Shown here one piece after another: positions 1-64,000 of a stretch of DNA of 64,000 nt. The stretch covers positions 47,384 through 111,383 of the forward strand of contig DYDB01000001.1 in NCBI GenBank assembly GCA_020718085.1, read 5' to 3'. Made by a program: the position numbers and the translations under genes. The notes under the pieces are model-generated. The model was not told where the DNA came from, searched no databases, and saw only the letters and a list, made by a program, of their open reading frames with translations. The number at the start of each line of letters is the position of its first letter. Positions within the stretch are counted from its first letter, which is position 1. The DNA is from Micavibrio sp. Lineage in GTDB: Bacteria; Patescibacteriota; Minisyncoccia; Moranbacterales; GCA-2747515.

Positions 1-97
1 ATCAGTGTTCATACCTCCGACAAGCATTACATTTGTTGACATGGATGAAATGATGAAACAAATGAACCTATCGATCCCGGATGGCGATACGCAGTAA
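1..97 (+). CDS. 3' end of an upstream gene (partial, product unknown)
   Basis: Open frame from the window edge to TAA at 95-97 (...SITFVDMDEMMKQMNLSIPDGDTQ*), followed by a hairpin terminator. No start codon lies in the window. Confidence 0.25.
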   Translation, partial: SVFIPPTSITFVDMDEMMKQMNLSIPDGDTQ

Positions 98-121
98 ATG
101 TGTAATATAAGAACTTATAAG

Positions 122-149
122 AAAAACGGCCTTAACAGCCGTTTTTCCT
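122..149 (+). terminator. Rho-independent terminator
   Basis: GC hairpin aaaacggc/cttaaca/gccgtttt followed by a T-run. Confidence 0.55.
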
Positions 150-221
150 GTTGCCTACTTTGCAAAAAAATATTGCACGAGTATGATAGAATAAGAATAT
201 ATAAATGATAAATATGTTTTT

Positions 222-770
222 ATGACATGTAAAGGCGGTGTTAAAATTTTCCTTCTCCTGCTCATTATAATTGTAGTTGGGCTTTCGGCTGTTATGTTCT
301 CTTTTGATGATCATGGTATCGCAGAAAATGTGCAAAATAAAGCACAAGAGGCATTGCGAGACGGAGGTGAAAAAGTGATTGATAAAGTGGCCGAGGAAGG
401 GCGCGTTGCAGTCGGAGAGAAGCTCAAGGAGACCGGGGAAAAAATGATGACGGTGGAAAATAATGATCCGGGTGTGTACCAAAAATATGACGAAAATATT
501 GTTGCGCAGTATGAAAAAAATATTTTGTTCTTTACAGCATCATGGTGTCCCAGTTGTGTGGAGGCAGACAAAAATATACTGGCGCAAAAAAATATGATCC
601 CCACAATAATGGCAATTTATGCAGTGGATTATGATGCAGCAGTGCAATTACGTGAAAAATATCACATCGACAAACAACATACATTTGTGCAGATCGATCA
701 ATCAGGCAATGAGATTACGAGATGGACAAACAGTACAACAGTGGAAGACATTGTCTCACATATGCAGTAA
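222..770 (+). CDS. Membrane-anchored thioredoxin-like protein (CxxC)
   Basis: N-terminal hydrophobic helix. WCPSC active-site motif in a thioredoxin-fold context (FTASWCPSCV). Confidence 0.6.
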   Translation: MTCKGGVKIFLLLLIIIVVGLSAVMFSFDDHGIAENVQNKAQEALRDGGEKVIDKVAEEGRVAVGEKLKETGEKMMTVENNDPGVYQKYDENIVAQYEKNILFFTASWCPSCVEADKNILAQKNMIPTIMAIYAVDYDAAVQLREKYHIDKQHTFVQIDQSGNEITRWTNSTTVEDIVSHMQ

Positions 771-793
771 TAATATAAAGTTCAGAAAAAGGT

Positions 794-1927
794 ATGGATA
801 TTTATCAAGAATCAATCGCATTACATCACAAAAATCATGGAAAGATCTCACTTAGTCTAAAAGTTGATCTCAAAACAAAGAAAGATCTCTCATTAGCGTA
901 TTCACCAGGTGTTGCCGGTGTATCACGAGCAATCAGCGAGAATCCAGAAATGGTAAAGGATCTTACGATTAAGAAAAACACAATTGCCATAGTATCGGAT
1001 GGAAGCGCAATTCTGGGTCTGGGAAATCTCGGTGCAGAAGCCGCAATTCCAGTGATGGAGGGCAAAGCTGCTCTTTTTAAGAGATTTGCTGATGTTGATG
1101 CATTCCCAATTTGTCTTGCGACACAGGATGTGGAAGAGATCATTGAAACGGTTAAGCGAATCGCGCCGGTTTTTGGCGGAATCAATTTGGAGGATATCAG
1201 TGCACCGCGATGTTTTGAAATTGAAGAACGATTACGTAAAGAAATGACCATTCCAGTAATGCATGACGATCAACATGGCACGGCAGTTGTAGTACTGGCC
1301 GGACTTATGAATGCAATAAAAATTCGTGGTGGTCAAAAAGAAGATCTAAAAGTTGTGATGAATGGCGTGGGTTCTGCCGGTGTGGCAATTACAAAGATCC
1401 TTTTGGAGTGGGGTGTAAAAGATATTGTGCTTTCTGACAGTCGTGGTGTGGTCACGATAGATCGTGATGACATTAATGATGTGAAGAGATCGATGGCAGG
1501 ACAGACAAACCCGCGTAAAGTCTCAGGTATGATGGAAGATGCACTTGTGGGTGCAGATGTATTTATCGGCGTATCAGTTGGTAATATTCTTACAGAAAAG
1601 CATATAGAAAGAATGGCCAAAGACCCGATCATTTTTGCACTTGCAAATCCAGAACCGGAAATTATGCCGGATATTGCCAAAAAAGCCGGTGCATTTATTG
1701 TGGCAACAGGACGCAGTGATTTTCCAAATCAAGTGAACAATGTCTTGGCATTTCCAGGCATATTTCGAGGTGCTTTGGACCATGACATCGTACAATTTAC
1801 AGATGATATGTTCATTAAGGCGGCGCAGGCAATTGCAGCATGTGTAAGCGAACTATCCGTTGATATGATCATTCCAGACCCCTTTGACGAAAGTGTCGCA
1901 CCAGCGGTTGCTGCAGTGATCAGATAG
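794..1927 (+). CDS. NAD(P)-dependent malic enzyme (malate dehydrogenase, decarboxylating)
   Basis: YSPGVAGV and MHDDQHGTAVV motifs typical of the malic-enzyme family. GxGxAG Rossmann motif (NGVGSAGV). About 377 aa, like short bacterial malic enzymes. Confidence 0.85.
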   Translation: MDIYQESIALHHKNHGKISLSLKVDLKTKKDLSLAYSPGVAGVSRAISENPEMVKDLTIKKNTIAIVSDGSAILGLGNLGAEAAIPVMEGKAALFKRFADVDAFPICLATQDVEEIIETVKRIAPVFGGINLEDISAPRCFEIEERLRKEMTIPVMHDDQHGTAVVVLAGLMNAIKIRGGQKEDLKVVMNGVGSAGVAITKILLEWGVKDIVLSDSRGVVTIDRDDINDVKRSMAGQTNPRKVSGMMEDALVGADVFIGVSVGNILTEKHIERMAKDPIIFALANPEPEIMPDIAKKAGAFIVATGRSDFPNQVNNVLAFPGIFRGALDHDIVQFTDDMFIKAAQAIAACVSELSVDMIIPDPFDESVAPAVAAVIR

Positions 1928-2004
1928 TTAGCGCATGCGACAGTACCAATGATGTATGGTAAAATTGAAGTATGTTGACGTAATGAGAGAAAATAAAAGT
2001 ATAT

Positions 2005-3003
2005 ATGAAAAAAAATATCAAGAGAGTTTTCTATGCGCTTATTGTGATCTTCGTAGTCTTTTTTTTGTGGCAAAGATTTAGTGGAAAAACAAAGGATGCA
2101 CAACAAGAATCAATTGTCGTGGGAAAAGGTGCAGTTATGGAAACTGTGAGTGATAGTGGGGAGATTCAGCCAGTCTCATATGCCAATTTGTCTTTTGAAG
2201 TGCCAAGTGTGATCGAGTGGATCGGTGCGAATATTGGAGATGAAGTAAAAAAAGGACAGGTCATGATCCGGATCGATCGTGATCAATTGGGAGCACAAAT
2301 TCACAGTGCGCGCATTACTGTGGAAAAAGCAATTGCTGCAGAAGAGCTTGCACGACGTAAGTGGGATGATTATAAGCCGGAGCAAAAATACAGCATTCTT
2401 AAAGATGTAGAACAGGCGCGCGCGCAATTGGCAGCAACACGATCACAATGGACAAAAACTGAAATCGTATCACCAATTGATGGTATTGTTACACAGCAAG
2501 ACGGACGTGTGGGAGAGGTGGCGAGTGGCACCGTTATGCGTGTGATCGATCCTTCGGTCATGCACATTGAGGCATTTATGTCAGAGTCCGATGTGCCAAA
2601 GATGCATGTTGGTCAAGAGGCAAAGATCACATTTGACGCTTTTGATGATGAATTGTTTCGCGCAGAAATCGAGCAGATCGATCCAGAAGCTGTACAAATC
2701 CAAGACGTGACATATTATCGCACATTGCTCAAAATGGATCATGTGGAGGAACGTATGCGTCCAGGTATGAGCGTGGATGTGGATATTATCGTTGCACAAA
2801 AAGATGATGTTTTGGCAATTCCAATTCGATTTATGCGGTCGGATGACACGGGAGACTTTGTGTATATATCGGATGGAAAAGAAGGATATGCAAAACAATA
2901 TATTACACGTGGATTGGAAGGAGATAATGGTAACGTGGAGATCGTGAGCGGATTGCAAGAGGGACAAGAGATCTTTGCGATATATGATGAAGATAAAAAA
3001 TGA
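2005..3003 (+). CDS. HlyD/MacA-family periplasmic adaptor (membrane fusion protein)
   Basis: N-terminal TM anchor, coiled-coil region and lipoyl/beta-barrel segments. First gene of a three-gene ABC efflux unit. Confidence 0.7.
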   Translation: MKKNIKRVFYALIVIFVVFFLWQRFSGKTKDAQQESIVVGKGAVMETVSDSGEIQPVSYANLSFEVPSVIEWIGANIGDEVKKGQVMIRIDRDQLGAQIHSARITVEKAIAAEELARRKWDDYKPEQKYSILKDVEQARAQLAATRSQWTKTEIVSPIDGIVTQQDGRVGEVASGTVMRVIDPSVMHIEAFMSESDVPKMHVGQEAKITFDAFDDELFRAEIEQIDPEAVQIQDVTYYRTLLKMDHVEERMRPGMSVDVDIIVAQKDDVLAIPIRFMRSDDTGDFVYISDGKEGYAKQYITRGLEGDNGNVEIVSGLQEGQEIFAIYDEDKK

Positions 3004-3004
3004 T

Positions 3005-3784
3005 ATGGCACAAGAAGAGGTGATCATTGCATGTAAGAATTTGCAGAAGGTGTATGATATGGGTGAAACAAAAACACATGCACTTTGTGATGCGTCATGT
3101 GAGATTCGGCGTGGGGAGTTTGTGTCAATTATGGGACCAAGCGGATCTGGTAAGTCAACTTTGATGCATGTACTCAGTTTATTGGAGCGACCAACAGGCG
3201 GTTCGTATCTTTTTCGTGGGAAAGATGCATTGATCTTTGATGATGAAGAACTTGCGCGCATCCGTAATCAAGAAATTGGATTTGTGTTTCAATCTTTTAA
3301 TCTTTTATCGCGCGTAAGTGTGCTGGAGAATGTGGAATTGCCACTTTTGTATGATTTTTATAGTGATGACACGGCATCAGACAAAAAAACATTTCTCGGA
3401 AGATTATTAGGATCGACCGGAAAAAAAGAACGTGTTAAAAAAGCATTGGCGGATGTGGATATGTTACACAGGATCGACTTCATGCCGCACCAACTCTCCG
3501 GCGGAGAAAAACAGCGTGTGGCAATTGCACGTGCTCTTGTGAACAATCCGGATGTGATCTTTGCAGATGAGCCAACGGGCAATCTTGATTCTAAATCAGG
3601 AACGCAAGTTTTGCGCATCTTGCAACATTTGCATAAAAAGGGGCATACGATCATTTTGGTCACACATGAACATGCAACTGCTGAACATGCTGAAAGAATT
3701 TTGCGTATCAGTGATGGATGTATTGTGTCTGATGAAAAAGTTTCACAGAGGCGCTTTGCGGATGATGTTGTGCTTGTTAAATAA
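3005..3784 (+). CDS. ABC transporter ATP-binding protein (MacB/LolD-like)
   Basis: Walker [10 protein letters not shown], signature [15 protein letters not shown], Walker B IFADEPT, H-loop. ATG at 3005 abuts the adaptor stop. Confidence 0.85.
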
Positions 3785-3811
3785 TATACAAAAAACTGTT
3801 AGTATTTTTTT

Positions 3812-5059
3812 ATGATCCGTCAATTGCTTCTCTCACTTCGTATCACGTGGCAAAATTTTTTTGCGGCAAAGTTGCGCACATCTTTGACGGTTTTAGGTAT
3901 TGTTATTGGCATTGCTGCCATTTTGATCGTTATGAGCATCGGAGCGAGCGCACAAGATCTGATTCTTGGTCAAATTCGTGCTGTAGGATCGAATTTGATT
4001 GGTATTTTGCCAGGTGCATCGGAAGATGATGGTCCGCCGGCGAGTGCATTTGGTATTGTGATCACAACCCTTACAAATGATGACCTGGAGGCTTTGAGAA
4101 AAAAGAGTAATGTGCCACATGCGGTTGCAATTTCCGGTTATGTCACAGGTAACGCTATTGTCAAAAGTAAAAATTATACCAAATCACAAACGTTTCAAGG
4201 CGTCTCGGCAGATATGATCAATGTGGAAAACAACACAATTTCTACCGGACGTTTTTTTTCTGTTGCGGAAGATGAAAAAAATGCACACGTTGCCGTATTG
4301 GGAGCGACAATTGCAAAAGACATTTTTGATGATGCTGATCCTCTTGGTAAAAAAATCAAGATCGATGATCAAACATTTCGAGTTGTTGGCGTACTAAAGC
4401 CAAAGGGTTCATCATTGATCTCTAATTTTGACGAGATGATCTATATCCCACTTCAGGCTGCACAAAAAAATCTTTTGGGAATTGATCACTTGAATTTCAT
4501 TCGTTTACGTGTGGATAGTGAAGAACATATGGTACAAACAGAAAAAGATGTAGATGCGCTTTTACGATCAAGACATGATATTCCTGATGATGAAAATGGG
4601 GATTATTCCATACGCAATATGGCAAGCGCTTTGTCGATCATCAATAATGTAACCAACATTATGAAATATTTTCTTGCAGCAGTTGCTGCGGTCTCTTTGA
4701 TCGTCGGAGGAATTGGTGTGATGAACATCATGTTCATTGCACTATCACAACGTATTCGTGAAATTGGTTTACGCAAGGCAGTAGGCGCACGCAAAAGAGA
4801 TATTGTGACGCAATTCCTTTTTGAGTCCATGACCATTGCTTGTGTTGGAGGAATTGTTGGATTTTTAAGCGGTTTGGGTGTGGTGTATTTTGTAGGCTAT
4901 GTTGCACGCGTACAAGGTTATACATGGACGGTCTTTCTTTCGTGGAATATGGTCGTGATGGCATTGATCACATCAGCGATCTTGGGATTCTTTTTCGGCA
5001 TTTATCCGGCATGGAAAGCATCGAAAATCTCTCCAATGGAAGCATTACGTTACGAATAA
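3812..5059 (+). CDS. ABC transporter permease, FtsX/MacB type
   Basis: N-terminal TM, large periplasmic domain and C-terminal FtsX-like four-TM bundle (GGIGVMNIM...RIREIGLRKAVGA). Confidence 0.8.
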   Translation: MIRQLLLSLRITWQNFFAAKLRTSLTVLGIVIGIAAILIVMSIGASAQDLILGQIRAVGSNLIGILPGASEDDGPPASAFGIVITTLTNDDLEALRKKSNVPHAVAISGYVTGNAIVKSKNYTKSQTFQGVSADMINVENNTISTGRFFSVAEDEKNAHVAVLGATIAKDIFDDADPLGKKIKIDDQTFRVVGVLKPKGSSLISNFDEMIYIPLQAAQKNLLGIDHLNFIRLRVDSEEHMVQTEKDVDALLRSRHDIPDDENGDYSIRNMASALSIINNVTNIMKYFLAAVAAVSLIVGGIGVMNIMFIALSQRIREIGLRKAVGARKRDIVTQFLFESMTIACVGGIVGFLSGLGVVYFVGYVARVQGYTWTVFLSWNMVVMALITSAILGFFFGIYPAWKASKISPMEALRYE

Positions 5060-5064
5060 AAAAT

Positions 5065-6321
5065 ATGAATATCATTTCTCTTATTATTATTTCGGTCAAA
5101 AGTCTCTTTTCGCATAAGATGCGTACAGTTTTGACGCTTTTGGGTATTATTGTAAGTGTAATGGCGATCATGAGCGTGGTGACAATGGGTGAATCCTTTC
5201 AGTCATATGTGAGCGGTGAAATTGAGGCATTTGGCACCGACACGATCCAAGTAGAAACATCCCTTCCTGAAACGGAGCATGTATCTTCTGAGAATGCATC
5301 AAGCATGGCGATGGGCGTGCAAATTACTACGCTTACGGAAGATGATGCAGAGGCATTGGCGCAATTGCCAAATGTTGTAGCGTATAACACGGGACTTCTC
5401 GGACAGGCGCGGGCGAAGTATGATGATAAAAAAAGATATGTAACAATTTTGGGGTCTAGTGCTGATGCACTAGTTGTCGATCCTGGCGCTGAGATCGCAT
5501 ACGGAAGATTTTTTACAGAAGAAGAACATCGCACATCGGAAAATGTGATCGTTGTAGGTTCCACAGTTGCAGAAGCACTTTTTGATAAGGTGGGGGATGA
5601 AGTGATTGGAACACGCGTTACTCTCAATGATAATCGATATAAGGTGGTGGGTATTTTGAAAGAGCGTGGCGCTTCATTTGGATTTTCTTTTGATGATATG
5701 GTATATATGCCGCATACCACATTACAAAAAAAGATCTTGGGCATTGATTACTTGAGTTACATTACTTTTAAGGTGGGTGATGTGCAAACAATTGATCAAA
5801 CAGCAGAAAGTATGCGATGGATATTGCGCTCGCGTCATGAAATTGATACGCCAAGTGAGGATGATTTTTCTGTTATGACGATCATTGAAGCACAAGACAT
5901 GTTTGATACAATCCTTGGCGGTGTAAATATCTTACTTCTGGCTCTGGCTTCCATTTCTCTTTTGGTTGGTGGAATTGGAATTATGAATATTATGCTGGTG
6001 TCGATTGAAGAACGGCGCATGGAAATTGGTTTGCGGAAAGCTCTTGGTGCGCGTAAGCGAGACATCATCAAGCAGTTTGTGATCGAATCAATTGTGATCG
6101 CATGTGCAGGATCGATCATTGGCATTATTATCACCACAGTTCTTCTCTCCGCTGCATTTGCTGCGATTCGTTATGCAGGGTTTGATGACATTAATTTTTA
6201 TATTCCCACACGAGCAATACTTGTGGCGATGATCTTTTCTGTGTCATCAGGCATTATCTTTGGTGTATATCCGGCACGTCGTGCAGCGGCGATCTCACCC
6301 ATGCAAGCAATCTCCTCGTAA
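5065..6321 (+). CDS. ABC transporter permease, FtsX/MacB type (paralogue)
   Basis: Same architecture and motifs as 3812-5059 (GGIGIMNIM...RRMEIGLRKALGA). Start moved to the ATG at 5065, just after the stop of the upstream gene. Confidence 0.8.
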   Translation: MNIISLIIISVKSLFSHKMRTVLTLLGIIVSVMAIMSVVTMGESFQSYVSGEIEAFGTDTIQVETSLPETEHVSSENASSMAMGVQITTLTEDDAEALAQLPNVVAYNTGLLGQARAKYDDKKRYVTILGSSADALVVDPGAEIAYGRFFTEEEHRTSENVIVVGSTVAEALFDKVGDEVIGTRVTLNDNRYKVVGILKERGASFGFSFDDMVYMPHTTLQKKILGIDYLSYITFKVGDVQTIDQTAESMRWILRSRHEIDTPSEDDFSVMTIIEAQDMFDTILGGVNILLLALASISLLVGGIGIMNIMLVSIEERRMEIGLRKALGARKRDIIKQFVIESIVIACAGSIIGIIITTVLLSAAFAAIRYAGFDDINFYIPTRAILVAMIFSVSSGIIFGVYPARRAAAISPMQAISS

Positions 6322-6357
6322 TAACGGTTCAAATAAAGTAGAAATTGTGTATTTTTT

Positions 6358-6416
6358 GTCATTCCAGACCTGCCTACCGACAGGCAAACGTCGACTTTGT
6401 TTCTAGGATGACAAGC
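6358..6416. repeat. MITE-like repeat, family B (gtcattccGACCctgcctaccgRcaggca...ggatgacaag)
   Basis: Near-identical copy at 27141-27198. The core also occurs reverse-complemented at 13285-13332, and fragments occur at 52694-52719 and 53287-53310. Confidence 0.6.
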
Positions 6417-6431
6417 ATATCAGTTTCATAT

Positions 6432-6459
6432 AAAAAACCGCCACGGAGGGCGGTTTTTT
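6432..6459. terminator. Bidirectional rho-independent terminator
   Basis: aaaaaaccgcc-acggag-ggcggtttttt: a perfect 6-bp GC stem flanked by an A-run and a T-run. Lies between convergent genes ending at 6321 (+) and 6478 (-). Confidence 0.8.
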
Positions 6460-6477
6460 CGTAAATGCGTGGAAAAG

Positions 6478-6720
6478 CTATTTTTTACGTCCAGTAAGGA
6501 GAGCAGCAATGCTTGCGCCGATTGCTGCACCTGCAGCAGCAGAAATTGCAGCTGCCTTTGCCGGGTTCTTCTTGATGAAATCAGCAACTTTCTTTTCTGC
6601 AACAACGAGTTCCTTTTTTACTTTTTTCATCTCTCTTTCAGCCACTTTTTGCAGCTTTTGAGCCTCTTTTTTAGCAATTGCACGCGGGTCAATCTTCTTT
6701 TTTGCGGTTTTTTGTACCAT
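6478..6720 (-). CDS. Small Lys-rich protein with C-terminal Gly/Ala-rich hydrophobic segment (function unknown)
   Basis: 80-aa ORF. Charged coiled-coil-like N-terminal part, then AAAISAAAGAAIGASIAALLTG followed by RKK. Ends at the bidirectional terminator. Confidence 0.5.
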   Translation of the reverse strand: MVQKTAKKKIDPRAIAKKEAQKLQKVAEREMKKVKKELVVAEKKVADFIKKNPAKAAAISAAAGAAIGASIAALLTGRKK

Positions 6721-6897
6721 TGTTTTATTTTTACATATTACACGCCCTCATTATAACACATTATGTAAAAATACCAACAAAAAGCCATTTTTTATGGTAT
6801 TATGAGATACTTGACAAAAAAGCAATTTTCTGCTATTATAGTTGGTTAACTCGACGATGTACGGAGATGTCTATCATAATAGAAATTATATTGTTTT

Positions 6898-7860
6898 ATG
6901 AACAGCAATCAACAAAAAAAGATCACTGTGATCATTCCTACATTTAATGTGGAGGATTTGATTGAGCAGGCAATTCGCTCTGTTTTATGGGCAGATGAGA
7001 TCTTTGTTGTGGACTCTTTTTCGACAGATCGTACAGTTGAGATCGCAAAAAAATATGGTGTGCGTGTTGTACAACATGAGTATGTGTACAGTGCAAAACA
7101 GAAAAACTGGGCAATTCCACAAGCAAAAAATGACTGGATACTTCTTCTTGATAGTGATGAGGTTGTAACAGATGAGCTTCGTGATACGATCCAACACATG
7201 CTTGCAACAAATAATATTGAATCATTTGATGGATTTGGTATTGCACGCAAACACTACTTTTTGGGAAAGTTCTTGCGATGGGGCGGACGATATCCATTGT
7301 ATAATATTCGATTATTCCGTAAGTCATGTCGCTATGAAGATCGCAATGTGCATGCACATATCATTCTTGCAAAAGATCGTATGAAAAATATTTCCGGAGA
7401 TATCTTGCACTATAGTGATCGATCATTGGAACAGTTTTTTGAGAAATTCAATCGATATTCCACATGGCAAGCAAACTACATGTTGCGTGTCTATGAACAT
7501 GGTATGACAAAGATCTCGTGGACAATGTTTTTGACAAATCCGTTTTATGCAAAGGCGATGATCAAAGACTTATGGACGTTTATTCCGTTGACGCCGCTCA
7601 TTCGCTTTGTATACATGTTCGTATTACGGTTAGGATTTTTGGATGGACGACACGGATTTATGATCGCATTCTTCTATGCATTTCAAGATTATGTTGCAAA
7701 AACCAAATATCTCGAGATGCGTAAAAAATCACCGAAGATGCGTCTCACATTCCAAAAGTATGTTGCAAAAAGTTGTGCATCACTCTGGCAATCACATAAA
7801 GGTTTTGGTAGCTATGTCGATAATGACTTCTCAATTAAAAGTAATAATGTAACCATATGA
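6898..7860 (+). CDS. Glycosyltransferase family 2
   Basis: N-terminal ITVIIPTFNVEDLIEQAIRSV...VVDSFSTDRT...LLDSDE (GT2 DxD-type signature). Confidence 0.75.
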   Translation: MNSNQQKKITVIIPTFNVEDLIEQAIRSVLWADEIFVVDSFSTDRTVEIAKKYGVRVVQHEYVYSAKQKNWAIPQAKNDWILLLDSDEVVTDELRDTIQHMLATNNIESFDGFGIARKHYFLGKFLRWGGRYPLYNIRLFRKSCRYEDRNVHAHIILAKDRMKNISGDILHYSDRSLEQFFEKFNRYSTWQANYMLRVYEHGMTKISWTMFLTNPFYAKAMIKDLWTFIPLTPLIRFVYMFVLRLGFLDGRHGFMIAFFYAFQDYVAKTKYLEMRKKSPKMRLTFQKYVAKSCASLWQSHKGFGSYVDNDFSIKSNNVTI

Positions 7861-8678
7861 ACCATATAACAATTACAGACATGATGTCACGATGGCGTAT
7901 GCTCTTGGTGTTCACAATTGTGTTTGGACTCATTGCATTCATTGTATCTGCACTGCTTCCTGCGAAGTATCAAAGTGACATACAAATGATCGTGATCCAA
8001 AAACAAGCGGATGACAAGGTGGACGCATTCAGTGCGACAAAGTCTGCAGAGTTCTTGAGCAATATTTTTGCACAAGCGATCTATACTACGTCGTTTTTCA
8101 ATAGCGTGCAGGATGCACCGTTTGATGTGCGACGCACATTTTCTCATGATCCGGAAAAACGTCAAAAAGAATGGGAAAAATTCATCAATGTAAAAAAAGT
8201 GAACAATACCGGTATTCTCAAGATCAGTGTATATGACGAATCTCGCAAAACAGCGGAAGAAACAGCAAAAGCGATCGCATATATTTTGACCACGAACAGT
8301 GAATCATATCATGGTGGTGGCGCGCGGGTGGAAGTGCGTTTGATCGACGGACCAAATACACCGCTTCGACCGACAGTGCCATATATTATTCCCAATACGA
8401 TCGTTGGTGCACTTGGCGGCATGATCATTGCAATGATACTTATCTATTTTTTCCCGGCAGTACAATTTAGTACGTCACATACGCCCATAGATCAATATGC
8501 GCAAGAAGTGGAAGAAATGATGGTATATGAGCCGACCACAGTTGTATTCGCACCGGAAGAAATGCAAGAAGATATCGTATCTGAACATTTCAATAAGGTG
8601 GGTGGGACGATCGAATTTGATCCTGAGGTGGAGGAACTTCACAAGCGGATCAGTGAATTTCGTACAACAAACGGTTAA
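7857..8678 (+). CDS. Wzz-like polysaccharide chain-length determinant (PCP family)
   Basis: N-terminal TM, central periplasmic segment and C-terminal TM (GALGGMIIAMILIYFF). Start overlaps the GT2 stop. Lies in a glycan-synthesis cluster. Confidence 0.55.
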   Translation: MNHITITDMMSRWRMLLVFTIVFGLIAFIVSALLPAKYQSDIQMIVIQKQADDKVDAFSATKSAEFLSNIFAQAIYTTSFFNSVQDAPFDVRRTFSHDPEKRQKEWEKFINVKKVNNTGILKISVYDESRKTAEETAKAIAYILTTNSESYHGGGARVEVRLIDGPNTPLRPTVPYIIPNTIVGALGGMIIAMILIYFFPAVQFSTSHTPIDQYAQEVEEMMVYEPTTVVFAPEEMQEDIVSEHFNKVGGTIEFDPEVEELHKRISEFRTTNG

Positions 8679-8863
8679 AAAGATATTGCATGCACACGTG
8701 ATCCATGATACACTGACCTACTTAATAGGAAAGAATCAAAGGATCACACATTCTGCTGTGTAGCACAAAGATTTTTGTGCTACATGCAGAGTCAGAAAAG
8801 GTCTGATTCTAGAATTTGTTCTTATAAAAGAAGTATTTACATAGCCTAAGGAGGGCAAAGAAG

Positions 8864-9628
8864 ATGAGAAAATTGATGGCAGTTCTGGTAGTCTTGGTGT
8901 CATGTGCATTTGCGTCAAATTCAATTGCGGCTGTGCACGTCTATGGAAAATTGGAAAGGGTAGCGGCAGTCGTTGTGTATCTTGAGGGTCAAGGTGCACA
9001 AGATGTTTATGCCCATCCCACATCAGAGGTCATGGGAACGTACAAAGGAAAGCCATGGCCCGGTGTCAATGTCGCGACAGTGGAAAGCAGTGATGGATCC
9101 CAGGGTATTTTCGTTCCGGTTTCCAACAGCGTGCTTAAGGAAGGATTGTGCGATGATCAAAAGACGCTTCTGCGAACTTTTGTTCCACCGCCAGCTCCAG
9201 CAAAAAAAGCTCCGGCAAAGAATCTCTATGCTGGTACAGTGCCTGCAAGTTCCATGCGTACCATTCAGAGCGGTGACTCATGTGATGAGCGCCAATTTTC
9301 TGGTATGGTAACAAAGGGAGCGCTCGAGGCATCAGGCGGACAAACCGTCGATGTACTTGAGCTTCATAGACGTGCCGGAAAATCCATGGAATACAAGGCC
9401 AAACGCTTGCGAGTAGATGCATCGTCCGGTATTGCCATTCCGATGGTATGGTCCTCAGACGGAAGCTGTGTACGAAAGTACTCCGAGCAGTCCTTGACTG
9501 AGTCAGAGTTACGGACGCTTCTTTCAACCTCCGAATCGTTGCGGTCTACGACTGTAAGTGATATTGGGCGAAAAAACTTCGGTGCACATCTCACCGAAGG
9601 GGTATATCTGATATATCCGACCAAATAA
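8864..9628 (+). CDS. Secreted protein of unknown function (signal peptide), paralogue of 9812-10249
   Basis: Strong RBS aaggaggg. Signal peptide MRKLMAVLVVLVSCAFASNSIAA. The C-terminal about 110 aa align with the downstream ORF (FSGMVTK...KAKRLRV...GIAxP). Local GC is higher. Confidence 0.6.
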   Translation: MRKLMAVLVVLVSCAFASNSIAAVHVYGKLERVAAVVVYLEGQGAQDVYAHPTSEVMGTYKGKPWPGVNVATVESSDGSQGIFVPVSNSVLKEGLCDDQKTLLRTFVPPPAPAKKAPAKNLYAGTVPASSMRTIQSGDSCDERQFSGMVTKGALEASGGQTVDVLELHRRAGKSMEYKAKRLRVDASSGIAIPMVWSSDGSCVRKYSEQSLTESELRTLLSTSESLRSTTVSDIGRKNFGAHLTEGVYLIYPTK

Positions 9629-9688
9629 GGTGTAAAAAAAGAGCATTGGTCCCCATGTGGATCCGTGCTCTTTTCCTTTTTTCAGCTC

Positions 9689-9717
9689 TTGACAGCGAAG
9701 TGTTTTTGGTATATAAT
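9689..9717 (+). promoter_or_regulatory. Consensus sigma70-type promoter (TTGACA-17-TATAAT)
   Basis: TTGACA at 9689-9694, a 17-nt spacer, and TATAAT at 9712-9717. Lies about 95 nt upstream of the 9812 start. Confidence 0.6.
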
Positions 9718-9811
9718 ACATGGTTCTATGGTGATCGCAGTTCTGTGACACTGAGAATAGGGAATGGTTGTTCTTATTAATAATCATCGAAATCCCAAGG
9801 AGGAAACTGCG

Positions 9812-10249
9812 ATGAAAAAGACCCTGGTGTTGCTGGTTGGGATGTGCGTAGCAGGTTGGGTGGCGAGCGCTTCTGCGGTGGACTTCGTGCAAACGGATGG
9901 AGCGATCTGTAAGGATCGCCCGTTCTCAGGCATGGTCACCAAGGCTGTGCTTGAAGTCGGTCCTTCCGATGCAATCGAAGTGATCGATCGCGGCGCAGAG
10001 TTCAAGAAGCCGGCCGCACGCTTCAAGGCCAAGCGTATCCGAATTGAAGAGGACGGCATTGCGTATCCGCTCATGGATAGCAATGACAAAAAATGCGTCG
10101 CCACAACCGCATCTGCGATGTTTGAAGAGCGAGAAGTGGAAGCCGGACTTCTCATGCCTGGCGAAAAGCTTCGTGCCCTAAGCGTCACGGATGAAGGTCG
10201 CAACAAGATCGGCGAATACAAGACGGTCCAGGTCTGGATCATCGAGTAA
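9812..10249 (+). CDS. Small secreted protein of unknown function, paralogue of 8864-9628
   Basis: RBS aaggagg. Signal peptide MKKTLVLLVGMCVAGWVASASA. Shares the Cys-bracketed domain with the upstream ORF. Confidence 0.6.
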   Translation: MKKTLVLLVGMCVAGWVASASAVDFVQTDGAICKDRPFSGMVTKAVLEVGPSDAIEVIDRGAEFKKPAARFKAKRIRIEEDGIAYPLMDSNDKKCVATTASAMFEEREVEAGLLMPGEKLRALSVTDEGRNKIGEYKTVQVWIIE

Positions 10250-10261
10250 GCGCCGGTAACA

Positions 10262-10310
10262 AGGGTGTTGCAAGAATGCTATAATGGCAAACTTGCAACA
10301 CCCTTTTTTC
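10262..10310 (+). terminator. Rho-independent terminator
   Basis: agggtgttgcaag...cttgcaacaccct: a 13-bp perfect stem followed by TTTTTT. Confidence 0.8.
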
Positions 10311-10371
10311 ATTATAAAATATATCTATTTATCTTTTTTCAAACAGTAAGTAATGATCTAATAACATACAT

Positions 10372-10480
10372 GTCTTTGCGAGGAGCGGAACGAAATATAG
10401 CGACGAAGCAACCTTTGGTCATTGTATAAAAATATAACATATTAGTATGGGATTGCTTCGTTGTCTCTCCTCGCAAAGAC
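10372..10480. repeat. MITE-like repeat, family A (TIR gtctttgcgaggag...acgaagcaa / ttgcttcgt...ctcctcgcaaagac)
   Basis: A 109-bp element with about 30-bp terminal inverted repeats. Related copies lie at 49047-49204 and 58552-58649. Confidence 0.6.
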
Positions 10481-10631
10481 AACTAGATGAAAAGTTTTTT
10501 GGACTGCCACGAATACAAGTTATCCTTGCAGAGACAAAAAGGCGTCTTCGCGAAGTCGCTTTGCGACTGTGGCGAACTAGAGAACTTACATCATTTCACA
10601 TTTTGTACGTTAAATGCACTATCGAAATTGA

Positions 10632-10660
10632 TTGACAAAATATGAAAAATATGATATAAT
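10632..10660 (+). promoter_or_regulatory. Consensus sigma70-type promoter (TTGACA-17-TATAAT)
   Basis: TTGACA at 10632-10637, a 17-nt spacer, and TATAAT at 10655-10660. Lies about 135 nt upstream of the lipoprotein gene. Confidence 0.65.
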
Positions 10661-10797
10661 TGCAAGTTATGTGAATAGTTGTGTATAAAGATCAAAAACG
10701 CTTCTGTGCATAAGAATTTGTGCCCACAAGCGTGATCTTTATCAAAGATCACATGAGGTTTGTAAACTTAAAAATTTAGCCAATGGAGGTTGGTGAT

Positions 10798-11787
10798 ATG
10801 AGATACTACGTTATGTATGTGTTCTGTTGTCTCGTATTGTTGTCCGGTTGTGCCGCTGGAAACCAGGGTAAGGTGCCCAGTTTTGCAATGGTGCAGGGAG
10901 AACAAGGTGTTGCTCTGCCGCATCCCGATGCGGTGGAAGATAAAAACAAGGGGGAGACGCTCGTAACATTTACGGCGATCATTCCACCAGAATTTATTGT
11001 TGAAACACGGGGAACGCTCAAATCCGTGTATCCACTGGTGGGTGCACATATGAGTGATCCGAGCAAAAAGATCGAGGACGGCTTCTGCTATATTGAGGGA
11101 AGTAAAGCACTCTACAAAAATCCGTGGGGACTTATTCCCGCGGTATGTACTGTGACTGGTACAAAGAAGCAATTCGAGAAGTACCGTTGGACAATTGTCA
11201 ATCAAGATGGTGGTGTGTGGGCGACTTCGCCAACAGCAACCGCGATGATCGACGACAAGCAGTGGGACTTCATGAAATTCGAAAATGATTTCACACATCG
11301 CACGGAAGTTTTGACCAAGGTTGGTGATACTCTTTATGAGATCAACGAGTTCTGGAAGGAACGGTACCGTGAACTTGGGCAAGTTCCCAAGAACGATGTA
11401 TATGAGATCGTGATCGATCCTAAAAACCCAAAATGGCAAGCATATCGTGAGAAGCTTATCAAAGAGATGGGTTTTTCGATTGCATTGCCAAACGGTGAGC
11501 CTGTCGTGTCGACGGTTGACCGTGACAAGATGGTTGAGATCCTTGCTGAAGTACCACGTGTGACAAAATGGCAGAAGATGGTGTCACATTTGGGCGTGTC
11601 AATTGGCACGCCGGAGGTCATGGCGATCTCTGCTGCAAGCAGCATATTAAACGGCGGTATAGCTGCGTTGTTCGACAACCAGCTTTATACAAATACGGCC
11701 AGAGGTCTCGCACAGCGACGTGATTTTGCGCCGCATATGAGATTTTGGTACGATGAAGTTCAACAAGCAATGAGGAGCAGACAATGA
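10798..11787 (+). CDS. Lipoprotein of unknown function
   Basis: RBS ggagg. Signal peptide with lipobox LLSGC. Stop overlaps the start of the next ORF (ATGA). Confidence 0.6.
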   Translation: MRYYVMYVFCCLVLLSGCAAGNQGKVPSFAMVQGEQGVALPHPDAVEDKNKGETLVTFTAIIPPEFIVETRGTLKSVYPLVGAHMSDPSKKIEDGFCYIEGSKALYKNPWGLIPAVCTVTGTKKQFEKYRWTIVNQDGGVWATSPTATAMIDDKQWDFMKFENDFTHRTEVLTKVGDTLYEINEFWKERYRELGQVPKNDVYEIVIDPKNPKWQAYREKLIKEMGFSIALPNGEPVVSTVDRDKMVEILAEVPRVTKWQKMVSHLGVSIGTPEVMAISAASSILNGGIAALFDNQLYTNTARGLAQRRDFAPHMRFWYDEVQQAMRSRQ

Positions 11788-13181
11788 GAACACGAACTTT
11801 TCTATCGGCATTGTTGCTTTGTGTTGTGGGTGCTGTTAGTGCCTTCGCACAGAGCGGATCTGACACGTTGGGACTTTCTTCCAATGTTGTTTCAACACTC
11901 AACAAGTCTTCCGTATGTGCCACTGTGGTGCAGACGGGAGAGAAAATCACCTTTGCCAATGTTGGCGGGGTGAAAGTCGGCAAAACCGATAGTGGTATCT
12001 GGATGCAATTTATCGCATTCCAAGACAAACTCCCGTTCAAAGGAGCAAATGCCATTATCGCAAAAGGTGGAAACATTGAGCGCAAGGTTGTAGATGTCAT
12101 GCCCTGTGAAGGAAATGCATCAATTGCAATCGCATCAATGACCACCGAACCGGCACGCATTGCGCGACCGAATCGCCGAGTTGCGGAGGAGTTATCTGCA
12201 GCGCAAACCCAAAATGTGGGAGCGCAACGGCAGATCATGCCAAAAGCACTTCCGCAAGGCGTGGAAGAGGTTGAGCGTGAAGTTGCAAAACTTTTCCCGC
12301 AAGATGAAGTTGTAGAAGATAGTGGTCCAAAACCGGTCGTCGCTTACGATAGTAAGAACGCCGCCGGTGAAGGATCTGTCTTTGACAATCTGGACGCAAA
12401 GGTTACAGTTACACGCATGGGTTCCATGAGTGGCAGTGATCGCAAGCGTGATGGGAAAAGCATTACTGTTGAAGGTACGTATTATCAACCGGCGTGGGAT
12501 GGTAAGGGTCGCATAGGCGCCCATGCCACTTACACCAATGGCGAAAGTAATAGCAAAAACCCCGCCAATGGTCGTACAACAAATACAGATTATTGGAAGG
12601 TTGGCGCTGGTGGTGTATCTGAGTATGAGTTTGCCCCCAATACAGATTTCGTTGTAGAGGGTGATCTGCTCTATCAGGACACCAAGAGTCGTATTCCAGC
12701 AAAAAATTTCCGCTCCCATCAAACGGAGTGGCAAGCAGATCTCGATCTGTCGATTGCCAGCGATGACAATCGGAAAAATGGCTATGCCTTATTTCCGTAT
12801 TGGGAAGTCGGTGCCAGGGCAATCAAGTCATTCGGTGTGGATTATTCCGACACCAGCAATAAGAATGACTGGTATGATAACAGTCGCTACAGCGTCTACG
12901 GTAATGTGGATCTCTATGATTTCCATGCTGGAGATGTATGGCGATTCACTCCAACTGCCGGTTTGGAAGGTGGGTACATGGTTGGGAAAAGTGCTTCTTT
13001 CATAGAGCCTGGACTCAGCATCAAAACCGCCTACAAAGGCAAAGAGATCCTCGAGACGGGTGTTGACTGGCGATTCCTCTCCGGAGATAATCGTTGGAAC
13101 GCATTTGGTACGATCAGACCACTGCGCATTGGACGCATTCTGTGGGCCGAAGGCACCGCAGATTACGAATCAAAACGTTAA
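11784..13181 (+). CDS. Secreted beta-rich protein (outer-membrane beta-barrel-like), function unknown
   Basis: Signal peptide ...AVSAFAQS. The C-terminal half is rich in alternating aromatic/Gly residues (YxY, WxV). Translationally coupled to the lipoprotein. Confidence 0.5.
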   Translation: MRTRTFLSALLLCVVGAVSAFAQSGSDTLGLSSNVVSTLNKSSVCATVVQTGEKITFANVGGVKVGKTDSGIWMQFIAFQDKLPFKGANAIIAKGGNIERKVVDVMPCEGNASIAIASMTTEPARIARPNRRVAEELSAAQTQNVGAQRQIMPKALPQGVEEVEREVAKLFPQDEVVEDSGPKPVVAYDSKNAAGEGSVFDNLDAKVTVTRMGSMSGSDRKRDGKSITVEGTYYQPAWDGKGRIGAHATYTNGESNSKNPANGRTTNTDYWKVGAGGVSEYEFAPNTDFVVEGDLLYQDTKSRIPAKNFRSHQTEWQADLDLSIASDDNRKNGYALFPYWEVGARAIKSFGVDYSDTSNKNDWYDNSRYSVYGNVDLYDFHAGDVWRFTPTAGLEGGYMVGKSASFIEPGLSIKTAYKGKEILETGVDWRFLSGDNRWNAFGTIRPLRIGRILWAEGTADYESKR

Positions 13182-13200
13182 GTAAAGACAAACCTCAACC

Positions 13201-13245
13201 GAAGCCGTGTAAACTTATAATAGTTTACACGGCTTCTTTCTTTTG
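13201..13245 (+). terminator. Rho-independent terminator
   Basis: gaagccgtgtaaact/tataat/agtttacacggcttc: a 15-bp perfect stem followed by tttcttttg. Confidence 0.85.
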
Positions 13246-13284
13246 TAGCGAAAAATTGATAAGATGAATGTGTGAGAGTCAATT

Positions 13285-13332
13285 GTCATTCCCGCGTAGC
13301 CTGCCTGCCGGTAGGCAGGGTCGGAATGACAA
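13285..13332. repeat. Family B repeat core (reverse orientation, palindromic)
   Basis: gcctgcctgccggtaggcagggtcggaatgac is the reverse complement of the B1/B2 core. It is flanked by a gtcattcc / ggaatgac inverted pair. Confidence 0.5.
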
Positions 13333-13402
13333 ATGTACAGATTTTTTATCAAATTATTCCGTATCAAAAATATAAATAAGGATTTAATGTAAACCAATTA
13401 TT

Positions 13403-13942
13403 GTGAAGAAAAAAATACTTTTAATTTCAGGTACGATCTTTGCACTTGTGTGTACAATGTATGCGGTCTTTTTGATGTGTGCTGCGAGTGTGGAGTATGG
13501 GATATTTCTTATACAAGAAGAACAATCGGATCATTATATAAAGATGCATGAAAAGATAAAACGTGTGGACATGCTGATGCAAAAAGAAATACCAGCATCT
13601 CTTGTAGTGATACAGACATCCAAAAAAATTTCAAACAGTGAAAAGATCACTATTATGGAGCAATTGCGCACCCTGGAGGAAGTTGCGGCGGAAATTGAGC
13701 GGGAAACAATGTACTATGATGAAGATAATACCGTACACATGTTCTTTCCACCGGAGGGGCGTACGGTAACGTATTTTCAGGAAGCGCGTAATACGCCACT
13801 GTATATTTCTCGGTGTGTACGAAGTATGGAGCAGGCGATCTTTGCAACTACTCTTGTCAAAGATCAAAAAAACATCGTACAGGAAAACATGATGTTGCTA
13901 CAAGAAGAATTGCGACGTTTGTCAGTGATATCAAATTATTAG
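13403..13942 (+). CDS. Hypothetical membrane-anchored protein
   Basis: 179-aa ORF with an N-terminal TM helix. No recognisable motifs. Confidence 0.45.
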   Translation: MKKKILLISGTIFALVCTMYAVFLMCAASVEYGIFLIQEEQSDHYIKMHEKIKRVDMLMQKEIPASLVVIQTSKKISNSEKITIMEQLRTLEEVAAEIERETMYYDEDNTVHMFFPPEGRTVTYFQEARNTPLYISRCVRSMEQAIFATTLVKDQKNIVQENMMLLQEELRRLSVISNY

Positions 13943-13966
13943 AGAAGTATTATGTGTTATTCGTCT

Positions 13967-14050
13967 TTGCGCCTGCCCGTCCTCTGGCGGGAGGAGTTTA
14001 CGACGAAGTTTACCTGCCGGCTGGCAGGCAATCTTGAGCAGCGATCACAC
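13967..14050. repeat. Degenerate hybrid of repeat families A and B
   Basis: gtctttgcg...cctgccggctggcaggcaatcttgagca combines the family A TIR with family B and A3-like cores. Confidence 0.35.
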
Positions 14051-14076
14051 ACCAAGTGAGTGATTTGAATAAACGC

Positions 14077-15447
14077 CTAAAGAAGGTGTCTATTTTTAGT
14101 TGTTCCATAACAGGAAAGTGCACAAGCAACAAGTGTCCATAAAAACCACTGCACTGCAGTACCGCGCCAAATATTTGAGCTCATACCAAAACCGATTTGC
14201 GCGATAAAAAGCAAAATGATCACAAGGACGAAGAGTCGTTCGTTACTCAATGGAAGTGATCGGTAAGTTCTGATGAGGTGTACAAGTGTCATGCCCAAAA
14301 GAAATGTGAAAAGTCCAAAACCGATAAGGCCGGTTTCCTGCAGCACTTTGATCATGTCATTGTGCGTATAGGGATTGCCTGCATAATAGCCTTGTTCTTT
14401 TTCAAATATGGCAATCTCTGTTCCGGCGCCATAGCCAAATGTTGGGGAAAGTTGCCATGCGGCAATGGCATTTTTCCATTGTTGTATACGCCAGCGAATT
14501 GAGCTGTCTGCCGGAGGGTTGTAGATCTCTTCGATGCGATCATGCACGGTTTGTGATGCAAAGAACAATGCAACGGCAATGGCACATGTGATAAAAAGGA
14601 TCTTTGGTGCACGGAGGAGACTGAACAGTGCAAAAAATAATATAAAAGCAAACCATCCACCACGACTGAATGTCAAAAGCAAAATAGTGATCGTGATCAG
14701 TAAAAGTGCAATTGTGGCATTGCGATTTTGCAATTGAGCGAACTTTTCGAATGAACGATATGTGAGCAGAGCAACAATGATCAAAAGAAATGAAGCAAAC
14801 GAATTAGGGTGTTTAAATGTGCCAAAAAGACGACCTTCTGTGCCGGTGTTGTCGCTGTATCCTGTGCTTGTGGCAAGTTGAAAGATCGCAAAAATGAGAG
14901 GGAGGATCGATGCGATGATAACGGACGTGAGGATCGTTGTGCGTGCGTGCGGCATTTTTTCACAAAGTATGTATGCGCTGAAAAATGCGGCAAATATACT
15001 GATGAGTCGCAATGTTTCCTGAAATGTTGCTCCCTTGTCGATTGAATAAAATACGCTGATAGCGGAAAATAAAATGAAGAGTCCAAAAGAGACGATGAGC
15101 GGTTTGTGGGAAAGTTTGGTGTAATTTGTTATAATGAGCGCAGTGCTCATGATGATGAGCATGATGCCCAGAATTGCGGCAATATTGAGTGTAACAGTTT
15201 CGGAAAGCGAAACGGAAAAAAAACTATCCAGAAAATCTACAGATGCACGCATGGTGAGCAATGCAATAAAACCCCACAAGGGTTTGTAAAAGAAGATTGT
15301 GGTGATCAGGTAAAGTATGGCCATGCCGCCCGTGACGACAGCAGGTAAAAGAAAAGAGATGTGCAAGATCAAGATCACAACAAAACCAATGATGAGAATG
15401 ATCCCTGTTGTTTTATGTGATATGATCGAGAGATCACTGCTTTTCAT
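14077..15447 (-). CDS. O-antigen ligase/polymerase family membrane protein (Wzy/WaaL-like)
   Basis: More than 10 predicted TM helices. A periplasmic loop carries SRGGWFAFILF, the typical O-antigen ligase signature. Confidence 0.7.
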   Translation of the reverse strand: MKSSDLSIISHKTTGIILIIGFVVILILHISFLLPAVVTGGMAILYLITTIFFYKPLWGFIALLTMRASVDFLDSFFSVSLSETVTLNIAAILGIMLIIMSTALIITNYTKLSHKPLIVSFGLFILFSAISVFYSIDKGATFQETLRLISIFAAFFSAYILCEKMPHARTTILTSVIIASILPLIFAIFQLATSTGYSDNTGTEGRLFGTFKHPNSFASFLLIIVALLTYRSFEKFAQLQNRNATIALLLITITILLLTFSRGGWFAFILFFALFSLLRAPKILFITCAIAVALFFASQTVHDRIEEIYNPPADSSIRWRIQQWKNAIAAWQLSPTFGYGAGTEIAIFEKEQGYYAGNPYTHNDMIKVLQETGLIGFGLFTFLLGMTLVHLIRTYRSLPLSNERLFVLVIILLFIAQIGFGMSSNIWRGTAVQWFLWTLVACALSCYGTTKNRHLL

Positions 15448-15512
15448 AGAAAAAAATTATTCCTTAGTTTTTTTGTATTGCTTTATTATAGCATGAATGA
15501 GATGATAAATAT

Positions 15513-16781
15513 ATGAAAATTTTACAAATACATAAATATTATAGTAGAAAGCGCGGTGGCGGATCAGTCTCGGCTTTTTTTGAAACCAAAGAATTACTTG
15601 AATCCATGGGGCATGAAGTGATGGTTTTTTCCATGCATGATGCGGACAATGAATATGCGCGAGAAAGTGCATTTTTTGCAGCACATTTTGATATTCGCAC
15701 CGCCAAAGGCATGTGGCAAAAAATGCGTCTTTTGCCGCGTGTTCTGTACAATCGTGAGGCGATGCAAAAATTGGATCTGTTGCTCCAAAAGAAAAAGCCG
15801 GATGTTGCACATGTGCACAACATTTATCATTATTTGACGCCGGGTATTTTTCGCGTGCTCAAGAAACATCATATCCCGATCGTCTTTAAATTATCGGATT
15901 ACCATGCAATTTGCCCAAATTATAAATTGTTCTCACATGGCAAGATTGATCATTCGTGTAAAAATGGATCATATTATAAGTTATTTTTCAATCGATCGAT
16001 CGGAAACTCATGGAGTGAGAGTTTTGTGGGCATGATCGAGGGGTATGTGAATAAGTGGTGCAAATTTTATCAAAATGTTGATGTATTTACAGCGCCGAGT
16101 GAGTTTATGCGCGACTTGTGTGTGACGTATGGCGTGCCAAAAAAGAAGATCCATATTTTGCGCAACGTATTGAATTTTCACGCATATCCTACACACACTG
16201 TACAAAAAGATCATTTTTTTCTTTATATGGGGCGCATTGCCGAAGAAAAAGGTTTACCGGTTCTGATCGCTGCAATGAAAATACTCAAGGATAAAAATGT
16301 TCTGGGTGAGTGGCGATGTGTGATTGCCGGGAAAGGACCGGAAGAAGAACGTCTGCGTTTGCTAGTGCACAGTGAAGATCTTGAAGATGTAGTAAACTTT
16401 TCGGGATTTTATCCCAAAGGAAGTCATGAATGGTTTGCACTTATGCAGAGAGCAGCTGTCGCTGTGTTACCATCTGTGTGGTATGATAATTCACCGATTG
16501 CAATTTCAGAATCCATGGCCTGTGCAACCCCTGTTATCGTCTCTGATGCTGGAGGTACGAAGGAAATGATCCAAGATGGAGAAAGTGGTTTGATATTCCA
16601 CTCTGAAGACAGTGAGGACCTTGCACAAAAAATGCAACAATTTATCGATGATCCGTCGCTATGTGATCGCATGGGTGCAGAGGCACGAGAACGTGTTTTT
16701 GTGATCAATAATGAAAAAAATTATTACACGCAGCTGATGCAAATTTATCATGCGGCCATTCACAAAAACACACATGAATAA
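15513..16781 (+). CDS. Glycosyltransferase family 4 (GT-B fold)
   Basis: C-terminal EX7E-type region (EEKGLPVLIAAMKIL...PSVWYDNSPIAISESMACATPVIVSDAGGTKEMI). Confidence 0.8.
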   Translation: MKILQIHKYYSRKRGGGSVSAFFETKELLESMGHEVMVFSMHDADNEYARESAFFAAHFDIRTAKGMWQKMRLLPRVLYNREAMQKLDLLLQKKKPDVAHVHNIYHYLTPGIFRVLKKHHIPIVFKLSDYHAICPNYKLFSHGKIDHSCKNGSYYKLFFNRSIGNSWSESFVGMIEGYVNKWCKFYQNVDVFTAPSEFMRDLCVTYGVPKKKIHILRNVLNFHAYPTHTVQKDHFFLYMGRIAEEKGLPVLIAAMKILKDKNVLGEWRCVIAGKGPEEERLRLLVHSEDLEDVVNFSGFYPKGSHEWFALMQRAAVAVLPSVWYDNSPIAISESMACATPVIVSDAGGTKEMIQDGESGLIFHSEDSEDLAQKMQQFIDDPSLCDRMGAEARERVFVINNEKNYYTQLMQIYHAAIHKNTHE

Positions 16782-16785
16782 CTTT

Positions 16786-18078
16786 ATGACAAAAAAAAAT
16801 ATACGCAAAGTCGCTGATATGGCACATCAGGTCATGATTGGCGGAAAGGCGGGGGAGCGCACAATGCGATTTGCGAAAGATCTTTCCATCACACTTTTGG
16901 GAGGATTGGGCGCTTTTGTTTTGCTATTTGTGGCAAATATTGTGGTAGCACGTGTTTTGGGGCCGGAAGAATATGGAAGATACGCTGTTTTTTTTGCGAT
17001 CGCGCAGGTCGTATCCTTGCTCTATGTACTAGAGCTTGATGTGTCTGCTCTCTATTTTCTTGCAAGTAAAGATATTCACAAGAAAGAGATCACAGCATCG
17101 ATCATGATGATGTTCGGGATCAACATTGTGGTTTTTACATTTTTGGCATGGAGTGCTTTTTATTTTTTCAATTTTACACAAGTGACACAAAATGTTCTTG
17201 TGGGTGCGTTGGGATTTGCGATCGTGCTTTCCGTGAAGCGTATGATCGATGCGTTCTTGCGTGCAGATGAACAATTTATGCATCAAGCATTTTTACGTTT
17301 AGGAGAAGGTGTGGTGGTCATTGTGACTCTGGGTGTTTTTTTAGGGTTGTTGGTGCAACGAACTTTTGTGAGCTATGCAGGTTCATTAGTTATTGGAGGT
17401 GTGATATTTTCGATCATTGGCAGTATGTACATACGACATTTTTTTACAGTCAGAGGATGGACCGCGAAACGTATGAACGATATCTTTCGATATAACATTT
17501 TTGGACTTATAAATGCGATCATCAATGGTATTGTGAAAAATGCGGATACATTAGTGATTGCCGCAGTACTTGGTACGAAAACAGCGGGTATTTATGCCAT
17601 TTATTTTACTGCATCGGTTGTGATCGGTGCACGTGTGACACAATTGTTCATCAATGTTTTTTTTCCATCGATACGTACGCATGTAGATCAGATACAGAAT
17701 GTGATCCGCAAAGTGGATCGTATGTTTGTACGCATGTTCTTGCCACTTGTATTTTGTGCAAGCTGTGGTGTTGCCGTGATCATTTTATTGTATGGTGATG
17801 CATATCCGTTCATGTGGCAGTGGATTGTGTTAGGGGGCATATATATAGCTGTGCATTTCTTTGCATCATTGTATGGATGGATCCTATCCAGCATGTCACA
17901 AAAAGGGTACAAGCAATACAACCAATCGTACATGTATGGTTTTATCGTTTATGCGGGTATTATTGCGGGAACATATTACATGCATGCATTGACGATCGTC
18001 ACGTTTTTGATCGCACTTATTTTTTATCGCATTATGGGAGGTGCTGTAGCATATTTATATGTGAAGCAAAAGATCTAG
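16786..18078 (+). CDS. Polysaccharide biosynthesis protein / Wzx-like flippase (MOP superfamily)
   Basis: About 12 TM helices throughout and a glycan-cluster context. The start is uncertain; I chose an internal Met after the GT4 stop. Confidence 0.6.
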   Translation: MTKKNIRKVADMAHQVMIGGKAGERTMRFAKDLSITLLGGLGAFVLLFVANIVVARVLGPEEYGRYAVFFAIAQVVSLLYVLELDVSALYFLASKDIHKKEITASIMMMFGINIVVFTFLAWSAFYFFNFTQVTQNVLVGALGFAIVLSVKRMIDAFLRADEQFMHQAFLRLGEGVVVIVTLGVFLGLLVQRTFVSYAGSLVIGGVIFSIIGSMYIRHFFTVRGWTAKRMNDIFRYNIFGLINAIINGIVKNADTLVIAAVLGTKTAGIYAIYFTASVVIGARVTQLFINVFFPSIRTHVDQIQNVIRKVDRMFVRMFLPLVFCASCGVAVIILLYGDAYPFMWQWIVLGGIYIAVHFFASLYGWILSSMSQKGYKQYNQSYMYGFIVYAGIIAGTYYMHALTIVTFLIALIFYRIMGGAVAYLYVKQKI

Positions 18079-18149
18079 TTTTTGCGCACAAAATATACTA
18101 TGTGGTATAATTATTCATGTAATTAATTTTTGTTGGAAAAAACAATATT

Positions 18150-18614
18150 ATGAGAACAAAAAATACACGCAGAGGGTTTACGCTTATAGAATTGTTGATC
18201 ATTATAGCGATCATTGGTCTTTTGGCGGCAAATATTTTGGTGGCACTTTCTGCCGCAAAAGTGAAAGCAAATCGAACGGCTGCATATGCGGAGGCACGAC
18301 ACGTATTGTCAAAAATTGAGGAATGCACGCTCGCAAAAAGTCCTATGACTATTCCAAATGCAAACAATTCGGTATGTCCCGCATCGGAGAATGTAAAATG
18401 GCCTGATCTTACAAAATATGACTTTGCGTATACTGCACGTGCTTATTCGGATGGATTAGGTCAATACTATTTTTCCATCTATCGTACAGATGGTGCTGTG
18501 CCGCCAAGTGCCCATAATAATGAGATTTTCTGTTGTAAGAAAGATGGTTGTGATGTCATAACTGATTCAACACCCGGATCAGGTAATACATGTGCAACAC
18601 ATGCAGGATTTTAA
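18150..18614 (+). CDS. Type IV pilin / pseudopilin (prepilin-type N-terminal cleavage/methylation domain)
   Basis: RRGFTLIELLIIIAIIGLLAA is the class III signal peptide and conserved N-terminal helix. Cys pairs in the C-terminal part. Confidence 0.7.
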   Translation: MRTKNTRRGFTLIELLIIIAIIGLLAANILVALSAAKVKANRTAAYAEARHVLSKIEECTLAKSPMTIPNANNSVCPASENVKWPDLTKYDFAYTARAYSDGLGQYYFSIYRTDGAVPPSAHNNEIFCCKKDGCDVITDSTPGSGNTCATHAGF

Positions 18615-18641
18615 GCATTAAATAGTAACTTAAGAAAATAT

Positions 18642-18782
18642 ATGATCGAAAAATTACGTGATTTTTTAGAAGAAAAGACAAATGGGGTTATTCACACCAA
18701 TCAGGAAGTCGTATACCTCTTGGTTGTGGTCGTTCTGGCTGTTGCGCTTGTGTTCAATCTCATGTACCGCATGAGCTTGTGA
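18642..18782 (+). CDS. Small hydrophobic protein (46 aa), hypothetical
   Basis: ATG-initiated ORF with one TM helix (VVYLLVVVVLAVALVF). Ends just before the terminator. Confidence 0.3.
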   Translation: MIEKLRDFLEEKTNGVIHTNQEVVYLLVVVVLAVALVFNLMYRMSL

Positions 18783-18805
18783 TGGCATAAAGATGTCAAA
18801 AAAAT

Positions 18806-18846
18806 AAAAACACTCCGAAGAAATGGGAGTGTTTTTATTTTTTTAT
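18806..18846. terminator. Bidirectional rho-independent terminator
   Basis: aacactcc-gaagaaatg-ggagtgtt stem flanked by an A-run and a T-run. Lies between convergent 18642-18782 (+) and prfA (-). Confidence 0.8.
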
Positions 18847-19925
18847 GACGCTTGCTTGGCAAGTTTGATGCGTATGTCCTCCTCTTGCAATGTCTGTACG
18901 ATCTCCGTGATATTTCCATTTAAAATGCTTTCCATATTGCTCCAACTTTGTTTGATGCGGTGGTCTGTGATGCGATCTTGGGGAAAATTATAGGTGCGGA
19001 TCTTCTCACTGCGATCCCCTGTGCCTACTTGTGAACGTCGCGCATCGCCGATCTCTTTGGCGTATTTTTCTTCTTCAATTTGTAAGAGGCGAGAACGAAG
19101 CACTTTCATGGCTTTTGCTTTGTTTTTATGTTGAGATTTTTCATCTTGACATGAGACAACTGTGTTCGTGGGAATATGTGTGATGCGTACAGCGCTCATG
19201 GTTGTATTTACACTTTGTCCGCCCGGTCCGGATGAGGCAAAAGTATCAATGCGCAGATCTTTGTCATTGATCTCGATCTCCACTTCTTCTGCTTCAGGGA
19301 GTACGGCAACTGTGGCAGTTGATGTGTGAATGCGTCCCTGTTTTTCTGTCTCCGGAATGCGTTGAACGCGGTGCACACCGGATTCATATTTCATGAGCTT
19401 GAAAACGGATGGTGTGCCGGCAGGTGCTTCAATTTCAAATATGACCTCCTTATAACCGCCAACGCCTGTGACATTGGAATGCATAATTGATGTTTTCCAG
19501 CCATTGAGTTCGGCAAATCGTACGTACATGCGAAAGAGATCCGTGGCAAATAGGCCGGATTCATCACCGCCTGCACCGGCGCGAATTTCAACAATGGCAT
19601 TTTTTGCATCGTGAGGATCTGCCGGCAAGAGAAGGACCTCCAATTCTTTTTCCAATGCAACGCTCTTCTGTGAAAGTATAACATTGTCCTCCACGGCCAT
19701 TTGTGTGATTTCGGGATCTGTTTCTGTATTGATGATTGCGGCATTGTCTTGCATCGATGCCAACACATGTTCAAACTCGTCGATCTTGGCGATGACGGTA
19801 TTCATTTCAGCTTGTTTTTTGCTCAATTCGATCATGCGTTTTGGATCTTGCGCAAGTGAAGGATCATTGAGAGCGATGCTGATGTCGTGATATTCTTTTT
19901 TGACTTTAGCAATAATGTCTTGCAT
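18843..19925 (-). CDS. prfA: Peptide chain release factor 1
   Basis: GGQ motif [13 protein letters not shown]1-type tripeptide region [16 protein letters not shown] (PxT). 360 aa. Confidence 0.9.
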
Positions 19926-20026
19926 AAAATTTTGTATCAGATGTTATGTCTACTATAAGGCAGAATGAATATGCCGTCAAAAACAAAAACATCATGCATA
20001 AAACATGATGTTCTCGTATATCGTCG

Positions 20027-20317
20027 TTAAGCAGCAGCTTTTTCTTTTTTCTTGGTCTTTGCCACTTTTTTTACAGCTTTGTCTTTGACTGTTTTGCGAG
20101 TAGCTTGTGCTTTCTGTGATTTTTCCAAAAGTTTTTTGAAACGGTCAACACGTCCGGTCGCATCAACAATTTTTTGTTTGCCGGTATAGATCGGGTGGCA
20201 TTGAGAGCATGTTTCAATGGAAATATTCTCTTTTGTGCCTCCAATTGTGAATATCGCACCACAAGAACAAGTTGCTGTTGTTTGTGTGTGATACTGCGGA
20301 TGAATCTCTTTTTTCAT
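20027..20317 (-). CDS. rpmE: 50S ribosomal protein L31
   Basis: MKKEIHPQY...CSCG...CSQCHPIYTG zinc-ribbon L31 with a Lys-rich C-terminal extension. Confidence 0.85.
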   Translation of the reverse strand: MKKEIHPQYHTQTTATCSCGAIFTIGGTKENISIETCSQCHPIYTGKQKIVDATGRVDRFKKLLEKSQKAQATRKTVKDKAVKKVAKTKKKEKAAA

Positions 20318-20382
20318 ATACGTATATCAAGTGGTTACATGTATGTTATGATACTCCACGCATCCTAACACAAGAAATGGTA

Positions 20383-20411
20383 ATTGACAAGGGTTGAATA
20401 GTGCGTTACAA
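20383..20411 (+). promoter_or_regulatory. Sigma70-type promoter for rpsB-tsf (TTGACA-17-TACAAT)
   Basis: TTGACA at 20383-20388, a 17-nt spacer, and TACAAT at 20406-20411. A cctgtcgacagg hairpin lies in the leader at about 20453-20464. Confidence 0.5.
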
Positions 20412-20535
20412 TTTATGCGTTAATTTATCAAGCATATATTTCCATGTAACCCATTCCTGTCGACAGGATTTTTATATCTCTGTTGATACGGGTTGTATAG
20501 GCGGGGTATATGTGTAATTTGTAAGGAAAAACCCT

Positions 20536-21300
20536 ATGGCGCGTTTGAAAACCGCAGAAAAAGAGAGTAAAAGTGAAGTTGTGGAAGCAGTAAATCCACG
20601 TAAGAACATTTTTGAGGCAATTGATCTGGAAAGTCTCGAATTGACAATGGCAGCACTCCTGAAAGCAGGTGTGCATTTTGGTCATCAAAAATCTCGTCGC
20701 AATCCTCGCATGAGTGAATACATTTATACAACACGAAATAATATTAATATTATCGATCTAGCAAAGACGGTTGAACGTTTGAAAGAAGCATTGGAGTTTA
20801 TTGTATCGATGAAAAAAAGTGGTAAACAGATTCTTTTCGTGGGCACAAAAAGACAAGCATATGATCTCGTGAGGGATATTGCAAAATATACCGGCAATCC
20901 ATTTGTTGTGGAAAGATGGCTCGGTGGGACGTTTACCAACTTTGGAAATATCCGTCGACGTACGCGATATATGACACGTTTGCAAGAACAAATTGCAAAA
21001 GGTGAACTGAAAAAATATACAAAGTTCGAACAGATGAAAAAGATCGAAGAGGCAGAAAAACTTGATCGTCGTATGGGAGGTATCGCAGAAATGCGTGATC
21101 TGCCTGGTGCAATATTTGTTACAGATGTTGAGGCAGACAATCTCGCAATTCGTGAGGCAATAGCAATGAACATTCCCGTAATTGCCCTTGTGGATACAAA
21201 TGTCAATCCAGCAGGTGTGACATATCCGATTCCTGCAAATGATGATGCAATTTCTTCGCTTACGATGATCCTTGCACATGTATGCAAATCACTTCGATAA
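20536..21300 (+). CDS. rpsB: 30S ribosomal protein S2
   Basis: AGVHFGHQKSRRNPRM and the rest of the length match S2. An rpsB-tsf pair follows. Confidence 0.95.
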   Translation: MARLKTAEKESKSEVVEAVNPRKNIFEAIDLESLELTMAALLKAGVHFGHQKSRRNPRMSEYIYTTRNNINIIDLAKTVERLKEALEFIVSMKKSGKQILFVGTKRQAYDLVRDIAKYTGNPFVVERWLGGTFTNFGNIRRRTRYMTRLQEQIAKGELKKYTKFEQMKKIEEAEKLDRRMGGIAEMRDLPGAIFVTDVEADNLAIREAIAMNIPVIALVDTNVNPAGVTYPIPANDDAISSLTMILAHVCKSLR

Positions 21301-21360
21301 GACGAATAGAGAAAAGATCCCAAAACGTAAAATGCAAAAAACTCTAAATTCAAAAATCAT

Positions 21361-21945
21361 ATGAGCACATTAGAACAAATCAAAAAGATCCGTGAGCAAA
21401 CCGGTGCAGGTATTATCGATGTGAAAAAAGCGCTTGATGAGGCAAAGGGTGATGAAACGAAAGCCATTGAGATCTTGCGTAAAAATGGACAGAGCAAGGC
21501 CTTGAAAAAAGCAGATCGAGATGCACGTGAGGGTGTGATCGGCATGTATGTGCACTCCAATCAAAAAATGGGTGCAATGGTGAAGGTTTTGTGTGAAACG
21601 GATTTTGTTGCTCGTAATGAAGATTTTCAAAAATTTGCAAGCGATATTGCAATGCATATTACAGCAAGTGCCCCACAGTGTTTGCGACCGGAGAGCGTGG
21701 ATGACGCATTCGTGGCAAAAGAGCGAGAGATCTGGACTGAGCAATTGAAAAATGAGGGTAAGCCTGCAGAGATCATGGATAAGATCATGGCAGGTAAAGA
21801 GCAAAAACTTCGTAATGAACTTGCACTTTTGACACAATCTTTTGTCAAAGAGCCGGATAAAACAGTGGAAGAATATCTTAATGAGCATATTGCCAAGATC
21901 GGTGAAAAGATCGAAATTGGTGAATTTGCGCGTTTTGCTTTCTAA
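21361..21945 (+). CDS. tsf: Elongation factor Ts (short form)
   Basis: N-terminal UBA-like IKKIREQTGAGIIDVKKAL, the EF-Ts signature. 194 aa. Confidence 0.9.
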   Translation: MSTLEQIKKIREQTGAGIIDVKKALDEAKGDETKAIEILRKNGQSKALKKADRDAREGVIGMYVHSNQKMGAMVKVLCETDFVARNEDFQKFASDIAMHITASAPQCLRPESVDDAFVAKEREIWTEQLKNEGKPAEIMDKIMAGKEQKLRNELALLTQSFVKEPDKTVEEYLNEHIAKIGEKIEIGEFARFAF

Positions 21946-21987
21946 ATGTATTATTGAAATATCCATAATACATTTTGTGAAACCGTT

Positions 21988-22542
21988 ATGATTTATTTGA
22001 TCGTCCCACCCATTATTATTGTTTTTGCTGTTGCAATTCTGATTATCTTTCTTACAAAAGTATCGTCGAAAGACCGTGATTCAGGCAGTTTTGTGTTGTC
22101 TGAACGAAGAAGTATCAGACATCACTTGAGTTCGGGGAAAAGATATTTACGTGGCGCGAGTGAAGGTGCAACGCAAAAAATCAAAGATCGTCTGACATGG
22201 AAAGATGACCAAAAAATTTCTACAAGTACACAAGATGCCAAGCCGATGTATACTGGCACAGGAGACAATAATGGTGGAGATAAAATTGTTTCACTGCGCA
22301 AAAAAAGTATGGTCAGTGATAAGATCGAAAATGGAGAGACGCGAGACCCAGAAGAACTGGCTCTCATGAAAGAAATTGAAGAAGATCCGCATGATAGTAA
22401 GCGGTATGAAAGACTAGGAGATTATTATATGGAACATGAACAATTTGCAGATGCACGAGAATGTTATAAGTATGTATTGCGTCTCGACCCGCGACACAAG
22501 CGTGCCCAGGTTGCAATGAAAAATCTCGATCGCGTCCTATAA
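21988..22542 (+). CDS. Hypothetical membrane-anchored protein with C-terminal TPR-like helices
   Basis: N-terminal TM. The C-terminal part has YYMEHEQFADARECYKYVLRLDP (TPR-like). Confidence 0.45.
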   Translation: MIYLIVPPIIIVFAVAILIIFLTKVSSKDRDSGSFVLSERRSIRHHLSSGKRYLRGASEGATQKIKDRLTWKDDQKISTSTQDAKPMYTGTGDNNGGDKIVSLRKKSMVSDKIENGETRDPEELALMKEIEEDPHDSKRYERLGDYYMEHEQFADARECYKYVLRLDPRHKRAQVAMKNLDRVL

Positions 22543-22681
22543 AATGAAAGAATATTATCATTTTTTGTTAAAAAACATCCTCTCCCTAAGGGAGAGGATT
22601 GAGGTGAGGGAGGAATAAAATTATTAATTACGCAATAGAGTATTGATTAATTCTTCCTATCAGTATATACTAATATGGAAT

Positions 22682-22754
22682 GCCACTTTAGCTCAGTTGG
22701 TAGAGCATCGGTTTTGTAAACCGCAGGTCGTCAGTTCGAGTCTGACAAGTGGCT
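22682..22754 (+). tRNA. tRNA-Thr (anticodon UGU)
   Basis: Cloverleaf folded by hand: acceptor gccactt/aagtggc, anticodon loop tttgtaa with U33-UGU-A37, short variable loop, T-loop ttcgagt. CCA is not encoded. Confidence 0.75.
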
Positions 22755-22868
22755 CAAGACAGTAGAAAGTTTGTAAAGTTAAAAGTTATGAAGGAAGGAT
22801 CTGTGTGTATATTACACACTTATTATCTTTTGACTTTATGAACTTTTCAACTTTGTGACTGTTAAATT

Positions 22869-22951
22869 GGGTCGGTGGCAGAGTGGTCAAATGCACCTGA
22901 CTGTAAATCAGGCGTCTTCGGACTTCGGGGGTTCAAATCCCTCCCGGCCCA
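22869..22951 (+). tRNA. tRNA-Tyr (anticodon GUA)
   Basis: Anticodon stem-loop cctga/ctgtaaa/tcagg. The long variable arm (cgtcttcggacttcg) is typical of bacterial Tyr. T-loop ttcaaat. Confidence 0.8.
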
Positions 22952-23019
22952 CAATACAACCAAGAGAGCGGATGTGGCCGATTACTGTAAAGTGTCGGCT
23001 TTATCTGTAAAAGGCATAT

Positions 23020-23092
23020 GCCTAGATAGCTCAGTCGGTAGAGCACATCCATGGTAAGGATGAGGTCGCCGGTTCAATCCCGGCTCTAGGCT
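23020..23092 (+). tRNA. tRNA-Thr (anticodon GGU)
   Basis: Acceptor gcctaga/tctaggc. D-arm gctcagtcggtagagc. Anticodon loop atggtaa (GGU). T-loop ttcaatc. Confidence 0.85.
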
Positions 23093-23173
23093 CAGAATAA
23101 TAGTGTATAATAGAGAACATGGGAGTCTGTTGTGCGAGGACAGGCGGGCCTGTCCACCGGAGTTAAAACGTAG

Positions 23174-23244
23174 GCGGGTGTAGTTTAGTGGTAGAACGAG
23201 GGTCTCCAAAACCCTTAGTGGGAGTTCGATTCTCTCCACCCGTG
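23174..23244 (+). tRNA. tRNA-Trp (anticodon CCA)
   Basis: Anticodon stem-loop agggt/ctccaaa/accct (CCA). T-arm gggag/ttcgatt/ctctc. The acceptor pairs with a G1-U72 wobble. Exact ends are +/-2 nt. Confidence 0.75.
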
Positions 23245-23251
23245 CATACAA

Positions 23252-23286
23252 AAAACAGCTTCTTCTGGGGGGGGGCTGTTTTTGTT
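23252..23286 (+). terminator. Rho-independent terminator after the tRNA cluster
   Basis: aacagc ... G-rich loop ... gctgttttt followed by gttt. Confidence 0.5.
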
Positions 23287-23368
23287 TATCTTGATAGTAT
23301 AATAGCTGAAACCATGTTATGCTCAATAGACAAAAAATACGGTGTAATGAAGTAGATTTCAGAAAAAT

Positions 23369-23998
23369 ATGCAGAGTAATCTGAAAAAAATATTAGATGA
23401 TTTTAAGGACAAGCGATCTATTTATGAAGAGTTCTGTTTGGCGATGTATAAATTCTTGGATAGCATGCTTGTTATTGATGGTTGCAAATACCAGATATTT
23501 TATAGGATCAAAGAATTTGACAAACTTGAAGAAAAAATTATACGTAAAGAAAAAGAGGGGATCGTCTATACGAACCTTGAAGAATTGGAAGATTTGGCGG
23601 GTCTTCGAATCCTATTTTATCTCGAGTCAGATAAGGATAAATTTGTGAAAAAATTACTATCGGAATTGACGGGAGATGTTACTATTAAAAATCATAAAAA
23701 ATTATCCGGCTATGAAGCAACACACATCATTACAAGTTTTGGAGAAAAAAGGATCAGTTTGAGCGAATACAGCAAGTTTGAGGGATTGAAATGTGAAATA
23801 CAATTGACATCCATCTTGCATCATGCGTGGTCGGAAATTGAACATGACATGATCTACAAAGACACTTTGGGAGTCAAGAATAGTAAAGTGAAAAGTGTTT
23901 TTATAAAAAAAGAGATGAAAAAGATCCTATCAAATTATCTCATTAAGGCTTCCACTGAGCTGGACAATCTGGTCAAAAAAATTAAAAAAAGGAAATAA
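23369..23998 (+). CDS. RelA/SpoT-domain nucleotidyltransferase (small alarmone synthetase-like; possible toxSAS-type toxin)
   Basis: Motifs EDLAGLRILF, GYEATHII and EIQLTSILHHAWSEIEHDMIYK align with the RelQ/RelP synthetase motifs (DIAGLRI, GYRSxHL, EIQIRTxxMxxWAxxEHxxxYK). 209 aa. Lies in an AT-rich, codon-shifted island. Confidence 0.7.
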   Translation: MQSNLKKILDDFKDKRSIYEEFCLAMYKFLDSMLVIDGCKYQIFYRIKEFDKLEEKIIRKEKEGIVYTNLEELEDLAGLRILFYLESDKDKFVKKLLSELTGDVTIKNHKKLSGYEATHIITSFGEKRISLSEYSKFEGLKCEIQLTSILHHAWSEIEHDMIYKDTLGVKNSKVKSVFIKKEMKKILSNYLIKASTELDNLVKKIKKRK

Positions 23999-24119
23999 AA
24001 TGGCTTCACCCGTGCAGATAGGAATAGAACCAAAATTTGAGGCTAGGGAAGCCTTTTTTTGGTTTCAATCTTTTAGGATAAGAATGGAAGAGTGGAAATT
24101 TTTATGATAGAGTTTAATT

Positions 24120-25220
24120 ATGAAAGCAAAAGTTCATAAAATTGAAGACTTTGGTTATGATCCATTTTTTGAATCCAATCGTGTAAAACTCGGACTGGAT
24201 GTTTTTCATGTGGCTCGAGTGATCTCTGAACAAAAGGGAATTTATAAGGTTAAAAATGCCAATGGTGAATATTTGGCAAAAATAACCGGAAAACAAATTT
24301 TTAAAGCCTCTTCTAAGGAAGATTATCCGTCTGTGGGTGATTGGGTGGCAATTTCTGAATTGGAAGTGCATAAAGCAATGATCCGTAGTATATTACCGAG
24401 GAGAACAGTGATGAAGAGGAAATGCAGTGGTAAAAAAAATGAAACCCAAATAATAGCAACGAATATTGACGTGGCCTTTGTCATTGAATCAGTTGATAGG
24501 GACTATAATTTGAATCGATTTGAAAGATATTTTGCCATAGCGAATGATGGGGGCATAAAACCAGCTATCATATTGAACAAAGTAGATCTGATCTCCAAAG
24601 AAGAATTATATGCAAAAATTTCCCAAATAAAAGACAGATTCAAAGATGTTGAAGTCATTCCAACTAGCGCTGTGACGGATGAAGATCTGGATGAATTAAG
24701 GGGATATATAAAAAAGGGTAAAACGTATTGTTTTCTAGGTTCCTCCGGAGTGGGAAAATCTTCTTTGATAAATAAACTGATTGGTAGTGGGAGTGAGATA
24801 AAAACTGGAGACGTCGGTTTACGTTCCGGGAGAGGAAAGCATGTAACTACAACGAGAGAAATGTATTTTTTGAAAAATGGTGGCATTGTAATAGATACTC
24901 CCGGGATGCGAGAGGTGGGGATGACTGACACAACTGCTGGTGTAGATAATTTATTCGATGAGATCACAACTCTCGCCAAGAAATGTAAATTTATCGACTG
25001 TGATCATATTCATGAACCTAAATGCGAAGTTTTAGTTGCGCTAAAAGCAGGCCTGTTGGACAAAGAAAAGTATGCCAATTACATTCGATTAAAAAAAGAG
25101 TCTGAACATTATGAGATGACTCAACGTGAAAAAAAAGAAAAAGATCGAAAATTTGGTAAATTTATGAAAAATGCCAAGAAGGATTTGAAAAAGTATAAAA
25201 ACAAAAATTATAGTGTGTAA
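24120..25220 (+). CDS. rsgA: RsgA/YjeQ-type circularly permuted GTPase (ribosome small-subunit biogenesis GTPase family)
   Basis: N-terminal OB-like region. G4 NKVDL precedes G1 GSSGVGKSSLIN. GRGKHVTTTRE and IDTPGMRE motifs. C-terminal zinc finger CKFIDCDHIHEPKC. Lys-rich tail. Confidence 0.85.
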   Translation: MKAKVHKIEDFGYDPFFESNRVKLGLDVFHVARVISEQKGIYKVKNANGEYLAKITGKQIFKASSKEDYPSVGDWVAISELEVHKAMIRSILPRRTVMKRKCSGKKNETQIIATNIDVAFVIESVDRDYNLNRFERYFAIANDGGIKPAIILNKVDLISKEELYAKISQIKDRFKDVEVIPTSAVTDEDLDELRGYIKKGKTYCFLGSSGVGKSSLINKLIGSGSEIKTGDVGLRSGRGKHVTTTREMYFLKNGGIVIDTPGMREVGMTDTTAGVDNLFDEITTLAKKCKFIDCDHIHEPKCEVLVALKAGLLDKEKYANYIRLKKESEHYEMTQREKKEKDRKFGKFMKNAKKDLKKYKNKNYSV

Positions 25221-25346
25221 TCTGTAATTGGCGGTGGATTCATCGAAGATGGCTCTCGATAAATAGTTAATTCCCACTAAGTCTAAGTTTGCATTTTCTT
25301 AACAAAATGCTACTTTTAGAATAGCTTAATATTTAGATACAACCTA

Positions 25347-25661
25347 ATGTTCTGGCGAAAGCACAAAAATATACATTTAATTTCAGCAGTCTTTCTTGGT
25401 TGTTTATTTTTGTCTGGGTGTGACGATTCAAACAATCGACTAGAGGAAATTGAACAAGCAAGAGAAATGGGCTACGAGATGGGAATGGAGGAGGGTTATA
25501 GTGTTGGTATAGATGATGTAAAATCCGGACTTGTGTCAATTGAGGATACTGAGATTTGCTTGGATTACTATGAATTAGGCTATCAAGATGCTATCACTGA
25601 TATCGAGAAATACGGAATAACAAGAGTAAAGAATGAAGATTTGCCAAGAGAAGTTCAATAA
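25347..25661 (+). CDS. Small acidic lipoprotein, hypothetical
   Basis: Signal peptide with lipobox FLSGC, followed by an acidic E/G/Y-rich 80-aa region. Confidence 0.45.
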   Translation: MFWRKHKNIHLISAVFLGCLFLSGCDDSNNRLEEIEQAREMGYEMGMEEGYSVGIDDVKSGLVSIEDTEICLDYYELGYQDAITDIEKYGITRVKNEDLPREVQ

Positions 25662-25745
25662 TGATTATGAATGCAAAAAATTGTTAAAAATATTTTTGAC
25701 TAAATTTATTTTTTTAGTAAAATCCTGTTGAGTATTTGAAAAAAT

Positions 25746-26384
25746 ATGACCGAAGAAGAATATAAGAATAGATTTGAAAAGTTATATCAACTTCTAACAA
25801 GAGCTCATTTGTGTTTTTTTGTTTGGAAGGGTCTTAAAAATGTAAAATATCAACCTCAATTTGACAGAGATAAAAATTTTTGGAGTGCTGTCGTTCCTTC
25901 CCTAGAGTCATCGTGGCTTCAATCTTTAGCTAATATTTACGAAGAATCAGATTACAGCAGAAAGGATAAAATTATATCGGTATATTCATTGATAAATAAT
26001 CAAAAAGATGTAGAAAGAAAGGTGAGAGCGGAAGTTATTATTAATCAGAATCAATCCATAATTAAAAACATTTCAATTCTTAGGAATAATCAGTTAGCTC
26101 ATTATAATGCCAATCATTTATTAAACCCAAAAGAGTTATTGGAAAAATTTCCTGTGAAATATGGGGAAGTGGAAAGATTGCTAGAAATAACTGAAGAACT
26201 ATTACGTTGTCTGCACCCCGAAAACAATCATAGTTTTTCGTTTGAGGGATTTGATAAGGAATCACAACGGGATTCAACTTTAATTATGGATAGGATTGAG
26301 TATTATCTAAAGCAGGAAAAGAAACACTATGAGAAAATGAAAGATGAAAATAAGTATGTTCATTTTCCGCCTCAAAAAGACTGA
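25746..26384 (+). CDS. Hypothetical protein with an Rx5H (HEPN-like) motif; candidate Abi-type protein
   Basis: 212-aa all-helical-looking ORF. LRNNQLAHYNANH contains R-x5-H in a predicted helix, as in HEPN RNase families (Rx4-6H). No other motifs. Confidence 0.5.
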   Translation: MTEEEYKNRFEKLYQLLTRAHLCFFVWKGLKNVKYQPQFDRDKNFWSAVVPSLESSWLQSLANIYEESDYSRKDKIISVYSLINNQKDVERKVRAEVIINQNQSIIKNISILRNNQLAHYNANHLLNPKELLEKFPVKYGEVERLLEITEELLRCLHPENNHSFSFEGFDKESQRDSTLIMDRIEYYLKQEKKHYEKMKDENKYVHFPPQKD

Positions 26385-26539
26385 TTATTATCAAATTTTT
26401 TCTTAAATCGGATGTGTATACATTCGTTTTTTTCATAAAAATATCCCTAAAAACATTTATCACATCGTACAGATACAAAAAAGAGATTTTATGCAATCTC
26501 TTTTCGTGCTGAGAATTATGATATAATCACAGAATTCAT

Positions 26540-27109
26540 ATGCAAAACACTATCGAAAATAAAACTATTCAAAAAGAAGATTGGTCTGGAAAAAAACTAG
26601 GATCATTTGAAATTTCTGACTGTACATTCAACGGATGTGATTTTACGGAAACTGATTTTTCCGGAACGAAGTTCATTGATTGTATCTTCGATGGATGTAA
26701 TTTCTCGAACTCAAAAATATTAAATTGCAGTTTTTGCGACGTTACTTTTAAGGAATGTAAAATAAGTGGTGTGGTCTTTGGTGAAATAAATAAATTCTTA
26801 CTTTCTTGGAAATTTTATGATTGTGCCATAGATCTTTGCAGTTTCAGTATGTTGGATATCAAAAACTCCGAGTTTATTGCATGTGAGATCTACGAAACTG
26901 ATTTTGTGAACACTGATCTTAGTGAGTCTAATTTCTCACAATCTGATCTGAGGGGGAGTAAATTTCAAGATACAAATTTAAGTAAAGCTAATTTTGTGGG
27001 AGCAATAAATTATTTTATAGATCCTACAGCCAATAAGATCACAAAAGCGAGATTTTCATCACCGGAAGTGTTAGCTCTGCTTGCGGGTTTTGATATAACC
27101 ATTGAATAG
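26540..27109 (+). CDS. Pentapeptide-repeat protein (Qnr/MfpA-like fold)
   Basis: Tandem A(D/N)(L/F)xx pentapeptides throughout (CTFNGCDFTETDFSGTKFIDCIFDGCNFSNSKILNCSF...SDLRGSKFQDTNLSKANFVGA). Confidence 0.75.
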   Translation: MQNTIENKTIQKEDWSGKKLGSFEISDCTFNGCDFTETDFSGTKFIDCIFDGCNFSNSKILNCSFCDVTFKECKISGVVFGEINKFLLSWKFYDCAIDLCSFSMLDIKNSEFIACEIYETDFVNTDLSESNFSQSDLRGSKFQDTNLSKANFVGAINYFIDPTANKITKARFSSPEVLALLAGFDITIE

Positions 27110-27140
27110 ATTGAGAGCTTGCGCAATTATCATTATTTCT

Positions 27141-27198
27141 GTCATTCCGACCCTGCCTACCGGCAGGCAGGCTTCGACTTTGCTCAGGATGACAAGTG
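27141..27198. repeat. MITE-like repeat, family B (best copy)
   Basis: gtcattccgaccctgcctaccggcaggcaggcttcgactttgctcaggatgacaagtg. Internal palindrome cctgcctaccggcaggcagg. Near-identical to 6358-6416. Confidence 0.6.
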
Positions 27199-27249
27199 CG
27201 TAATTTTTGAGAGTATCAGTTTAGAATAGGGCTTATCTTATTTTTTTAA

Positions 27250-27284
27250 CATAAAAACAAAAAGAACGGTCGTGTGCCGTTCTT
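27250..27284 (-). terminator. Rho-independent terminator for the MarR gene
   Basis: agaacgg-tcgtgtg-ccgttct stem with a T-run on the minus strand (reverse complement of ataaaaacaaaa). Confidence 0.6.
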
Positions 27285-27296
27285 TGTATACATGAT

Positions 27297-27755
27297 CTAT
27301 TGCCTAAGGTTTTTCCCAATTTCTATGAGTAATGCTGAAAACTCATCCATTTTTTTTGTTTTGTTCTTTGGAATGACATCTTCACAAAAGATCTCCATGC
27401 GTTCAATGCCTTCTTCCAGCTTCATTTTTCCTCCAGGTGCGAGTACTACTTGACTGACGCGAGCATCGTGCGCATGTGCTTCTTTTTTAATGAGGCCGAT
27501 CTTTTCCATCGGAAGGAGCAGGCGAGTGATGCCGGAGGCGGTTAGACCCACTTTCTCTGCCAAATCGATACGACGCATAGTGCAATTTGTTGCCTGACTA
27601 AGGTGGTAGAGAATGATAAATTCATTAAATCCAATACCATTCAAACGTGCGTCTAAGCGACGATTTAATTCGGTCTGAAATTTTGCAATATCAATGAGAA
27701 ACTTCGCGGATGAATTAATTTTGTACATATTATTGATTAATAGTTGATATGTCAA
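27297..27755 (-). CDS. MarR-family transcriptional regulator
   Basis: Winged-HTH region LSQATNCTMRRIDLAEKVGLTASGITRLLLPMEKIGLI. 152 aa. Confidence 0.8.
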   Translation of the reverse strand: MTYQLLINNMYKINSSAKFLIDIAKFQTELNRRLDARLNGIGFNEFIILYHLSQATNCTMRRIDLAEKVGLTASGITRLLLPMEKIGLIKKEAHAHDARVSQVVLAPGGKMKLEEGIERMEIFCEDVIPKNKTKKMDEFSALLIEIGKNLRQ

Positions 27756-27948
27756 ACATATATCAAATTGTAATGTGTGTCAAGCGATGCAAAAATGTGA
27801 GGTGTGCAAAACAGTGGAATACATATGAGAACATTGACAAAATCGTGAAAAAGTGTAGAATTGTCGATTGGCGTTATTTTACAAAAGAATAGATATTATA
27901 AATGATATTCAGTCATTTTTTCACAATAAACTCAGGAGGAGTACGGCA

Positions 27949-29613
27949 ATGACGGAGACAAAAGATAATACCGGTATGAGCGAAGAATGTGCGAATTTTT
28001 TTGAGATCGCATTTGAGCATCATCCAATGCAGACGATCGCCGTGAATCTTGAGGGAGTGATCGTTGCAGTAAATCGTGCAAAACGAAATTCGGGGGATCG
28101 CGCGGCGGAAAAGGGCATGAAAATGTATGTGGATTATGCTGCGGGTCACGATATTGATATGTTTGCGGAATTGCTCAAAGTGATGCAAGGTACGGAAACA
28201 GTAACGTATCCCATGATGGCATATCGGGATAAGATCCTTGATATTACCATCACGCCCACACCATATGGTGCGCTCATTATTTCAGCAGATGTGACACAGC
28301 GTATCATTACAGAGCAAAAGCTTAAAAGAAGTGAGGAGCGGTTTCGATTGCTCGTGGAACAGATCTCATGCATGGCCATTCAGGGATATAAATTGGATGG
28401 TACGATCACATATTGGAACAAGGCATCAGAAAAACTGTATGGTTATCATGCTGATGAAGTGATTGGTGACAATTTGCTTGAGACGATTATTCCTCCAGGT
28501 ATGCGAGAAGATGTAAAACTGGGCATGGATTTTATGATCAAAAGCGGGGAGCCAATTCCCTCTGGCGAATTGGCGCTTATGCGCAAAGATGGGACGCTTG
28601 TTACGGTATTTTCCAGTCATGCACTTCTGTGTGATCATAATGGAGATTCGGAATTGTTTTGTGTGGATATCGATCTCACAGAACAGAAAAAAGCGGAGGA
28701 CCTACTGCGAAAAAATGAAGCACTTCTGCGCGCGCTCACAGAGGCGGCACAAGATGCGATCATTGCGATGAATGAAGAGGGTAAGATCTTTCTGTGGAAT
28801 CCAGCTGCACAACGCATGCTTGGATATTCTTGCGGGGAGGTTATAGGACAGCCGTTGCATGAGTGTATTGCACCAGAAGATTATCGCGAGATGTCAAAAA
28901 AAGGCATTGAGCAGTTCATTCAGACTGGTGAAGGTGCGGCAATCGGAAAAACTACTGATCAAAGAGCGTTACATAAAGATGGACATGTGATCGATGTGCA
29001 ATTATCTCTCTCTCGTCTTCCCATGGAAAATGGTTGGGGATCTGTAGGTATTTTGCGGGATGTAACTGAACAAAAATTGGCGGAGCGGGCATTGCGCGAA
29101 AGTGAAGAGCGCTTGCGAGTTGTGAGCATGACGGATCAATTGACGGGCCTGTACAATCGGTGGCATTTCAGTCATGAGTTACAGCGAGAAGTGGATCGTT
29201 CAGAGCGGTATGGACAACCGTTGTCAGTGATCATGTTCGACATTGACGACTTTAAACAGTTTAATGAAATATACGGACATGCGGCAGGAGATCGTGTTTT
29301 GCAAATTTTGGGACACGTTGTGAAAGGTAGTATGCGAAAGAGCGACATTGCATGTCGTATTGGCGGGGAGGAATTCTTTATCATTTTGCCAATGACCTCA
29401 AGATCTGTTGCGCAAACAATCGCATTTCGGATCAGTACAAGCCTTAAGATGCAATCTTTAGACTTTGCACTTGATAAGAAGATCACCTTCAGTTGTGGCG
29501 TATGTCAATATACCTCTGGACAAAGTCCGGATGATCTCTCTCGTCGTGTCGATCAACTGATGCGACAAGCAAAGAGTGAAGGCAAGGATCGGATCATTTG
29601 TGATCAGACGTGA
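27949..29613 (+). CDS. PAS-domain diguanylate cyclase (GGDEF)
   Basis: Two to three PAS S-box segments (ITYWNKASEKLYGY..., IFLWNPAAQRMLGY...). C-terminal GGDEF with RIGGEEFFIILP and RYGQPLSVIMFDIDDFKQFN. Confidence 0.85.
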   Translation: MTETKDNTGMSEECANFFEIAFEHHPMQTIAVNLEGVIVAVNRAKRNSGDRAAEKGMKMYVDYAAGHDIDMFAELLKVMQGTETVTYPMMAYRDKILDITITPTPYGALIISADVTQRIITEQKLKRSEERFRLLVEQISCMAIQGYKLDGTITYWNKASEKLYGYHADEVIGDNLLETIIPPGMREDVKLGMDFMIKSGEPIPSGELALMRKDGTLVTVFSSHALLCDHNGDSELFCVDIDLTEQKKAEDLLRKNEALLRALTEAAQDAIIAMNEEGKIFLWNPAAQRMLGYSCGEVIGQPLHECIAPEDYREMSKKGIEQFIQTGEGAAIGKTTDQRALHKDGHVIDVQLSLSRLPMENGWGSVGILRDVTEQKLAERALRESEERLRVVSMTDQLTGLYNRWHFSHELQREVDRSERYGQPLSVIMFDIDDFKQFNEIYGHAAGDRVLQILGHVVKGSMRKSDIACRIGGEEFFIILPMTSRSVAQTIAFRISTSLKMQSLDFALDKKITFSCGVCQYTSGQSPDDLSRRVDQLMRQAKSEGKDRIICDQT

Positions 29614-29620
29614 AAATAAA

Positions 29621-29662
29621 AATCGGTCTCCATGAATTAATGGAGGCCGATTTTCTTTTTTA
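29621..29662 (+). terminator. Rho-independent terminator
   Basis: aatcggtctcca-tgaattaa-tggaggccgatt: a 12-bp stem with one G-U pair, followed by ttttcttttttatt. Confidence 0.85.
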
Positions 29663-29761
29663 TTGACATTTTATGCATATAATGAAACGATGTTGACACA
29701 AGTTGTTCGTTTACAGAATGGTAGAACAATAAAAAACATGAAGCAGTCAAGGAGGTATGGC

Positions 29762-30817
29762 ATGAAGCAGGGTAAGCGGTGGGGTGATGTGATCATTTTT
29801 ACAGGTTTGGATAACGATTCATTGGCAGAAGGTATGTGTCTCAAATTGCGCGAATACCTTGGGGAAGACCCGCAAAAGGGACATATCAGATTTGGTAAAT
29901 TTGATGATATCGAGATCAAAGACTCCTTTCCTGATTTCGAGGATATCCGCGGGAAAACGGTTGTATTCTTTGAATGTCTTAAATCTCTGGAAACGACTGT
30001 GCGTCTCTTGCAATTGTGTTGGGCGGCGAAGTATCTATATGGTGCAAAATATGTCATTATCGCAACATCCTTCTTGCATTATCGTCGGCAAGATCATCCG
30101 GAGAAAATTCATGAGATCCATCGCAATAGATGGTTGATAGAACAAATGAAACACAATGGCGTAGATCATTTGATCGTAGCAACACCTCATTCTGACCAAA
30201 CGCGAAAAAATTGTGAGGAGGTTGGCATTGCGTTTCGCGAAGTTGATTTTACGGAAGCGTTCGCAAGTGTATGCAAGCCGTTGCTTCCGGAAAAAGGAGA
30301 AAATAAAAAGGCGGTTGTTTTTGCTCCTGATGAAGGTTCAATTGCAAGGGCGATCGTATTTGCACAACATCTTGATGTTGACGTTTTGTTCCAACTTAAA
30401 GATCGCGGTCACAACAACGAAGTGGCGATCTTGGAGGCAGATCAAGAAATGATCGACCAGATCATTGCAAAGTACGGCTATGAACGTCTGTATTTTGCGA
30501 CGCATGATCTGATCAAAGATGCAATCGTGATCATGATCGATGATGAGGTGACAACCGGCACTACAGCCAACAAGCAAGCAAAGAATTTGTTGAAATGGGG
30601 TGCTGCCATAATCATGTTGTTTGTGACGCATCCAGTTTGCAGTAATCAGTGGATGGAAAAATTGATGGATGGTGCACCATTTGGCAAGATCTGTTTTACC
30701 AATACGATCTTTCGAGGCAAGGAGCATCGTACAGGTGGTAGTGTGCATGATGTTTCAGCGGCGGGACTCATGGCATCAGGTGTCTATCGCGTTTTGCGAC
30801 AATTGTTCAATCGGTAG
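29762..30817 (+). CDS. prs: Ribose-phosphate pyrophosphokinase (PRPP synthetase)-like
   Basis: N-terminal Pribosyltran_N-like region. PRTase motif VIMIDDEVTTGTT. RBS aaggagg upstream of the ATG at 29762. Confidence 0.65.
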   Translation: MKQGKRWGDVIIFTGLDNDSLAEGMCLKLREYLGEDPQKGHIRFGKFDDIEIKDSFPDFEDIRGKTVVFFECLKSLETTVRLLQLCWAAKYLYGAKYVIIATSFLHYRRQDHPEKIHEIHRNRWLIEQMKHNGVDHLIVATPHSDQTRKNCEEVGIAFREVDFTEAFASVCKPLLPEKGENKKAVVFAPDEGSIARAIVFAQHLDVDVLFQLKDRGHNNEVAILEADQEMIDQIIAKYGYERLYFATHDLIKDAIVIMIDDEVTTGTTANKQAKNLLKWGAAIIMLFVTHPVCSNQWMEKLMDGAPFGKICFTNTIFRGKEHRTGGSVHDVSAAGLMASGVYRVLRQLFNR

Positions 30818-30918
30818 TTTTGGCGATAGCGGCGCATTCGATATATTCGAGTGTGCCGCTTCTTTTTTGAATTTTTGCATAAATATGCGATAATGAAGAT
30901 ATAATTTTGTTATAATAG

Positions 30919-31329
30919 ATGTTTATGAAAAATGTTACCCAGATCATCAAAACGTCCTATTTTTATATCGTGATCGCTGTGAGCATGCTATTCGTTGGCT
31001 CAGGTATTGGCATGCTATTCAACACTGCGTTGCAGTATTATTTTTTCCCGATGGCGGAAAGAGGGGGATACAGTCAATGCACACAAGAACCACCGATGTA
31101 TTATCTCAGCGATAAAGGATGTATGAATGGTGCAACAACAGAAGAGCAGCAAGCAACTCTGAACAATTTGATACGAGATTATGAAACATGGAAAACACAA
31201 AATTCTGGAGAGGCGTGTTTTAGTGCACAACGTCAAAAGAGCATCGTGGATGCTCTGACAATGCTCTTTGTTGCATCTCCGATCTTGATCTTACATATCT
31301 TTCTATTGAAAAAACAAAAAGCGGAATAA
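30919..31329 (+). CDS. Hypothetical membrane protein
   Basis: N- and C-terminal TM helices. 136 aa. Confidence 0.4.
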   Translation: MFMKNVTQIIKTSYFYIVIAVSMLFVGSGIGMLFNTALQYYFFPMAERGGYSQCTQEPPMYYLSDKGCMNGATTEEQQATLNNLIRDYETWKTQNSGEACFSAQRQKSIVDALTMLFVASPILILHIFLLKKQKAE

Positions 31330-31564
31330 TAAAATACATAAGATCAATTTTGATGTACAAGGCAACAAGTTGTGTGATGATGTTGCATAAATATGATTTT
31401 TGGTGTACTATGCAGGGGCAGAGGTATAGGCTTTGTTGAAAGAAAAAGCGGCTGTATGCCGTACTAGGTAGTAATGATGAATAAAAGACACCAGGTCTTT
31501 TTTCGTCTGTTATATAACTCGTTCTTAGAGAGAACTTGTTTTTTCACGTTCTTTTCAGATCAAC

Positions 31565-32065
31565 GTGTGTAAAACACACATAAAAAAGGAGGTTGTTTTG
31601 ACTTTGACGTTATTTTTGCTTCTTACGTATGCTCTTCCGTATGAATCAAGTGGCATGACAGCACAACAATTTATTGGACAATACATACCATTTCGTATTG
31701 AAACAGCAGAGGTGAGGACAACGGCATATTTTACGCCGGTGCCACAGCAAAGAAACTACAAGGCACTTGTAAAATTAAATGGCAGAGGTAAAAAAACGAG
31801 TACGGGTGCTACGCCGCAAATTCCCACCAAGACGACACTTGGCACGATCGCTGCGGGTCCGGACACGCCATTTGGTACGATCATGTTCGTACCAGACTAT
31901 GGTTTGGGCGTTGTAGAAGATCGTGGCGGTGCGATCAAGGGCAAAAGGCGATTGGATCTTTATTGCGGAAAAGGCGAAAAAGCTTACCAAGAAGCCAAGG
32001 AATGGGGCGTGCAGAATCAAAAAATTGTCAAGATCATATGGGAGAATAAAAAACGGTCTATATGA
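31565..32065 (+). CDS. 3D-domain protein (MltA/YabE-like cell-wall-associated)
   Basis: C-terminal [42 protein letters not shown], the 3D-domain signature. The true start may be the TTG or ATG downstream of the aaggagg RBS at about 31586. Confidence 0.6.
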
Positions 32066-32163
32066 CAAACCACATCCAAATCGGGAATGCGTACAGTGAT
32101 ACGTATTCCCGATTTTTTTATACAGCATGTCGTATGATACAATAAAAATATGAGATAAAATAT

Positions 32164-32865
32164 ATGACAAAAGTTGTTTTTGGGTACAAAGAGAAATTTG
32201 ACGCATGGAGCTGGGTGTTGATCGCACAAGATAAAGATCTGTGGGGCATTGAGTGGGAAGATCAGGTGACACATATTCCGCCAGAACTTTTGGCAAAGAT
32301 CGAAAAAGCACGTTTTTGGCGTGCACAAAATATGGTCATGAAACACTTGGTGCACGACCCTCTACGTAAAAACAAGCGAGCAACAATCAAGATCGAACTG
32401 ATGGCGTTGGAACAAGCGTGGCGAATAGTGGAAGATCGCTATTTTGATGTGCTTGCCACAGTGACGAAAAAGCCGATCTTTCGCAAAAAGTTTGCGTGTT
32501 ACATGACGACCGGTTACATGTGTCCATATAATGAAAAAGAGAAATGGTTCATGACATCGCTATGGCATTCCACGGCATTTTCTGTGGTGACGGTGTGTCA
32601 TGAGATCATGCATCTACAATTCTTGTTCTATTATGGGGAATATATAAAAAAATGCGGCTTAACAGTATCTCAACAAGAAGACCTAAAAGAATCACTCACA
32701 TTTCTTCTCAATGAAGAGGAGTTTCATGGTATGATGTTATGTGAGGATGTTGGCTATCCTGATCATGAAAAACTGCGCGCATATTTACAAAAAATATGGC
32801 GTAAAGAGCGAGATTTTGATATTTTGATAGATCGTGCCATAGTGTATATGAAAAAACATGAGTAA
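32164..32865 (+). CDS. Hypothetical protein with HExxH motif (putative zinc metallohydrolase)
   Basis: VTVCHEIMHLQF contains HEIMH. No other assignable motifs. Confidence 0.45.
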   Translation: MTKVVFGYKEKFDAWSWVLIAQDKDLWGIEWEDQVTHIPPELLAKIEKARFWRAQNMVMKHLVHDPLRKNKRATIKIELMALEQAWRIVEDRYFDVLATVTKKPIFRKKFACYMTTGYMCPYNEKEKWFMTSLWHSTAFSVVTVCHEIMHLQFLFYYGEYIKKCGLTVSQQEDLKESLTFLLNEEEFHGMMLCEDVGYPDHEKLRAYLQKIWRKERDFDILIDRAIVYMKKHE

Positions 32866-33013
32866 TTATTTTAGGACTTACGCATTTGGATGAAGTTCGA
32901 GAAAAATGTGAGGAGTGGAGTAAGTTGTATATACATATACAACGTCGAGCACCGGAGCATTTGACGAAGAAATACGTCAAATGCGTAAGTCCAATATTTT
33001 TTAAAATCTTTTT

Positions 33014-33601
33014 ATGGAGAACATTGGTATAACGAGAGATGTTGCGTTGCAGCTTATAGATCAGCATATTGTCGATCCTGTGACGCGGTTGCATTTGCGT
33101 GAATCTGAGGAGATCATGCGAGCTCTTGCGCGACATTTTGGTGAGGATGAAGACGTGTGGGGTATCGCAGGATTATTACATGATATTGATTGGGATCTGA
33201 CAAAAAATGATACTGCACAACATTGTATAATGTGTCAGGACATTTTGAAAAATGCGGGTGCGACGGACTTTCTTATTACAACGATCGTCTCCCATGGCTA
33301 TGGAAACGAATCAATCCCCGCACTTATGGCGTATAAACGCACAATGCGCATACAATATGCACTGGCTGCTGCAGAAACATTGACAGGACTTATTATTGCA
33401 TCGGCGCTTATGCAGCCGGACAAAAAACTTGCAAGCGTGAAAGCGAGTTCTTTGAAAAAGAAATTCAAAAACAAGGCTTTTGCGGCACGATGTGATCGTG
33501 CGATCATTGCCGAATGCGAACAGGCAGGTATTGCGTTGGACGATTTTTTGAATCTGGGGCTCATTTCTTTGCAGGGCATTGGCGATGAATTAGGTATGTA
33601 A
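33014..33601 (+). CDS. HD-domain phosphohydrolase
   Basis: H...HD motif: RLHLRESEEIMRALARHFGEDEDVWGIAGLLHDIDW. Confidence 0.65.
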   Translation: MENIGITRDVALQLIDQHIVDPVTRLHLRESEEIMRALARHFGEDEDVWGIAGLLHDIDWDLTKNDTAQHCIMCQDILKNAGATDFLITTIVSHGYGNESIPALMAYKRTMRIQYALAAAETLTGLIIASALMQPDKKLASVKASSLKKKFKNKAFAARCDRAIIAECEQAGIALDDFLNLGLISLQGIGDELGM

Positions 33602-33649
33602 CGTGGTTTTTTGACTGTGACTCACAATACGTGATATGATGCGAGGGAA

Positions 33650-34819
33650 ATGTTAAATTTTTTATTTTTTATGAGCGCAAAACATAAGAAAAAAGGGAAG
33701 AATAAAAATAAAAAGGAAATTAACGTTCAGTCAGAGCAAAAAAATGTGACGGATGACAGTGCGGTTTTTGTGACGGATCAAGAAACATCTGTGGAACAGG
33801 TGCAGCCGGATAGGACAGTGGAGCAGAAAGAAAAAGGGTCTTCACATAAAAAACAGAAAAAAAGAATAAAGCGCTCCCATATTTTGTATGGAGCTGTTTT
33901 TCTTGTCACGATCAGTACGTTCATTGCGTGCGGTGCATACTATTATCATGTGCATCAAGATGCTATCGTGTATGAACGAAAATTGCAATCAGAGCAATAT
34001 GAGAAATTCATGCAACAGTTTGAGGATGTAAATACACAAGAAATTGTGACAATTCAGGAACGTATATTAACGGATACATGGAAAAAATTTACAAGTCAAT
34101 ATTATGGATTTGAGATCATGTATCCAAGTGATGGATGGATGACAAATGTGCATAAGATCGATCCGCAACAAACAAAAGCGATCTACCGGATAGATTTTCT
34201 CAAGCATAGCGATGTATACAATGAGCCGGTAGGATTTTCTGTGTCAGTATATGACATGAACGTAACGAAAGAATTGGCCCAAACAGATGAATTTCCTGCA
34301 ATGAGGAACAATGATATATCAGCCGCGGGATTATGTGCTGTGCCAAGTGGACACATGTTTGAAACAGGAGATTATCCTGCGGAGGAATTATATGTGCCGC
34401 CACGTGATGAATGTTATGAGAGCGGACTTTTCTTCACTGTTGTGAAAGGGCAATATATTTACAACATTACACCGATCGTCAATGAGAGCGCAAAAAATGG
34501 TGATAGTGATCCGATGATCGCCACGGTGGATGTCGTGCCGGAGTTTTTTTCCGCCGTATCGCGATTTGCAAATATTGAGATCGTGCGTCCAAAACCAAAA
34601 CCGGCTGTCGTGCGAAGTAGCGCACCGATGCCTGCAACGTATAAAAAAGATCATCTTGGACGAAATGTTTGTGAGAAAAAGAATGATAAGCCTGGTAAAA
34701 GTAAAGAAAACAATAAGGGGAAAATGCATATGGATATGGAATGTTGTCTTGATCCGGATGAATATCCCAATCCACATTGCTATTATGATCCGGGAAAATA
34801 CGGTAAATATATGAAGTAA
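33650..34819 (+). CDS. Hypothetical membrane-anchored protein with Lys-rich N-terminus and Cys-rich C-terminus
   Basis: KHKKKGKNKNKK N-terminal tail, a single TM (ILYGAVFLVTISTFIACGAYYY), and C-terminal MECCLDPDEYPNPHCYYDPGKYGKY. Confidence 0.4.
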   Translation: MLNFLFFMSAKHKKKGKNKNKKEINVQSEQKNVTDDSAVFVTDQETSVEQVQPDRTVEQKEKGSSHKKQKKRIKRSHILYGAVFLVTISTFIACGAYYYHVHQDAIVYERKLQSEQYEKFMQQFEDVNTQEIVTIQERILTDTWKKFTSQYYGFEIMYPSDGWMTNVHKIDPQQTKAIYRIDFLKHSDVYNEPVGFSVSVYDMNVTKELAQTDEFPAMRNNDISAAGLCAVPSGHMFETGDYPAEELYVPPRDECYESGLFFTVVKGQYIYNITPIVNESAKNGDSDPMIATVDVVPEFFSAVSRFANIEIVRPKPKPAVVRSSAPMPATYKKDHLGRNVCEKKNDKPGKSKENNKGKMHMDMECCLDPDEYPNPHCYYDPGKYGKYMK

Positions 34820-34870
34820 TGTAAATGGCACCCCTCACGTTGGAGTAGGTGCCATTTTTTCATGTAATCA

Positions 34871-35983
34871 TTAGGATCCTTTCAGTTCACATATGAGCTC
34901 GTGCGTGGATACAATGCGATCCACACGATGTGCGTTGGTCCCAACGGTAAAGAGAGGTTGTTCATCTTTGGCATATCCTGCTGAGGATAAAAGCCCGTTG
35001 CAAATACAAAAATTTTGCTGCGAATTTTCTTTTGCTGCACAGATCGAGAATGATCCCTCAGCATCTTTTTGCAGTACATAACCTCGATTACAAAAAGGTC
35101 TGCGAAATTTGCCAAATGCGTACATGGGCGCATTGGTCAGTGTGCGAAAAGGCATGCCGCTTGGAGATCCTGGAGGACATGTTCTATTGTGACATACAAT
35201 AATTTCTTCCGGTGTGCATTCTATGACAGCTTGTTTGTACAAAAGGGAGGCGCCACTCTCTTCCGTTACGAGAAAACGTGTTCCCATTTGCACGCCGTCT
35301 GCACCGCGAGTGATCCAATCACAGATATCTTGATGCGTATAAATACCGCCAGCAACAATTACGGGAAAATCACCATTTGTCATGGCAAATTCCTTAATTG
35401 GTGGAAATATCGCATCAAGTTGATGTTCTGATCTCGTGAGGTCTTCGTATGCAAATCCGAGATGTCCGCCTGCCAATGGACCCTCTACAACAACAGCATC
35501 CGGTCTACGACCTTTTTTTGCCCAGCGTGCGCAGATCAGTCGGAGTGCGCGTACAGACGATACGATTGGTATGAGTGCAATATCTGCAGTGGTGCCGACA
35601 ACTTGTGGCAGTTGCAGAGGGAGTCCCGCGCCACAAATGATCATATCGGCCTTTGCATCAACTGCACCACGTACACTTGCGTCAAAATCTCGCGCAAGAT
35701 ATACCATGATATTGACACCAATGCCACCGTGACCCTGAGAAAGTATGCGTGCATTTTGCACTTCAAGGATCATGGCGTCGTAAGCATTGTATCGTTTTTT
35801 CAGATCATGTGATATGAGAAAATCCAAACATGCGCTCGAGAGAATGCCGATACAACCTTCATGTGCGACAGTTCCTGCAAGCATGTCGCGAGACACACCG
35901 ACACCCATGCCGCCTTGAATGATGGGAGCTTCGTACGTGCGGTCACGAATTGTTAATTTTGGCAAGATCATATGCACCTCCAT
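34871..35983 (-). CDS. Nitronate monooxygenase / FabK-like FMN oxidoreductase (NMO family)
   Basis: TIRDRTYEAPIIQGGMGVGVS...HEGCIGILSS fits the NMO TIM-barrel family. C-terminal Cys-containing extension. Confidence 0.65.
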   Translation of the reverse strand: MEVHMILPKLTIRDRTYEAPIIQGGMGVGVSRDMLAGTVAHEGCIGILSSACLDFLISHDLKKRYNAYDAMILEVQNARILSQGHGGIGVNIMVYLARDFDASVRGAVDAKADMIICGAGLPLQLPQVVGTTADIALIPIVSSVRALRLICARWAKKGRRPDAVVVEGPLAGGHLGFAYEDLTRSEHQLDAIFPPIKEFAMTNGDFPVIVAGGIYTHQDICDWITRGADGVQMGTRFLVTEESGASLLYKQAVIECTPEEIIVCHNRTCPPGSPSGMPFRTLTNAPMYAFGKFRRPFCNRGYVLQKDAEGSFSICAAKENSQQNFCICNGLLSSAGYAKDEQPLFTVGTNAHRVDRIVSTHELICELKGS

Positions 35984-36141
35984 GCATGTTGTGAAAAATG
36001 TTATATTAATTTATTAAAGAAACGTTGTGTAACACCAGTATAGAGAAGTTTTATTTTTTTACAATGGGATGGCACGCGTAGTAATTTTGTGATATACTTT
36101 TACACAGAAATATGATACGTGATATGAAAAAGTGATATTTT

Positions 36142-36804
36142 TTGACTAAAACAAAAATATTTATGGATCAACTTAAGGATAAGGGTTTTGTGGTTGCGAT
36201 GCTTGTAATGCTCTTTGGCAGCATAGGATATGCATACTGGCATTTTGTGATCGATAAAAATTATACACTTGTATATCATGCGGATTGCGATCCGACCATG
36301 GAGGTGTGTTATGTATGGGAGTGTGATCCTGAGGCGATCGATGAGGAGGAAAAGTGTACGGGTGATCCGGATGAGGATATATGGTACTACAAGCACTTGG
36401 AACGTTTGGCAAAAAATGTTCCAGAGTGCAAATCTGATGATGAGAATTGCGATGCTTTTGTGTGTGAAATAGGGGAAGAAGGTTGCGCTGAAGTGATGTG
36501 TACCAAAGAACTTGCGGAGATTGATGAGGTAGTATGCAGTGATCCTAATGCATATAATATTGCGCATCCTGAGGAATTGGAGGAAGATGAAGAAGGATCC
36601 TATGAGATGGATGAGGAAGAAATGATGGAAGAAGATGAAGAATCGGCCGATATGGGTGAGGGAGAAGTGGCGGGAGAAGAAGGAGATAGTGAGACAGAAT
36701 TGGAAACAATGGGAGATGGTAGTGGTGGCACAGTGGAAGAAGTAGTCGAAAATAATGAAATGGAAGGCGTCGTTGCGCCGGAAGATGTTGGTGTGGACAC
36801 ATAG
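36142..36804 (+). CDS. Membrane-anchored Cys-rich, highly acidic protein (hypothetical)
   Basis: N-terminal TM, eight Cys in CxxC-like pairs, then an E/D-rich low-complexity tail. Confidence 0.45.
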   Translation: MTKTKIFMDQLKDKGFVVAMLVMLFGSIGYAYWHFVIDKNYTLVYHADCDPTMEVCYVWECDPEAIDEEEKCTGDPDEDIWYYKHLERLAKNVPECKSDDENCDAFVCEIGEEGCAEVMCTKELAEIDEVVCSDPNAYNIAHPEELEEDEEGSYEMDEEEMMEEDEESADMGEGEVAGEEGDSETELETMGDGSGGTVEEVVENNEMEGVVAPEDVGVDT

Positions 36805-36903
36805 TTTTGGCGTGTGTCTTTTTTTATAGGTATAATAAATACGTGAAGTGTTACTGCTGTGTTATAAAAGTGATAAAATGTAAAAAGTAGTTGTAGAAAA
36901 TAT

Positions 36904-38031
36904 ATGTATAACAGTAAACCGGATGGTTTTCATTTTTTATTGGAATTTTTTGGGTGTGATATCAAGCAGATCAATGACATGGATTTTTGGCGCACAGAGC
37001 TCCACGCAGCAATCGAGGGCACGTCCATGGAATCATTGCATGATTTTTTCTTTAAATTCGAACCGCATGGCATTACGGGATATCTTCTTCTTTCTTCTTC
37101 ACATATCTCTATTCACACATGGCCGGAAAACGGGTATGTAGTGTGCGATGTTTTCACCTGCTCTACAGAAGTGGAGACAGAGAAAGCTGTGCAACATCTC
37201 AAGGATCAGATCACACATGATCGCGTAGAGGTAAAGAAGATCCAGCGTGGATTTAAGGTGTCACGCAAAGGTGGTGTAGTGCAAGATGTTGCGCAATGCA
37301 CGCTTGATCGACACTGTGTGAAACTGCCTGTGTATAGCACGGGAAAGAAAATGCCGTTGGATGTATTGCAGTTGATTGTGGAAATTGAAACAGCTGTGCA
37401 GAAGATCTCGATCGTTGATACACTGGAATTTGGGAAGTGCTTGATCATCAACGGAATATTGCATACAGCGGAAAAAGATCATTATCTCTATGACCGTGAG
37501 CTCATTAAGCAATTGCGGTCCAGCGATAAGGACATTCTCATTCTAGGTGGTGGTGATGGCTATGTGGCACGGCGTGTAATATCGGAAAATCCGAATGCAC
37601 AGATCAATGTGGATGTGGTGGACATGGATGTGGAAGTGGTCAAGGCATGTGAACGCTACTTGGGACAAGGTGTCTTTCAACGAAATGAGGCGCGGATCCA
37701 TATTGGAGATGCATTACATTTTCTCAAGATGACACGCAAGAAATATGACGGCATTATATTTGATCTCACAAAAGAACCGATCGGACGTGCAGAGGATGAA
37801 CAATTCATCCAGTTTTATAAAGATTTGTGTGCTTTGGCACATACACATACCAAAGACCAAGGATGGATTGCCATACAAGCAGGCACATCTTCTGTCGTAA
37901 AGAAATATATGGACACGGCAACGGTCATCACATCGATCTTGCATGATACGCGATGGAAAAAAATTGACCGCAGTGATGTCATGATCCCAAGTCATGGGGA
38001 AAATTATGCATTCCTCTTTGCAAAGAAATAA
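36904..38031 (+). CDS. Fusion: pyruvoyl-dependent S-adenosylmethionine decarboxylase (SpeH/class 1b) + spermidine synthase (aminopropyltransferase)
   Basis: N-terminal LLSSSHISIHTWPENGYVVCDVFTC (AdoMetDC proenzyme motif). C-terminal ILILGGGDGYVARRV...IIFDLTK (SpeE). 375 aa. Confidence 0.75.
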   Translation: MYNSKPDGFHFLLEFFGCDIKQINDMDFWRTELHAAIEGTSMESLHDFFFKFEPHGITGYLLLSSSHISIHTWPENGYVVCDVFTCSTEVETEKAVQHLKDQITHDRVEVKKIQRGFKVSRKGGVVQDVAQCTLDRHCVKLPVYSTGKKMPLDVLQLIVEIETAVQKISIVDTLEFGKCLIINGILHTAEKDHYLYDRELIKQLRSSDKDILILGGGDGYVARRVISENPNAQINVDVVDMDVEVVKACERYLGQGVFQRNEARIHIGDALHFLKMTRKKYDGIIFDLTKEPIGRAEDEQFIQFYKDLCALAHTHTKDQGWIAIQAGTSSVVKKYMDTATVITSILHDTRWKKIDRSDVMIPSHGENYAFLFAKK

Positions 38032-38053
38032 GCTTAAATAACTATTCACATAC

Positions 38054-38803
38054 ATGGAAAATATCAACACAGGAGAAAAAAGGGAAGATGTCGTGAAGAT
38101 CACACAACCGATCTATGCAACAGGAGAGCAAATGGAGATCATTGTAAAAGAAAAATTAGCGGAGATGACGTCTGAATTTCAAAAGATCACCTTTGTGGAT
38201 ACAAAAGATTTTGGGCGATGTTTGATCATTGACGATGTGATTCAGACATCAGAAGCAGATCATGAAATTTATGATGCGGAAATGTTAAGTAGAATGAAAC
38301 CAACTGATCGCGATGTTATGATCCTAGGTGGTGGTGATGGATATATCGCTCAAATGGCAATAGCCAAAAATGATCAGGTGCATGTAACGATCGCTGATCT
38401 TGATAGTATGGTGGTGGAGGGATGTAAAAAATATCTCGATCAAAAAGTTTTTGAAGATGAACGGGTAAAATTACACATTGGTGACGCACTTGCGTATATG
38501 CGTGAAAGTGGGCAAGAATATGATGGTGTTGTATGTGATCTGACTGATGCACCGGTGGGCGCCAAAGAACTGGAAGAGTTTGAGAAGTTTTTTGAAGAGG
38601 TGATCATGTTGTCACATAAATGCATACGCAGTGGAGGATGGATGAGCTTTCAATCTGGTGCATCGGAAGTCTCGGAACAATTTATTAATTCTGTCGTTAT
38701 CGTTGAGGCTATTCTCAGGAAATATTTTAGCACTATAGAACGCAGTGACGTCATGATCCCGAGCTATGGAGAAAGTTGTGCATTTCTCTTTGCACAGAAA
38801 TAA
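38054..38803 (+). CDS. Spermidine synthase-like aminopropyltransferase (paralogue of the fused SpeE domain)
   Basis: VMILGGGDGYIAQMA. C-terminal DVMIPSYGESCAFLFAQK matches DVMIPSHGENYAFLFAKK in the upstream gene. Confidence 0.7.
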   Translation: MENINTGEKREDVVKITQPIYATGEQMEIIVKEKLAEMTSEFQKITFVDTKDFGRCLIIDDVIQTSEADHEIYDAEMLSRMKPTDRDVMILGGGDGYIAQMAIAKNDQVHVTIADLDSMVVEGCKKYLDQKVFEDERVKLHIGDALAYMRESGQEYDGVVCDLTDAPVGAKELEEFEKFFEEVIMLSHKCIRSGGWMSFQSGASEVSEQFINSVVIVEAILRKYFSTIERSDVMIPSYGESCAFLFAQK

Positions 38804-38836
38804 TAAACTGATATTAATAATGCACGCATATTTTTC

Positions 38837-40573
38837 ATGAAACGTTCCGCCATACATCTTGCAACGATCAAAAAATATATTCAACCGCAAAAAAATATGT
38901 TTGTGGTGGCATTGGTTTTTGTGTTGATCGAAAATGGTATTCAGTTGATCCTGCCACTTTTCTATGGTAAGTCCGTTGATCTGGTGATCACACAGAAAAG
39001 TTTTTCTATCACTGTTGTTGTGCTCATTGGCAGTTGGTTTGTGTTGAGTCTTGTGAGTGAATGGGCGATGCGTATGCGTGTACGATGGGGTGTGCGCATC
39101 GGATACAGAGTGGGCATAGATATGTTCACGCGATATGTGCGTCACCTGATCCGTTTGCCTCTCTCATTTCATAAGAGTCATAAAACAGGGGAATATATCG
39201 AGCGATTTGATCGCGCGGATGCGTATATGGACCGTGTGATCAATGAGGGAGTGTTGCAAAGTGCGCCACATATTCTCACGTCATTTTTGGCTTTTTGTGT
39301 GATCGTGTGGATCCAGTGGGAATTAGCATTGATCTACTTATTGTTCGTGGCCATATTTGTCATCATAACGATCAACAAAACAAAGCCAATTGTTGCATAC
39401 AACGAGGATATCAGTGAAAAATTGGAAGACATTTATGGAGATGTCTTTGAGCGTACGCCAAATGTTTTTGCGATCAAGGCGCATGGTGCTGAAGAAGATG
39501 AATATGTACAGAATCAAGAAAAATATGAAAAAGTCTACCACTTATTCGATCGGTACACGGGTTTTCTCATGAAATTGCAATTCTGGCAACACGTCATTTT
39601 TTCCACCGGTTTTCTTTTGCTTTTTCTCACGGGATTATATTTTATCACGCGTGACATGGTGACGATCGGACAGTTCATCATGCTTTTGGCATATATCAAT
39701 ATGGCGTCAGCGTCCATTCAAACACTTGGAAGTAATTATAAGGATCTGCAAGAAGGTTTGGTGACGATTGCACGTGCCGAAGAAATTTATCGCGTACCTG
39801 AGGAAAAATATCTCAACCTGCACGCTCAGTCGATGGATCGTTGTGAAGGAAAGATTGAATTTGATCATGTGTATTTTTCATACAAAGATCAAGAGATTCT
39901 CAAAGACGTCAATTTTACGATAAATCCGGGGCAGATGGTGGCGATCGTGGGGAAAAGCGGACAAGGGAAAACAACATTAGTGGATATGATCCCGCGTTTT
40001 CTCATTCCTACGGATGGTGCGGTTCGTGTTGATGGTGTTGATGTGCGTGATATCAAACTGGATGATCTGCGCAAACAAATTGCAATTGTCTCACAAGAGA
40101 ATGGACTCTTTCACGACTCGATCAAAAATAATATCGTTTATGCGCGCAAAAGCGCACGACCGGATGAGGTATTGCGTGTAGCGCGGCAATCGCATTGTCA
40201 TGAGTTTATCCATAAATTACCAAAAAATTATGACACGCTGATTGGTGATCGCGGTGCAAAACTTTCTGCAGGTCAGAGACAACGTTTGTCGATCGCACGT
40301 GCGATCTTGCGTGATCCGCGCATTCTCATTCTCGATGAAGCAACGAGCGCACTGGACAGTGAATCGGAAAAATATATTCAAAACGCAATGGAAGAAGTCA
40401 TGAAAGGACGCACAACAATCGTGATCGCACATCGTCTGAGCACGATCCGCAAAGCAGACCTGATCCTTGTAGTAGAAAATGGACGCATCATAGAGCGTGG
40501 TGATCATGAAGAGCTTATGGACCATGGAGGAGTATATAAAAAACTACATGAATTACAGCATACAGGTGTGTAG
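38837..40573 (+). CDS. ABC exporter, fused permease-ATPase (MsbA/ABCB type)
   Basis: Six-TM N-terminal domain. Walker A GKSGQGKTT, signature LSAGQRQRLSIARAIL, Walker B ILILDEATSALD. Confidence 0.85.
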   Translation: MKRSAIHLATIKKYIQPQKNMFVVALVFVLIENGIQLILPLFYGKSVDLVITQKSFSITVVVLIGSWFVLSLVSEWAMRMRVRWGVRIGYRVGIDMFTRYVRHLIRLPLSFHKSHKTGEYIERFDRADAYMDRVINEGVLQSAPHILTSFLAFCVIVWIQWELALIYLLFVAIFVIITINKTKPIVAYNEDISEKLEDIYGDVFERTPNVFAIKAHGAEEDEYVQNQEKYEKVYHLFDRYTGFLMKLQFWQHVIFSTGFLLLFLTGLYFITRDMVTIGQFIMLLAYINMASASIQTLGSNYKDLQEGLVTIARAEEIYRVPEEKYLNLHAQSMDRCEGKIEFDHVYFSYKDQEILKDVNFTINPGQMVAIVGKSGQGKTTLVDMIPRFLIPTDGAVRVDGVDVRDIKLDDLRKQIAIVSQENGLFHDSIKNNIVYARKSARPDEVLRVARQSHCHEFIHKLPKNYDTLIGDRGAKLSAGQRQRLSIARAILRDPRILILDEATSALDSESEKYIQNAMEEVMKGRTTIVIAHRLSTIRKADLILVVENGRIIERGDHEELMDHGGVYKKLHELQHTGV

Positions 40574-40791
40574 GTTTGTATCATGGCCATTGTAAGAGAA
40601 AAGCATTGTAAAACCCCTATTTTCAAGGGGTTTTTTGTTAAGATTGTGAAAAACCGCATAAATAAAGGGTTTTTTGGATATAAATATTGACAAAAATGTA
40701 ATAATGGTGTATAATAACAATTCAATCGTTTATTTAAAAATTTAATATATAAACCCAAATATCGCCTTCACAAAAAGGCAAAGGAGGCGAT

Positions 40792-41730
40792 ATGCCTACA
40801 GTAATTGATGTCGCAATTGAACTTTTCATTGCCACAACCATGGTGTTGTGTATGATGAGACTGATCCAAAAATGGTCATGGGACAAAGTGATCATGACCA
40901 TGTATTTGGTTTTGATTGCGGTTGTTTTCGGTGACTATGTCACCATCGAATCTATCAAAAATGTGTTGCCAATAATTCTTGATTTTTTGAAAGATTTTGG
41001 TATTCGCATCCTTGCGATCGTTCTCATGATCGCATGTGCTTTACAGATCGCACACCTGGTTGGCATCTTTTTCAAAAGTTGCGTCTGGCAGTTTTTTGTA
41101 AAAGCTTTTCAGGTTACTCTGCAAGTCATCGCTGACATTCATCCATGGGCTGCAAAAGTGGTCGGTGGCATGATGTGGGTAGGCGGTTTGGTCAAAGTTG
41201 CTCTCAGTCATTTTTATGATATCGAGGGTGATGATGAGGCAGAGGAAGTTGTTGATAAAGTACGCGAGCTACATCTTATGAGTTTGTTGTACGATATCAT
41301 CGACTATTGGGCTGCGGGACTCTGTGCTCTGCTGGTGTCATATCTGGCAGAGTATCAATTCACGTATGCTCAAAAATCAGGAATCGTCTGGATTGTGATC
41401 GATGTTCCCTTTGCGTTGAGTGCTTTATACGGATGCTTTAAATCCGGTAAAGATCTCACGTGGGGTGAGGCACACAGACGAGCTCATGATGGCGTATACG
41501 CATACAACCGTATCGCAGGATGGATCTACAGGGTCGTCCAGCATGTGGTTGGCACCATTTGGGATGGACCGGAGCAGATTGCAATATTTTATGCGCAAGA
41601 ACTCAGGACCAAAACCAAGATGGTTATGCTCGCCATCGCCCTGAGTATTCCTCAAGCTGCATTTTGGGCTTGGGCGTACACACTTGGAAACGATGCGATT
41701 ATCGTTCGTTTTCTCGAGTGGCTCGGTTAG
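40792..41730 (+). CDS. Hypothetical polytopic membrane protein
   Basis: RBS aaaggagg. Multiple TM helices. No motifs. Confidence 0.5.
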   Translation: MPTVIDVAIELFIATTMVLCMMRLIQKWSWDKVIMTMYLVLIAVVFGDYVTIESIKNVLPIILDFLKDFGIRILAIVLMIACALQIAHLVGIFFKSCVWQFFVKAFQVTLQVIADIHPWAAKVVGGMMWVGGLVKVALSHFYDIEGDDEAEEVVDKVRELHLMSLLYDIIDYWAAGLCALLVSYLAEYQFTYAQKSGIVWIVIDVPFALSALYGCFKSGKDLTWGEAHRRAHDGVYAYNRIAGWIYRVVQHVVGTIWDGPEQIAIFYAQELRTKTKMVMLAIALSIPQAAFWAWAYTLGNDAIIVRFLEWLG

Positions 41731-41746
41731 ATTGATAGAGGCGTTT

Positions 41747-41780
41747 GTTTTATAAAAAACAGACGCCTCTTTACTTTTTT
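41747..41780 (+). terminator. Rho-independent terminator
   Basis: agaggcgt ... acgcctct stem followed by ttactttttt. Confidence 0.7.
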
Positions 41781-41841
41781 AGATAACATAAAAAACAAAA
41801 ATATGTTATACTGTTAAAAAGTATTAAGAATATTTTTATAT

Positions 41842-42372
41842 ATGCAAAGAAGAACATATTCTTGGATGAATCCATCAGTCGAAGTGCGAGAAACATTAGA
41901 GACGGGCAGAGGGATTTTTGCAATAAAAAATATTAGTAAGGGAGATTTGATCTCTGTGTTTGGTGGGTATGTGATAACACGTGCTGAGGAGCTTGAGCTG
42001 CCTGATGAATTTAATGACGAAGGTGTTCAAATTAGTGAGGATTTAATTTTGGGCATAAAAAGTGAAGCGGATCTTGAAGATGCGAGCTATATTAATCACA
42101 GTTGTAATCCAAACGCTGGATATAATGGACAAATATTTCTTGTGGCGATGCATGATATCAAAAATGGTGAGGAGATTACATTTGATTATGCGATGTGCTT
42201 ATATCAGTCAGAAAATGAAAAAAAGTATTCTTTTAAATGTTTCTGTGGAGCATTAAATTGTCGGAAAATTATTACAGACAATGATTGGAAAATTCCTGAG
42301 TTACAAAAAAAATATGATGGCTATTTCCAATGGTTTTTACAAAAGAGGATTAATGATAAGAATGATAACTAG
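41842..42372 (+). CDS. SET-domain protein (putative protein lysine methyltransferase)
   Basis: GRGIFA...NHSCNPNAGY...EEITFDY. Post-SET cysteines CFCGALNC. 176 aa. AT-rich, codon-shifted region. Confidence 0.8.
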   Translation: MQRRTYSWMNPSVEVRETLETGRGIFAIKNISKGDLISVFGGYVITRAEELELPDEFNDEGVQISEDLILGIKSEADLEDASYINHSCNPNAGYNGQIFLVAMHDIKNGEEITFDYAMCLYQSENEKKYSFKCFCGALNCRKIITDNDWKIPELQKKYDGYFQWFLQKRINDKNDN

Positions 42373-42378
42373 TTGTGT

Positions 42379-43134
42379 ATGAATGTCTATACGAACATCG
42401 ATGATGCTTCTTTGGAAATAAAAAACAGATGGAATAATGATGGTTTGAAAAAAAAAGTTTTGGAATATTTTGATGGAGATTTGCCTAAAACATTTTGTGA
42501 GCCACGTGCTGTACTAAGTCGCAATATTGCCACTCCGGATATTGAATGTGTGCATTTTTTTAACTTGGCAAAAAAGATTGGATTATTGCCAATTATTTGT
42601 GAAGGTGTTGGTGATAAATTTTCATCTGCGAGTTCTGATAAAGTTGGGCTTGTAAAATTAAATTTTTTTGACGGTTATGATAAAAACCATCAGTTGTTAA
42701 GACATCATAAAAAAATTATTGACATACCTTCAAATGATGGTAAAAAGTTCAATGTAATTAATACATTATGGGGTGAAAATCTAGTCGATTTTCACCATCG
42801 AATATTAAAAGAATATTTACATGAAAGTGTTGACTTATTTGATGATTTTGACTGGTTTCATAAAATTGGCATGAAAACAACAATTGGTGAATATTACAAA
42901 AATTTTTTTGTTTTTTTTGTATGTCATGGGGTATTATTTGAAAATTTTGTCACTGATGCAGAGGAATTGGAATTCTTTGATAAAATAGTTCAACCAGCAT
43001 TTGAATATATCGAAAGTTATTTTGGTGTAAAACCTCTCATTGTGGAACTTGCTCCTCATGATCAAGCTAATAACCCATATTGGTGGTGCTATCCGTCAGA
43101 TGTAGAAAAATATATTTTAAAAGTAGATATGTAA
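42379..43134 (+). CDS. Hypothetical protein (no recognisable domain) immediately downstream of the SET gene
   Basis: ATG 7 nt after the SET stop. About 251 aa, soluble, His-rich patches (HHKK, FHHRI). Confidence 0.5.
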   Translation: MNVYTNIDDASLEIKNRWNNDGLKKKVLEYFDGDLPKTFCEPRAVLSRNIATPDIECVHFFNLAKKIGLLPIICEGVGDKFSSASSDKVGLVKLNFFDGYDKNHQLLRHHKKIIDIPSNDGKKFNVINTLWGENLVDFHHRILKEYLHESVDLFDDFDWFHKIGMKTTIGEYYKNFFVFFVCHGVLFENFVTDAEELEFFDKIVQPAFEYIESYFGVKPLIVELAPHDQANNPYWWCYPSDVEKYILKVDM

Positions 43135-43144
43135 AATAAAAAAT

Positions 43145-44791
43145 ATGGACTATAATTATATTACGAATATCAAGTCTTGTCACATTGCTATTCCACACCT
43201 CTTACATTATTCTCATATCCCAACCATTTGCATAGCAATGTTTTTTGCGATCTTTATTCTTACAAAGAATCGCACTCTTGTTTCCTATGTATTTTTTTTC
43301 ATGGTCTCGAGTTTCTCTTTGTGGGTTATGGGAAGCTACATAACTTGGATTGGAACAGATGGCTCATATATAATGTTTTCCTGGGCGACGCTAGCCATCT
43401 TTGATGTTTTGATGTATCTCTCAAGTGTATATTTTGTGTACCTTTTTATTGATGGAAAAGATATTTCTTATTTTAAGAAAGTGATTTTATTGATTCTTTT
43501 TATCCCAGTATTATTTCTTTTCACAACATCAATAAACTTAAAAAGTTTTAATTTAATGGAATGTGAAGCAACAGAGAGTTATTTTAACAGCTATGTTTAC
43601 TTTGTGGAAATCATCTCAGTGTTATGGATAATCTTTATTGTTATTAACCGATACTTTCGATCTACATCTGAATTGCGCCGTAAAATAGCTTTCTTGTCCG
43701 TTGGATTAGTCTTCTTTTTAGCCGTGTATTTTCTTCTTGGTTTATTGGCTGCACAAGATATCCTTCCATATTCTTTTGAATTTTATGCACTTTTTGGCAT
43801 GGATGTTTTTATAGCAGTAATGGCATATTTAATTGTGCAATATGGTGCAATGGACATCAAGCTTGCGCGGGCACAAGCTCTTGTATGGTCTCTCATTTTA
43901 CTCATCGGTGCGCAGTTTTTCTTTATTCGCAATCCGACCAATCAAGTGCTTAACAGTATCGCATTTGTTTTGGTGTGTTTTATCGGGTATGGTGTGGTGA
44001 AGAGCGTGAGGCGTGAAGAGCAGCAGAATGACAGGCTCATTCATTTTTCCAAGGAATTGACGCGTGCCAATGCAGAGTTAAAACGTTTGGATAGTGCAAA
44101 GTCGGAGTTTATTTCAATTGCGTCGCATCAATTGCGCACACCGCTTACGGCGATCAAAGGATATATCTCACTGATCTTGGAGGGGGCATATGGACAAAAT
44201 GCAGACAAAACCGATGATGCGCTCAACAAAATTTTCTTGGCAAATGAGCGTCTCATTCAACTGGTAGAAGACATGCTCAATCTTACGCGTATTGAATCGG
44301 GGAGATTGGATTATCACTTGGAAGATAATGTGCAAGTGGAAGATATCTTGTCTGAACTCAAGGATATGTTTATTTTGCGTACACAGGATAAAAATTTGGA
44401 CTTTGTCATTGATACGGGAGACACGCAATTACCGCCGATTAAAGCGGATAAATCCAAATTGCGTGAAGTAATTTCAAACTTGATCGACAATGCGATCAAA
44501 TATACCAAGGAAGGCTTCATTCATGTTTCAGCACAGAAAGATGGCAGTATCGTACGCGTCACGATCGCTGACTCCGGCATGGGCATCTCCGAAGAATCAC
44601 TCAAAACACTTTTTGCCAAATTTTCTCGTGGAACCGATTCGACCAAGGTATACACCGACGGTTCGGGCTTGGGACTCTATGTGGGTAAAAATTTGATCGA
44701 ATCACAGGGTGGGCACATCTACGCAGAATCCGATGGTGTAAACAAAGGCTCTCGCTTCATCGTAGAAATGCCAATTGCAAAAGGAAATTAG
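43145..44791 (+). CDS. Sensor histidine kinase (polytopic membrane sensor, orphan)
   Basis: About 6-7 N-terminal TM helices. H-box FISIASHQLRTPL, N-box ISNLIDNAIKYT, G1 DSGMGI, G2 GSGLGLYV. No response regulator nearby. Confidence 0.85.
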   Translation: MDYNYITNIKSCHIAIPHLLHYSHIPTICIAMFFAIFILTKNRTLVSYVFFFMVSSFSLWVMGSYITWIGTDGSYIMFSWATLAIFDVLMYLSSVYFVYLFIDGKDISYFKKVILLILFIPVLFLFTTSINLKSFNLMECEATESYFNSYVYFVEIISVLWIIFIVINRYFRSTSELRRKIAFLSVGLVFFLAVYFLLGLLAAQDILPYSFEFYALFGMDVFIAVMAYLIVQYGAMDIKLARAQALVWSLILLIGAQFFFIRNPTNQVLNSIAFVLVCFIGYGVVKSVRREEQQNDRLIHFSKELTRANAELKRLDSAKSEFISIASHQLRTPLTAIKGYISLILEGAYGQNADKTDDALNKIFLANERLIQLVEDMLNLTRIESGRLDYHLEDNVQVEDILSELKDMFILRTQDKNLDFVIDTGDTQLPPIKADKSKLREVISNLIDNAIKYTKEGFIHVSAQKDGSIVRVTIADSGMGISEESLKTLFAKFSRGTDSTKVYTDGSGLGLYVGKNLIESQGGHIYAESDGVNKGSRFIVEMPIAKGN

Positions 44792-44829
44792 TCTCAATAG
44801 GTAAATAAGAATGGAGAAATAACAATATT

Positions 44830-44856
44830 ATCCCGCACTTCTTGCGGGATTTTTCC
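44830..44856 (+). terminator. Rho-independent terminator
   Basis: tcccgca-cttctt-gcggga followed by ttttt. Confidence 0.7.
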
Positions 44857-44941
44857 TTATGGTCTATAGTTTATGTTCTGAAATTTATTCAGGATGATAT
44901 ATAATATCCGCGATCTCTTTTGAAATGCTACCAAGGTGAAT

Positions 44942-44970
44942 TTGACAAAAAATGGAAAAAGCGATACTAT
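44942..44970 (+). promoter_or_regulatory. Sigma70-type promoter upstream of secE-nusG (TTGACA-17-TACTAT)
   Basis: TTGACA at 44942-44947, a 17-nt spacer, and TACTAT at 44965-44970. Confidence 0.45.
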
Positions 44971-45016
44971 GGTGATGTATCTAGAGCCCGAGGGGGCTTT
45001 TTAAAATCCACGAAAT

Positions 45017-45202
45017 ATGGAGAAAATCACACAATTTTTGCGGGAAGCGTATGGTGAATTGAGACGCGTTTCATGGCCATCACGCGAACAAACGATCCAG
45101 TACACAACTCTTGTGGTTGTGATCAGTATTGGTATAGCGCTCTTTTTGGGTCTTTTGGACTATTTGTTCAGTGACATCATAAAGAATGTGATCATCAAAT
45201 AA
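45017..45202 (+). CDS. secE: Preprotein translocase subunit SecE
   Basis: 61 aa with a single C-terminal TM. Position upstream of nusG-rplK-rplA. FLREAYGELRRVSWPSREQ motif. Confidence 0.8.
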   Translation: MEKITQFLREAYGELRRVSWPSREQTIQYTTLVVVISIGIALFLGLLDYLFSDIIKNVIIK

Positions 45203-45241
45203 AAAATTTTTAAGTAATTTGTATCGTAATATTTAGCATAT

Positions 45242-45787
45242 ATGGCAAAACAAACGCAACATCACGGTATAGCGTGGTATGTTCTTCATACATATTCCGG
45301 TTACGAGGATAATGTGGCCCGCAATTTGCGACAACGTATCGAGTCCATGGACATGCAAGATTTTATCTTTGATGTGATCGTGCCGGTGGAAAAAAAGATC
45401 AAGATCAAAAACAGCAAACGTGTAACAGTTGAAGAAAAGATCTATCCCGGATACGTTTTGGTTCAGATGGTGGTAACAGATGCATCATGGTATGTGGTAC
45501 GTAATACGCCAAATGTGACTGGATTTATCGGATTGGGCACAACGCCAACGCCGGTAGATGCAAATGAAATTCTCTCGATCAAGAAAAAAATGGGACAAAA
45601 CGAACCGCGATATCGTATTGACGTGAAAAAGGGAGAGAGTATAAAGATCGTCGATGGTCCGTTCAAAGATTTTGATGGTGAGGTAAAAGAAATTGATGAG
45701 GCAAAAGGAAAAGTGAAGGTACTCGTTCTCGTATTTGGTCGCGAAACACCGGTAGAATTGGACTTCCTCCAGATCAAAAAAATATAA
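45242..45787 (+). CDS. nusG: Transcription termination/antitermination factor NusG
   Basis: NGN domain WYVLHTYSGYE. KOW domain KIVDGPFKDFDGEV. Confidence 0.9.
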   Translation: MAKQTQHHGIAWYVLHTYSGYEDNVARNLRQRIESMDMQDFIFDVIVPVEKKIKIKNSKRVTVEEKIYPGYVLVQMVVTDASWYVVRNTPNVTGFIGLGTTPTPVDANEILSIKKKMGQNEPRYRIDVKKGESIKIVDGPFKDFDGEVKEIDEAKGKVKVLVLVFGRETPVELDFLQIKKI

Positions 45788-45842
45788 TATATCTAAACCT
45801 AACTACTTACTACGCACACTACTAACTACTAACTAATATATT

Positions 45843-46271
45843 ATGGCAGTAAAGAAAATCAAGACAGTGATCAAATTGCAGATCCAGGCAGGCAAAGCAA
45901 ATCCAGCTCCTCCAGTGGGACCGGCATTGGGTCAACACGGACTCAACATTCAGGATTTTTGTATGCAATTCAATGAGGCATCCAAAGAGCGCATGGGTGA
46001 TGTCGTTCCAGTTGAGATCACAGTATATGAAGATCGCACTTTCAGTTTTGAGATGAAGACATCTCCTGCATCAGAATTGCTCAAAAAAGCAGCTGGTGCA
46101 CAAAAAGGCGCAAGTAATCCTGTGACAGATAAGGTAGGTAAGGTGACAAAAGCACAGGTACGTGAAATTGCTGAGGTGAAGATGGTAGATCTCAATGCAG
46201 CAAGTGTGGAAGCAGCGATGAAGATCATTGAAGGCACAGCACGCTCAATGGGCATCACTGTGGAAGAATAA
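45843..46271 (+). CDS. rplK: 50S ribosomal protein L11
   Basis: [28 protein letters not shown] is the L11 signature. Confidence 0.95.
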
Positions 46272-46386
46272 TATTTGAATGAAGAATTAATAATGAAGAA
46301 TGAATAACATTTTTCACTATTAATTATTAATTGTTAATTAATTTCGTGGGAGAGTTGTATGACTCGTATGTACCACAAAAAATACT

Positions 46387-47058
46387 ATGAAAAGAAGCAA
46401 ACGATATAACAGTGCAATGGAGAAACGCACAAGTGAAAAAATGATCTTGGTAGACGCGGTAACTTTTGTGAAAGAAAGTGCTAAAGCAAAGTTTGATGAG
46501 TCAATTGAAGTGCATGTACGTCTCAATATTGACGCACGCAAGGGCGAACAAGCAGTGCGCGGTAGCGTTTCTTTGCCAAACGGCATCGGAAAGTCTGTAC
46601 GTGTTGGTGTGATCACAGAGGACAAAAAAGATGAGGCTCTCAAAGCAGGTGCAGATGTTGTCGGCGGACAAGAATTGATCGACAAGATCAAAGCCGGTGC
46701 GTTGCCAGAAGTGGATATTCTCGTGGCAACACCTGATATGATGCCAAAACTTGCGCCGGCAGCTCGTATCCTTGGACCACGTGGTCTCATGCCAAGTCCA
46801 AAAACAGATACAGTAACGTCAAATGTAGGTGAAGCGGTAGAATCTCTCAAAAAAGGTAAGGCAAATTTCAAAAATGACAACTCCGGTAATGTGCATCAAG
46901 TGATCGGTAAAGCGTCTTTCGATGCAGAAAAACTTACACAAAATTATACAGCATTCATTGATGCAATAAAATTGTGTCGCAATGAAGCACATAAAGGACA
47001 ATTTATCGCATCGATCAGTATGTGTTCAACGATGGGTCCAGCAGTGGTCATTGAATAA
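46387..47058 (+). CDS. rplA: 50S ribosomal protein L1
   Basis: Full-length similarity to L1 (VHVRLNIDARKGEQAVRGSVSLPNG...). Position after rplK. Confidence 0.95.
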   Translation: MKRSKRYNSAMEKRTSEKMILVDAVTFVKESAKAKFDESIEVHVRLNIDARKGEQAVRGSVSLPNGIGKSVRVGVITEDKKDEALKAGADVVGGQELIDKIKAGALPEVDILVATPDMMPKLAPAARILGPRGLMPSPKTDTVTSNVGEAVESLKKGKANFKNDNSGNVHQVIGKASFDAEKLTQNYTAFIDAIKLCRNEAHKGQFIASISMCSTMGPAVVIE

Positions 47059-47182
47059 TATTACACATTTTACAAAAATGTCTGCAGAATATTTCTGTGG
47101 ACTTTTTTGTTGGAATGGTATATACTTTTCAAGTAAAACTTGCATGTACGGCAAAACATAATTATTAAATATATTACACTTT

Positions 47183-47752
47183 ATGCACAAAGGAAAAATC
47201 ATTCTTGGATTAGTGGGAGAAACCGGAAGTGGAAAAGATACGGTTGCGCATTATCTTGATAGACGGTACAACGTGGAATTGTTACGATTCAGTCGTCCAC
47301 TCAAAAAGACTCTCGATCTTTTCTTTGAGCAATCTTCCAAAGAAGATCAGGCATGGTTGTATTTGGTGTTTAAAGAGCGATTTGGTGAAGATGTTTTACA
47401 TAAAGGTGTTGCGCGATATATTGCACAGCATGACGGCATTATGTGTGTCAATGGCATGCGCATGATGATGGATCTGGATTTTATTCGTTCATTCGAAAAC
47501 AATTATATTATTTACGTAACAGCTGATCAGAAATTACGTTGGAAACGTACGGCAAGTCGCGGAGAGAAATCCGATGATGATCAGACATTTGAAGAATTTC
47601 AAAAATTTGAAGCTGCAGCAGAAACGGAACAGGCGATTCCGGCGATTGGAAAAAATGCAGATTTTGTCGTACGCAATGAAGGTACGATGGATGAGCTTCT
47701 TTGGCAGGTAGATGATGTGATGAAGACCATCTTGAAAAGTCAATCAAAATAA
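47183..47752 (+). CDS. P-loop kinase, T4 gp1-like dNMP kinase family (paralogue A)
   Basis: GLVGETGSGKDT P-loop resembles the T4 dNMP kinase SGKDT loop. Paralogous to 48358-48909. Confidence 0.5.
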   Translation: MHKGKIILGLVGETGSGKDTVAHYLDRRYNVELLRFSRPLKKTLDLFFEQSSKEDQAWLYLVFKERFGEDVLHKGVARYIAQHDGIMCVNGMRMMMDLDFIRSFENNYIIYVTADQKLRWKRTASRGEKSDDDQTFEEFQKFEAAAETEQAIPAIGKNADFVVRNEGTMDELLWQVDDVMKTILKSQSK

Positions 47753-47770
47753 TTATATTAAATCAATCTT

Positions 47771-48268
47771 ATGAAAAAAAGCGTAAAAAAACATAAGAGA
47801 GCAACATGGGATGAGTATTTTCTAAATCTTGTGGAGTTGGTGGGTTCACGAGGCACATGTGATCGTGGGCGCAGTGGTTGTGTTGTAGTAAAAGATAAAA
47901 GAATTATTGCGACAGGGTATGTGGGTTCTCCTATGGGTATCGGACATTGTGATGAGTTGGGACATGAGATGCATACAGTGGTGCAAGAAAACGGTGAAAC
48001 ATCACAGCATTGCATTCGCACTACGCATGCAGAGCAGAATGCAATTGTTAATGCGGCACGATTTGGAACAGCGCTAGATGGTGCAACGTTGTATTGTCAT
48101 ATGACACCATGTTATGTATGTGCAAAAATGATTATCAACGCCGGTATAAAAAAAGTTGTTTGTAACAAGGATTATCATAAAGGACAGAGAAGTAAAGAAA
48201 TATTCAAAGAAGCGGGAGTTGATTACGTGTTGATTAACGAGGAAACTGAAACATATAAAAACATGTAA
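47771..48268 (+). CDS. dCMP deaminase (CMP/dCMP-type zinc deaminase)
   Basis: HAEQNAI and PCYVCAKMI zinc-binding motifs. Confidence 0.8.
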   Translation: MKKSVKKHKRATWDEYFLNLVELVGSRGTCDRGRSGCVVVKDKRIIATGYVGSPMGIGHCDELGHEMHTVVQENGETSQHCIRTTHAEQNAIVNAARFGTALDGATLYCHMTPCYVCAKMIINAGIKKVVCNKDYHKGQRSKEIFKEAGVDYVLINEETETYKNM

Positions 48269-48357
48269 TGTTTGATCTTCTAATAACTGTAAATCATAAA
48301 GAATAATCGGATATCGACTAAAGCTTTATAACTTTATAAACTTTTAACTTAGAAAAT

Positions 48358-48909
48358 ATGGCAAAGATCATTATTGGGCTTGCGGGAGAGATGGCAAGTG
48401 GCAAGGGGACAGTTGCACAGTATTTGGCCACGGAGAAAAAAGCGTCAACGCACCGCTTTTCAACGATGTTGCGTGACGTTTTGGATCGATTGCACTTGGA
48501 ACAATCGCGAGATCATATGCAAAAACTTTCTTTCATTATACGTGAAACATATGGACAGGATGCTCTTGCACATGTGATGGCGGAAGATGTGAAAAAGGAC
48601 ACTGCAGAGGTGATCGTGGTGGACGGTGTGCGACGTATGGATGATATTGTGTTTCTCAAGCAAATACCGGAATTCAAACTTGTGTATATTGATGTCAACT
48701 TAGAAACACGTTATGAACGCATTATAAAGCGCAGTGAAAATCCCGATGATCAAAACAAAACCTTTGAACAGTTCGTTACGGAAAGCAAAGCTGATGCGGA
48801 GTTGCAAATCGCAGGACTCAAAGAATATGCAGATATTGTGATTGATAACAATGGGGATATCGAGAGTCTTTATGCACAAATAGATATTCTTCTGGCGGAC
48901 GTGGAGTAA
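48358..48909 (+). CDS. P-loop kinase, T4 gp1-like dNMP kinase family (paralogue B)
   Basis: GLAGEMASGKGT P-loop. Shared blocks with 47183-47752 (RFS, DGxRxxxD, DDQxxTFExF). Confidence 0.5.
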   Translation: MAKIIIGLAGEMASGKGTVAQYLATEKKASTHRFSTMLRDVLDRLHLEQSRDHMQKLSFIIRETYGQDALAHVMAEDVKKDTAEVIVVDGVRRMDDIVFLKQIPEFKLVYIDVNLETRYERIIKRSENPDDQNKTFEQFVTESKADAELQIAGLKEYADIVIDNNGDIESLYAQIDILLADVE

Positions 48910-49046
48910 TTTACAATTTTCAATTCACAATTTACAATCAATTTTTCAATTTAGCAATTTTCAAAAATTGAGCAATTGAAAAATTCTGTCAGATGTATTT
49001 TTATGTGTAGTGCCTTGCAAGAGTGGATTTTATGACCCGCTTCTTT

Positions 49047-49204
49047 TCTTTGCGCGTCATAATAAAAATTTGCGAGGCACAGTATAATTACGCTCCTGCA
49101 AAACGTCATCGCGAGGAATGTAGCGACGAAGCGATCTTTTCCTTGCACATGCAATTTTTCGTACAATAACCGAGATTGCTTCGTTACTGTGTTCCTCGCA
49201 AAGA
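49047..49204. repeat. MITE-like repeat, family A (copy 2, with nested hairpin)
   Basis: Ends in gattgcttcgttactgtgttcctcgcaaagac. Left arm gcgaggaatgtagcgacgaagcgatc. Nested tttgcgagg...cctgcaaa hairpin. Confidence 0.55.
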
Positions 49205-49356
49205 CAATAAGTCGCGTGTGTTTTTGGATAAAAGTGAATAGTAAAAAATTTTTGACATTGTTTTTGTGATGTGACATGATGATATATTCGGTCAATGGTG
49301 ACTGGAGAAAGATCGTTTTTTAACATATAAAAATATATGATAAAGGAGGTGTTCTG

Positions 49357-49521
49357 ATGCGATGTGGTCACTCGTTTTGTCGATGTGGGTATAGTAATAT
49401 AAGAAGCTGCAAACGCTTTGGACGCTTCTATGTCTTTATATGTCGTCATTGTGGTCATATACGGGCAAAACATGAGTGTGAGGTTCAATTTGTTGTTATG
49501 GCGCAGTTCAAAAGAAAATAA
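49357..49521 (+). CDS. Small Cys/His-rich zinc-ribbon-like protein (54 aa), hypothetical
   Basis: Strong RBS aaaggagg 7 nt upstream. MRCGHSFCRCGYSNIRSCKRFGRFYVFICRHCGHIRAKHEC. Too short for the supplied ORF track. Confidence 0.4.
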   Translation: MRCGHSFCRCGYSNIRSCKRFGRFYVFICRHCGHIRAKHECEVQFVVMAQFKRK

Positions 49522-49548
49522 GATGTCAACAAAAAAGGAGAATCTACC

Positions 49549-50589
49549 ATGGCTGAAGCGGGCGCAAAACGTTCAAAAAAAACTGTTGCGGTAGGGAAGA
49601 TGTATCGGATTATCGATCCATCAGCCACTATTGCTTCTCATCTCGATGGTAAATCAGTTGAAGAACGTATTGAAGAGTGTGGACGGATTTGCTACAAAAC
49701 AGAAGATAAAATTACGGGGATGTCTGCAATCGGTTTTGGACGAAAAATGGTTGTGGATATGCATAACTCCGTTTTGGAAATGGCAGTGGTGACATATCAT
49801 GTACTTGCGATGGGTGATGTGCGCAAGTTGCGTGAGGTGTCGAAGTATGTGGTCATCGACGAATATGAAGAGGGCTATCTCATCACAGGAAGTATTCGTG
49901 CATTTCGTGAAGCATATATGTTGTGTCCGCAAGATACACTGATCAAGGGTCTTGTGCATGCTGTTGCAAAGCGTCACCCGATCTTTTTTGAAGACATGGT
50001 TTTGGGTGGTGACAATCGCATGGAGCAACTCATCGAAAAAGTCGAGCTCAACATGCTTGATGGAGAGATCAGAGCGTCATCTCCCAAGCTGTGGCGCAGG
50101 CATCGATTTGTCGCAGTGAAATTCATTGTCAATCGTGCTGTGACGCATGAACTTGTCAGGCATCGTCCGTGCGCATTTTTGCAAGAAAGCCAACGGTATT
50201 GCAATTATGGGCAGGATCGGTTCGACAGGTTGGTGACGTTTATCAAGCCACTGTTCTTTCCAAAAGGAACACCAGAATACAGTGAGTGGTTGAGGTCAGT
50301 GAGATTTTCGGCAAAACAGTATCTCAAACTTCTCGAAACATCATCGCCACAAGCAGCGCGTACCGTTCTGATCAATAGTTGCAAGACGGAGATCATTGTT
50401 TTTTGCAATATCGTGCAATGGAACCATATACTGCACATGCGTACAAGTCCGGCAGCAGAGCCATCAATGCGTGAAGTAATGATCCCGCTGCAGGCACAAA
50501 TGCGTGAGCTTTTCTCGGGAGAATCGTTTGATAAGCGCTCTCCTGAAGGCTTCCTCGTCTCGAAGGAAGAAGCGGAAGTTGAGGCATAA
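49549..50589 (+). CDS. thyX: Flavin-dependent thymidylate synthase ThyX
   Basis: ThyX signature RHRxxxxxxSQRY is present as RHRPCAFLQESQRY. RBS aaaaaggag. Confidence 0.8.
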   Translation: MAEAGAKRSKKTVAVGKMYRIIDPSATIASHLDGKSVEERIEECGRICYKTEDKITGMSAIGFGRKMVVDMHNSVLEMAVVTYHVLAMGDVRKLREVSKYVVIDEYEEGYLITGSIRAFREAYMLCPQDTLIKGLVHAVAKRHPIFFEDMVLGGDNRMEQLIEKVELNMLDGEIRASSPKLWRRHRFVAVKFIVNRAVTHELVRHRPCAFLQESQRYCNYGQDRFDRLVTFIKPLFFPKGTPEYSEWLRSVRFSAKQYLKLLETSSPQAARTVLINSCKTEIIVFCNIVQWNHILHMRTSPAAEPSMREVMIPLQAQMRELFSGESFDKRSPEGFLVSKEEAEVEA

Positions 50590-50732
50590 GCGTAAGAAAA
50601 ATAATGTTGTAGATAAAGCCGCCCATGGGAACACCTGTGGGCGGTCATTTTTTAAATAATTGAATAGTTACCTTTGAATATTATGGAAAAAGTGCTAGAA
50701 TAACGGGGTTAATACTAAGTTTTATAAAAAAC

Positions 50733-51062
50733 ATGAATTTTACTGAATATCAAAATGAGTCGCGTAAAACGGCACTTTATCCCAATGTGGGGAATAATTT
50801 TGTGTATCCGACGCTTGGGCTTTCCGGGGAAGCAGGGGAAGTGGCAGATAAACTCAAAAAAACGATTCGTGACGATGGTGGTGTGTTGACAGAAGAAAAA
50901 AAACGAGAAGTTGGGAAAGAATTGGGTGATGTGCTCTGGTATGTGTCGCAAGTAGCATCAGAGCTCGAGTTGTCGCTTGATGAGATCGCGCAGAAAAATT
51001 TGGAAAAGCTGTTGTCACGTATGGATCGAGGTGTGATCAAGGGGAGTGGAGACAATAGATGA
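50733..51062 (+). CDS. MazG-like nucleoside triphosphate pyrophosphohydrolase
   Basis: GLSGEAGEVADKL and ELGDVLWYV helices of the all-alpha NTP-PPase fold. Confidence 0.7.
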   Translation: MNFTEYQNESRKTALYPNVGNNFVYPTLGLSGEAGEVADKLKKTIRDDGGVLTEEKKREVGKELGDVLWYVSQVASELELSLDEIAQKNLEKLLSRMDRGVIKGSGDNR

Positions 51063-51184
51063 ATTACCCAATTCTAATTTCCAATTTTAAATTTTGAATG
51101 AAATTCAAATTTTAAAAAATTAAAACATTCATGATATTGACTTGAAATTCGAAATTTCGAATTCAAAATTAATTATAAAATCCT

Positions 51185-52663
51185 ATGACCACAAAATACA
51201 ATGTAACGATCGGTATGGAGATCCATGTGGAACTCAAAACAAAATCCAAAATGTTCTCCAGTGCGCCAAATCATTTGGGTATGGAAAAGACGCCAAATAC
51301 ATCAATTGACCCGGTAACGATGGCACAACCTGGTAGTTTACCGGTGCCGAACCGGCAAGCAATCGAATTTGTACAAAAAGCGGGGCTGGCATTGGAGTGC
51401 GAGATTGCTCGCAAAAGCAAATTCGATCGAAAAAATTATTTTTATCCCGATTTGCCAAAAGGATATCAAATTTCGCAATATGATATGCCGCTGTGTGAAC
51501 ATGGAAAGGTAATGATCGGTGACAAAGAAATTGGCATTACACGCATTCACATGGAAGAAGATACGGGTAAATCTACACATCCATCCGGCATGTCATATTC
51601 ACTTGTGGATCTTAATCGTGCAGGTGTGCCACTTATGGAGCTTGTAACTGAACCGGATATTACCAGTGGAGCGCAGGCAAGACTTTTTTGTCAGAAATTA
51701 CAGCAGATCTTTCGTTATATAGATATTGCCGATGCGGATATGGAAAAGGGACAGATGCGTTGTGAGGTGAATATTTCTCTTTACAAAAATGGTTCAGATC
51801 GCTTAAGTGGTCAAAAGGTGGAGATCAAAAATCTCAGCTCGTTCCGTGTTGTGGAAAGGGCCATTGATTATGAAATTGAAAGACAGACGAAAGCACTTGA
51901 GGGTAATGAGGTGATCGTACAGGAAACGCGCGGATGGGACGATGTAAAAGGCAAAACCGTGTCACAACGCAAAAAAGAAAATGCGCATGACTACCGTTAC
52001 TTCCCAGAACCGGATATTCCTCCGATGACGTTTACTGATGCATATGTGGAACAATTGCGTCGTACACTTCCAGAGTTGCCACGACAAAAGGAAGAACGTT
52101 TTACCGCAGAATATAATTTGAGTGCGCAAAATTGTGGTGTGATCACGGCTGATATTGACATGGCAAATTATTTTGAACAGGTGGTAAGTGAGATCATGGA
52201 TAAGAAAGCATCCGGAGAAATGCATGCGGATTCCGAAAAAACAATAAAACTTGCTGCAAACTATTTGGTGAGTGAGGTGCAGAAGCATCTCGTAAAGGAT
52301 GGACAAAGAATTAGTGAGACAAAAATATCTGCAGAAAATTTTGCAGAACTGATGGCGATCATTGCTGATGGCACGATCAACTCTTCTGCCGCACAGATCG
52401 TATTGGAAGAAATGTTCTATGGGGAAGAAGATGATCCGAGTCGCATCATCGAAGCAAAAAATCTTGCGCAAGTGTCGGACGTTGGTGCATTGGAGCAACA
52501 AGTTGATGAGGTGATCGCGTCAAATGAACAATCTGTTGTGGATTATAAAGCAGGGAAGGAAAATGCCATCAAATACCTTATGGGACAAGTAATGAAAGTA
52601 TCGGGAGGTAAGGCAAATCCGCAAATGGTGATGGAAATTCTTGTAAAAAAATTGGCTGAATAA
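51185..52663 (+). CDS. gatB: Asp-tRNA(Asn)/Glu-tRNA(Gln) amidotransferase subunit B
   Basis: N-terminal IGMEIHVEL...KMFSSAP and full-length GatB/YqeY architecture. Confidence 0.9.
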   Translation: MTTKYNVTIGMEIHVELKTKSKMFSSAPNHLGMEKTPNTSIDPVTMAQPGSLPVPNRQAIEFVQKAGLALECEIARKSKFDRKNYFYPDLPKGYQISQYDMPLCEHGKVMIGDKEIGITRIHMEEDTGKSTHPSGMSYSLVDLNRAGVPLMELVTEPDITSGAQARLFCQKLQQIFRYIDIADADMEKGQMRCEVNISLYKNGSDRLSGQKVEIKNLSSFRVVERAIDYEIERQTKALEGNEVIVQETRGWDDVKGKTVSQRKKENAHDYRYFPEPDIPPMTFTDAYVEQLRRTLPELPRQKEERFTAEYNLSAQNCGVITADIDMANYFEQVVSEIMDKKASGEMHADSEKTIKLAANYLVSEVQKHLVKDGQRISETKISAENFAELMAIIADGTINSSAAQIVLEEMFYGEEDDPSRIIEAKNLAQVSDVGALEQQVDEVIASNEQSVVDYKAGKENAIKYLMGQVMKVSGGKANPQMVMEILVKKLAE

Positions 52664-52670
52664 AATAGAC

Positions 52671-52820
52671 ACCCTCATCCGCCCTTCGGGCACCCTGCCT
52701 ACCGGACAGGCAGGCTTCTCCCATGGGGAGAAGGGGTAAGAAGAAAGAATAAGAGTAAGAAAATTTAAAAAACATTTAAGCCCCCTCTCCCTCTGGGAGA
52801 GGGTTGGGGTGAGGGTGATA
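52671..52820. repeat. Composite GC-rich repeat module upstream of DUF559 gene
   Basis: accctcatccgcccttcgggcacc + family B core + ttctcccatggggagaagggg + ccctctccctctgggagagggttggggtgagggtg. The modules recur at 53202-53326. Confidence 0.55.
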
Positions 52821-52847
52821 ATGTAGATTTTTAGAGGTAAAGATCTT

Positions 52848-53198
52848 ATGTATAATACTTCTATCTCAAAAGCACAATTGTTACGTAAAAAACAAACGCC
52901 ACAAGAAATAAAAATGTGGGCGCGATTGCGCAATCGTCAGTTTCATGACTTAAAATTCCGTAGACAATGTGTGATCGGTCGATATATTGTGGATTTTCTT
53001 TGCATGGAAAGCAAACTAATTATTGAAATTGACGGATGGCAGCATAAGCAAGGATTTTCCGGAATTGAAGAAATTGAACGTACGAAATTTTTAGAAAAAG
53101 AGGGTTATCACATTGTGCGTTTTTGGAATAATGAGATCGATCAAAATATTGATGGTGTGTTCTTGCGGTTAGAGGAGGAAATTGATGATCGTCTTTGA
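52848..53198 (+). CDS. DUF559 endonuclease-domain protein (Vsr-like fold)
   Basis: QTPQEIKMWARLRNRQ...KFRRQ...GRYIVDFLC...LIIEIDGWQH is typical of DUF559. Confidence 0.7.
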   Translation: MYNTSISKAQLLRKKQTPQEIKMWARLRNRQFHDLKFRRQCVIGRYIVDFLCMESKLIIEIDGWQHKQGFSGIEEIERTKFLEKEGYHIVRFWNNEIDQNIDGVFLRLEEEIDDRL

Positions 53199-53201
53199 TT
53201 A

Positions 53202-53326
53202 ACCCTCATCCGCCCCTTGGGCACCTTCTCCCATAGGAGAAGGGGTAAAAGGAAAAGTATTCTAAAAACACCCTCTCCCTCTGGGAGAGTCTGCCTGTCC
53301 GGTTGGCAGGGGCTGGAGTAAGGGTG
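53202..53326. repeat. Composite GC-rich repeat module downstream of DUF559 gene
   Basis: accctcatccgccccttgggcacc + ttctcccataggagaagggg + ccctctccctctgggagag + inverted family B core tctgcctgtccggttggcagg. Confidence 0.55.
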
Positions 53327-53905
53327 TTAAATTAACGCATTGATATGAAAAAAGTAGTAGATCGTACCAATTACTTCGTGTATGAAAAATTGGGGTTCTT
53401 TGAAATAGCGTCCGCGATAGTATGTGGCACGATGGAGGGAAAAGTTGGAGATGTTTTGTTGGTTGGCAAGTAGGGCAATGCGACCGAGATGAAAATCATT
53501 TGATACAAAAACAAAGCTTGTATTTTCCGGAAGATTTTTGATCGTTGCGCGCGTGTTGAGTCCGTTATAATCAGCAACGATCTTTTTTGACTCTATATTA
53601 TTTTTTTGTGCTAGTTTCTTCATAACATCCACTTCATGTGCGCCGTAAGTGGATGGTCCACCGGAAAAGATGAGGCACGATACTATTTTATTTTTATACA
53701 GATCAATGCCGGTCATGGTGCGATCGTATAATGCATGAGAGGGGATATTATCTTTCCATACAGCTGCGCCGAAAACAACAGCACAATCTTTGTGAGCAGT
53801 ATCTGCGGCTGTGTAATTTTTTAGTGTATAAAGCGCGCTCACTGTAATTACTGCAGTGATCATGACAATGCACACAATACAAATTTTGACGAATTTTTTT
53901 ATCAT
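53327..53905 (-). CDS. DUF218 (YdcF/SanA/ElyC-family) membrane-anchored protein
   Basis: N-terminal TM. CAVVFGAAVW...SGG...VSNDFHLGR blocks of DUF218. Confidence 0.6.
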   Translation of the reverse strand: MIKKFVKICIVCIVMITAVITVSALYTLKNYTAADTAHKDCAVVFGAAVWKDNIPSHALYDRTMTGIDLYKNKIVSCLIFSGGPSTYGAHEVDVMKKLAQKNNIESKKIVADYNGLNTRATIKNLPENTSFVFVSNDFHLGRIALLANQQNISNFSLHRATYYRGRYFKEPQFFIHEVIGTIYYFFHINALI

Positions 53906-53908
53906 GAT

Positions 53909-54859
53909 CTAATTCTTTAGAAATTTTTGCGAAAGTTCAATGGCATCTTCTTCCGTGGTAATACGTACAATTGGCGCACCTTGTTTCTCCCAGCGTCGAA
54001 TCCACGTCTCTTGTCTTTTGGCATAGCTTTTGAGATCACGGATCGTATGATCGCGCATGAGGTCAAATGAGATCTGTCCACGCACATAGCGTGTACACCA
54101 TTTATATTCCAAACCAAAACTTTCCAGGCGTGACCATGGTACGTGCAACATATGATGTGCATGAAGAATTTCATCAAATATGCCTGCATCGAACCATGTG
54201 TCCATGCGTTTTTCTATTCGCGTATGTAGTATATCGCGCGGATGGGAAAGTGCAATGATGAGATCGTTTTGAGGATCGATCGGAGTGCGTGTTTCTGATG
54301 GAACACGTCCAAGTGCCGATGCAATTTCAATTGCACGGATCAGTCGTACAGGATTGTGTGCATCAACTTTTTTTGCATAGACAGGATCGATCTCCGTTAA
54401 TTTTTGTAGTAGTTGTTCTAAGGTGTGCTTTTGAAGTACAGTGCGCAGTTTTGAATTTGGTAATACAGTGGGGAAAATGACGTTCTCCACAAGTGCCTGT
54501 GCCCAAAACATTGTGCCACCACAGATGATCGGAAGTTTGTTTCTTTTTTTAATATCATTTTGTATTTGTGTGGCTTTGCGGACAAATTTGGCGACATTGT
54601 ATGCAGTGTTCGGATGTACGATGTCGATCATATGATGGTATATATCATCGGATATATATACATATTTTTTTCGGTCGAGGAAATCAGTATATGGTGCAAG
54701 ATGCCCAGGTTCTTTGCCTGTGCCAATCGTAAGATCGCGGTAGATTTGTCGAGAGTCCGCACTGATGATTTCGCCGTTGAAATGCTTGGCCAGTGCAATG
54801 GCAACGTGAGATTTACCAGAGGCTGTTGGTCCAATGATAGTGATCCTTTTATTCCGCAT
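53909..54859 (-). CDS. miaA: tRNA dimethylallyltransferase
   Basis: P-loop IIGPTASGKSHVAIALA and ISADSRQIYRDLTIGTGK. Confidence 0.9.
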   Translation of the reverse strand: MRNKRITIIGPTASGKSHVAIALAKHFNGEIISADSRQIYRDLTIGTGKEPGHLAPYTDFLDRKKYVYISDDIYHHMIDIVHPNTAYNVAKFVRKATQIQNDIKKRNKLPIICGGTMFWAQALVENVIFPTVLPNSKLRTVLQKHTLEQLLQKLTEIDPVYAKKVDAHNPVRLIRAIEIASALGRVPSETRTPIDPQNDLIIALSHPRDILHTRIEKRMDTWFDAGIFDEILHAHHMLHVPWSRLESFGLEYKWCTRYVRGQISFDLMRDHTIRDLKSYAKRQETWIRRWEKQGAPIVRITTEEDAIELSQKFLKN

Positions 54860-54977
54860 AGAAAAATTTTATTAAAAAATCATTGTGGATGAATGATAAT
54901 GGGTGATGTGTTTATATGCACAAAAAAAGGTTAGTCCACATTATTATAATGTGGACTAACCCATGAAAATGTCAAGG

Positions 54978-55664
54978 TTATTTGTGTATGCCGTTGATAA
55001 GAGTTTGTCTCTGATCTTCTACGAACGCGTTAATGGAATCAAAAATAGCACCCATGCCTTTGTCGATGACGGACAATATTTTGAGTTCATTATTTCCGTC
55101 GAGGGACAACATCGGTGTGATTGACCCAACTACGAGATGGCGAATGTCCAGTGCTTTAGCGATATGAAAAAAACCGGTGTGGAATTGTTGCATATCTCTT
55201 ATGCCACCTTCGGGAAAGATCACAATTGAACAATCGGTATCTTTGCTGAGAGATGAAATAATTTTTCCACACCTTCCTCCGGGAATGTGGGTGATTGGGA
55301 GATGCCATGTTTCTTGCATCGCAACTTGCCATCCGATGTCATGTGCCAATGTCACAAATCTTCGATTGCCGAGAGCTTCTCTCAAGAGTGCTTGTCGAAT
55401 GATCGGAAACCAAAACGACGGGAATTCACGAGTGTTCCCACCCTTGAGTCCGCTAATGTGTTCAGCTGGTAAGGTAAGCGTATCATCCGCAGCCGGATGG
55501 TTTGTGATGAACATCACTCGTGCATCTTCGGGTAAGTCGATTTTCTCAGCGCTTATATGTACAAATGTTTTTAGTTGTTGAATGAGTTGCTCAATGGTCA
55601 GAAGACCTCTGAAGTATTGATGCGAAAAATCCAGGTACAAATTTCTGGTGTGCGTACGTGACAT
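54978..55664 (-). CDS. Lysophospholipid acyltransferase (PlsC/AGPAT family)
   Basis: Motif I ITNHPAADD (NHx4D). Motif III VIFPEGG. Confidence 0.65.
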   Translation of the reverse strand: MSRTHTRNLYLDFSHQYFRGLLTIEQLIQQLKTFVHISAEKIDLPEDARVMFITNHPAADDTLTLPAEHISGLKGGNTREFPSFWFPIIRQALLREALGNRRFVTLAHDIGWQVAMQETWHLPITHIPGGRCGKIISSLSKDTDCSIVIFPEGGIRDMQQFHTGFFHIAKALDIRHLVVGSITPMLSLDGNNELKILSVIDKGMGAIFDSINAFVEDQRQTLINGIHK

Positions 55665-55756
55665 GAGATCTCCAAAATTTTTGAATTGATGAAAAAAATG
55701 AAAAAAACGGTCGTATCTTGTGTTGTTAAGTCTACCAATGAATAAAATTCATTGTA

Positions 55757-56467
55757 TCAAACAACGATATTTTTGACAAGTTTTTGCACATCAAGAGGAT
55801 GTTCATCAAACCAATGATTGCTGTCAATGTTAGTTATATGGGAGCTTGGAAGCAGGGATGTGAGCGTGTCAACATTTTTTTTATCAATAATGTCATTTTT
55901 TGGATAAAAAATATGACATTCTTGTGTAACATTGCACAGATCATCAGTGATCATAAAGTTTTTATAGGCGTTGACCCATGGTTGATCGAGAAGTTTGACT
56001 TTTTTTTGAGATACTTTGCATAATACGGGATCTTGCGTTGAAAAAATGTGATCAATATCTGTAATATCAATGCGTGGCAAAATAATCTCGTTTAGAAAGA
56101 CTGCCGGTGCCGTCAAAATGATCTTTGTGTCTCGGTCAAATACTTTATGACACGCAAGGGCAATTGCACATCCCTGTGAATGTGCAACGATCACGATCTT
56201 ATTTTTGGGATAATGGTTTTGCAGACCTCGGAACTCACGCATTAAATGATCTTGCATTTCAATTGGATTCCACAGTTTTTGTTCATGGTCTTCATGACCA
56301 TAAAATGTGACGGTGTATACTGCATGATCATTAGCTACCAGTTCGCTTCGCAATTTATGCAGAAAGCCCTGCGTGTAATTTCCCAAAAAGCCGGGGACGA
56401 TCATATAGATCGGTTGTGAGTCGTCCCTTAGATGCCCAAAGATCTTTGATGGAACTTCGTGAATCAT
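55757..56467 (-). CDS. Alpha/beta hydrolase (esterase/lipase-like)
   Basis: Nucleophile elbow VAHSQG (GxSxG). About 236 aa. Confidence 0.6.
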   Translation of the reverse strand: MIHEVPSKIFGHLRDDSQPIYMIVPGFLGNYTQGFLHKLRSELVANDHAVYTVTFYGHEDHEQKLWNPIEMQDHLMREFRGLQNHYPKNKIVIVAHSQGCAIALACHKVFDRDTKIILTAPAVFLNEIILPRIDITDIDHIFSTQDPVLCKVSQKKVKLLDQPWVNAYKNFMITDDLCNVTQECHIFYPKNDIIDKKNVDTLTSLLPSSHITNIDSNHWFDEHPLDVQKLVKNIVV

Positions 56468-56476
56468 AAAAAAATT

Positions 56477-58228
56477 TTATGAGAGTTTACTTATGAATGA
56501 TGTAAGAGCAACAACACCTTCGTCACCATTATCGCGTGAGCGCACCGAAACAGTTTTATCGGCAACCTCTTTTTCACCAACAACGAGAATATAAGGCATC
56601 TTTTCTTTTTCTGCCAAGCGAATGCGTTTACCGAGAGTTTCAGATTGGTCATAAAGTTCAGTACGAAATTCCGCTTCAGAAAGTGCATCGCATACACTTT
56701 TGCCATAATCATTGAATTTTTCTGATACAGGGATCACGGCGATTTGCACGGGGGAGAGCCAGAGAGGGAATGCGCCGGCAAAGTGTTCAATGATGACCGA
56801 AAGAAATCGTTCAAGTGATCCTGCAATTGCACGGTGGATCATGACGGGTGTTTGTTTGCTGTTCGCTTCATCAGTATATTCCAAACCAAATCGTTCCGGC
56901 ATGACAAAATCAAGCTGTGCTGTTGCCAATTGCCACTCGCGACCGATTGCATCACGGAACATGAAATCCAATTTTGGTCCATAGAATGCTGCTTCACCCT
57001 CAACGCGTTTGTAGGGCAGATTTTCTTTTTGTGCAATTTCCTCCAAAGTTTTTTCTGCCACGTCCCATTTTGTAGGATCGCCCAAATACTTTTCCGGTGT
57101 TTGCGGATCGCGTACAGACACGGAAACCCAATAATCACCGTCATTGAACATGTTGAGTGAGGTATAAAAATCCTTGATCACAGAAACAATGCCTCCAACC
57201 TCGGATTCAATTTGTTGTGGTGTGCAAAATACGTGACCATCATCCTGAGAGATCGATCGCACGCGAGAGAGTCCCAGTAGTTCACCTGCTTGTTCATCAC
57301 GATACACCATTGTGGTTTCCATAAAACGGACTGGCAAGTCACGATAAGATCGCTGACGAGCAGCATAAATTTGCGTATGGTGCGGACAGTTCATGGGTTT
57401 CATGACAAATTCCTGATCTGATTGACCCTTGACTTTGAATAGTTCATCACCAAATTTTGCCCAATGACCTGATGTTTCGTAGAGATCTTTTTTTGTAATG
57501 TGAGGGATCGTTACTTTCTGATAGCCAAACTTTTTTTGGAGGGTTTGAATTTTTTCAACGATCAGATCGCGCAGCAACGTTCCTTTTGGTGTAAAAAGGG
57601 GAAGTCCGCCACCAACGAGCTCGGAAAATGTAAAGAGGTCCAACTCTTTGCCAAGCTTGCGATGGTCTCGTTTTTTTGCTTCTTCGATTTGTGTGAGATG
57701 TGCATCCAATTCTTCCTTTGTATCAAAAAGTATGCCACAAATGCGGGTGAGCTGTTCGCGCTTCTCGTCGCTTTTCCAGTATGCGCCGGCAAGTCGGGTA
57801 ATTTTGAGTGCAGAGGCATCGATCTCTCCGCTGTTCTCTACATGTGGACCGCGACAAAGATCTGCAAAATCTTTGGATGTATATATGGACACAATGGTCT
57901 CACCCCCTTGTGCCAGATCATCGATGATCTCCACTTTATATTTTTGACCTAATGCAGAAAATTTTTCTTTTGCATCAGAAATGGACATCTCGGATCGCTC
58001 AAAGGAAATTTTTTGTCCGATCAGTTTTTTCATGCGTTTCTCGATCTGTTTGAGATCTGATTCCGTGAGAGGTTCTGCAGTTTCAACGTCATAATAGAAA
58101 CCATCGTCTACAACCGGCCCGATACCAAAGAGGGCATCTGGTCGTATTTGTTTGATTGCCATTGCAAGGAGATGCGCTGCGGAGTGGCGTTTTTTATTTA
58201 ATTCTTCTGATGGATGTTGTGAACACAT
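56477..58228 (-). CDS. thrS: Threonine--tRNA ligase (short form)
   Basis: Class II motifs, HRAIAGSLERF, and a C-terminal anticodon-binding domain. Second additional domain HSAAHLLAMA (HxxxH). Confidence 0.9.
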   Translation of the reverse strand: MCSQHPSEELNKKRHSAAHLLAMAIKQIRPDALFGIGPVVDDGFYYDVETAEPLTESDLKQIEKRMKKLIGQKISFERSEMSISDAKEKFSALGQKYKVEIIDDLAQGGETIVSIYTSKDFADLCRGPHVENSGEIDASALKITRLAGAYWKSDEKREQLTRICGILFDTKEELDAHLTQIEEAKKRDHRKLGKELDLFTFSELVGGGLPLFTPKGTLLRDLIVEKIQTLQKKFGYQKVTIPHITKKDLYETSGHWAKFGDELFKVKGQSDQEFVMKPMNCPHHTQIYAARQRSYRDLPVRFMETTMVYRDEQAGELLGLSRVRSISQDDGHVFCTPQQIESEVGGIVSVIKDFYTSLNMFNDGDYWVSVSVRDPQTPEKYLGDPTKWDVAEKTLEEIAQKENLPYKRVEGEAAFYGPKLDFMFRDAIGREWQLATAQLDFVMPERFGLEYTDEANSKQTPVMIHRAIAGSLERFLSVIIEHFAGAFPLWLSPVQIAVIPVSEKFNDYGKSVCDALSEAEFRTELYDQSETLGKRIRLAEKEKMPYILVVGEKEVADKTVSVRSRDNGDEGVVALTSFISKLS

Positions 58229-58234
58229 ATTTTT

Positions 58235-58500
58235 TTAATTAAGATTTAATAATGAATAATTAATAATGAGCGCTATCATTTTTCTAAAAGAAAAATGAAA
58301 AAGCACCAACAACAACTACTGCAAACTTTGTACTGAGACCCCTTCTAGAGGGGCGGTTCCACTCAGTTTCCCGTTTTTGTTGTGGGCGCTCTTTGGTGTG
58401 TATCTTACGTGTACACCGTCTACGCTCGCTCTGCAGGTTGGTAGGCTGCATCAAACGCGTGTATGTGATTGTGATCCTATTCTTACATAATACATAGATA
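58235..58500 (-). ncRNA. Candidate T-box leader upstream of thrS
   Basis: The minus-strand leader contains ACUGAGUGGAACCGCCCC, which matches the T-box consensus AGGGUGGNACCGCG. A ggggcgg/cccctctagaagggg helix follows. Not fully folded by hand. Confidence 0.4.
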
Positions 58501-58551
58501 GATGTCAAATGAATGAACTTGAAACTTTTCACTTTTTTTCAAAAAAACCTT

Positions 58552-58649
58552 GTCATTGCGAGAAGCGTAGCAACGAAGCAATCTTGAGCATTAAACAAAA
58601 CTACAACATATCTGAATGAGATTTCTTCGTCGTTCCTTCTCGCAATGAC
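58552..58649. repeat. MITE-like repeat, family A (copy 3)
   Basis: gtcattgcgagaagcgtagcaacgaagcaatc ... gatttcttcgtcgttccttctcgcaatgac terminal inverted repeats. Confidence 0.6.
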
Positions 58650-58760
58650 GGCTGCTTTATTACAAACAATTGACGATTTAATATTATTTTGGTATAATGC
58701 TTTTTCTGTTAAGGGTGGATAAAATCAACGTTCTTTAATTTAAACGTGTTGGAGGTAATC

Positions 58761-59489
58761 ATGAAGAAGCTTACTGCAGAAAAAGCGCAAAAATTGTATC
58801 AAGCGCGATTTGAAAAAACGGCACGCTATGTTGCACAAATGTTATGTAAAAATTTGGACAAGGCATTGAGAAAGGCCTGCAAAACGGATGGCCGTAACTG
58901 TGCATCTCACACTTTTCAAATAGCAGGTCTGTACCAGTCAGAAGATTATGTTCTACCTGACGGCATGTTGGAGTGGAGACATAGATTGCCGGAAGATTCT
59001 GAGAACAGCCGGAAGTTGGTCAAGCAAATTGTGGTATTAGTGCAACAATACTATACAGGTTGGGATGTAAGATTGATGTATAATAAAATCGATTATGAAT
59101 TTTATAATAATACCTTAGTCTTTGATGCGAAATTTGTGGCTGAGGATATGCAAATTTGTCGACCGGAGGATTTTGATGCTGTATTTTATGCGCGTGTGAA
59201 TGATATGGTGCAGTACTTTGTGCAAAATATCCGAATTGCAATTAATAAGCAATTGGGCACGCGATCGATTCGTGAGGGATTTCGCTCAGAAGCAATCATA
59301 CATCATGTTGAACGATTGTGTTTTAATGAAGAAGAAGCTACAGCTGTTTTCAATAGAGTGAAAGAGGCTTTGTTTCAAGATGGGTGGCATATCAGCATAT
59401 GCGACATTGACATAAAAAAAAGCAACATGCTATATCCTCGTACATTATATAATTTTGAGATCAAGAGGTTGCCCGTGTCATCATCGTGA
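58761..59489 (+). CDS. Hypothetical protein
   Basis: RBS ttggaggt 6 nt upstream of the ATG. 242 aa. No recognisable motifs. Confidence 0.45.
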   Translation: MKKLTAEKAQKLYQARFEKTARYVAQMLCKNLDKALRKACKTDGRNCASHTFQIAGLYQSEDYVLPDGMLEWRHRLPEDSENSRKLVKQIVVLVQQYYTGWDVRLMYNKIDYEFYNNTLVFDAKFVAEDMQICRPEDFDAVFYARVNDMVQYFVQNIRIAINKQLGTRSIREGFRSEAIIHHVERLCFNEEEATAVFNRVKEALFQDGWHISICDIDIKKSNMLYPRTLYNFEIKRLPVSSS

Positions 59490-59549
59490 TGATGTGGCGC
59501 ATAGAACGTACATATCTACTGCTGGAATATATTTCCGGCAGTAGATTTT

Positions 59550-62500
59550 TTATTCTTCTGAAATCGCTGATGGATCAATAATTGTGAATAATTTTTCTTT
59601 GCACGTAGCATCAAAAGTGATGATGTATGATGTACGCATTTTTTGTCCGTTGTGAACAAGGAATACGTGTGCATTGCCAGGTTCGCATATGTCAAGGATC
59701 TCTTTGATCTGCGCAATGATCTCATATGTGCTTTCATCGGGAAGGGTGATATATAATTTAGTTTTGTTGAGCAGTGCTTTTTTTTCTTCTTTTCGCTCTG
59801 CTAGTTTTTCTTTTGTGATACCATATTTTTTGCGTGTGCTCATGACATTTTTTGCGTATTCATTTTTTTCTGTGGCGATTTCTTCGATTTCATTTGCGAT
59901 GAACTTAAGTTCATCATCCTTATCGGAGAGATTGCCTTTCATAACTACAGCTTTACCTTCGACGAGCAGATCTTTGTGTTCCTCAAGCATTTTTGGAAAG
60001 ATGATGCATTCAGTTGTGCTTTTACCATCTTCCAATGTGATGAATGCCATATTCTTGCCACTTTTGGTGAGAATGATCTTGATCGCGATGATGATACCAC
60101 CGACGGAAATCATTTTATTTGCCTTGTCTTGCTTAAGATCGTTGAGTGGTGTGCACATATAATCAAGGAAATCACGGTATTCATTGGATGGATGATCGGA
60201 GATATAAAGACCGATGAGCTGTTTTTCCCATGCAAGATGTTGTCTTTTGCCGGAATCAATGCCTTTTTTAAGTTTGATCTCTGCACGTGATAGTAATTCT
60301 GTACCAAAAAGAGAGTGTTGATTGATTTTTGTGCTGGATCGAAGTTCTTTGATAAATGTGAGAATGCTATCCATACTTGCGAGGATGTCGTCGCGCGCAC
60401 CAAAACTATCAAGTGCACCAACCATTGCAAGTGCATCGATCGACTTTTTATTGAGATCACGGATGGTAATGCGTGTACATAGGTCAGAGAGGTCCTTGTA
60501 TTTACCGCCACGTTTTCGCTCTTCAACGATCTCGCGCGCAACGGGACGTCCAACATTTTTGATCGCATTGAGGCCAAATCGAATGCGTGGGTTTTTCTTT
60601 TCTGTATCTGCAGGGTCATAGATGACTGCAAATTCCTGAAAACTCTCGTTGATGTCCGGTGGCAATACGACAATGTTCATATCGCGACATTCTGCCGCCT
60701 CAATCGCTATGCGATCGGTGTTTCCCTGATCGGATGTCATGAGAGCTGCCATAAATTCCGCGGGGTAGTGTGCTTTGAGGTATGCAGTTTGATAGCCGAT
60801 GAGTCCATAACATGCAGCATGAGAACGATTGAAACCATATCCGGCAAATGGTTCGATGAATGCAAAGACTTTTTCCGCAATTTCTTTTTTCACGTTATGT
60901 GCCACACATCCCTCGACAAATTTAATTTTTTGCTCCTTAATGAGCTTGATGATCTTTTTACCCATCGCTTTGCGTAAGATGTCAGCTTCACCGAGTGTAA
61001 AACCTGCCAAATCTTGCGCAATGCGCATAACCTGTTCCTGATAAACAGCAACGCCATAAGTGTCGGCAAGAATTGCCTCAAGTTTTGGATGAAGATAGGT
61101 CACTTTTTTCTTTCCATGTTTGCCATCGACAAAATCAGGGATCCACTCCATTGGTCCAGGACGATAAAGAGCGACCATTGCGATAATATCTTCCAAGACA
61201 GTCGGTTTAAGTGCTTTGAGATAGCGTTTCATACCACTGGATTCTAATTGAAATACGCCTGTAGTATGTGCTTCTTGCAACAGTTTGTACGTCTTAACGT
61301 CATCGAGGGGAATTTTTTCTATGTCGATCTTCGTGCCATGGATCCTTTTGACAATGCGTAAAGTGTTTTGAATGATCGTGAGGTTTTTGAGTCCCAGGAA
61401 GTCCATTTTGAGGAGCCCAATCTTTTCTACGGCTGAGAATTTTGTACTGGATGCATATTGTGTCACAGTTGCTTCATCATCACCGGAGACACGCTGCATG
61501 GCGGTGTATTCCACAACCGGCTTGTCAGTGATCACTACACCACAGGCATGTACAGAAGAGTGACGGCACAAGCCTTCCAGGCGACGTGCGCTGTCGATGA
61601 GGTCGCGTGCGTCGGAATTTTCTTTGTGTAAACGTTTGAAATCAGGAACATCGGAAAGTGCTTGATCGATGGATGTGAATTCCGGAATGAGCTTTGCCAC
61701 TTGATCGCAAAAGTTATAGGGATAGCCCAGTGCACGACCGGCGTCGCGTACAGCGGCACGTGCGGCCATTGTTCCAAATGTGATGATCTGCGCAACATGG
61801 TCCGCTCCGTATGTTTTGCGCACGTAAGCGAGAACATCATCGCGACGATCGTCCGCAAAATCCATATCAACATCGGGCATGGACACGCGTTCCGGGTTGA
61901 GAAAGCGTTCAAAGAGCAACTTATACTCGATCGGATCCATGTTGGTAATGCCTGTGAGATAAGATACAAATGAGCCCGCAGCACTTCCGCGTCCCGGACC
62001 AACAACGATCCCGTCGTTTTTTGCCCAGTTCACGAAATCTTGCACGATAAGAAAGTAGGAGGCATAGCCGGTTTTCTTGATAATGTCGAGCTCATACTTC
62101 ATGCGTTGTCGCTGAACACTGGTAATATTTGTGCCGAATTTTTTTGCAAGTCCCTCCTCACAAATGTCGTTTAGGTATTCATCTGCTGTTTTTCCTTCCG
62201 GAAGAGGAAACGATGGCAATTTTGTATGACCAAGTTCCAATTCAAATGTACAACGGTCAGCAATGCGCTGCGTATTGGCAAGCGCTTCCGGAACATCGGA
62301 AAAGATGGCAGAAAGTTCCTTTTCTGTACGGAAGGAAAGGTCAAAGCTCTTCATATTTGGTCGATCACCCTCGTCCACTTTTCGGTTCATTTGAATGCAT
62401 AAGAGCACATCGTGGATATCTCGATCATTTTTGTTGATGTAATAGACATCACCGCAAGCAACAAGTGGAATTTTTGTTTCTCTGCTCATTTTTTTTATGC

Positions 62501-63068
62501 CGACGTTGATCTTTTGTTGTGGTGGAAAATTTGGATGATCGTTGAGCTCAAGGAAAAAATGATCCTCGCCAAAAATGTCTTGGTAGAGAAGTGCTTTATC
62601 CTTTGCTTGTGCATAGCCGTCGTTTTGAAGTAGTTCGCCAACCTCGCCGAAGCTGTTGCCGGATAATGCAGTGATGCCGTCATGATGTGCACGTAGCACA
62701 TCATAATCTACGCGTGGCTTATAATAAAAACCATCCAGTTGTGCAATAGTGATGATCTTGAGAAGATTTTTGTAGCCGATCTCATTTTCTGCCAAAAGCA
62801 CGAGTTGATTTGTTTTGCGTGATTGAAGAGATGCTGTTTTCTTATCCATGCCACCGGGAGCGACAAGGATCTCTGTGCCGATGATCGGCTTGATCCCGCG
62901 TTCAGCTGCTTTGACGGAAAATTCCACCGCACCATATACGGCGCTTTTATCTGTAAGCGCAAGCGCATTCATGCCATTTTTTTCTGCGGCATCCAAAAGA
63001 TCATCGATCTTGGCAAGACCGCTGAGCAGAGAATGATCGGAGTGGACGTGAAGGTGGACAAATGACAC
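59550..63068 (-). CDS. dnaE: DNA polymerase III alpha subunit
   Basis: N-terminal PHP FVHLHVHSDHSLL. Polymerase core GSAAGSFVSY...PDVDMDF. 1172 aa. Confidence 0.95.
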   Translation of the reverse strand: MSFVHLHVHSDHSLLSGLAKIDDLLDAAEKNGMNALALTDKSAVYGAVEFSVKAAERGIKPIIGTEILVAPGGMDKKTASLQSRKTNQLVLLAENEIGYKNLLKIITIAQLDGFYYKPRVDYDVLRAHHDGITALSGNSFGEVGELLQNDGYAQAKDKALLYQDIFGEDHFFLELNDHPNFPPQQKINVGIKKMSRETKIPLVACGDVYYINKNDRDIHDVLLCIQMNRKVDEGDRPNMKSFDLSFRTEKELSAIFSDVPEALANTQRIADRCTFELELGHTKLPSFPLPEGKTADEYLNDICEEGLAKKFGTNITSVQRQRMKYELDIIKKTGYASYFLIVQDFVNWAKNDGIVVGPGRGSAAGSFVSYLTGITNMDPIEYKLLFERFLNPERVSMPDVDMDFADDRRDDVLAYVRKTYGADHVAQIITFGTMAARAAVRDAGRALGYPYNFCDQVAKLIPEFTSIDQALSDVPDFKRLHKENSDARDLIDSARRLEGLCRHSSVHACGVVITDKPVVEYTAMQRVSGDDEATVTQYASSTKFSAVEKIGLLKMDFLGLKNLTIIQNTLRIVKRIHGTKIDIEKIPLDDVKTYKLLQEAHTTGVFQLESSGMKRYLKALKPTVLEDIIAMVALYRPGPMEWIPDFVDGKHGKKKVTYLHPKLEAILADTYGVAVYQEQVMRIAQDLAGFTLGEADILRKAMGKKIIKLIKEQKIKFVEGCVAHNVKKEIAEKVFAFIEPFAGYGFNRSHAACYGLIGYQTAYLKAHYPAEFMAALMTSDQGNTDRIAIEAAECRDMNIVVLPPDINESFQEFAVIYDPADTEKKNPRIRFGLNAIKNVGRPVAREIVEERKRGGKYKDLSDLCTRITIRDLNKKSIDALAMVGALDSFGARDDILASMDSILTFIKELRSSTKINQHSLFGTELLSRAEIKLKKGIDSGKRQHLAWEKQLIGLYISDHPSNEYRDFLDYMCTPLNDLKQDKANKMISVGGIIIAIKIILTKSGKNMAFITLEDGKSTTECIIFPKMLEEHKDLLVEGKAVVMKGNLSDKDDELKFIANEIEEIATEKNEYAKNVMSTRKKYGITKEKLAERKEEKKALLNKTKLYITLPDESTYEIIAQIKEILDICEPGNAHVFLVHNGQKMRTSYIITFDATCKEKLFTIIDPSAISEE

Positions 63069-63238
63069 GGGTGGTAAAAAGTTATAAAGTTATACCTGCC
63101 CGCCGTGCTTTTTCACATACAATGCAGGCGGGAAGTTCATAAAGTATTGTAGCACAGGACGATTTTTGTGGAAAATGTCTGTTTTTGTAAATGAAAAAGC
63201 GATCATTTCTGATCGCTTTTGATGTGAGGATATATGCC

Positions 63239-63637
63239 CTATGGTATAAGATCTTCCGGTTTTATACCATCCGATTTTAGTCGATGTCTTCGAATATAGA
63301 TGGCATCAAGTGTGCGCCCGATTTCCTTTGCGAGCTCCAAGCCTTTTAGAGGGCTTGTGAGCACAAGAAGGTCTTGGGGGTCAGTCCATTCTTCGCCAAA
63401 ATTTTCTGCTTGTTTTTTGGACTTTGCTCGGTAAGCTCTGTTGTAAGCGTTTTCTTTTCGCGAGTTTCTTATGCGCCACTTGCGATTGGCGTAGCGATAC
63501 TTATCCGGGTTTTGCAGTTTTATGCGGGCCATGCGGACAGCTTCGGGAGAAACTCCAATTATTTTGGCGAGCTCACTGAGAGAAACTTCTCCGCTCAATA
63601 TTTTTTCTTTGTAAGGTGCATATTTCGATTCTCGCAT
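63239..63637 (-). CDS. Small HTH-domain protein (sigma-70 region-4-like), hypothetical
   Basis: RBS ggagg upstream of MRESKYAP. LSELAKIIGVSPEAVRMARIKL helix-turn-helix. Basic C-terminal part. Confidence 0.45.
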   Translation of the reverse strand: MRESKYAPYKEKILSGEVSLSELAKIIGVSPEAVRMARIKLQNPDKYRYANRKWRIRNSRKENAYNRAYRAKSKKQAENFGEEWTDPQDLLVLTSPLKGLELAKEIGRTLDAIYIRRHRLKSDGIKPEDLIP

Positions 63638-63702
63638 TCTTCCTCCGTTGAATTTGATGTGTGATATAGTATATGTAAACAAAAGAACAGCCCCTAATTA
63701 TA

Positions 63703-64000
63703 ACACAAAATCATGAAAATTGCAACATTTGATCACGAAAAAGCACATATTGATGCAGGTTATCATTTGATCGCTGGTGTAGATGAGGTGGGTCGCGGTC
63801 CGCTTGCCGGTCCGGTTGTAACGGCGGCGTGTGTGATAAAAGATGTCTCATGTTTCACACGGAACATGGATGATGATAGGCGGTGGCAACTTATTCGTGA
63901 TTCCAAATTACTCAGCGAAAAACAACGCAAAGAAGCATATAGCTTTGTAGAAGAATATTTTTTTGTTGGTATCGGACTCAGTACACCGGACACAATTGAT
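63703..64000 (+). CDS. rnhB: Ribonuclease HII (N-terminal part, continues beyond window)
   Basis: [17 protein letters not shown] is the RNase HII active-site motif. Confidence 0.8.

Follow-up and report, generated by a model that had tools for sequence, protein, structure and literature searches.

A divergent small RelA/SpoT-homologue synthetase from a Candidatus Moranbacteria genome and its largely patescibacterial lineage with altered ExQxR[TS] and GYxSxH motifs

A gene at positions 23369..23998 (+ strand) of the window, the whole 64,000-nucleotide stretch of DNA analysed here, encodes a single-domain RelA/SpoT-homologue (RSH) synthetase of 209 amino acids (ATG start, 209 codons). The gene belongs to a Candidatus Moranbacteria from groundwater. 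Judged from its sequence, the protein is a RelA/SpoT-homologue pyrophosphokinase with intact predicted catalytic residues and the architecture of RelP and RelQ. According to the family alignments, two replacements co-vary in the largely patescibacterial lineage to which it belongs: the Arg of the ExQxR[TS] motif is changed to Thr, and the Ser of the GYxSxH motif is changed to Ala. By the same alignments, the resulting EIQLTS motif is a lineage signature and not a one-off. Small RSH synthetases as a kind are already known. What is new is the lineage-wide Arg/Ser double replacement, its distribution mainly in Patescibacteria, and a kinship with solenoid-fusion proteins of ∼1000 amino acids; the lineage itself may already be named among the 30 curated SAS subfamilies of Jimmy et al. 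2020. No description of the Thr/Ala lineage or of its solenoid kinship was found in the literature and libraries searched.

An earlier, sequence-only reading of this DNA had proposed a divergent small RelA/SpoT synthetase. Indeed, all the motifs that it quoted are present in the 209-residue product, namely EDLAGLRILF (aa 74–83), GYEATHII (aa 114–121), EIQLTS (aa 143–148), and WSEIEHDMIYK (aa 154–164). The protein matches PF04607 (RelA_SpoT) with 50.2 bits (Pfam gathering threshold 27, E 3.5e-13) and shares about 20–23% sequence identity with RelP and RelQ, which fits the proposed divergence. The AF2 model of the monomer is confident and assumes a RelP/RelQ-like synthetase fold, consisting of helix α1 (aa 3–36), a core of strands β1–β5, helix α4, and a long C-terminal helix (aa 173–208). 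The helices behind tetramerisation in RelQ and RelP are also found in this monomer model. The net charge is −3 for the catalytic core (aa 1–170) and +10 for aa 171–209, but charge counts over a whole protein say little about a surface patch, and a comparison with tRNA-using toxSAS enzymes on this basis is uninformative.

The synthetase is under strong purifying selection. Pairwise comparison with homologues gave dN/dS values of 0.055 and 0.018 for the computable pairs, whereas no dS could be computed for the remaining pairs, among them the one with 92% protein identity, an outcome that we read as saturation of synonymous sites. The low ratios together with the saturated dS therefore point to an old and strongly constrained protein.

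We mapped the active site by aligning the 209-aa protein to RelP (PDB code 6EWZ), with conservation taken from a 40-sequence family alignment. In RelP from S. aureus, R78 and R112 stack the adenine, H190 binds the ribose, K80, K88, R91, and S84 bind the phosphates (S84 the α-phosphate), D107 and E174 bind Mg, and Y151 binds the guanosine substrate (Steinchen et al. 2018, PMC5794853). Residues R78, R112, K80, K88, and R91 of RelP align with R46, R80, K48, K56, and R59 of the 209-aa protein, and residues S84, D107, E174, H190, and Y151 align with K52, D75, E143, H159, and Y115. Invariant in all 40 homologues are R46, K48, K56, D75, R80, Y115, E143, Q145, H159, Y163, and K164. R59 is at least 90% conserved, whereas position 52, a Ser in RelP and a Lys here, is variable.

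Along the gene, the motif for the ATP phosphates and the adenine (R46-x-K48-x3-K52-x3-K56-x2-R59) is encoded at 23504..23545 (+ strand, as are the following motifs). EDLAGLRILF (23588..23617) contributes the predicted Mg ligand D75, G78, and the predicted adenine-stacking R80. GYEATH (23708..23725) comprises Y115, the putative stacking residue for the acceptor base, A117 in place of the Ser of GYxSxH, and the conserved H119. EIQLTS on strand β5 (23795..23812) contains the predicted Mg ligand E143, the invariant Q145, T147 at the position of the canonical Arg (R178 in RelP), and S148. WSEIEHDMIYK (23828..23860) provides H159, the predicted ribose-binding His, and the Y163-K164 block. Strands β4 and β5 are connected by an insert, EKRISLSEYSKF (23744..23779), with the invariant residues R128, E133, and Y134. 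Alignments of the family with RelP, RelQ, and CapRel show that this insert is common to the short proteins and to two families of larger relatives (∼360 aa and ∼1000 aa), whereas RelP, RelQ, and CapRel have gaps or unrelated residues at this position.

In the AF2 model, residues E143, Q145, and T147 alternate along β5, and residues Y115, A117, and H119 alternate along β4. T147 and A117 should therefore face the side of the catalytic Glu and the stacking Tyr, so that β-strand periodicity would place both changed residues on the acceptor side of the active site. No statement on the contacts of the canonical Arg (R178 in RelP) was found in the RelP/RelQ/Rel literature searched.

The extent of the replacement becomes apparent from the family as a whole. 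About 80 close and medium relatives of 204–258 amino acids are found mostly in Patescibacteria, together with one cluster from Syntrophobacteraceae. A profile search of 1.84 billion representatives returned 773 proteins at E < 1e-30. After the short family, most of the top matches are proteins of ∼950–1030 residues that carry the whole 209-aa module at their N terminus and rank above the ∼360-aa family. The prominence of these long proteins among the top matches was unexpected. In a motif census of 305 module sequences, position 147 is a Thr in 87 of 96 short proteins, a Thr (75) or Ser (18) in most of the 113 long proteins, and an Arg in 74 of the 86 proteins of ∼360 residues. The replacement of EIQIRT by EIQLTS, which the sequence-only reading had singled out, is thus real and lineage-wide. 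A column comparison of 177 Thr-type with 88 Arg-type sequences for positions that are at least 80% conserved in both sets, with different residues, returned only positions 147 (T versus R) and 117 (A versus S); position 117 is an Ala in 80% of the Thr-type and a Ser in 90% of the Arg-type sequences. The comparison revealed no compensating basic residue specific to the Thr-type set.

The ∼1000-aa proteins occur in Paceibacterota, Nomurabacteria, and Moranbacteria. Their N-terminal synthetase domain is the sole match in Pfam, NCBIfam, and PADLOC, and the remainder is organized as a HEAT-like solenoid. All three loci examined are defence or mobile-element neighbourhoods, with DpnII-type and MmeI/HsdR-type restriction-modification genes, serine recombinases, excisionase-like HTH proteins, and SRA, UvrD, and trypsin-like genes. 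A search with the tail only retrieved stand-alone solenoid proteins of 800–817 residues, some of them from Moranbacteria, that possess no synthetase domain and are 38–62% identical to the fused form. Whereas a metagenome scan with a single solenoid protein as query gave nothing, an alignment-based scan gave 24 loci with 12 complete solo solenoid genes and 4 fused ones. None of the 12 solo loci shows a synthetase gene within the recovered flanks, which are short in several cases. In 9 of these 12 loci, the upstream gene overlaps the start of the solenoid gene or ends a few bases before it. The upstream partner is an HNH protein in three solo loci (with a marginal Pfam HNH match, 22.0 versus 21.4 bits in one and below the cut-off in another), a DUF4365 protein in three, and a ∼440-aa protein that lacks a Pfam match and a PDB relative in three more; the upstream position in the remaining three is taken by a 290-aa gene, a 97-aa gene, and a partial 148-aa gene.

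Because the solenoid also occurs on its own behind HNH, DUF4365, or uncharacterised genes, the synthetase module appears to be a swappable effector on a solenoid scaffold. A conserved scaffold with interchangeable partners is a pattern of modular conflict systems, and architecture and neighbourhood together suggest a role in defence. The solenoid-scaffold system has no description in the Pfam, NCBIfam, and PADLOC libraries used.

By sequence, the short family is probably nested among the N-terminal modules of the ∼1000-aa proteins. In a neighbour-joining tree of 246 modules, the Arg-type proteins (∼360 aa) split from the non-Arg proteins (short and long), and the short family forms one clade beside a subclade of long proteins, with more long proteins outside. 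In bootstraps of cleaned groups (153 sequences, 200 replicates), the short clade was recovered exactly in 66% and with at least 0.9 purity in 90% of the replicates, the split of the Arg-type proteins from the rest was recovered with at least 0.9 purity in 100%, and the long proteins were monophyletic in no replicate. When the groups were defined by length only, support dropped to ∼0% because fragments were misclassified. Most simply, the short gene would have arisen from the fused form by loss of the solenoid, for which the neighbour-joining support is moderate.

At its present position, the short gene appears as a single-gene unit. It is preceded by a tRNA-Thr/Tyr/Thr/Trp cluster, with tRNA-Trp last, that is closed by a terminator-like hairpin (23251..23283, + strand). 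As this hairpin ends the tRNA cluster, the synthetase gene needs its own promoter. A candidate promoter element, CATGTTATGCT (23313..23323, + strand), is located ∼50 nt 5′ of the ATG and is also found upstream of an 83%-identical homologue (L008) in another genomic context. Past the stop codon, a second terminator-like hairpin with a T-run (24039..24055, + strand) indicates that the gene is monocistronic. On the 3′ side follow an RsgA GTPase, a 104-aa protein with weak, sub-threshold matches to lipoprotein families, a HEPN_AbiU2 protein, a pentapeptide-repeat protein, a MarR regulator, and a PAS-GGDEF protein. A search for RNA elements 5′ of the gene with Rfam at E up to 1 returned the four tRNAs only, and a riboswitch upstream was rejected on these grounds. 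No conserved small ORF follows the gene on its 3′ side; among ORFs of at least 20 residues, the downstream mini-ORFs are mutually unrelated. A 35-aa ORF (24000–24107) was rejected as an antitoxin, as it overlaps the terminator and is unrelated to the 44-aa ORF that follows a homologue.

The neighbourhood of the synthetase gene is not conserved. Next to the window copy, we compared the loci of homologues with 92% (P0002; neighbours YggT and a glycosyltransferase), 83% (P0009; dCMP deaminase and GreA), 80% (P0018; SelR and a 3D-domain protein), 51% (P0038; a class II aminoacyl-tRNA synthetase, tRNA-synt_2b, and Glycos_transf_4), and 44% identity (P0063; chloride channels). These six loci (44–100% identity) have no neighbour in common, which argues against a pairing of the toxin-antitoxin (TA) type. 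Near the window copy, there is no antitoxin gene, fused antitoxin domain, or hydrolase gene, and the absence of an adjacent small-alarmone-hydrolase gene had already been pointed out by the sequence-only reading. A protein of HD type encoded at 33014–33601 was rejected as a hydrolase, as it is of the generic HD/HDIG type, has no relative among PDB sequences, and no evidence links it to the synthetase.

RsgA-type GTPases bind (p)ppGpp, which makes a functional link between rsgA and the synthetase attractive. In a related Moranbacteria locus (L018, RsgA 77% identical), a TPR protein is followed by the same four tRNAs, one further gene, and rsgA, and a 131-aa ORF is inserted in the tRNA cluster after the first tRNA. 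The gene in the slot before rsgA, however, encodes not a synthetase but a 313-aa Cys-rich protein with membrane-spanning segments apparent by inspection. Further downstream lies a methyltransferase-like gene with an N-terminal region that looks LexA-like by inspection. None of 31 loci with rsgA homologues contains a synthetase within 6 kb. A conserved linkage of rsgA and synthetase was rejected on both counts; the slot next to the tRNA genes is thus variable in its content, and rsgA is not a conserved neighbour of the synthetase gene.

Among characterised enzymes, the protein matches RelP and RelQ best, both in sequence and in structure, and has an architecture of the same length. The family profile finds RelP/RelQ at E 3e-15 and CapRel (PDB code 7ZTB) at 8e-5 in the core only, and the single 209-aa sequence gives no match to CapRel at E up to 1. 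In contrast to the 209-aa protein with EIQLTS, GYEATH, and the β4–β5 insert, RelP and RelQ possess the canonical EIQIRT and GYxSxH motifs and lack this insert. They are Firmicute SAS enzymes, whereas the lineage described here is found mainly in Patescibacteria. The RelQ/RelP group forms homotetramers with a central allosteric or RNA-binding cleft.

CapRel-SJ46 from Salmonella phage SJ46 is a proven tRNA pyrophosphokinase and a fused toxSAS-antitoxin. In contrast to the 209-aa protein, CapRel (about 370 residues in total) possesses a C-terminal antitoxin/sensor domain of ∼180 residues. The 209-aa protein stops after the helix equivalent to α5, and its alignment with CapRel-SJ46 leaves nothing beyond the synthetase module. 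CapRel-SJ46 also retains the canonical Arg (EVQLRT) and has GYSGIH in place of GYEATH. The sequence-only reading had assumed that toxSAS enzymes with altered substrates carry substitutions of this kind, a premise that finds no support in CapRel-SJ46, the case compared, because it keeps the Arg.

Other toxSAS systems differ from the gene in their partners. FaRel, FaRel2, PhRel, and PhRel2 have a RelA_SpoT domain of similar size, but their modules include an adjacent, often overlapping antitoxin gene that is absent at the six loci of the 209-aa gene. Tas1/Apk1 and the exported (p)ppApp synthetases are secreted or exported and come with immunity proteins or signal peptides, whereas the 209-aa protein has no N-terminal extension, no hydrophobic leader (by inspection), and no immunity-like neighbour. 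GRel/Pag1B of the PANGU system is a toxSAS without antitoxin that is non-toxic alone, inhibited as a homotetramer, and makes pppGpp once activated (bioRxiv 10.64898/2026.04.06.716658). Going by this description, it offers the closest functional parallel to a defence-derived synthetase that lacks an antitoxin, although its C-terminal DNA-mimic domain and the adjacent gene for a YejK-like activator are both absent here. The toxSAS-like nature that had been proposed for the protein is suggested only indirectly, by relatives that resemble defence effectors, and the features typical of a TA module or an antitoxin fusion are absent from the protein itself. We rejected the ∼360-aa Arg-type relatives as PANGU/GRel operons, as two of their loci have no NAP-type (YejK-like) neighbour. 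Membership in PADLOC PDC-S33 was rejected as well, since the match (41 bits) covers only positions 41–175 of 349 and corresponds to the common synthetase domain.

The acceptor substrate is not readable from sequence, and an alarmone made from a purine nucleotide is our best guess. We tentatively prefer, with confidence somewhat short of even, a competent stand-alone pyrophosphokinase with a predicted purine-nucleotide acceptor. The 209-aa enzyme would transfer the β,γ-pyrophosphate of ATP to the 3′-OH of a purine nucleotide, and an acceptor of this kind would yield an alarmone of the (p)ppGpp and/or (pp)pApp type. The remodelled floor of the pocket, which is predicted to differ from that of all characterised enzymes, may shift the acceptor preference, and the alarmone would slow growth. 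A purine acceptor is favoured because sequence and fold are nearer to RelP/RelQ than to the tRNA-using toxSAS enzymes, because the terminal helices of RelP/RelQ are kept, because a free-standing enzyme without antitoxin must be tolerable to its host, and, as weak evidence, because the catalytic core is slightly acidic. By analogy with RelQ and Pag1B, restraint without an antitoxin would probably be provided by the gene's own promoter and/or by oligomeric auto-inhibition. In evolutionary terms, the gene looks like a free-standing version of an effector module of the defence type, one that persists as a one-gene cassette at a variable site near tRNA genes. Descent from a defence effector is compatible with the lack of an antitoxin, because Pag1B does no harm by itself, rests as an inactive tetramer, and makes pppGpp only upon activation. 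Against the preferred reading, the resemblance of the nearest relatives to conflict-system effectors argues for an activity harsher than that of a housekeeping synthetase.

An unlikely but serious alternative is a translation-targeting enzyme of the toxSAS type whose acceptor is the adenosine at the 3′ terminus of tRNA, or the 3′ end of another RNA, as is the case with CapRel, FaRel2, and PhRel2. The nearest relatives of the 209-aa protein share the effector position of a modular solenoid system with nucleases and reside in defence or mobile-element neighbourhoods. The tRNA-using toxSAS enzymes are described with a strongly basic groove. The C-terminal helix of the 209-aa protein is very basic (+10 over aa 171–209), and R128, which is invariant in the family insert and lies close to where the acceptor would exit, could contact the backbone of an RNA; the slightly acidic catalytic core argues in the other direction. 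According to Kurata et al., tRNA-using toxSAS enzymes show no clear sequence signature, and differentially conserved motifs are confined to the (pp)pApp-making toxSAS enzymes. The nucleotide acceptor is only a preference for this reason. However, the six neighbourhoods contain neither an antitoxin gene nor a fused antitoxin domain, and the Arg substitution is no feature shared with CapRel, which retains this residue.

Rather unlikely, in our judgement, is a broader proposal. It takes the ∼210-aa enzymes and the ∼1000-aa solenoid fusions as the two forms of an unrecognised, mainly patescibacterial RSH lineage, whose acceptor would have been switched to a non-canonical one, such as adenine nucleotides or the 3′ end of an RNA, by the coordinated replacement of Arg with Thr and of Ser with Ala. 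On this view, these bacteria with reduced genomes would have domesticated the stand-alone form from a defence effector and would use it to curb growth, with no dedicated hydrolase.

It is improbable that the protein is an orphaned effector, inactive by itself and dependent on a trans-acting partner elsewhere in the genome, such as a solo HEAT solenoid or another activator. This possibility concerns the control of the enzyme and not its chemistry. Solo solenoids related to the fused form do exist, in part in Moranbacteria, and pair with variable upstream genes, and Pag1B sets a precedent for an activator-dependent toxSAS. However, no homologue of the solenoid is found in the 64-kb window or in the loci of the short genes, and none (0/12) of the complete solo-solenoid loci contains a short synthetase gene in the recovered flanks. 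In addition, the partners of solo solenoids are located directly upstream, unlike the arrangement here.

Inactivity and plain orthology to RelQ/RelP, the two outcomes against which the sequence-only reading had set its proposal, are both close to excluded. An inactive, degenerate, or purely nucleotide-binding remnant is very improbable: the canonical Arg and Ser are lost, and the Ser of RxKxxxSxxxK is not conserved either, but the residues for ATP and Mg (save R59 and position 52), like the stacking Tyr, do not vary among the 40 homologues, dN/dS is very low (0.02–0.06 when rounded), the Thr is conserved in >170 sequences, and the fold model is confident. An ordinary RelQ/RelP orthologue with a motif changed by neutral drift would fit the best matches and the same-length architecture, but is hardly credible given 33.4 bits against a cut-off of 320 for the NCBIfam RelQ equivalog NF053588 (GTPPhKinYjbM), the low sequence identity, the family-specific insert with its invariant R128, E133, and Y134, and nearest relatives that are ∼1000-aa and ∼360-aa multidomain proteins and not Firmicute SAS enzymes.

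The lineage represents a natural experiment on the role of the Arg of ExQxR[TS], which is otherwise nearly universal, and on that of the Ser of GYxSxH. As only two conserved positions differ from the nearest Arg-keeping relatives, two point mutations could probe the choice of acceptor. Growth control and alarmone use in the Candidate Phyla Radiation receive little mention in the literature searched. A synthetase effector on a solenoid scaffold that otherwise partners nuclease-type genes points to a candidate modular defence system of Patescibacteria. A phage origin of the gene was rejected, since tblastn against 50,697 phage records gave matches that were weak, partial, and restricted to the generic domain. 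With regard to a possible horizontal transfer, the GC content of the gene is 32.5% compared with 40.8% for the window, but its GC3 of 0.38 lies inside the range of the neighbouring core genes.

Outside the window, several Patescibacteria encode relatives of the synthetase that comprise ∼1000 amino acids (P0134, P0139, and others; loci L011, L055, L056, L059, and L069). These proteins carry a Thr-type RelA_SpoT module, in which a threonine replaces the canonical arginine at position 147, at the N terminus, followed by a ∼790-residue HEAT-like α-solenoid that has no match in Pfam, NCBIfam, or PADLOC. In the three loci examined, restriction-modification, recombinase, SRA, UvrD, or MORC-like genes adjoin the fusion gene.

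The same solenoid also occurs alone, as a protein of 800–817 amino acids (P0314 and P0316–P0325) encoded on metagenome contigs (loci L051–L066). At nine of the loci with a solo solenoid, the immediate upstream gene overlaps or abuts the solenoid gene, and its product is of one of three types: HNH, DUF4365, or a ∼440-residue protein with no match in Pfam. Judged from sequence and gene arrangement, the solo solenoid and its upstream partner look like a modular two-gene conflict system, which we could match to none known.

The profile matches also included P0153, a protein of 1475 amino acids from outside the window. Its sequence contains a TIR domain together with two RelA_SpoT stretches of the canonical Arg type, and it matches SAVED weakly, below the threshold. 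P0153 is apparently another defense-type fusion of the RelA_SpoT domain. Within the window, the third gene downstream of the synthetase (25746–26384, + strand) encodes a 212-amino acid HEPN_AbiU2 protein of the abortive-infection type (Pfam E-value 6.9e-12) and lies within a stretch of lower G+C content (31–36%).

The neighbor of the synthetase is an RsgA-type GTPase (24120–25220, + strand). Relatives with 52–77% identity to this RsgA are found in metagenome-assembled genomes (MAGs) of many Patescibacteria groups (loci L018–L048), and also in MAGs labeled Omnitrophota, Bdellovibrionales, and Gammaproteobacteria. This identity is unusually high for such distances, which could be caused by transfer or mis-binning. 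The window (22682–25220) and the related Moranbacteria locus L018 (3803–7095) share the order TPR protein, tRNA-Thr/Tyr/Thr/Trp, one intervening gene, and rsgA. In L018, the intervening gene is a different one, encoding a Cys-rich protein of 313 amino acids with apparent membrane segments, and an extra 131-amino acid ORF sits between the first and second tRNAs of the cluster. Variable cargo flanks the tRNA-Thr/Tyr/Thr/Trp cluster.

The short sequence CATGTTATGCT is located ∼50 nucleotides upstream of the synthetase start codon in the window (23313–23323) and at the locus of its 83%-identical homologue (L008, about 5946–5956). The flanking genes differ between these two genomes, and CATGTTATGCT may be a promoter element that travels with the synthetase gene.

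The only HD protein seen in the window (33014–33601, + strand; 195 amino acids) matches the HD/HDIG type (Pfam HD, 24.4 bits; TIGR00277 just under the cut-off) and differs from the HD_4 hydrolases of the RSH type. It has no relative among PDB sequences. Farther downstream, a fusion of S-adenosylmethionine decarboxylase and a spermidine-synthase domain (375 amino acids) is directly followed by a second spermidine synthase (249 amino acids; together 36904–38803, + strand). SET-domain proteins are uncommon in bacteria; one of 176 amino acids (41842–42372, + strand; Pfam E-value 2.1e-15) is encoded where the G+C content of the window is lowest (32%).

Follow-up and report, generated by a model that had tools for sequence, protein, structure and literature searches.

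A long-form rsgA gene beside a small alarmone synthetase gene in a tRNA-anchored variable array of a CPR bacterium

The question raised by this locus is why, in a CPR bacterium, a gene for the GTPase RsgA lies directly behind a gene resembling those of small alarmone synthetases (SAS). CPR bacteria have a pared-down set of ribosome-assembly GTPases, with rsgA among the rare ones, and RsgA-family GTPases bind (p)ppGpp (S. aureus RsgA-ppGpp structure, PDB 6zhl; PMC8579695, PMC6912228). The original prediction, made from the sequence alone, envisaged a regulatory couple or a toxin with target-mimic immunity, inside a foreign-looking island. In the following, the window designates the whole stretch of 64,000 nucleotides that was analysed, and positions refer to it.

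The two genes and the layout of the locus

A RelA/SpoT-domain gene had been announced about 120 nt upstream of rsgA. Its presence was borne out by a PF04607 match, and the two co-oriented genes are separated by 121 nt. The features of the locus are listed below; the terminator-like and promoter-like elements are consensus matches.

22682..23245, plus strand: tRNA cluster, anchor of the variable array (ARAGORN; Rfam tRNA, 61–70 bits)
22682-22755, plus strand: tRNA-Thr(tgt)
22869-22952, plus strand: tRNA-Tyr(gta)
23020-23093, plus strand: tRNA-Thr(ggt)
23174-23245, plus strand: tRNA-Trp(cca)
23235..23246, plus strand: tRNA-Trp 3' end TCCACCCGTGCA, copy 1 of a direct repeat (repeat search)
23251..23283, plus strand: terminator-like hairpin with a trailing T-run, immediately behind tRNA-Trp (consensus scan)
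23290..23368, plus strand: promoter-like SAS leader, conserved with L002 and L011
23369..23998, plus strand: gene resembling small alarmone synthetases, 209 aa, with the RelA/SpoT synthetase domain alone (PF04607)
24005..24016, plus strand: tRNA-Trp 3' end, copy 2 TTCACCCGTGCA, putative attachment-site scar between the SAS and rsgA units
24039..24066, plus strand: terminator-like hairpin(s) with a trailing T-run in the SAS-rsgA interval (consensus scan)
24103..24113, plus strand: promoter -10-like box TATGATAGAGT, 7 nt before the rsgA ATG (conserved in relatives)
24120..25220, plus strand: rsgA, long-form RsgA GTPase, 366 aa (profile, phmmer and structure matches)
about aa 30-101 of rsgA, plus strand: OB fold (AlphaFold2 model)
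24576-24587, plus strand: G4 NKVD, aa 153-156 (motif reading)
24738-24761, plus strand: G1 GSSGVGKS, aa 207-214 (motif reading)
24834-24860, plus strand: G2 region with threonines T243/T244 (motif reading)
24894-24905, plus strand: G3 DTPG, aa 259-262 (motif reading)
24984-25025, plus strand: zinc finger C289-x4-C294-x-H296-x5-C302 (motif reading)
25128-25217, plus strand: basic C-terminal helix (helix at residues 335-360 in the AlphaFold2 model)
25347..27755, both strands: context genes forming a further variable stretch (Pfam/NCBIfam, GC per gene)
25347-25661, plus strand: lipoprotein-like gene (Pfam/NCBIfam)
25746-26384, plus strand: AbiU2/HEPN gene, lowest GC at 31% (Pfam/NCBIfam)
26540-27109, plus strand: pentapeptide-repeat protein gene (Pfam/NCBIfam)
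27297-27755, minus strand: MarR gene (Pfam/NCBIfam)

Judging from its sequence, the ORF at 24120–25220 is a complete and intact RsgA. The Pfam model RsgA_GTPase (PF03193) matched it with E = 8e-47 (159.7 bits for a cut-off of 30) and the NCBIfam model TIGR00157 with 157.1 bits for a cut-off of 100; two lineage-specific NCBIfam models (182 bits vs 360, and 118 vs 483) and Pfam RsgA_N (19.1 vs 27 bits) stayed under their cut-offs. A phmmer comparison with E. coli RsgA (PDB 2ykr) gave 6.9e-34. The AlphaFold2 model had a mean pLDDT of 75.4 with the GTPase core present, the beta-strands of the OB fold reaching about 75–94 and the zinc-finger part staying at low confidence (38–59). When it was compared with the PDB using Foldseek, all of the 15 best matches were RsgA/YjeQ/YloQ (best E = 4.3e-22), the best being RsgA bound to the 30S subunit. 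The GTPase motifs follow the circularly permuted order G4-G1-G2-G3. Among the 120 RsgA homologues listed, every one matched the G1 and G4 motifs and carried the Cys3His zinc-finger motif, and the G1/G4 core residues were invariant across an alignment of 46 sequences. The hallmarks that had been announced, namely the OB domain, the permuted motif order and the Cys/His zinc finger, were thus all recovered by profiles, motifs and model. A lysine-rich tail is also present, with 14 K/R in the last 32 residues; it had been called unusual, a qualification that did not hold, as it was found in 120/120 of the nearest homologues (mean of 11.1 K/R per last 30 residues) and in long forms of other phyla. 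The search for a known defence GTPase with PADLOC returned only chance-level P-loop matches for RsgA (mad8, 6.5e-4; LeoBC, 0.0099), so that it does not count among the known GTPases of defence systems.

By homology, the protein would act as a GTPase of late-stage 30S-subunit maturation, binding the immature 30S subunit through its OB and zinc-finger domains, then hydrolysing GTP and departing. Both the 30S-stimulated GTPase activity and the maturation role are predicted from this likeness. The motifs of the nucleotide pocket are conserved and the S. aureus RsgA-ppGpp complex (6zhl) was a structural match (E = 8.6e-15); the window RsgA could be, like other RsgAs, a target that (p)ppGpp inhibits competitively.

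The window RsgA shares with E. coli RsgA/YjeQ, B. subtilis CpgA/YloQ and S. aureus RsgA the OB fold, the permuted GTPase and the C-x4-C-x-H-x5-C zinc finger, but it is only about 29% identical to the E. coli protein. Its motifs place it in a long-form subfamily, in which the OB fold is preceded by an N-terminal L-x-x-(F/L)-G-(Y/W)-x-x-F-F motif and the zinc finger is followed by a basic helix. E. coli RsgA lacks both this N-terminal segment and the C-terminal helix of about 30 residues; its alignment ends near residue 327 of 366, and those of the S. aureus and T. maritima proteins start at residues 31 and 53, respectively. Long forms of other phyla (Listeria, 37% identity; a Fulvitalea plasmid, 44%; a Nostoc conjugative plasmid, 38%) aligned over their full length (roughly residues 3 to 349) and share the N-terminal motif as well as a basic tail, although the tail sequences differ from that of the window RsgA. 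The hosts of the long form studied here are CPR bacteria, in which rsgA is rare, unlike the hosts of RsgA/YjeQ and CpgA/YloQ. The literature search found no experimental study of this subfamily, and nothing relevant on an RsgA paralogue or "RsgA2". No second rsgA was present within the 64-kb window.

The SAS gene (23369–23998) matched PF04607 (RelA_SpoT) with E = 3.5e-13 and 50.2 bits for a cut-off of 27. This was its sole domain, with no HD or regulatory domains. The catalytic-motif residues R46, K48, K56, D75, G78, R80, G114, Y115, H119, E143, Q145, H152 and W154 were conserved in 114–120 of the 120 aligned family members. The best solved relatives are RelQ/RelP of Firmicutes (2be3, 6fgk, 6ewz, 5dec). 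These matches are distant (27–37 bits), and the alignment covers all of the R-x-K...K, D-x-x-G-x-R, G-Y-x-x-x-H and E-x-Q motifs. In the E-I-Q-x-R-T motif, Arg has given way to Thr in 79 of the 120 family members, including the window SAS. The gene has a GC content of 32.5% (z = -2.1) with an average GC3 of 38.1%, so its low GC reflects amino-acid composition.

Accretion behind the tRNA-Trp gene

The locus was compared with those of the closest relatives, L017 (RsgA 77% identical) and L053 (73%). In both, the genes for S2, EF-Ts and a TPR protein are followed by a tRNA cluster, a variable segment and then rsgA. The four tRNAs of the window (Thr/Tyr/Thr/Trp) are also found downstream of S2/EF-Ts in L017 and L014, and Thr, Tyr and Trp were detected in L053. 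The RsgAs of the window, L017 and L053 clustered together in an NJ tree. The cargo between tRNA-Trp and rsgA is different in each case: the SAS gene in the window, an ORF of 313 aa in L017 and four ORFs in L053. Downstream of rsgA, the lipoprotein-like, AbiU2/HEPN, pentapeptide-repeat and MarR genes are absent from both relatives. The RsgAs are 73–77% identical in these relatives, compared to 51–53% for S2, and rsgA, where present in CPR, is on this sequence evidence unusually conserved.

The 10-mer CACCCGTGCA occurs twice in the 64 kb, where 0.06 occurrences were expected, and brackets the SAS unit; this repeat of the tRNA-Trp 3' end is short, with 10 exact bases, or 11/12 when extended. In L017, the sequence GCCCGTGC, derived from the 3' end of its own tRNA-Trp, lies 88 nt before rsgA. 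L017 and L053 also possess a hairpin at the position equivalent to 24039–24066, and a -10-like box before rsgA (TGTGATAGAAT and TATGATAGAAT, respectively). The box at 24103–24113 is a putative rsgA promoter. Co-transcription of SAS and rsgA by read-through is possible. In L002, which has no tRNA-Trp nearby, the SAS stop codon is followed by a GC-rich motif of loose similarity, and the repeat motif of the window could therefore be part of the SAS 3' region rather than an integration scar. The stretch of about 80 nt before the SAS ATG is kept in L002 and L011, whose SAS genes have unrelated neighbourhoods. In the ENA contig, a 35-aa ORF is called in the SAS-rsgA interval. It overlaps both repeat and hairpin, in a stretch showing poor conservation with L017, and was treated as spurious. 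Rfam detected only the four tRNAs between 22.4 and 28 kb, with no riboswitch or leader.

The association with tRNA genes extends to other loci. A tRNA was found within 3.5 kb upstream of rsgA in 14 of 32 non-redundant loci and downstream in 0 of 39 (Fisher, 2e-6; background expectation 4%). For partial tRNAs, blastn-short gave only L071 at E < 0.05, with a 22-nt repeat (95% identity) located 23 nt before rsgA. An exact k-mer count took its place, controlled with k-mers from the 5' half, the middle and the reverse complement. The tRNA 3' end recurred 11 times in intergenic segments and 4 times in ORFs; the corresponding counts were 1 and 10 for k-mers of the 5' end, and 0 and 16 for those of the middle. 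The rsgA genes of L026, L031 and L051 are bracketed by partial copies, of which L026 has three and L031 two. In L051, four modules of about 85 nt, each comprising the 3' half of tRNA-His, a terminator and a promoter-like -10 box, separate rsgA and other genes. The RsgAs of L049 and L050 are 97.8% identical, one gene lying directly behind tRNA-Asn and the other behind only a degenerate copy.

This arrangement of rsgA behind tRNA genes resembles the additive islands of other streamlined bacteria. In the tycheposon-driven islands of Prochlorococcus, flexible genes lie beside a full-length tRNA with partial copies between successive units, and variability is highest beside the tRNA, newer insertions pushing older ones outward (10.1101/2020.12.28.424599). 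The window and its relatives likewise show a full-length tRNA at one end, partial 3' copies between units and cargo that varies among close relatives. They differ in that the window and the examined loci showed neither an integrase nor another mobility gene: no integrase or recombinase was found among the ORFs of the window between 21.9 and 32 kb, and no integrase among 39 ORFs between tRNA and rsgA in relatives, nor in the L051 array. In addition, the units here are often single genes, and the repeat of about 85 nt in L051 also carries a terminator and a -10-like box.

The close relatives keep the order S2, EF-Ts, TPR, tRNA cluster, different cargo, rsgA, so accretion at a tRNA hot spot offers the best explanation for the adjacency of SAS and rsgA. 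We consider it probable that the two genes are separate units brought side by side in this way, with an intact RsgA and no dedicated pairing. In the model that we propose, the variable array behind tRNA-Trp would include two self-contained units. One would consist of a terminator, a promoter-like sequence and rsgA; the other, made up of the promoter-like leader, the SAS gene, the partial tRNA-Trp 3' end and a terminator, would have entered between the tRNA and rsgA. Their adjacency would follow from insertions that accumulate at the tRNA 3' end and displace earlier residents further away from it.

Coupling between the alarmone synthetase and RsgA

In a regulatory couple, (p)ppGpp or a related alarmone produced by the SAS would act locally and specifically on the adjacent RsgA, and the genes would be kept together for that reason. 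The binding of (p)ppGpp by RsgA-family GTPases, the close co-oriented arrangement and the conserved catalytic residues of the SAS are consistent with it. The proposal failed every test that was run. No RelA/SpoT-like ORF was found within 8–10 kb of rsgA in 49 non-redundant RsgA loci (tblastn and family HMM), and RsgA was present in 0 of 8 other SAS contexts. The linkage was seen only in this genome and in near-identical strains, so adjacency is not conserved across independent lineages. The closest relatives with the same synteny have other cargo instead of the SAS, and in the window a terminator-like hairpin and separate promoter-like sequences stand between the two genes. The study of toxSAS neighbourhoods (10.1101/575399) makes no mention of GTPases. 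We hold such a couple to be very unlikely; the SAS and RsgA proteins do not seem to be dedicated partners. Since RsgA proteins are known (p)ppGpp targets, a general physiological connection of RsgA with any alarmone synthetase may exist.

The probability is practically negligible that the SAS is a toxSAS-like toxin with RsgA as decoy or antitoxin. Some SAS subfamilies are indeed toxins with adjacent antitoxins (10.1101/575399), and the window SAS shares with FaRel, FaRel2, PhRel, PhRel2 and CapRel a single RelA/SpoT synthetase domain, a size of about 200 aa and the conserved catalytic motifs. However, toxSAS genes occur in conserved bi- or tricistronic modules, in which the genes often overlap and the antitoxin is adjacent (10.1101/575399), whereas the SAS was found in nine contexts (the window and eight others, 51–92% identical) with nine different sets of neighbours and no conserved partner. 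It does not overlap rsgA, from which the gap and the hairpin separate it. The window RsgA has lost none of the catalytic and zinc-finger residues of a functional enzyme; it is 67–77% identical to the 119 other homologues listed, whose examined loci show no SAS neighbour. The match of the SAS to the PADLOC candidate PDC-S33, which could be cited in favour of a toxin, was weak and partial (2.9e-11), covering profile positions 41–175 of 349 with the C-terminal half missing, and the SAS was not assigned to this candidate. Neither an alarmone synthetase wired directly to a target GTPase nor a toxin-decoy pair thus withstands the comparison with relatives, and this locus alone does not justify pursuing them.

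Other partners were also considered. Clustering of all neighbours revealed no conserved gene family beside rsgA, none being present in more than 7 of 64 loci. A pentapeptide-repeat gene lies within 5 kb of the SAS in four of the nine contexts, all from close Moranbacteria, in variable order and at variable distance; this proximity was judged to be residual synteny. In the phage collection, a single weak match to a Vibrio phage was found for the SAS, and those for RsgA, with identities no higher than 37%, fell in "Listeria phage" fragments of 3.5–11 kb that bear no annotation; neither gave evidence of phage carriage.

Resident or exchanged: the history of rsgA

The AT-rich, island-like codon usage ascribed to rsgA turned out to be weak. 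Compared with the 65 ORFs of the window, the gene has a GC content of 35.5% (z = -1.39) and a GC3 of 30.5% (z = -1.28), the latter equal to that of rpsB (30.2%) and rpmE (30.9%) in the same window. The idea of a foreign-looking island was only partly sustained: a variable array does follow tRNA-Trp, rsgA is rare in CPR and its clade shows signs of mobility, but the gene occupies the same syntenic position as in L017 and L053. Judged by this position, rsgA is a resident gene in this lineage and no recent arrival.

On a larger scale, rsgA might simply be a vertically inherited housekeeping gene with a chance neighbour, its place behind tRNAs reflecting selection for co-expression with stable-RNA genes and not mobility. 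In E. coli, thrU-tyrU-glyT-thrT-tufB is a tRNA-mRNA operon for a translation factor. The synteny with L017 and L053, the intact catalytic features and the GC content of rsgA, which follows host GC from locus to locus (mean difference, -1 point), are in agreement with vertical inheritance. Against it, rsgA was reported in 6.1% of CPR genomes (n = 505) vs 83.9% of non-CPR genomes (PMC12641178). Terminator-like hairpins lie between tRNA and rsgA, and partial-tRNA copies surround the gene in L026, L031 and L051. At least seven tRNA species are found as its upstream neighbour. Even closely related RsgAs lie behind different tRNAs, those of L018 (tRNA-Asn) and L051 (tRNA-His) being 82.8% identical. 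Moreover, a close relative of CPR-type RsgA, 87% identical, has crossed into a high-GC, non-CPR genome (62–66% GC); there, a 472-bp comM repeat delimits the low-GC island that contains it. Taken together, these observations make the reading as a plain vertically inherited gene with a chance neighbour unlikely.

It is possible, and we put it forward tentatively, that the long-form rsgA of Patescibacteria is a horizontally exchanged accessory gene. It would travel as a self-contained terminator-promoter-gene unit residing in integrase-poor arrays behind many tRNAs, with modules of partial tRNA plus terminator and promoter between units, and would reach even non-CPR hosts; the SAS would be a like cassette. 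Were a systematic survey to bear this out, it would reveal how even genes of the translation machinery are traded among streamlined episymbionts. Outside CPR, to judge from the records matched, the long-form rsgA often appears to be accessory. Many plasmid copies were found, including one on a conjugative plasmid; the carriers include Fulvitalea axinellae pFA3 and plasmid gamma of Nostoc PCC 7120. In Listeria monocytogenes, the long-form gene (346 aa) adjoins pnp/rpsO. Two rsgA-matching places each were present in one Listeria record and in one chromosome-sized Bacillus record filed in the plasmid collection.

RsgA and its basic C-terminal tail

The segment that carries rsgA is organized as follows.

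22682–23245, +: tRNA cluster, Thr(tgt), Tyr(gta), Thr(ggt), Trp(cca)
23251–23283: terminator-like hairpin after tRNA-Trp
23369–23998, +: SAS, small alarmone synthetase gene, 209 aa
24039–24066: terminator-like hairpin after SAS
24120–25220, +: rsgA, 366 aa, with Pfam and NCBIfam profile matches

The rsgA product is a genuine RsgA, of an already known family. It matched Pfam RsgA_GTPase (E = 8e-47, 159.7 bits for a cut-off of 30) and NCBIfam TIGR00157, "ribosome small subunit-dependent GTPase A" (157.1 bits, cut-off 100), and its GTPase and zinc-finger domains aligned with those of E. coli RsgA (E = 6.9e-34). The G motifs were permuted (G4 NKVD at 153–156, G1 GSSGVGKS at 207–214, G2 at T243/T244, G3 DTPG at 259–262) and the zinc finger residues were C289/C294/H296/C302; catalytic and zinc-binding residues are intact and the domain composition is that of RsgA. 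An AlphaFold2 model based on 46 homologues (mean pLDDT of 75.4) displayed a beta-barrel region (30–101), the GTPase core and a long C-terminal helix (335–360). The best 15 Foldseek matches of this model in the PDB were RsgA/YjeQ/YloQ throughout (top E = 4.3e-22). The hallmarks listed in the original prediction, the OB region included, were thus recovered. The protein would act as a late-assembly GTPase of the 30S subunit, the basic C-terminal helix supplying extra rRNA contacts.

The Lys-rich tail, described as unusual, turned out to be common: it was present in 120 of the 120 nearest RsgA homologues, averaging 11.1 K/R over the last 30 residues, and its F-G-K-F...K core showed no or almost no variation in the alignment of 46 sequences. 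Long-form RsgAs from Listeria, Fulvitalea and Nostoc, aligned over the full length with the window protein (37–44% identity), also carried the basic tail and an N-terminal L..FGY..FF motif. Tail and motif are therefore subfamily traits. The island-like, AT-rich codon usage claimed for rsgA was weak: GC (35.5%, z = -1.39) and GC3 (30.5%, z = -1.28) fell inside the spread of the 65 window ORFs, and GC3 equalled that of rpsB (30.2%) and rpmE (30.9%) in the same window. The SAS gene has a low GC but an average GC3, so that its low GC stems from amino-acid composition. Elsewhere in the window, a low-GC patch (41842–43134, 30–34%) contained a SET-domain protein (PF00856, E = 2.1e-15), a 253-aa ORF with no Pfam match and then a histidine kinase, and a high-GC block (8864–13181, 48–53% compared to the window mean of 41%) consisted of four ORFs, none with a Pfam match.

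Adjacency of SAS and rsgA at the tRNA-Trp site

The (p)ppGpp-synthetase-like gene was confirmed upstream of rsgA, at a distance of 121 nt. It encodes a single-domain RelA/SpoT synthetase (PF04607, E = 3.5e-13) in which the catalytic-motif residues are conserved family-wide and whose nearest solved relatives are RelQ/RelP. At residue 147, in the motif E-I-Q-x-R-T, the family mostly has Thr for Arg (79 T versus 38 R, n = 120); its substrate or product may not be the same as for RelQ/RelP.

The proximity of the two genes had been taken as a sign of a regulatory couple, or of a toxin with a target-mimic immunity. RsgA proteins in general do bind (p)ppGpp, as was then invoked (6zhl; PMC8579695); such binding neither requires nor explains a linkage of the genes. 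The linkage itself was not found elsewhere. Loci of RsgA relatives (52–77% identity) were collected from GTDB species representatives (31) and metagenomes (40), leaving 49 non-redundant loci after removal of duplicates. For the 31 genome loci, neither tblastn, using the window SAS as query, nor an HMM of 120 SAS-family proteins yielded a RelA/SpoT ORF within 8–10 kb of rsgA; for the 40 metagenome loci, tblastn with the same query detected no SAS-like sequence near rsgA. Conversely, the eight other contexts of SAS homologues (51–92% identity) showed eight differing neighbour sets, all devoid of RsgA. When all ORFs within 6 kb of rsgA were clustered, no neighbour family was conserved in more than 7 of 64 loci. 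GTPases are not mentioned in a neighbourhood analysis of SAS subfamilies (10.1101/575399).

Each gene also has its own flanking signals. A hairpin follows tRNA-Trp and another follows SAS, the approximately 80 nt leader upstream of SAS is conserved with SAS genes sited elsewhere in other genomes, and the -10-like TATGATAGAGT immediately 5' of the rsgA ATG is conserved in L017 (Moranbacteria RIFOXYA12_FULL_35_19, RsgA 77%) and L053 (RsgA 73%), the two nearest relatives for which sufficient flanking sequence was available. The hairpins would work as terminators and the -10 boxes as promoters. Because linkage is absent from the relatives' loci and SAS contexts and these signals are separate, the pair is not a conserved module; SAS and rsgA are organized as independent cassette-like units. 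The conserved TGATAGA(A/G)T box (window 24103–24119; L017, L053) is only about 7–17 nt from the rsgA start codon, and such closeness suggests a leaderless or very short-leader mRNA.

The two relatives indicate how the genes came to adjoin. Both share with the window the order S2, EF-Ts, TPR protein, tRNA cluster, variable segment and rsgA, headed upstream in L017 by L31 (-); the cluster was Thr/Tyr/Thr/Trp in L017, and Thr/Tyr/Trp were detected in L053. The three RsgAs formed one clade in an NJ tree, and the position of rsgA in the window's own lineage is inherited. What fills the variable segment differs: SAS in the window, four ORFs in L053 and one unrelated ORF of 313 aa in L017. The terminal bases of tRNA-Trp, TCCACCCGTGCA (23235–23246), are repeated as TTCACCCGTGCA at 24005–24016, immediately past the SAS stop codon; the 10-mer occurs twice in 64 kb for 0.06 expected. 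In L017, the 3' end of that locus's tRNA-Trp recurs over 8 nt, 88 nt upstream of rsgA. Differing cargo at a shared position, together with the tRNA-Trp 3'-end repeat, is the hallmark of insertion at the 3' end of a tRNA, with the limits that the window repeat is short and that a loosely similar motif also follows SAS in L002, another SAS-bearing locus. No integrase was located near the window site. We propose that the SAS unit (approximately 23247–24016) would have entered between tRNA-Trp and the resident rsgA unit by recombination at the tRNA 3' end, the repeats being putative integration scars. The apparent couple is probably a chance product of accretion at a tRNA hot spot.

At another SAS-bearing locus, L014, the tRNA-Trp 3' end was repeated exactly over 14 nt, about 180 nt downstream of that tRNA (4785–5052), and SAS was also located about 1.1 kb from tRNA-Trp. 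Genes for PD-(D/E)XK and GIY-YIG endonucleases were observed between single tRNAs of the Thr-Tyr-Thr-Trp cluster in L017 (7888–8283) and L014 (3663–3959), and were absent from the cluster of the window.

tRNA genes and partial tRNA copies at rsgA loci

The association of rsgA with tRNA genes extends to other lineages. A tRNA was present within 3.5 kb upstream of rsgA in 14 of 32 non-redundant loci, co-oriented every time, against the 4% predicted from how densely tRNAs occur in the rest of those loci (binomial p ~7e-12), and downstream in 0 of 39 loci (upstream versus downstream, Fisher p = 2e-6). Its identity varied by lineage (Trp, Asn, Met-Met-Asp, Ser, Thr, Arg-His, Lys-Cys), and at least seven tRNA species acted as the neighbour. 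Downstream of the tRNA, exact matches of 9 nt or more to its 3' end were intergenic in 11 cases and inside ORFs in four, intergenic DNA making up 15% of the sequence; the corresponding control counts were 1 and 10 for the tRNA 5' end, and 0 and 16 for the tRNA middle. Both the tRNA association and the partial-tRNA repeats are observed features.

Individual loci illustrate these repeats. In L071, a stretch of 22 nt located 23 nt upstream of rsgA duplicates the tRNA-Ser 3' end with 95% identity, and in L026 and L031 rsgA is bracketed by tRNA 3'-end copies. The RsgAs of L049 and L050 are 97.8% identical; one gene is directly behind tRNA-Asn, the other behind a degenerate copy only. In L051, rsgA, an HD-domain (HD/DUF4202) gene and small ORFs come after tRNA-His, and each of them is trailed by a module of about 85 nt in which a sequence resembling the tRNA-His 3' half is combined with a terminator and a -10-like box.

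L051 368–450, 1544–1630, 2183–2270, 3153–3240: four module copies, mean column identity of 84%

This arrangement looks like a cassette array without integrase. With such modules, homologous recombination after DNA uptake would be one possibility. The ORFs between tRNA and rsgA in the relatives were mixed (DEAD-box helicases, HNH and GIY-YIG homing endonucleases, an AbiEii-like nucleotidyltransferase); a Pfam search left the majority unmatched and yielded no integrase. Among described systems, the additive tRNA-linked island of Prochlorococcus comes closest; in it, partial tRNAs stand between successive insertions and newer elements displace older ones outward (10.1101/2020.12.28.424599).

Apparent accessory character of rsgA in Patescibacteria

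The window matched a contig from a groundwater metagenome. The closest named homologues carry the labels Moranbacteria, Parcubacteria or Paceibacterota, which places the window organism in the Patescibacteria (CPR). Between the window and L017/L053, identity was 73–77% for RsgA, 51–53% for S2, 61% for EF-Ts and 58% for L31 (L017 only). In this comparison RsgA (24120–25220) was better conserved than the genes of 20536–21945; in most bacteria the reverse is expected, S2, EF-Ts and L31 being more conserved than RsgA. Over all loci the median pairwise identity of RsgA was 61%, and the GC of rsgA tended to follow that of the host (mean difference of -1 point). In a survey of ribosome-biogenesis factors, rsgA (K06949) was present in 83.9% of non-CPR versus 6.1% of CPR genomes, and rel in 74.9% of CPR genomes (PMC12641178, Supplementary Table).

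A relative's protein, P0014 (locus L096), is 72% identical to the window RsgA and 87% to P0087, another relative's RsgA. Its gene (GC 42%) resides on a 3.3 Mb contig of 62–66% GC encoding TonB and ECF-sigma genes, inside an island whose edges are a 472-bp direct repeat of the comM 3' end (96%).

L096 254–10130: region of the P0014 island (7.9 kb, 35–56% GC), with PDDEXK_1, SDH_protease, DUF4365 and HTH genes

A Patescibacteria-type RsgA in a low-GC island of such a host is a cross-phylum transfer. Long-form RsgAs of other phyla also include second copies and plasmid-borne copies and, with the P0014 island, this indicates an accessory clade capable of transfer. The foreign look attributed to rsgA is thus upheld in part: its clade is accessory and apparently transferable, as the 6.1% frequency and the P0014 island indicate, but the position in the window's lineage is inherited. 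The remaining interest lies in this apparently accessory, tRNA-linked and transferable character of patescibacterial rsgA.

Within the variable stretch of rsgA, a defence-type gene of the AbiU2 HEPN type (25746–26384; PF18734, E = 6.9e-12) was poorer in GC than any other gene of the region (31%, GC3 26%). A 189-aa pentapeptide-repeat protein (26540–27109) had counterparts of 64–73% identity, and its gene lay within 5 kb of SAS in four of nine SAS contexts, the others being L008 (894–1457), L011 (7101–7667) and L013 (5291–5854), with varying order and distance; this proximity probably represents synteny left over among closely related Moranbacteria. The stretch 27868–30817 groups a PAS-PAS-GGDEF diguanylate cyclase with a divergent PRPP-synthetase-like gene and a 3D-domain gene, and the same set was syntenic, in a changed order, at 8160–11025 of the SAS-bearing L013.

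Follow-up and report, generated by a model that had tools for sequence, protein, structure and literature searches.

SET domains are generally viewed as chromatin enzymes and, when they occur in bacteria, as effectors directed at a host. Two earlier reports place secreted nucleomodulins among the characterised bacterial SET proteins (PMC3980110, PMC2904774), and the Burkholderia protein BurB (PDB 9l4t), which S-methylates free methionine, shows that the substrate of a bacterial SET enzyme can be a small molecule (PMC12542666). In diatoms, proteins combining S-adenosylmethionine decarboxylase (AdoMetDC) and aminopropyltransferase (APT) with a histone-N-methyltransferase-type domain are, according to one proposal, the makers of long-chain polyamines and also methylate them at nitrogen (Michael 2011 FEBS Lett 585:2627, as quoted in PMC3820600), and the diatom genes have been described as bacterially derived. 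The locus described here, found in a 64-kb stretch of DNA (the window) from Micavibrio sp., likewise brings a SET-type methyltransferase together with polyamine genes, and represents a module that is widespread yet undescribed. The source is a groundwater ultra-small (CPR) bacterium.

Three open reading frames were confirmed on the forward strand, encoding a SET methyltransferase of 176 residues (41842-42372), a cytoplasmic protein of 251 residues from an uncurated family, hereafter X (42379-43134), and a sensor histidine kinase (HK) of 548 residues (43145-44791). The genes are co-oriented and form a single operon bounded by terminators, since the ATG of X at 42379 lies 6 nt past the SET stop codon, the kinase starts 10 nt past the TAA of X, and hairpins followed by T-runs are found on both sides, where the earlier note had also placed terminators. 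SET and X are moreover in the same frame and parted by a single TAG (42370-42372). The 5' hairpin (15-bp stem; 41737-41770, or 41737-41780 with its T-run) ends the gene of a preceding membrane protein and the 3' hairpin (8-bp GC-rich stem; 44830-44850, or 44830-44860 with its T-run) precedes secE-nusG, both on the forward strand; such terminator-like sites number 6 in the region against 2.7 +/- 1.4 in shuffled sequence. A promoter-like site of the form ATAACA-18-TATACT with an extended TG (41783-41812, forward strand) lies 30 nt 5' of the SET start codon, but it constitutes weak evidence, since it is a consensus match only and 25 such sites were found in the region where 19.2 are expected.

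The assignment of the first gene and the reading of its motifs stood up to a profile search, with Pfam SET (PF00856) matching at E=2.1e-15 and 57.5 bits against a curated cutoff of 22.4. The protein carries the motifs G22-x-G24, N85-H-S-C88-N-P-N, E110-E-I-T-F-D-Y116 and, after the SET domain, C133-x-C135-x4-C140, and those for SAM binding, catalysis (Y116) and post-SET zinc binding are invariant in the 36 relatives compared. By sequence it is a methyltransferase, with a predicted SAM-dependent methyl transfer to a lysine or other nucleophile. It aligns over the full SET and post-SET regions with MLL1 (E=7e-12) and shares the zinc cluster CxCx4C and every SAM-binding and catalytic motif with the MLL/Trithorax, G9a and NSD type enzymes. 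It differs from these, however, in being a small stand-alone bacterial protein with a conserved C-terminal extension specific to its subfamily (D148-W149, Y158, F162-Q163), in lacking chromatin-reader domains, and in being accompanied by a kinase, a protein modelled with a HUP fold and polyamine enzymes rather than by chromatin genes. BurB resembles it in being a small (~180 aa) SET protein from a bacterial biosynthetic cluster and matches it with E=6e-6, although by sequence the protein-lysine methyltransferases stand nearer to the window SET; the substrate contacts of BurB are main-chain and therefore offer no diagnostic motif for comparison (PMC12542666).

The tightly linked second gene had been noted to lack a recognisable domain, and X indeed has no match in Pfam, NCBIfam, PHROGs, PADLOC or PDB sequences. 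Its family comprises about 970 clusters, and X is the founder of a new conserved protein family for which neither Pfam nor NCBIfam has a model. The predicted structure is confident (pLDDT 96.2) and suggests a divergent HUP/Rossmann-like fold of the class-I-synthetase type, but the similarity is weak, and a Foldseek search with the model returned no significant match. Sixteen residues are invariant across phyla, among them R17, W18, D79, K88, H139, Y173, G184, F187, E188 and N189, and these invariants, together with the high pLDDT and the HUP-like fold of the model, give X the look of an enzyme or of a protein that binds specifically. It has no detectable sequence relation to the HUP-class Rossmann-like domains that do without canonical adenylation motifs, namely those of BshC (4wbd), the cyclodipeptide synthases and the catalytic cores of class I LysRS and TyrRS, and anticodon-binding and coiled-coil domains are absent. 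Furthermore, none of 120 family members has HIGH (HxGH) after strand 1 or KMSKS after strand 5 at the expected positions, which instead carry the consensus 'TP[DN]xE' and 'PLIVPLxP'.

Kinases controlled by accessory proteins are known, as in PII-NtrB and in the USP/HUP domain of KdpD, and the present kinase resembles them in that a small cytoplasmic protein, its putative partner, is encoded directly upstream. Its C-terminal part contains HisKA (1.5e-17, 63.8 bits against 26.9), with the H-box 'SHQLRTPL' visible in the translation, and HATPase_c (2.3e-23, 83.2 bits against 26.4). The N-terminal part is polytopic as previously described, but hydropathy gives about nine hydrophobic segments between residues 22 and 285 rather than the six or seven transmembrane helices claimed. 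The arrangement is that of the HisKA_7TM kinases (PF16927), whose model is matched weakly but over nearly its full length (positions 6-222 of 224, E=0.0056); the score of 17.0 bits is below the curated cutoff of 28.6, and the kinase further differs in its number of segments and in its new partner family. No receiver domain is encoded within the 64-kb window, as the earlier note had observed, but the view of the kinase as an orphan is not supported in the functional sense, since no other conserved partner accompanies X more often and the kinases of relatives are directly followed by REC or REC-REC regulators.

About 4 kb (3.8 kb) upstream of SET, and on the same strand, the window encodes a class 1b AdoMetDC::aminopropyltransferase fusion (36904-38031), a known bacterial fusion type for which spermine synthesis has been shown experimentally elsewhere (PMC12803844), and a second aminopropyltransferase of the spermidine-synthase family (38054-38803). 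They are followed by an ABC exporter with fused TMD and NBD (38837-40573), the homologues of which occur in 9 X-anchored loci, an association weaker than that of the other parts, and by mem312, a polytopic membrane protein of 312 residues without a Pfam match (40792-41730). Its family ('mem177/mem312') recurs in other phyla as a neighbour of X or SET (L007, L010, L039-41, L073, L089, L091, L169), and mem312 probably belongs to the same functional set as SET-X-HK, though it is separately transcribed. A 213-residue homologue of a Cys-rich family with one N-terminal transmembrane segment is encoded some 5 kb upstream (36163-36804), and this family adjoins X in 25-36 loci. All of these genes lie on the forward strand. 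A terminator and three genes do however separate the polyamine genes from SET in the window, which speaks against an action on polyamines, as do the closer similarity of SET to protein-lysine methyltransferases and the fact that N-methylated polyamines from these lineages were not reported in the literature searched.

In relatives, tight operons of the SET subfamily and of X contain AdoMetDC, aminopropyltransferase, deoxyhypusine-synthase-like (DHS-like), saccharopine-dehydrogenase-like (SDH-like), PurD-like ATP-grasp and GNAT genes together with membrane proteins or exporters, also in free-living phyla such as Nitrospirota and Desulfobacterota. One locus has overlapping AdoMetDC, APT, SDH-like and SET genes (L146; APT 286 bits against a speE cutoff of 260), similar operons are found in L148, L161, L126 and L137 (the last BpsA-like), and these five couple AdoMetDC and aminopropyltransferase to a SET-type methyltransferase as the window does. 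L152 pairs a DHS-like gene with SET, a Nitrospirota locus reads AdoMetDC-ATP-grasp-X-SET-SET-mem312 family (L169), ATP-grasp/GNAT-SET occurs in L089, L091 and L168, and AdoMetDC-SpdSyn-X in Bacteroidota and Desulfobacterota. Within the sampled flanks AdoMetDC is found at 8 of the 80 loci of X and at 6 of the 80 loci of SET, and polyamine genes in about 11-14% of loci, a lower bound because many contigs are short; the association is in other words recurrent but not universal. The membrane companions comprise mem203 (38 loci), the Cys-rich protein (36), EamA (15) and the mem312 family.

Of ~77 X-anchored loci, 52 contain the kinase, which stands at position +1 in 44. In CPR bacteria it lies downstream of X in 32 of the 38 loci with enough flank (84%; median gap 17 nt), but in non-CPR phyla it accompanies X in only 3 of 15. 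Among the SET neighbourhoods searched it occurs in 17 of 80, concentrated among the closest SET relatives, of which it is likewise the commonest conserved partner, be it as SET-HK with X missing, as X-SET-HK or in divergent orders. Covalent fusions of the two soluble proteins are found as SET-X in L022 and as X-SET in L051, P0266, P0269, P0295, P0360, P0376, P0384-P0386, P0389 and P0390, with a further X/SET fusion in L110, and GNAT-X fusions are found in P0243, P0282, P0246 and L005. The SET/X fusions, in both orders, and the GNAT/X fusions belong to independent lineages. In L164 the gene of a fusion protein ends 5 nt upstream of HK-RR-RR, its kinase also matching HisKA_7TM weakly. Chance alone might bring three unrelated genes together in gene-dense CPR genomes, where intergenic gaps are short throughout, but this is scarcely conceivable and is refuted by an adjacency found again in dozens of genomes across different phyla and by independent fusions in both orders.

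That the SET subfamily is found in polyamine operons and fused to an unannotated family points to an endogenous role, probably on a small molecule, and because its relatives adjoin genes of polyamine synthesis, SET probably acts on polyamine-like amines of the cell itself rather than on host histones. The chances are in our view about even that SET-X-HK is an endogenous module for modification of an amine, which we infer to be probably a polyamine, coupled to the membrane kinase. SET would use SAM to N-methylate the primary amine ending an aminobutyl or aminopropyl chain, which is a chemical mimic of the lysine side chain and may be supplied by the polyamine genes upstream. X, with the conserved polar and aromatic pocket of its model, would bind or process that amine, or else an adenosyl cofactor, acting beside whichever N-modifying enzyme is there, SET or GNAT, and the membrane proteins might export the product or anchor it. 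The 7TM-type kinase of CPR bacteria would sense a related envelope or cation state and signal to a REC-type regulator whose gene would lie elsewhere in the genome. A fuller version is only tentatively proposed and more probably fails in some part than holds: that the SET subfamily is a polyamine (aminobutyl/aminopropyl-amine) N-methyltransferase for which the end of a polyamine takes the place of lysine, that X is a new enzyme or receptor of the HUP fold that handles those molecules and has repeatedly been fused to N-methylating and N-acetylating enzymes, that in CPR bacteria SET and X are coupled to a 7TM histidine kinase of their own in a system that modifies and senses polyamines for the cell envelope, and that the bacterial source of the diatom methyltransferase domain could lie here. 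The likeness to the diatom machinery is one of gene content, AdoMetDC, aminopropyltransferase and a SET-type N-methyltransferase being genomically coupled in both, and the diatom function is itself a proposal. Here SET either has its own gene or is joined to X, and an APT-SET fusion is absent from the loci examined. The SET-X-HK setting may nevertheless be a bacterial counterpart of that proposed machinery, and the SET-X loci offer directly testable candidates for bacterial polyamine N-methylation. X in turn represents a new family with a confident structure model and a clear genomic signature upstream of a 7TM kinase, in ultra-small bacteria, very few of whose signalling systems have any functional handle.

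A regulatory protein-lysine methylation within a two-component pathway is a less probable explanation. SET would here methylate a lysine of X, of the kinase or of its response regulator and so serve adaptation or tuning, in a way loosely comparable to CheR acting on chemoreceptors and GlnD acting on PII, and X would be a PII-like cytoplasmic co-sensor docking on the kinase, with the GNAT fusions acetylating the same lysine. The greatest similarity of SET to protein-lysine methyltransferases, its direct adjacency to the kinase even without X (8 loci), the X-SET and GNAT-X fusions, the near-obligate X-HK pairing in CPR bacteria and the response regulator genes downstream in relatives agree with this notion, and X has a single invariant lysine, K88. 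However, K88 is invariant with or without SET, neither the kinases nor the X proteins linked to SET have a conserved lysine that is specific to them, X mostly dispenses with the kinase outside CPR bacteria, and SET closes polyamine operons lacking both kinase and X (L146, L148, L152, L161). The model of the X-SET fusion predicts no fixed interface (pTM 0.59, disordered linker), which counts against the amine-modification reading as well. Cyclodipeptide synthases lack HIGH and KMSKS just as X does, and it might accordingly be imagined that X is class-I-synthetase-like, as MshC, BshC or these synthases, and that with its ATP-grasp or GNAT partners it joins an amino acid or a polyamine to a lipid or to a component of the cell wall, with SET then methylating the added amine, the membrane proteins serving as flippase or acceptor machinery and the kinase monitoring surface charge. 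This is improbable as it stands, though it is a specialisation of the amine-modification reading and compatible with it. The constant membrane-protein companions, a membrane-domain::X fusion (P0310) and an MprF-type LPG_synthase_C gene beside EamA-SET-CysTM-HK (L167) fit well, but the last neighbour was found once, tRNA or ATP binding by X is hypothetical and the fold similarity is weak.

The AT-rich block of the earlier note suggests instead a horizontally acquired islet, with a SET effector acting on host histones or on chromatin or nucleoid proteins of host or cell and with X and the kinase incidental, and this is disfavoured and very improbable. CPR bacteria are often episymbionts, but the hosts of these lineages are not known to be eukaryotic. 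Secreted nucleomodulins are, as mentioned, among the characterised bacterial SET proteins, and the SET and X families are spread patchily over many phyla, the SET gene being no core gene of typical composition. However, hydropathy finds no hydrophobic signal or transmembrane segment in SET or X, and the window SET, unlike Legionella LegAS4/RomA and Chlamydia NUE, has no secretion signal, ankyrin or other targeting domain and scores 18.3 bits with the NCBIfam LegAS4/AnkI model (NF043024; cutoff 550). It is furthermore operonic with, and in relatives fused to, cytoplasmic partners, its linkage to kinase and polyamine enzymes is conserved also in free-living Nitrospirota and Desulfobacterota, and no nucleoid-protein gene recurs near X- or SET-anchored loci. 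The claimed bias in composition and AGA and ATA codons is real for SET (GC 0.343, GC3 0.294) and X (GC 0.300, GC3 0.206), where AGA makes up 5 of 12 Arg codons against a background of 9.6% (p=0.004), but not for the kinase, which resembles the rest of the window (GC 0.387, GC3 0.412, AGA 1/21). A single foreign block, whether genomic island or mobile cargo, is not supported, as only SET and X are atypical, the nearest tRNA is 18 kb away, meaningful flanking repeats are absent, X matches no plasmids or phages, and the order mem312-SET-X-HK-nusG is the same in a related Moraniibacteriota MAG (L007). The AT-richness of SET and X is in fact family-wide, the GC of X averaging 5.3 points below that of its own locus in 60 other genomes and that of SET falling below its locus in 9 of 9.

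The three open reading frames lie on the forward strand at the positions originally assigned to them and form a tight unit between terminator-like hairpins at 41737-41770 and 44830-44850, in keeping with the terminators called in the earlier note. The first (41842-42372, 176 aa) is confirmed as a SET-domain protein by its Pfam score (57.5 bits, the cutoff being 22.4) and by an alignment of 36 relatives without variation in the GxG, NHSCNPN and EEITFDY motifs or the CxCx4C cysteines, and its alignment with MLL1 spans SET and post-SET regions alike (E=7e-12). The second, here called X (42379-43134, 251 aa), starts 6 nt past the TAG stop of SET in the same frame, and the third (43145-44791, 548 aa), starting 10 nt past the stop of X, is a histidine kinase (HK) in which HisKA and HATPase_c domains follow a polytopic N-terminus; its similarity to Pfam HisKA_7TM is weak but full-length, and its hydrophobic segments number about nine rather than the six or seven transmembrane helices first proposed. 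The trio represents a conserved and previously undescribed module, which brings together a new family of predicted HUP fold, a polyamine-associated SET subfamily and a polytopic histidine kinase.

X itself has no match in Pfam, NCBIfam, PHROGs, PADLOC or the PDB sequences, a profile of its family finds nothing in the PDB either, and every family member carries the annotation "hypothetical". The family comprises 219 clusters at 90% identity and 969 clusters at 50% identity (E<=1e-3, 1.84 billion representatives searched) and is found in genomes of at least 229 species from several CPR lineages, Nitrospirota, Desulfobacterota, Bdellovibrionota, Melainabacteria, Verrucomicrobiota and Bacteroidota, with tandem paralogues being common among its loci. 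A Foldseek search of the PDB with the AlphaFold2 model (pLDDT 96.2, pTM 0.92) gave no significant match, but the top matches belong to one superfamily, HUP, and the HIGH and KMSKS signatures are present at the expected positions in none of 120 family members examined; X is thus a new and divergent family with a putative HUP fold. In a set of 54 diverse members 16 residues never vary, among them R17, W18, D79, K88, H139, Y173, G184, F187, E188 and N189, and the polar and aromatic character of the conserved positions suggests that X has a specific pocket. Since X is devoid of hydrophobic segments, it is expected to be cytoplasmic.

The dominant neighbour of X is a full-length homologue of the window kinase, found in 52 of about 77 loci (80 X-anchored loci sampled) and immediately 3' of X in 44. 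When only loci with at least 2.5 kb downstream of X are counted, the kinase is downstream of X in 32 of 38 CPR loci as opposed to 3 of 15 non-CPR loci, and the median gap between X and the kinase is 17 nt. Genes recurring upstream of X on the same strand encode a membrane protein of about 200 aa (38 loci), a single-pass Cys-rich protein (36 loci; homologue in the window at 36163-36804), an EamA transporter (15 loci) and the mem177/mem312 membrane protein family, whose window member (40792-41730) directly precedes SET. The kinase had been described as an orphan, and this holds within the window, where no receiver domain is found over the whole 64 kb, but not for its relatives, some of which have a response regulator directly after the kinase, either REC-REC (by Pfam) or single REC. 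Genes beyond kinase and regulator were considered as clues to a regulon, but are AspRS-like and MreB-like upon sequence inspection, apparently housekeeping and thus uninformative. Genes for tRNA synthetases of class Ib (TrpRS/TyrRS type) and for AspRS-like proteins turn up repeatedly after the kinase or regulator (L070 and four other X-anchored loci, and L166 and L167, where Pfam assigns tRNA-synt_1b). This may be no more than CPR synteny, but a curious point is that the predicted fold of X is class-I-synthetase-like too. In the transmembrane sensor region of the kinase (43145-44044), C12, H24, W68, Y96, K112, C140 and Y150 are at least 90% conserved in the kinase family, and these residues, two cysteines among them, are candidate ligand-binding or disulfide positions.

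SET is a less constant companion: of the 80 X-anchored loci, only about 13 have it at a distance of 6 kb or less from X. Conversely, when the 80 metagenome-contig relatives closest to the window SET serve as anchors, 15 of the loci contain X and 17 the kinase, the linked SETs concentrating at or above about 49% identity to the window SET. The genes stand in orders such as X-SET-HK, SET-HK lacking X and divergent ones, and the kinase is therefore a hub to which SET and X each link. SET and X are moreover joined in single reading frames, as SET-X in a Saccharibacteria locus (L022) and as X-SET in a Peribacteraceae locus (L051), in at least ten additional clusters and in L110, as well as in L164, where the X-SET fusion lies 5 nt 5' of a HisKA_7TM kinase gene and two REC genes come after the kinase. 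The in-frame arrangement in the window resembles the L022 fusion broken in two. Gene calling divides the L164 kinase (7422-9288) into two genes that overlap, one for the 7TM part (209 aa) and one for the catalytic part (429 aa); the kinase is either truly split or carries a frameshift. X is also fused to a GNAT acetyltransferase (P0243, P0282, P0246, L005), to a membrane domain that is elsewhere its upstream neighbour (P0310) and to a Cys-rich domain found elsewhere between X and SET (P0248, L088); the idea that this C-terminal domain of P0248 is a FliB/YkgJ-type lysine methylase found no support in Pfam or the PDB.

The suggestion that the block is foreign rested on its composition, which is indeed atypical for SET (GC 0.343, GC3 0.294) and X (GC 0.300, GC3 0.206), where AGA accounts for 5 of 12 arginine codons against a background of 9.6% (p=0.004), but the AGA/ATA bias is confined to these two genes and the kinase is compositionally native. 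X lies on average 5.3 points below its surroundings in GC (n=60 genomes) and SET is lower than its surroundings in nine of nine genomes, and since both are thus AT-richer in nearly all carriers, the signal characterises the gene families rather than the locus. Furthermore, a Candidatus Moraniibacteriota MAG (L007) has the matching order mem312-SET-X-HK-nusG-L11-L1, with protein identities to the window of 57% (mem312), 68% (SET), 46% (X) and 66% (HK), no tRNA gene lies within 18 kb of the window locus, and neither flanking repeats nor plasmid or phage homologues of X were found, so that a foreign origin is unsupported. The L007 locus also contains a decayed, frameshifted second X copy (1984-2638; 34.5% identity to the window X) between SET and the intact X (45.7%), which indicates turnover of tandem X paralogues. 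The window sequence is also present in groundwater metagenome assemblies (ERR628383; GCA_017973895.1).

A functional context is provided by the genes upstream of SET on the same strand, namely a class 1b fusion of S-adenosylmethionine decarboxylase (AdoMetDC) and aminopropyltransferase (APT) at 36904-38031 (TIGR03330, 108 bits against a cutoff of 75.65), followed by a second APT paralogue (38054-38803), and an ABC exporter gene. Eight more loci, belonging to unrelated phyla, have AdoMetDC beside X, among them AdoMetDC-SpdSyn-X in one Pedobacter and one Geobacteraceae MAG and AdoMetDC::APT-X-X-HK in L008. AdoMetDC is normally a single-copy gene, and assuming this and about ten genes sampled per locus, our rough estimate is that about one co-occurrence would be expected by chance in 160 loci, as compared with the 14 observed. 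In SET-anchored loci SET closes tight operons as the last gene, as in AdoMetDC-APT-SDH-like-SET (L146, SDH being saccharopine dehydrogenase; the APT exceeds the curated speE cutoff with 286 against 260 bits), the similar operons of L148, L161 and L126, AdoMetDC-BpsA-like-...-SET (L137), deoxyhypusine/homospermidine-synthase-like-SET (L152) and PurD-like ATP-grasp + GNAT-SET(-HK) (L089, L091, L168), and a Nitrospirota contig (L169) carries AdoMetDC-ATP-grasp-X-SET-SET-mem312 family, the kinase being absent. The ATP-grasp neighbour is not housekeeping PurD, as it scores 99-126 bits against a cutoff of 288 and leaves the N-terminal part of the model unmatched. Fusions of AdoMetDC and APT are a known bacterial type, experimentally shown to make spermine (PMC12803844). 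Neither APT domain of the window reaches the speE equivalog cutoffs, and the product may be spermidine, spermine or a polyamine that is longer or branched. In L167 an MprF-type aminoacyl-phosphatidylglycerol synthase C-terminal domain (PF09924; 4103-5014) lies directly 5' of EamA-SET-CysTM-HK, a single occurrence that hints at a membrane-lipid amine link.

The partners thus fall into polyamine builders (AdoMetDC, APTs, deoxyhypusine-synthase-like and SDH-like proteins), putative amine-directed modifiers (the SET N-methyltransferase, the GNAT N-acetyltransferase and the PurD-like amine-carboxylate ligase) and membrane proteins or exporters. Polyamines end in an aminobutyl or aminopropyl group that mimics a lysine side chain, and action of a SET active site on this group is chemically plausible. 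SET-type N-methylation of polyamines has a published precedent in the form of a proposal for diatoms (PMC3820600), and BurB is a bacterial SET enzyme able to act on a small molecule (PMC12542666). The BurB substrate residues were considered as a discriminator for the SET substrate, but their contacts are main-chain and hence unusable. In the literature searched nothing relevant was found on SET domains in CPR/Patescibacteria or on SET-type bacterial polyamine methyltransferases. Given the three partner groups, the lysine mimicry and the two precedents, we favour an endogenous module for modification of an amine, probably a polyamine, wired in CPR to a 7TM-type kinase, and give this reading about an even chance, the substrate of SET being inferred from gene context. 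The main alternative, that SET places a regulatory methyl mark on a lysine of X, the kinase or its regulator, seems rather unlikely; it is weakened by the fact that no lysine is conserved solely in SET-linked kinases or SET-linked X proteins, by the AlphaFold2 model of an X-SET fusion, which has a disordered linker and no fixed interface (pTM 0.59) and is either uninformative or negative, and by the presence of the SET subfamily in polyamine operons devoid of X and kinase. This subfamily is strongly associated with the polyamine pathway, and the proposal that SET is an effector acting on host histones or chromatin is unsupported.

Elsewhere in the window, a search of 35500-45500 for riboswitches and leaders gave nothing at gathering score, the best Rfam match being the gammaproteobacterial rimP leader (34.8 bits against 47) at 40577-40676, where two tandem hairpin-like repeats of 28 nt, 71% alike, downstream of the ABC gene are probably terminators. 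A second low-GC island (23369-27109, GC 0.31-0.36) directly follows four tRNA genes (Thr, Tyr, Thr, Trp; 22682-23245). Its products are a small alarmone-synthetase-like protein of the RelA/SpoT type, the GTPase RsgA, an abortive-infection protein (HEPN_AbiU2) and a pentapeptide-repeat protein, and the genes for MarR and a PAS-PAS-GGDEF cyclase come next; insertion of a defence or stress islet beside the tRNAs is a possible explanation. The most atypical composition in the window is that of a run of reading frames at 8864-13181 (GC 0.48-0.53 against 0.41 for the window), the N-termini of which resemble signal peptides or lipoprotein signals.
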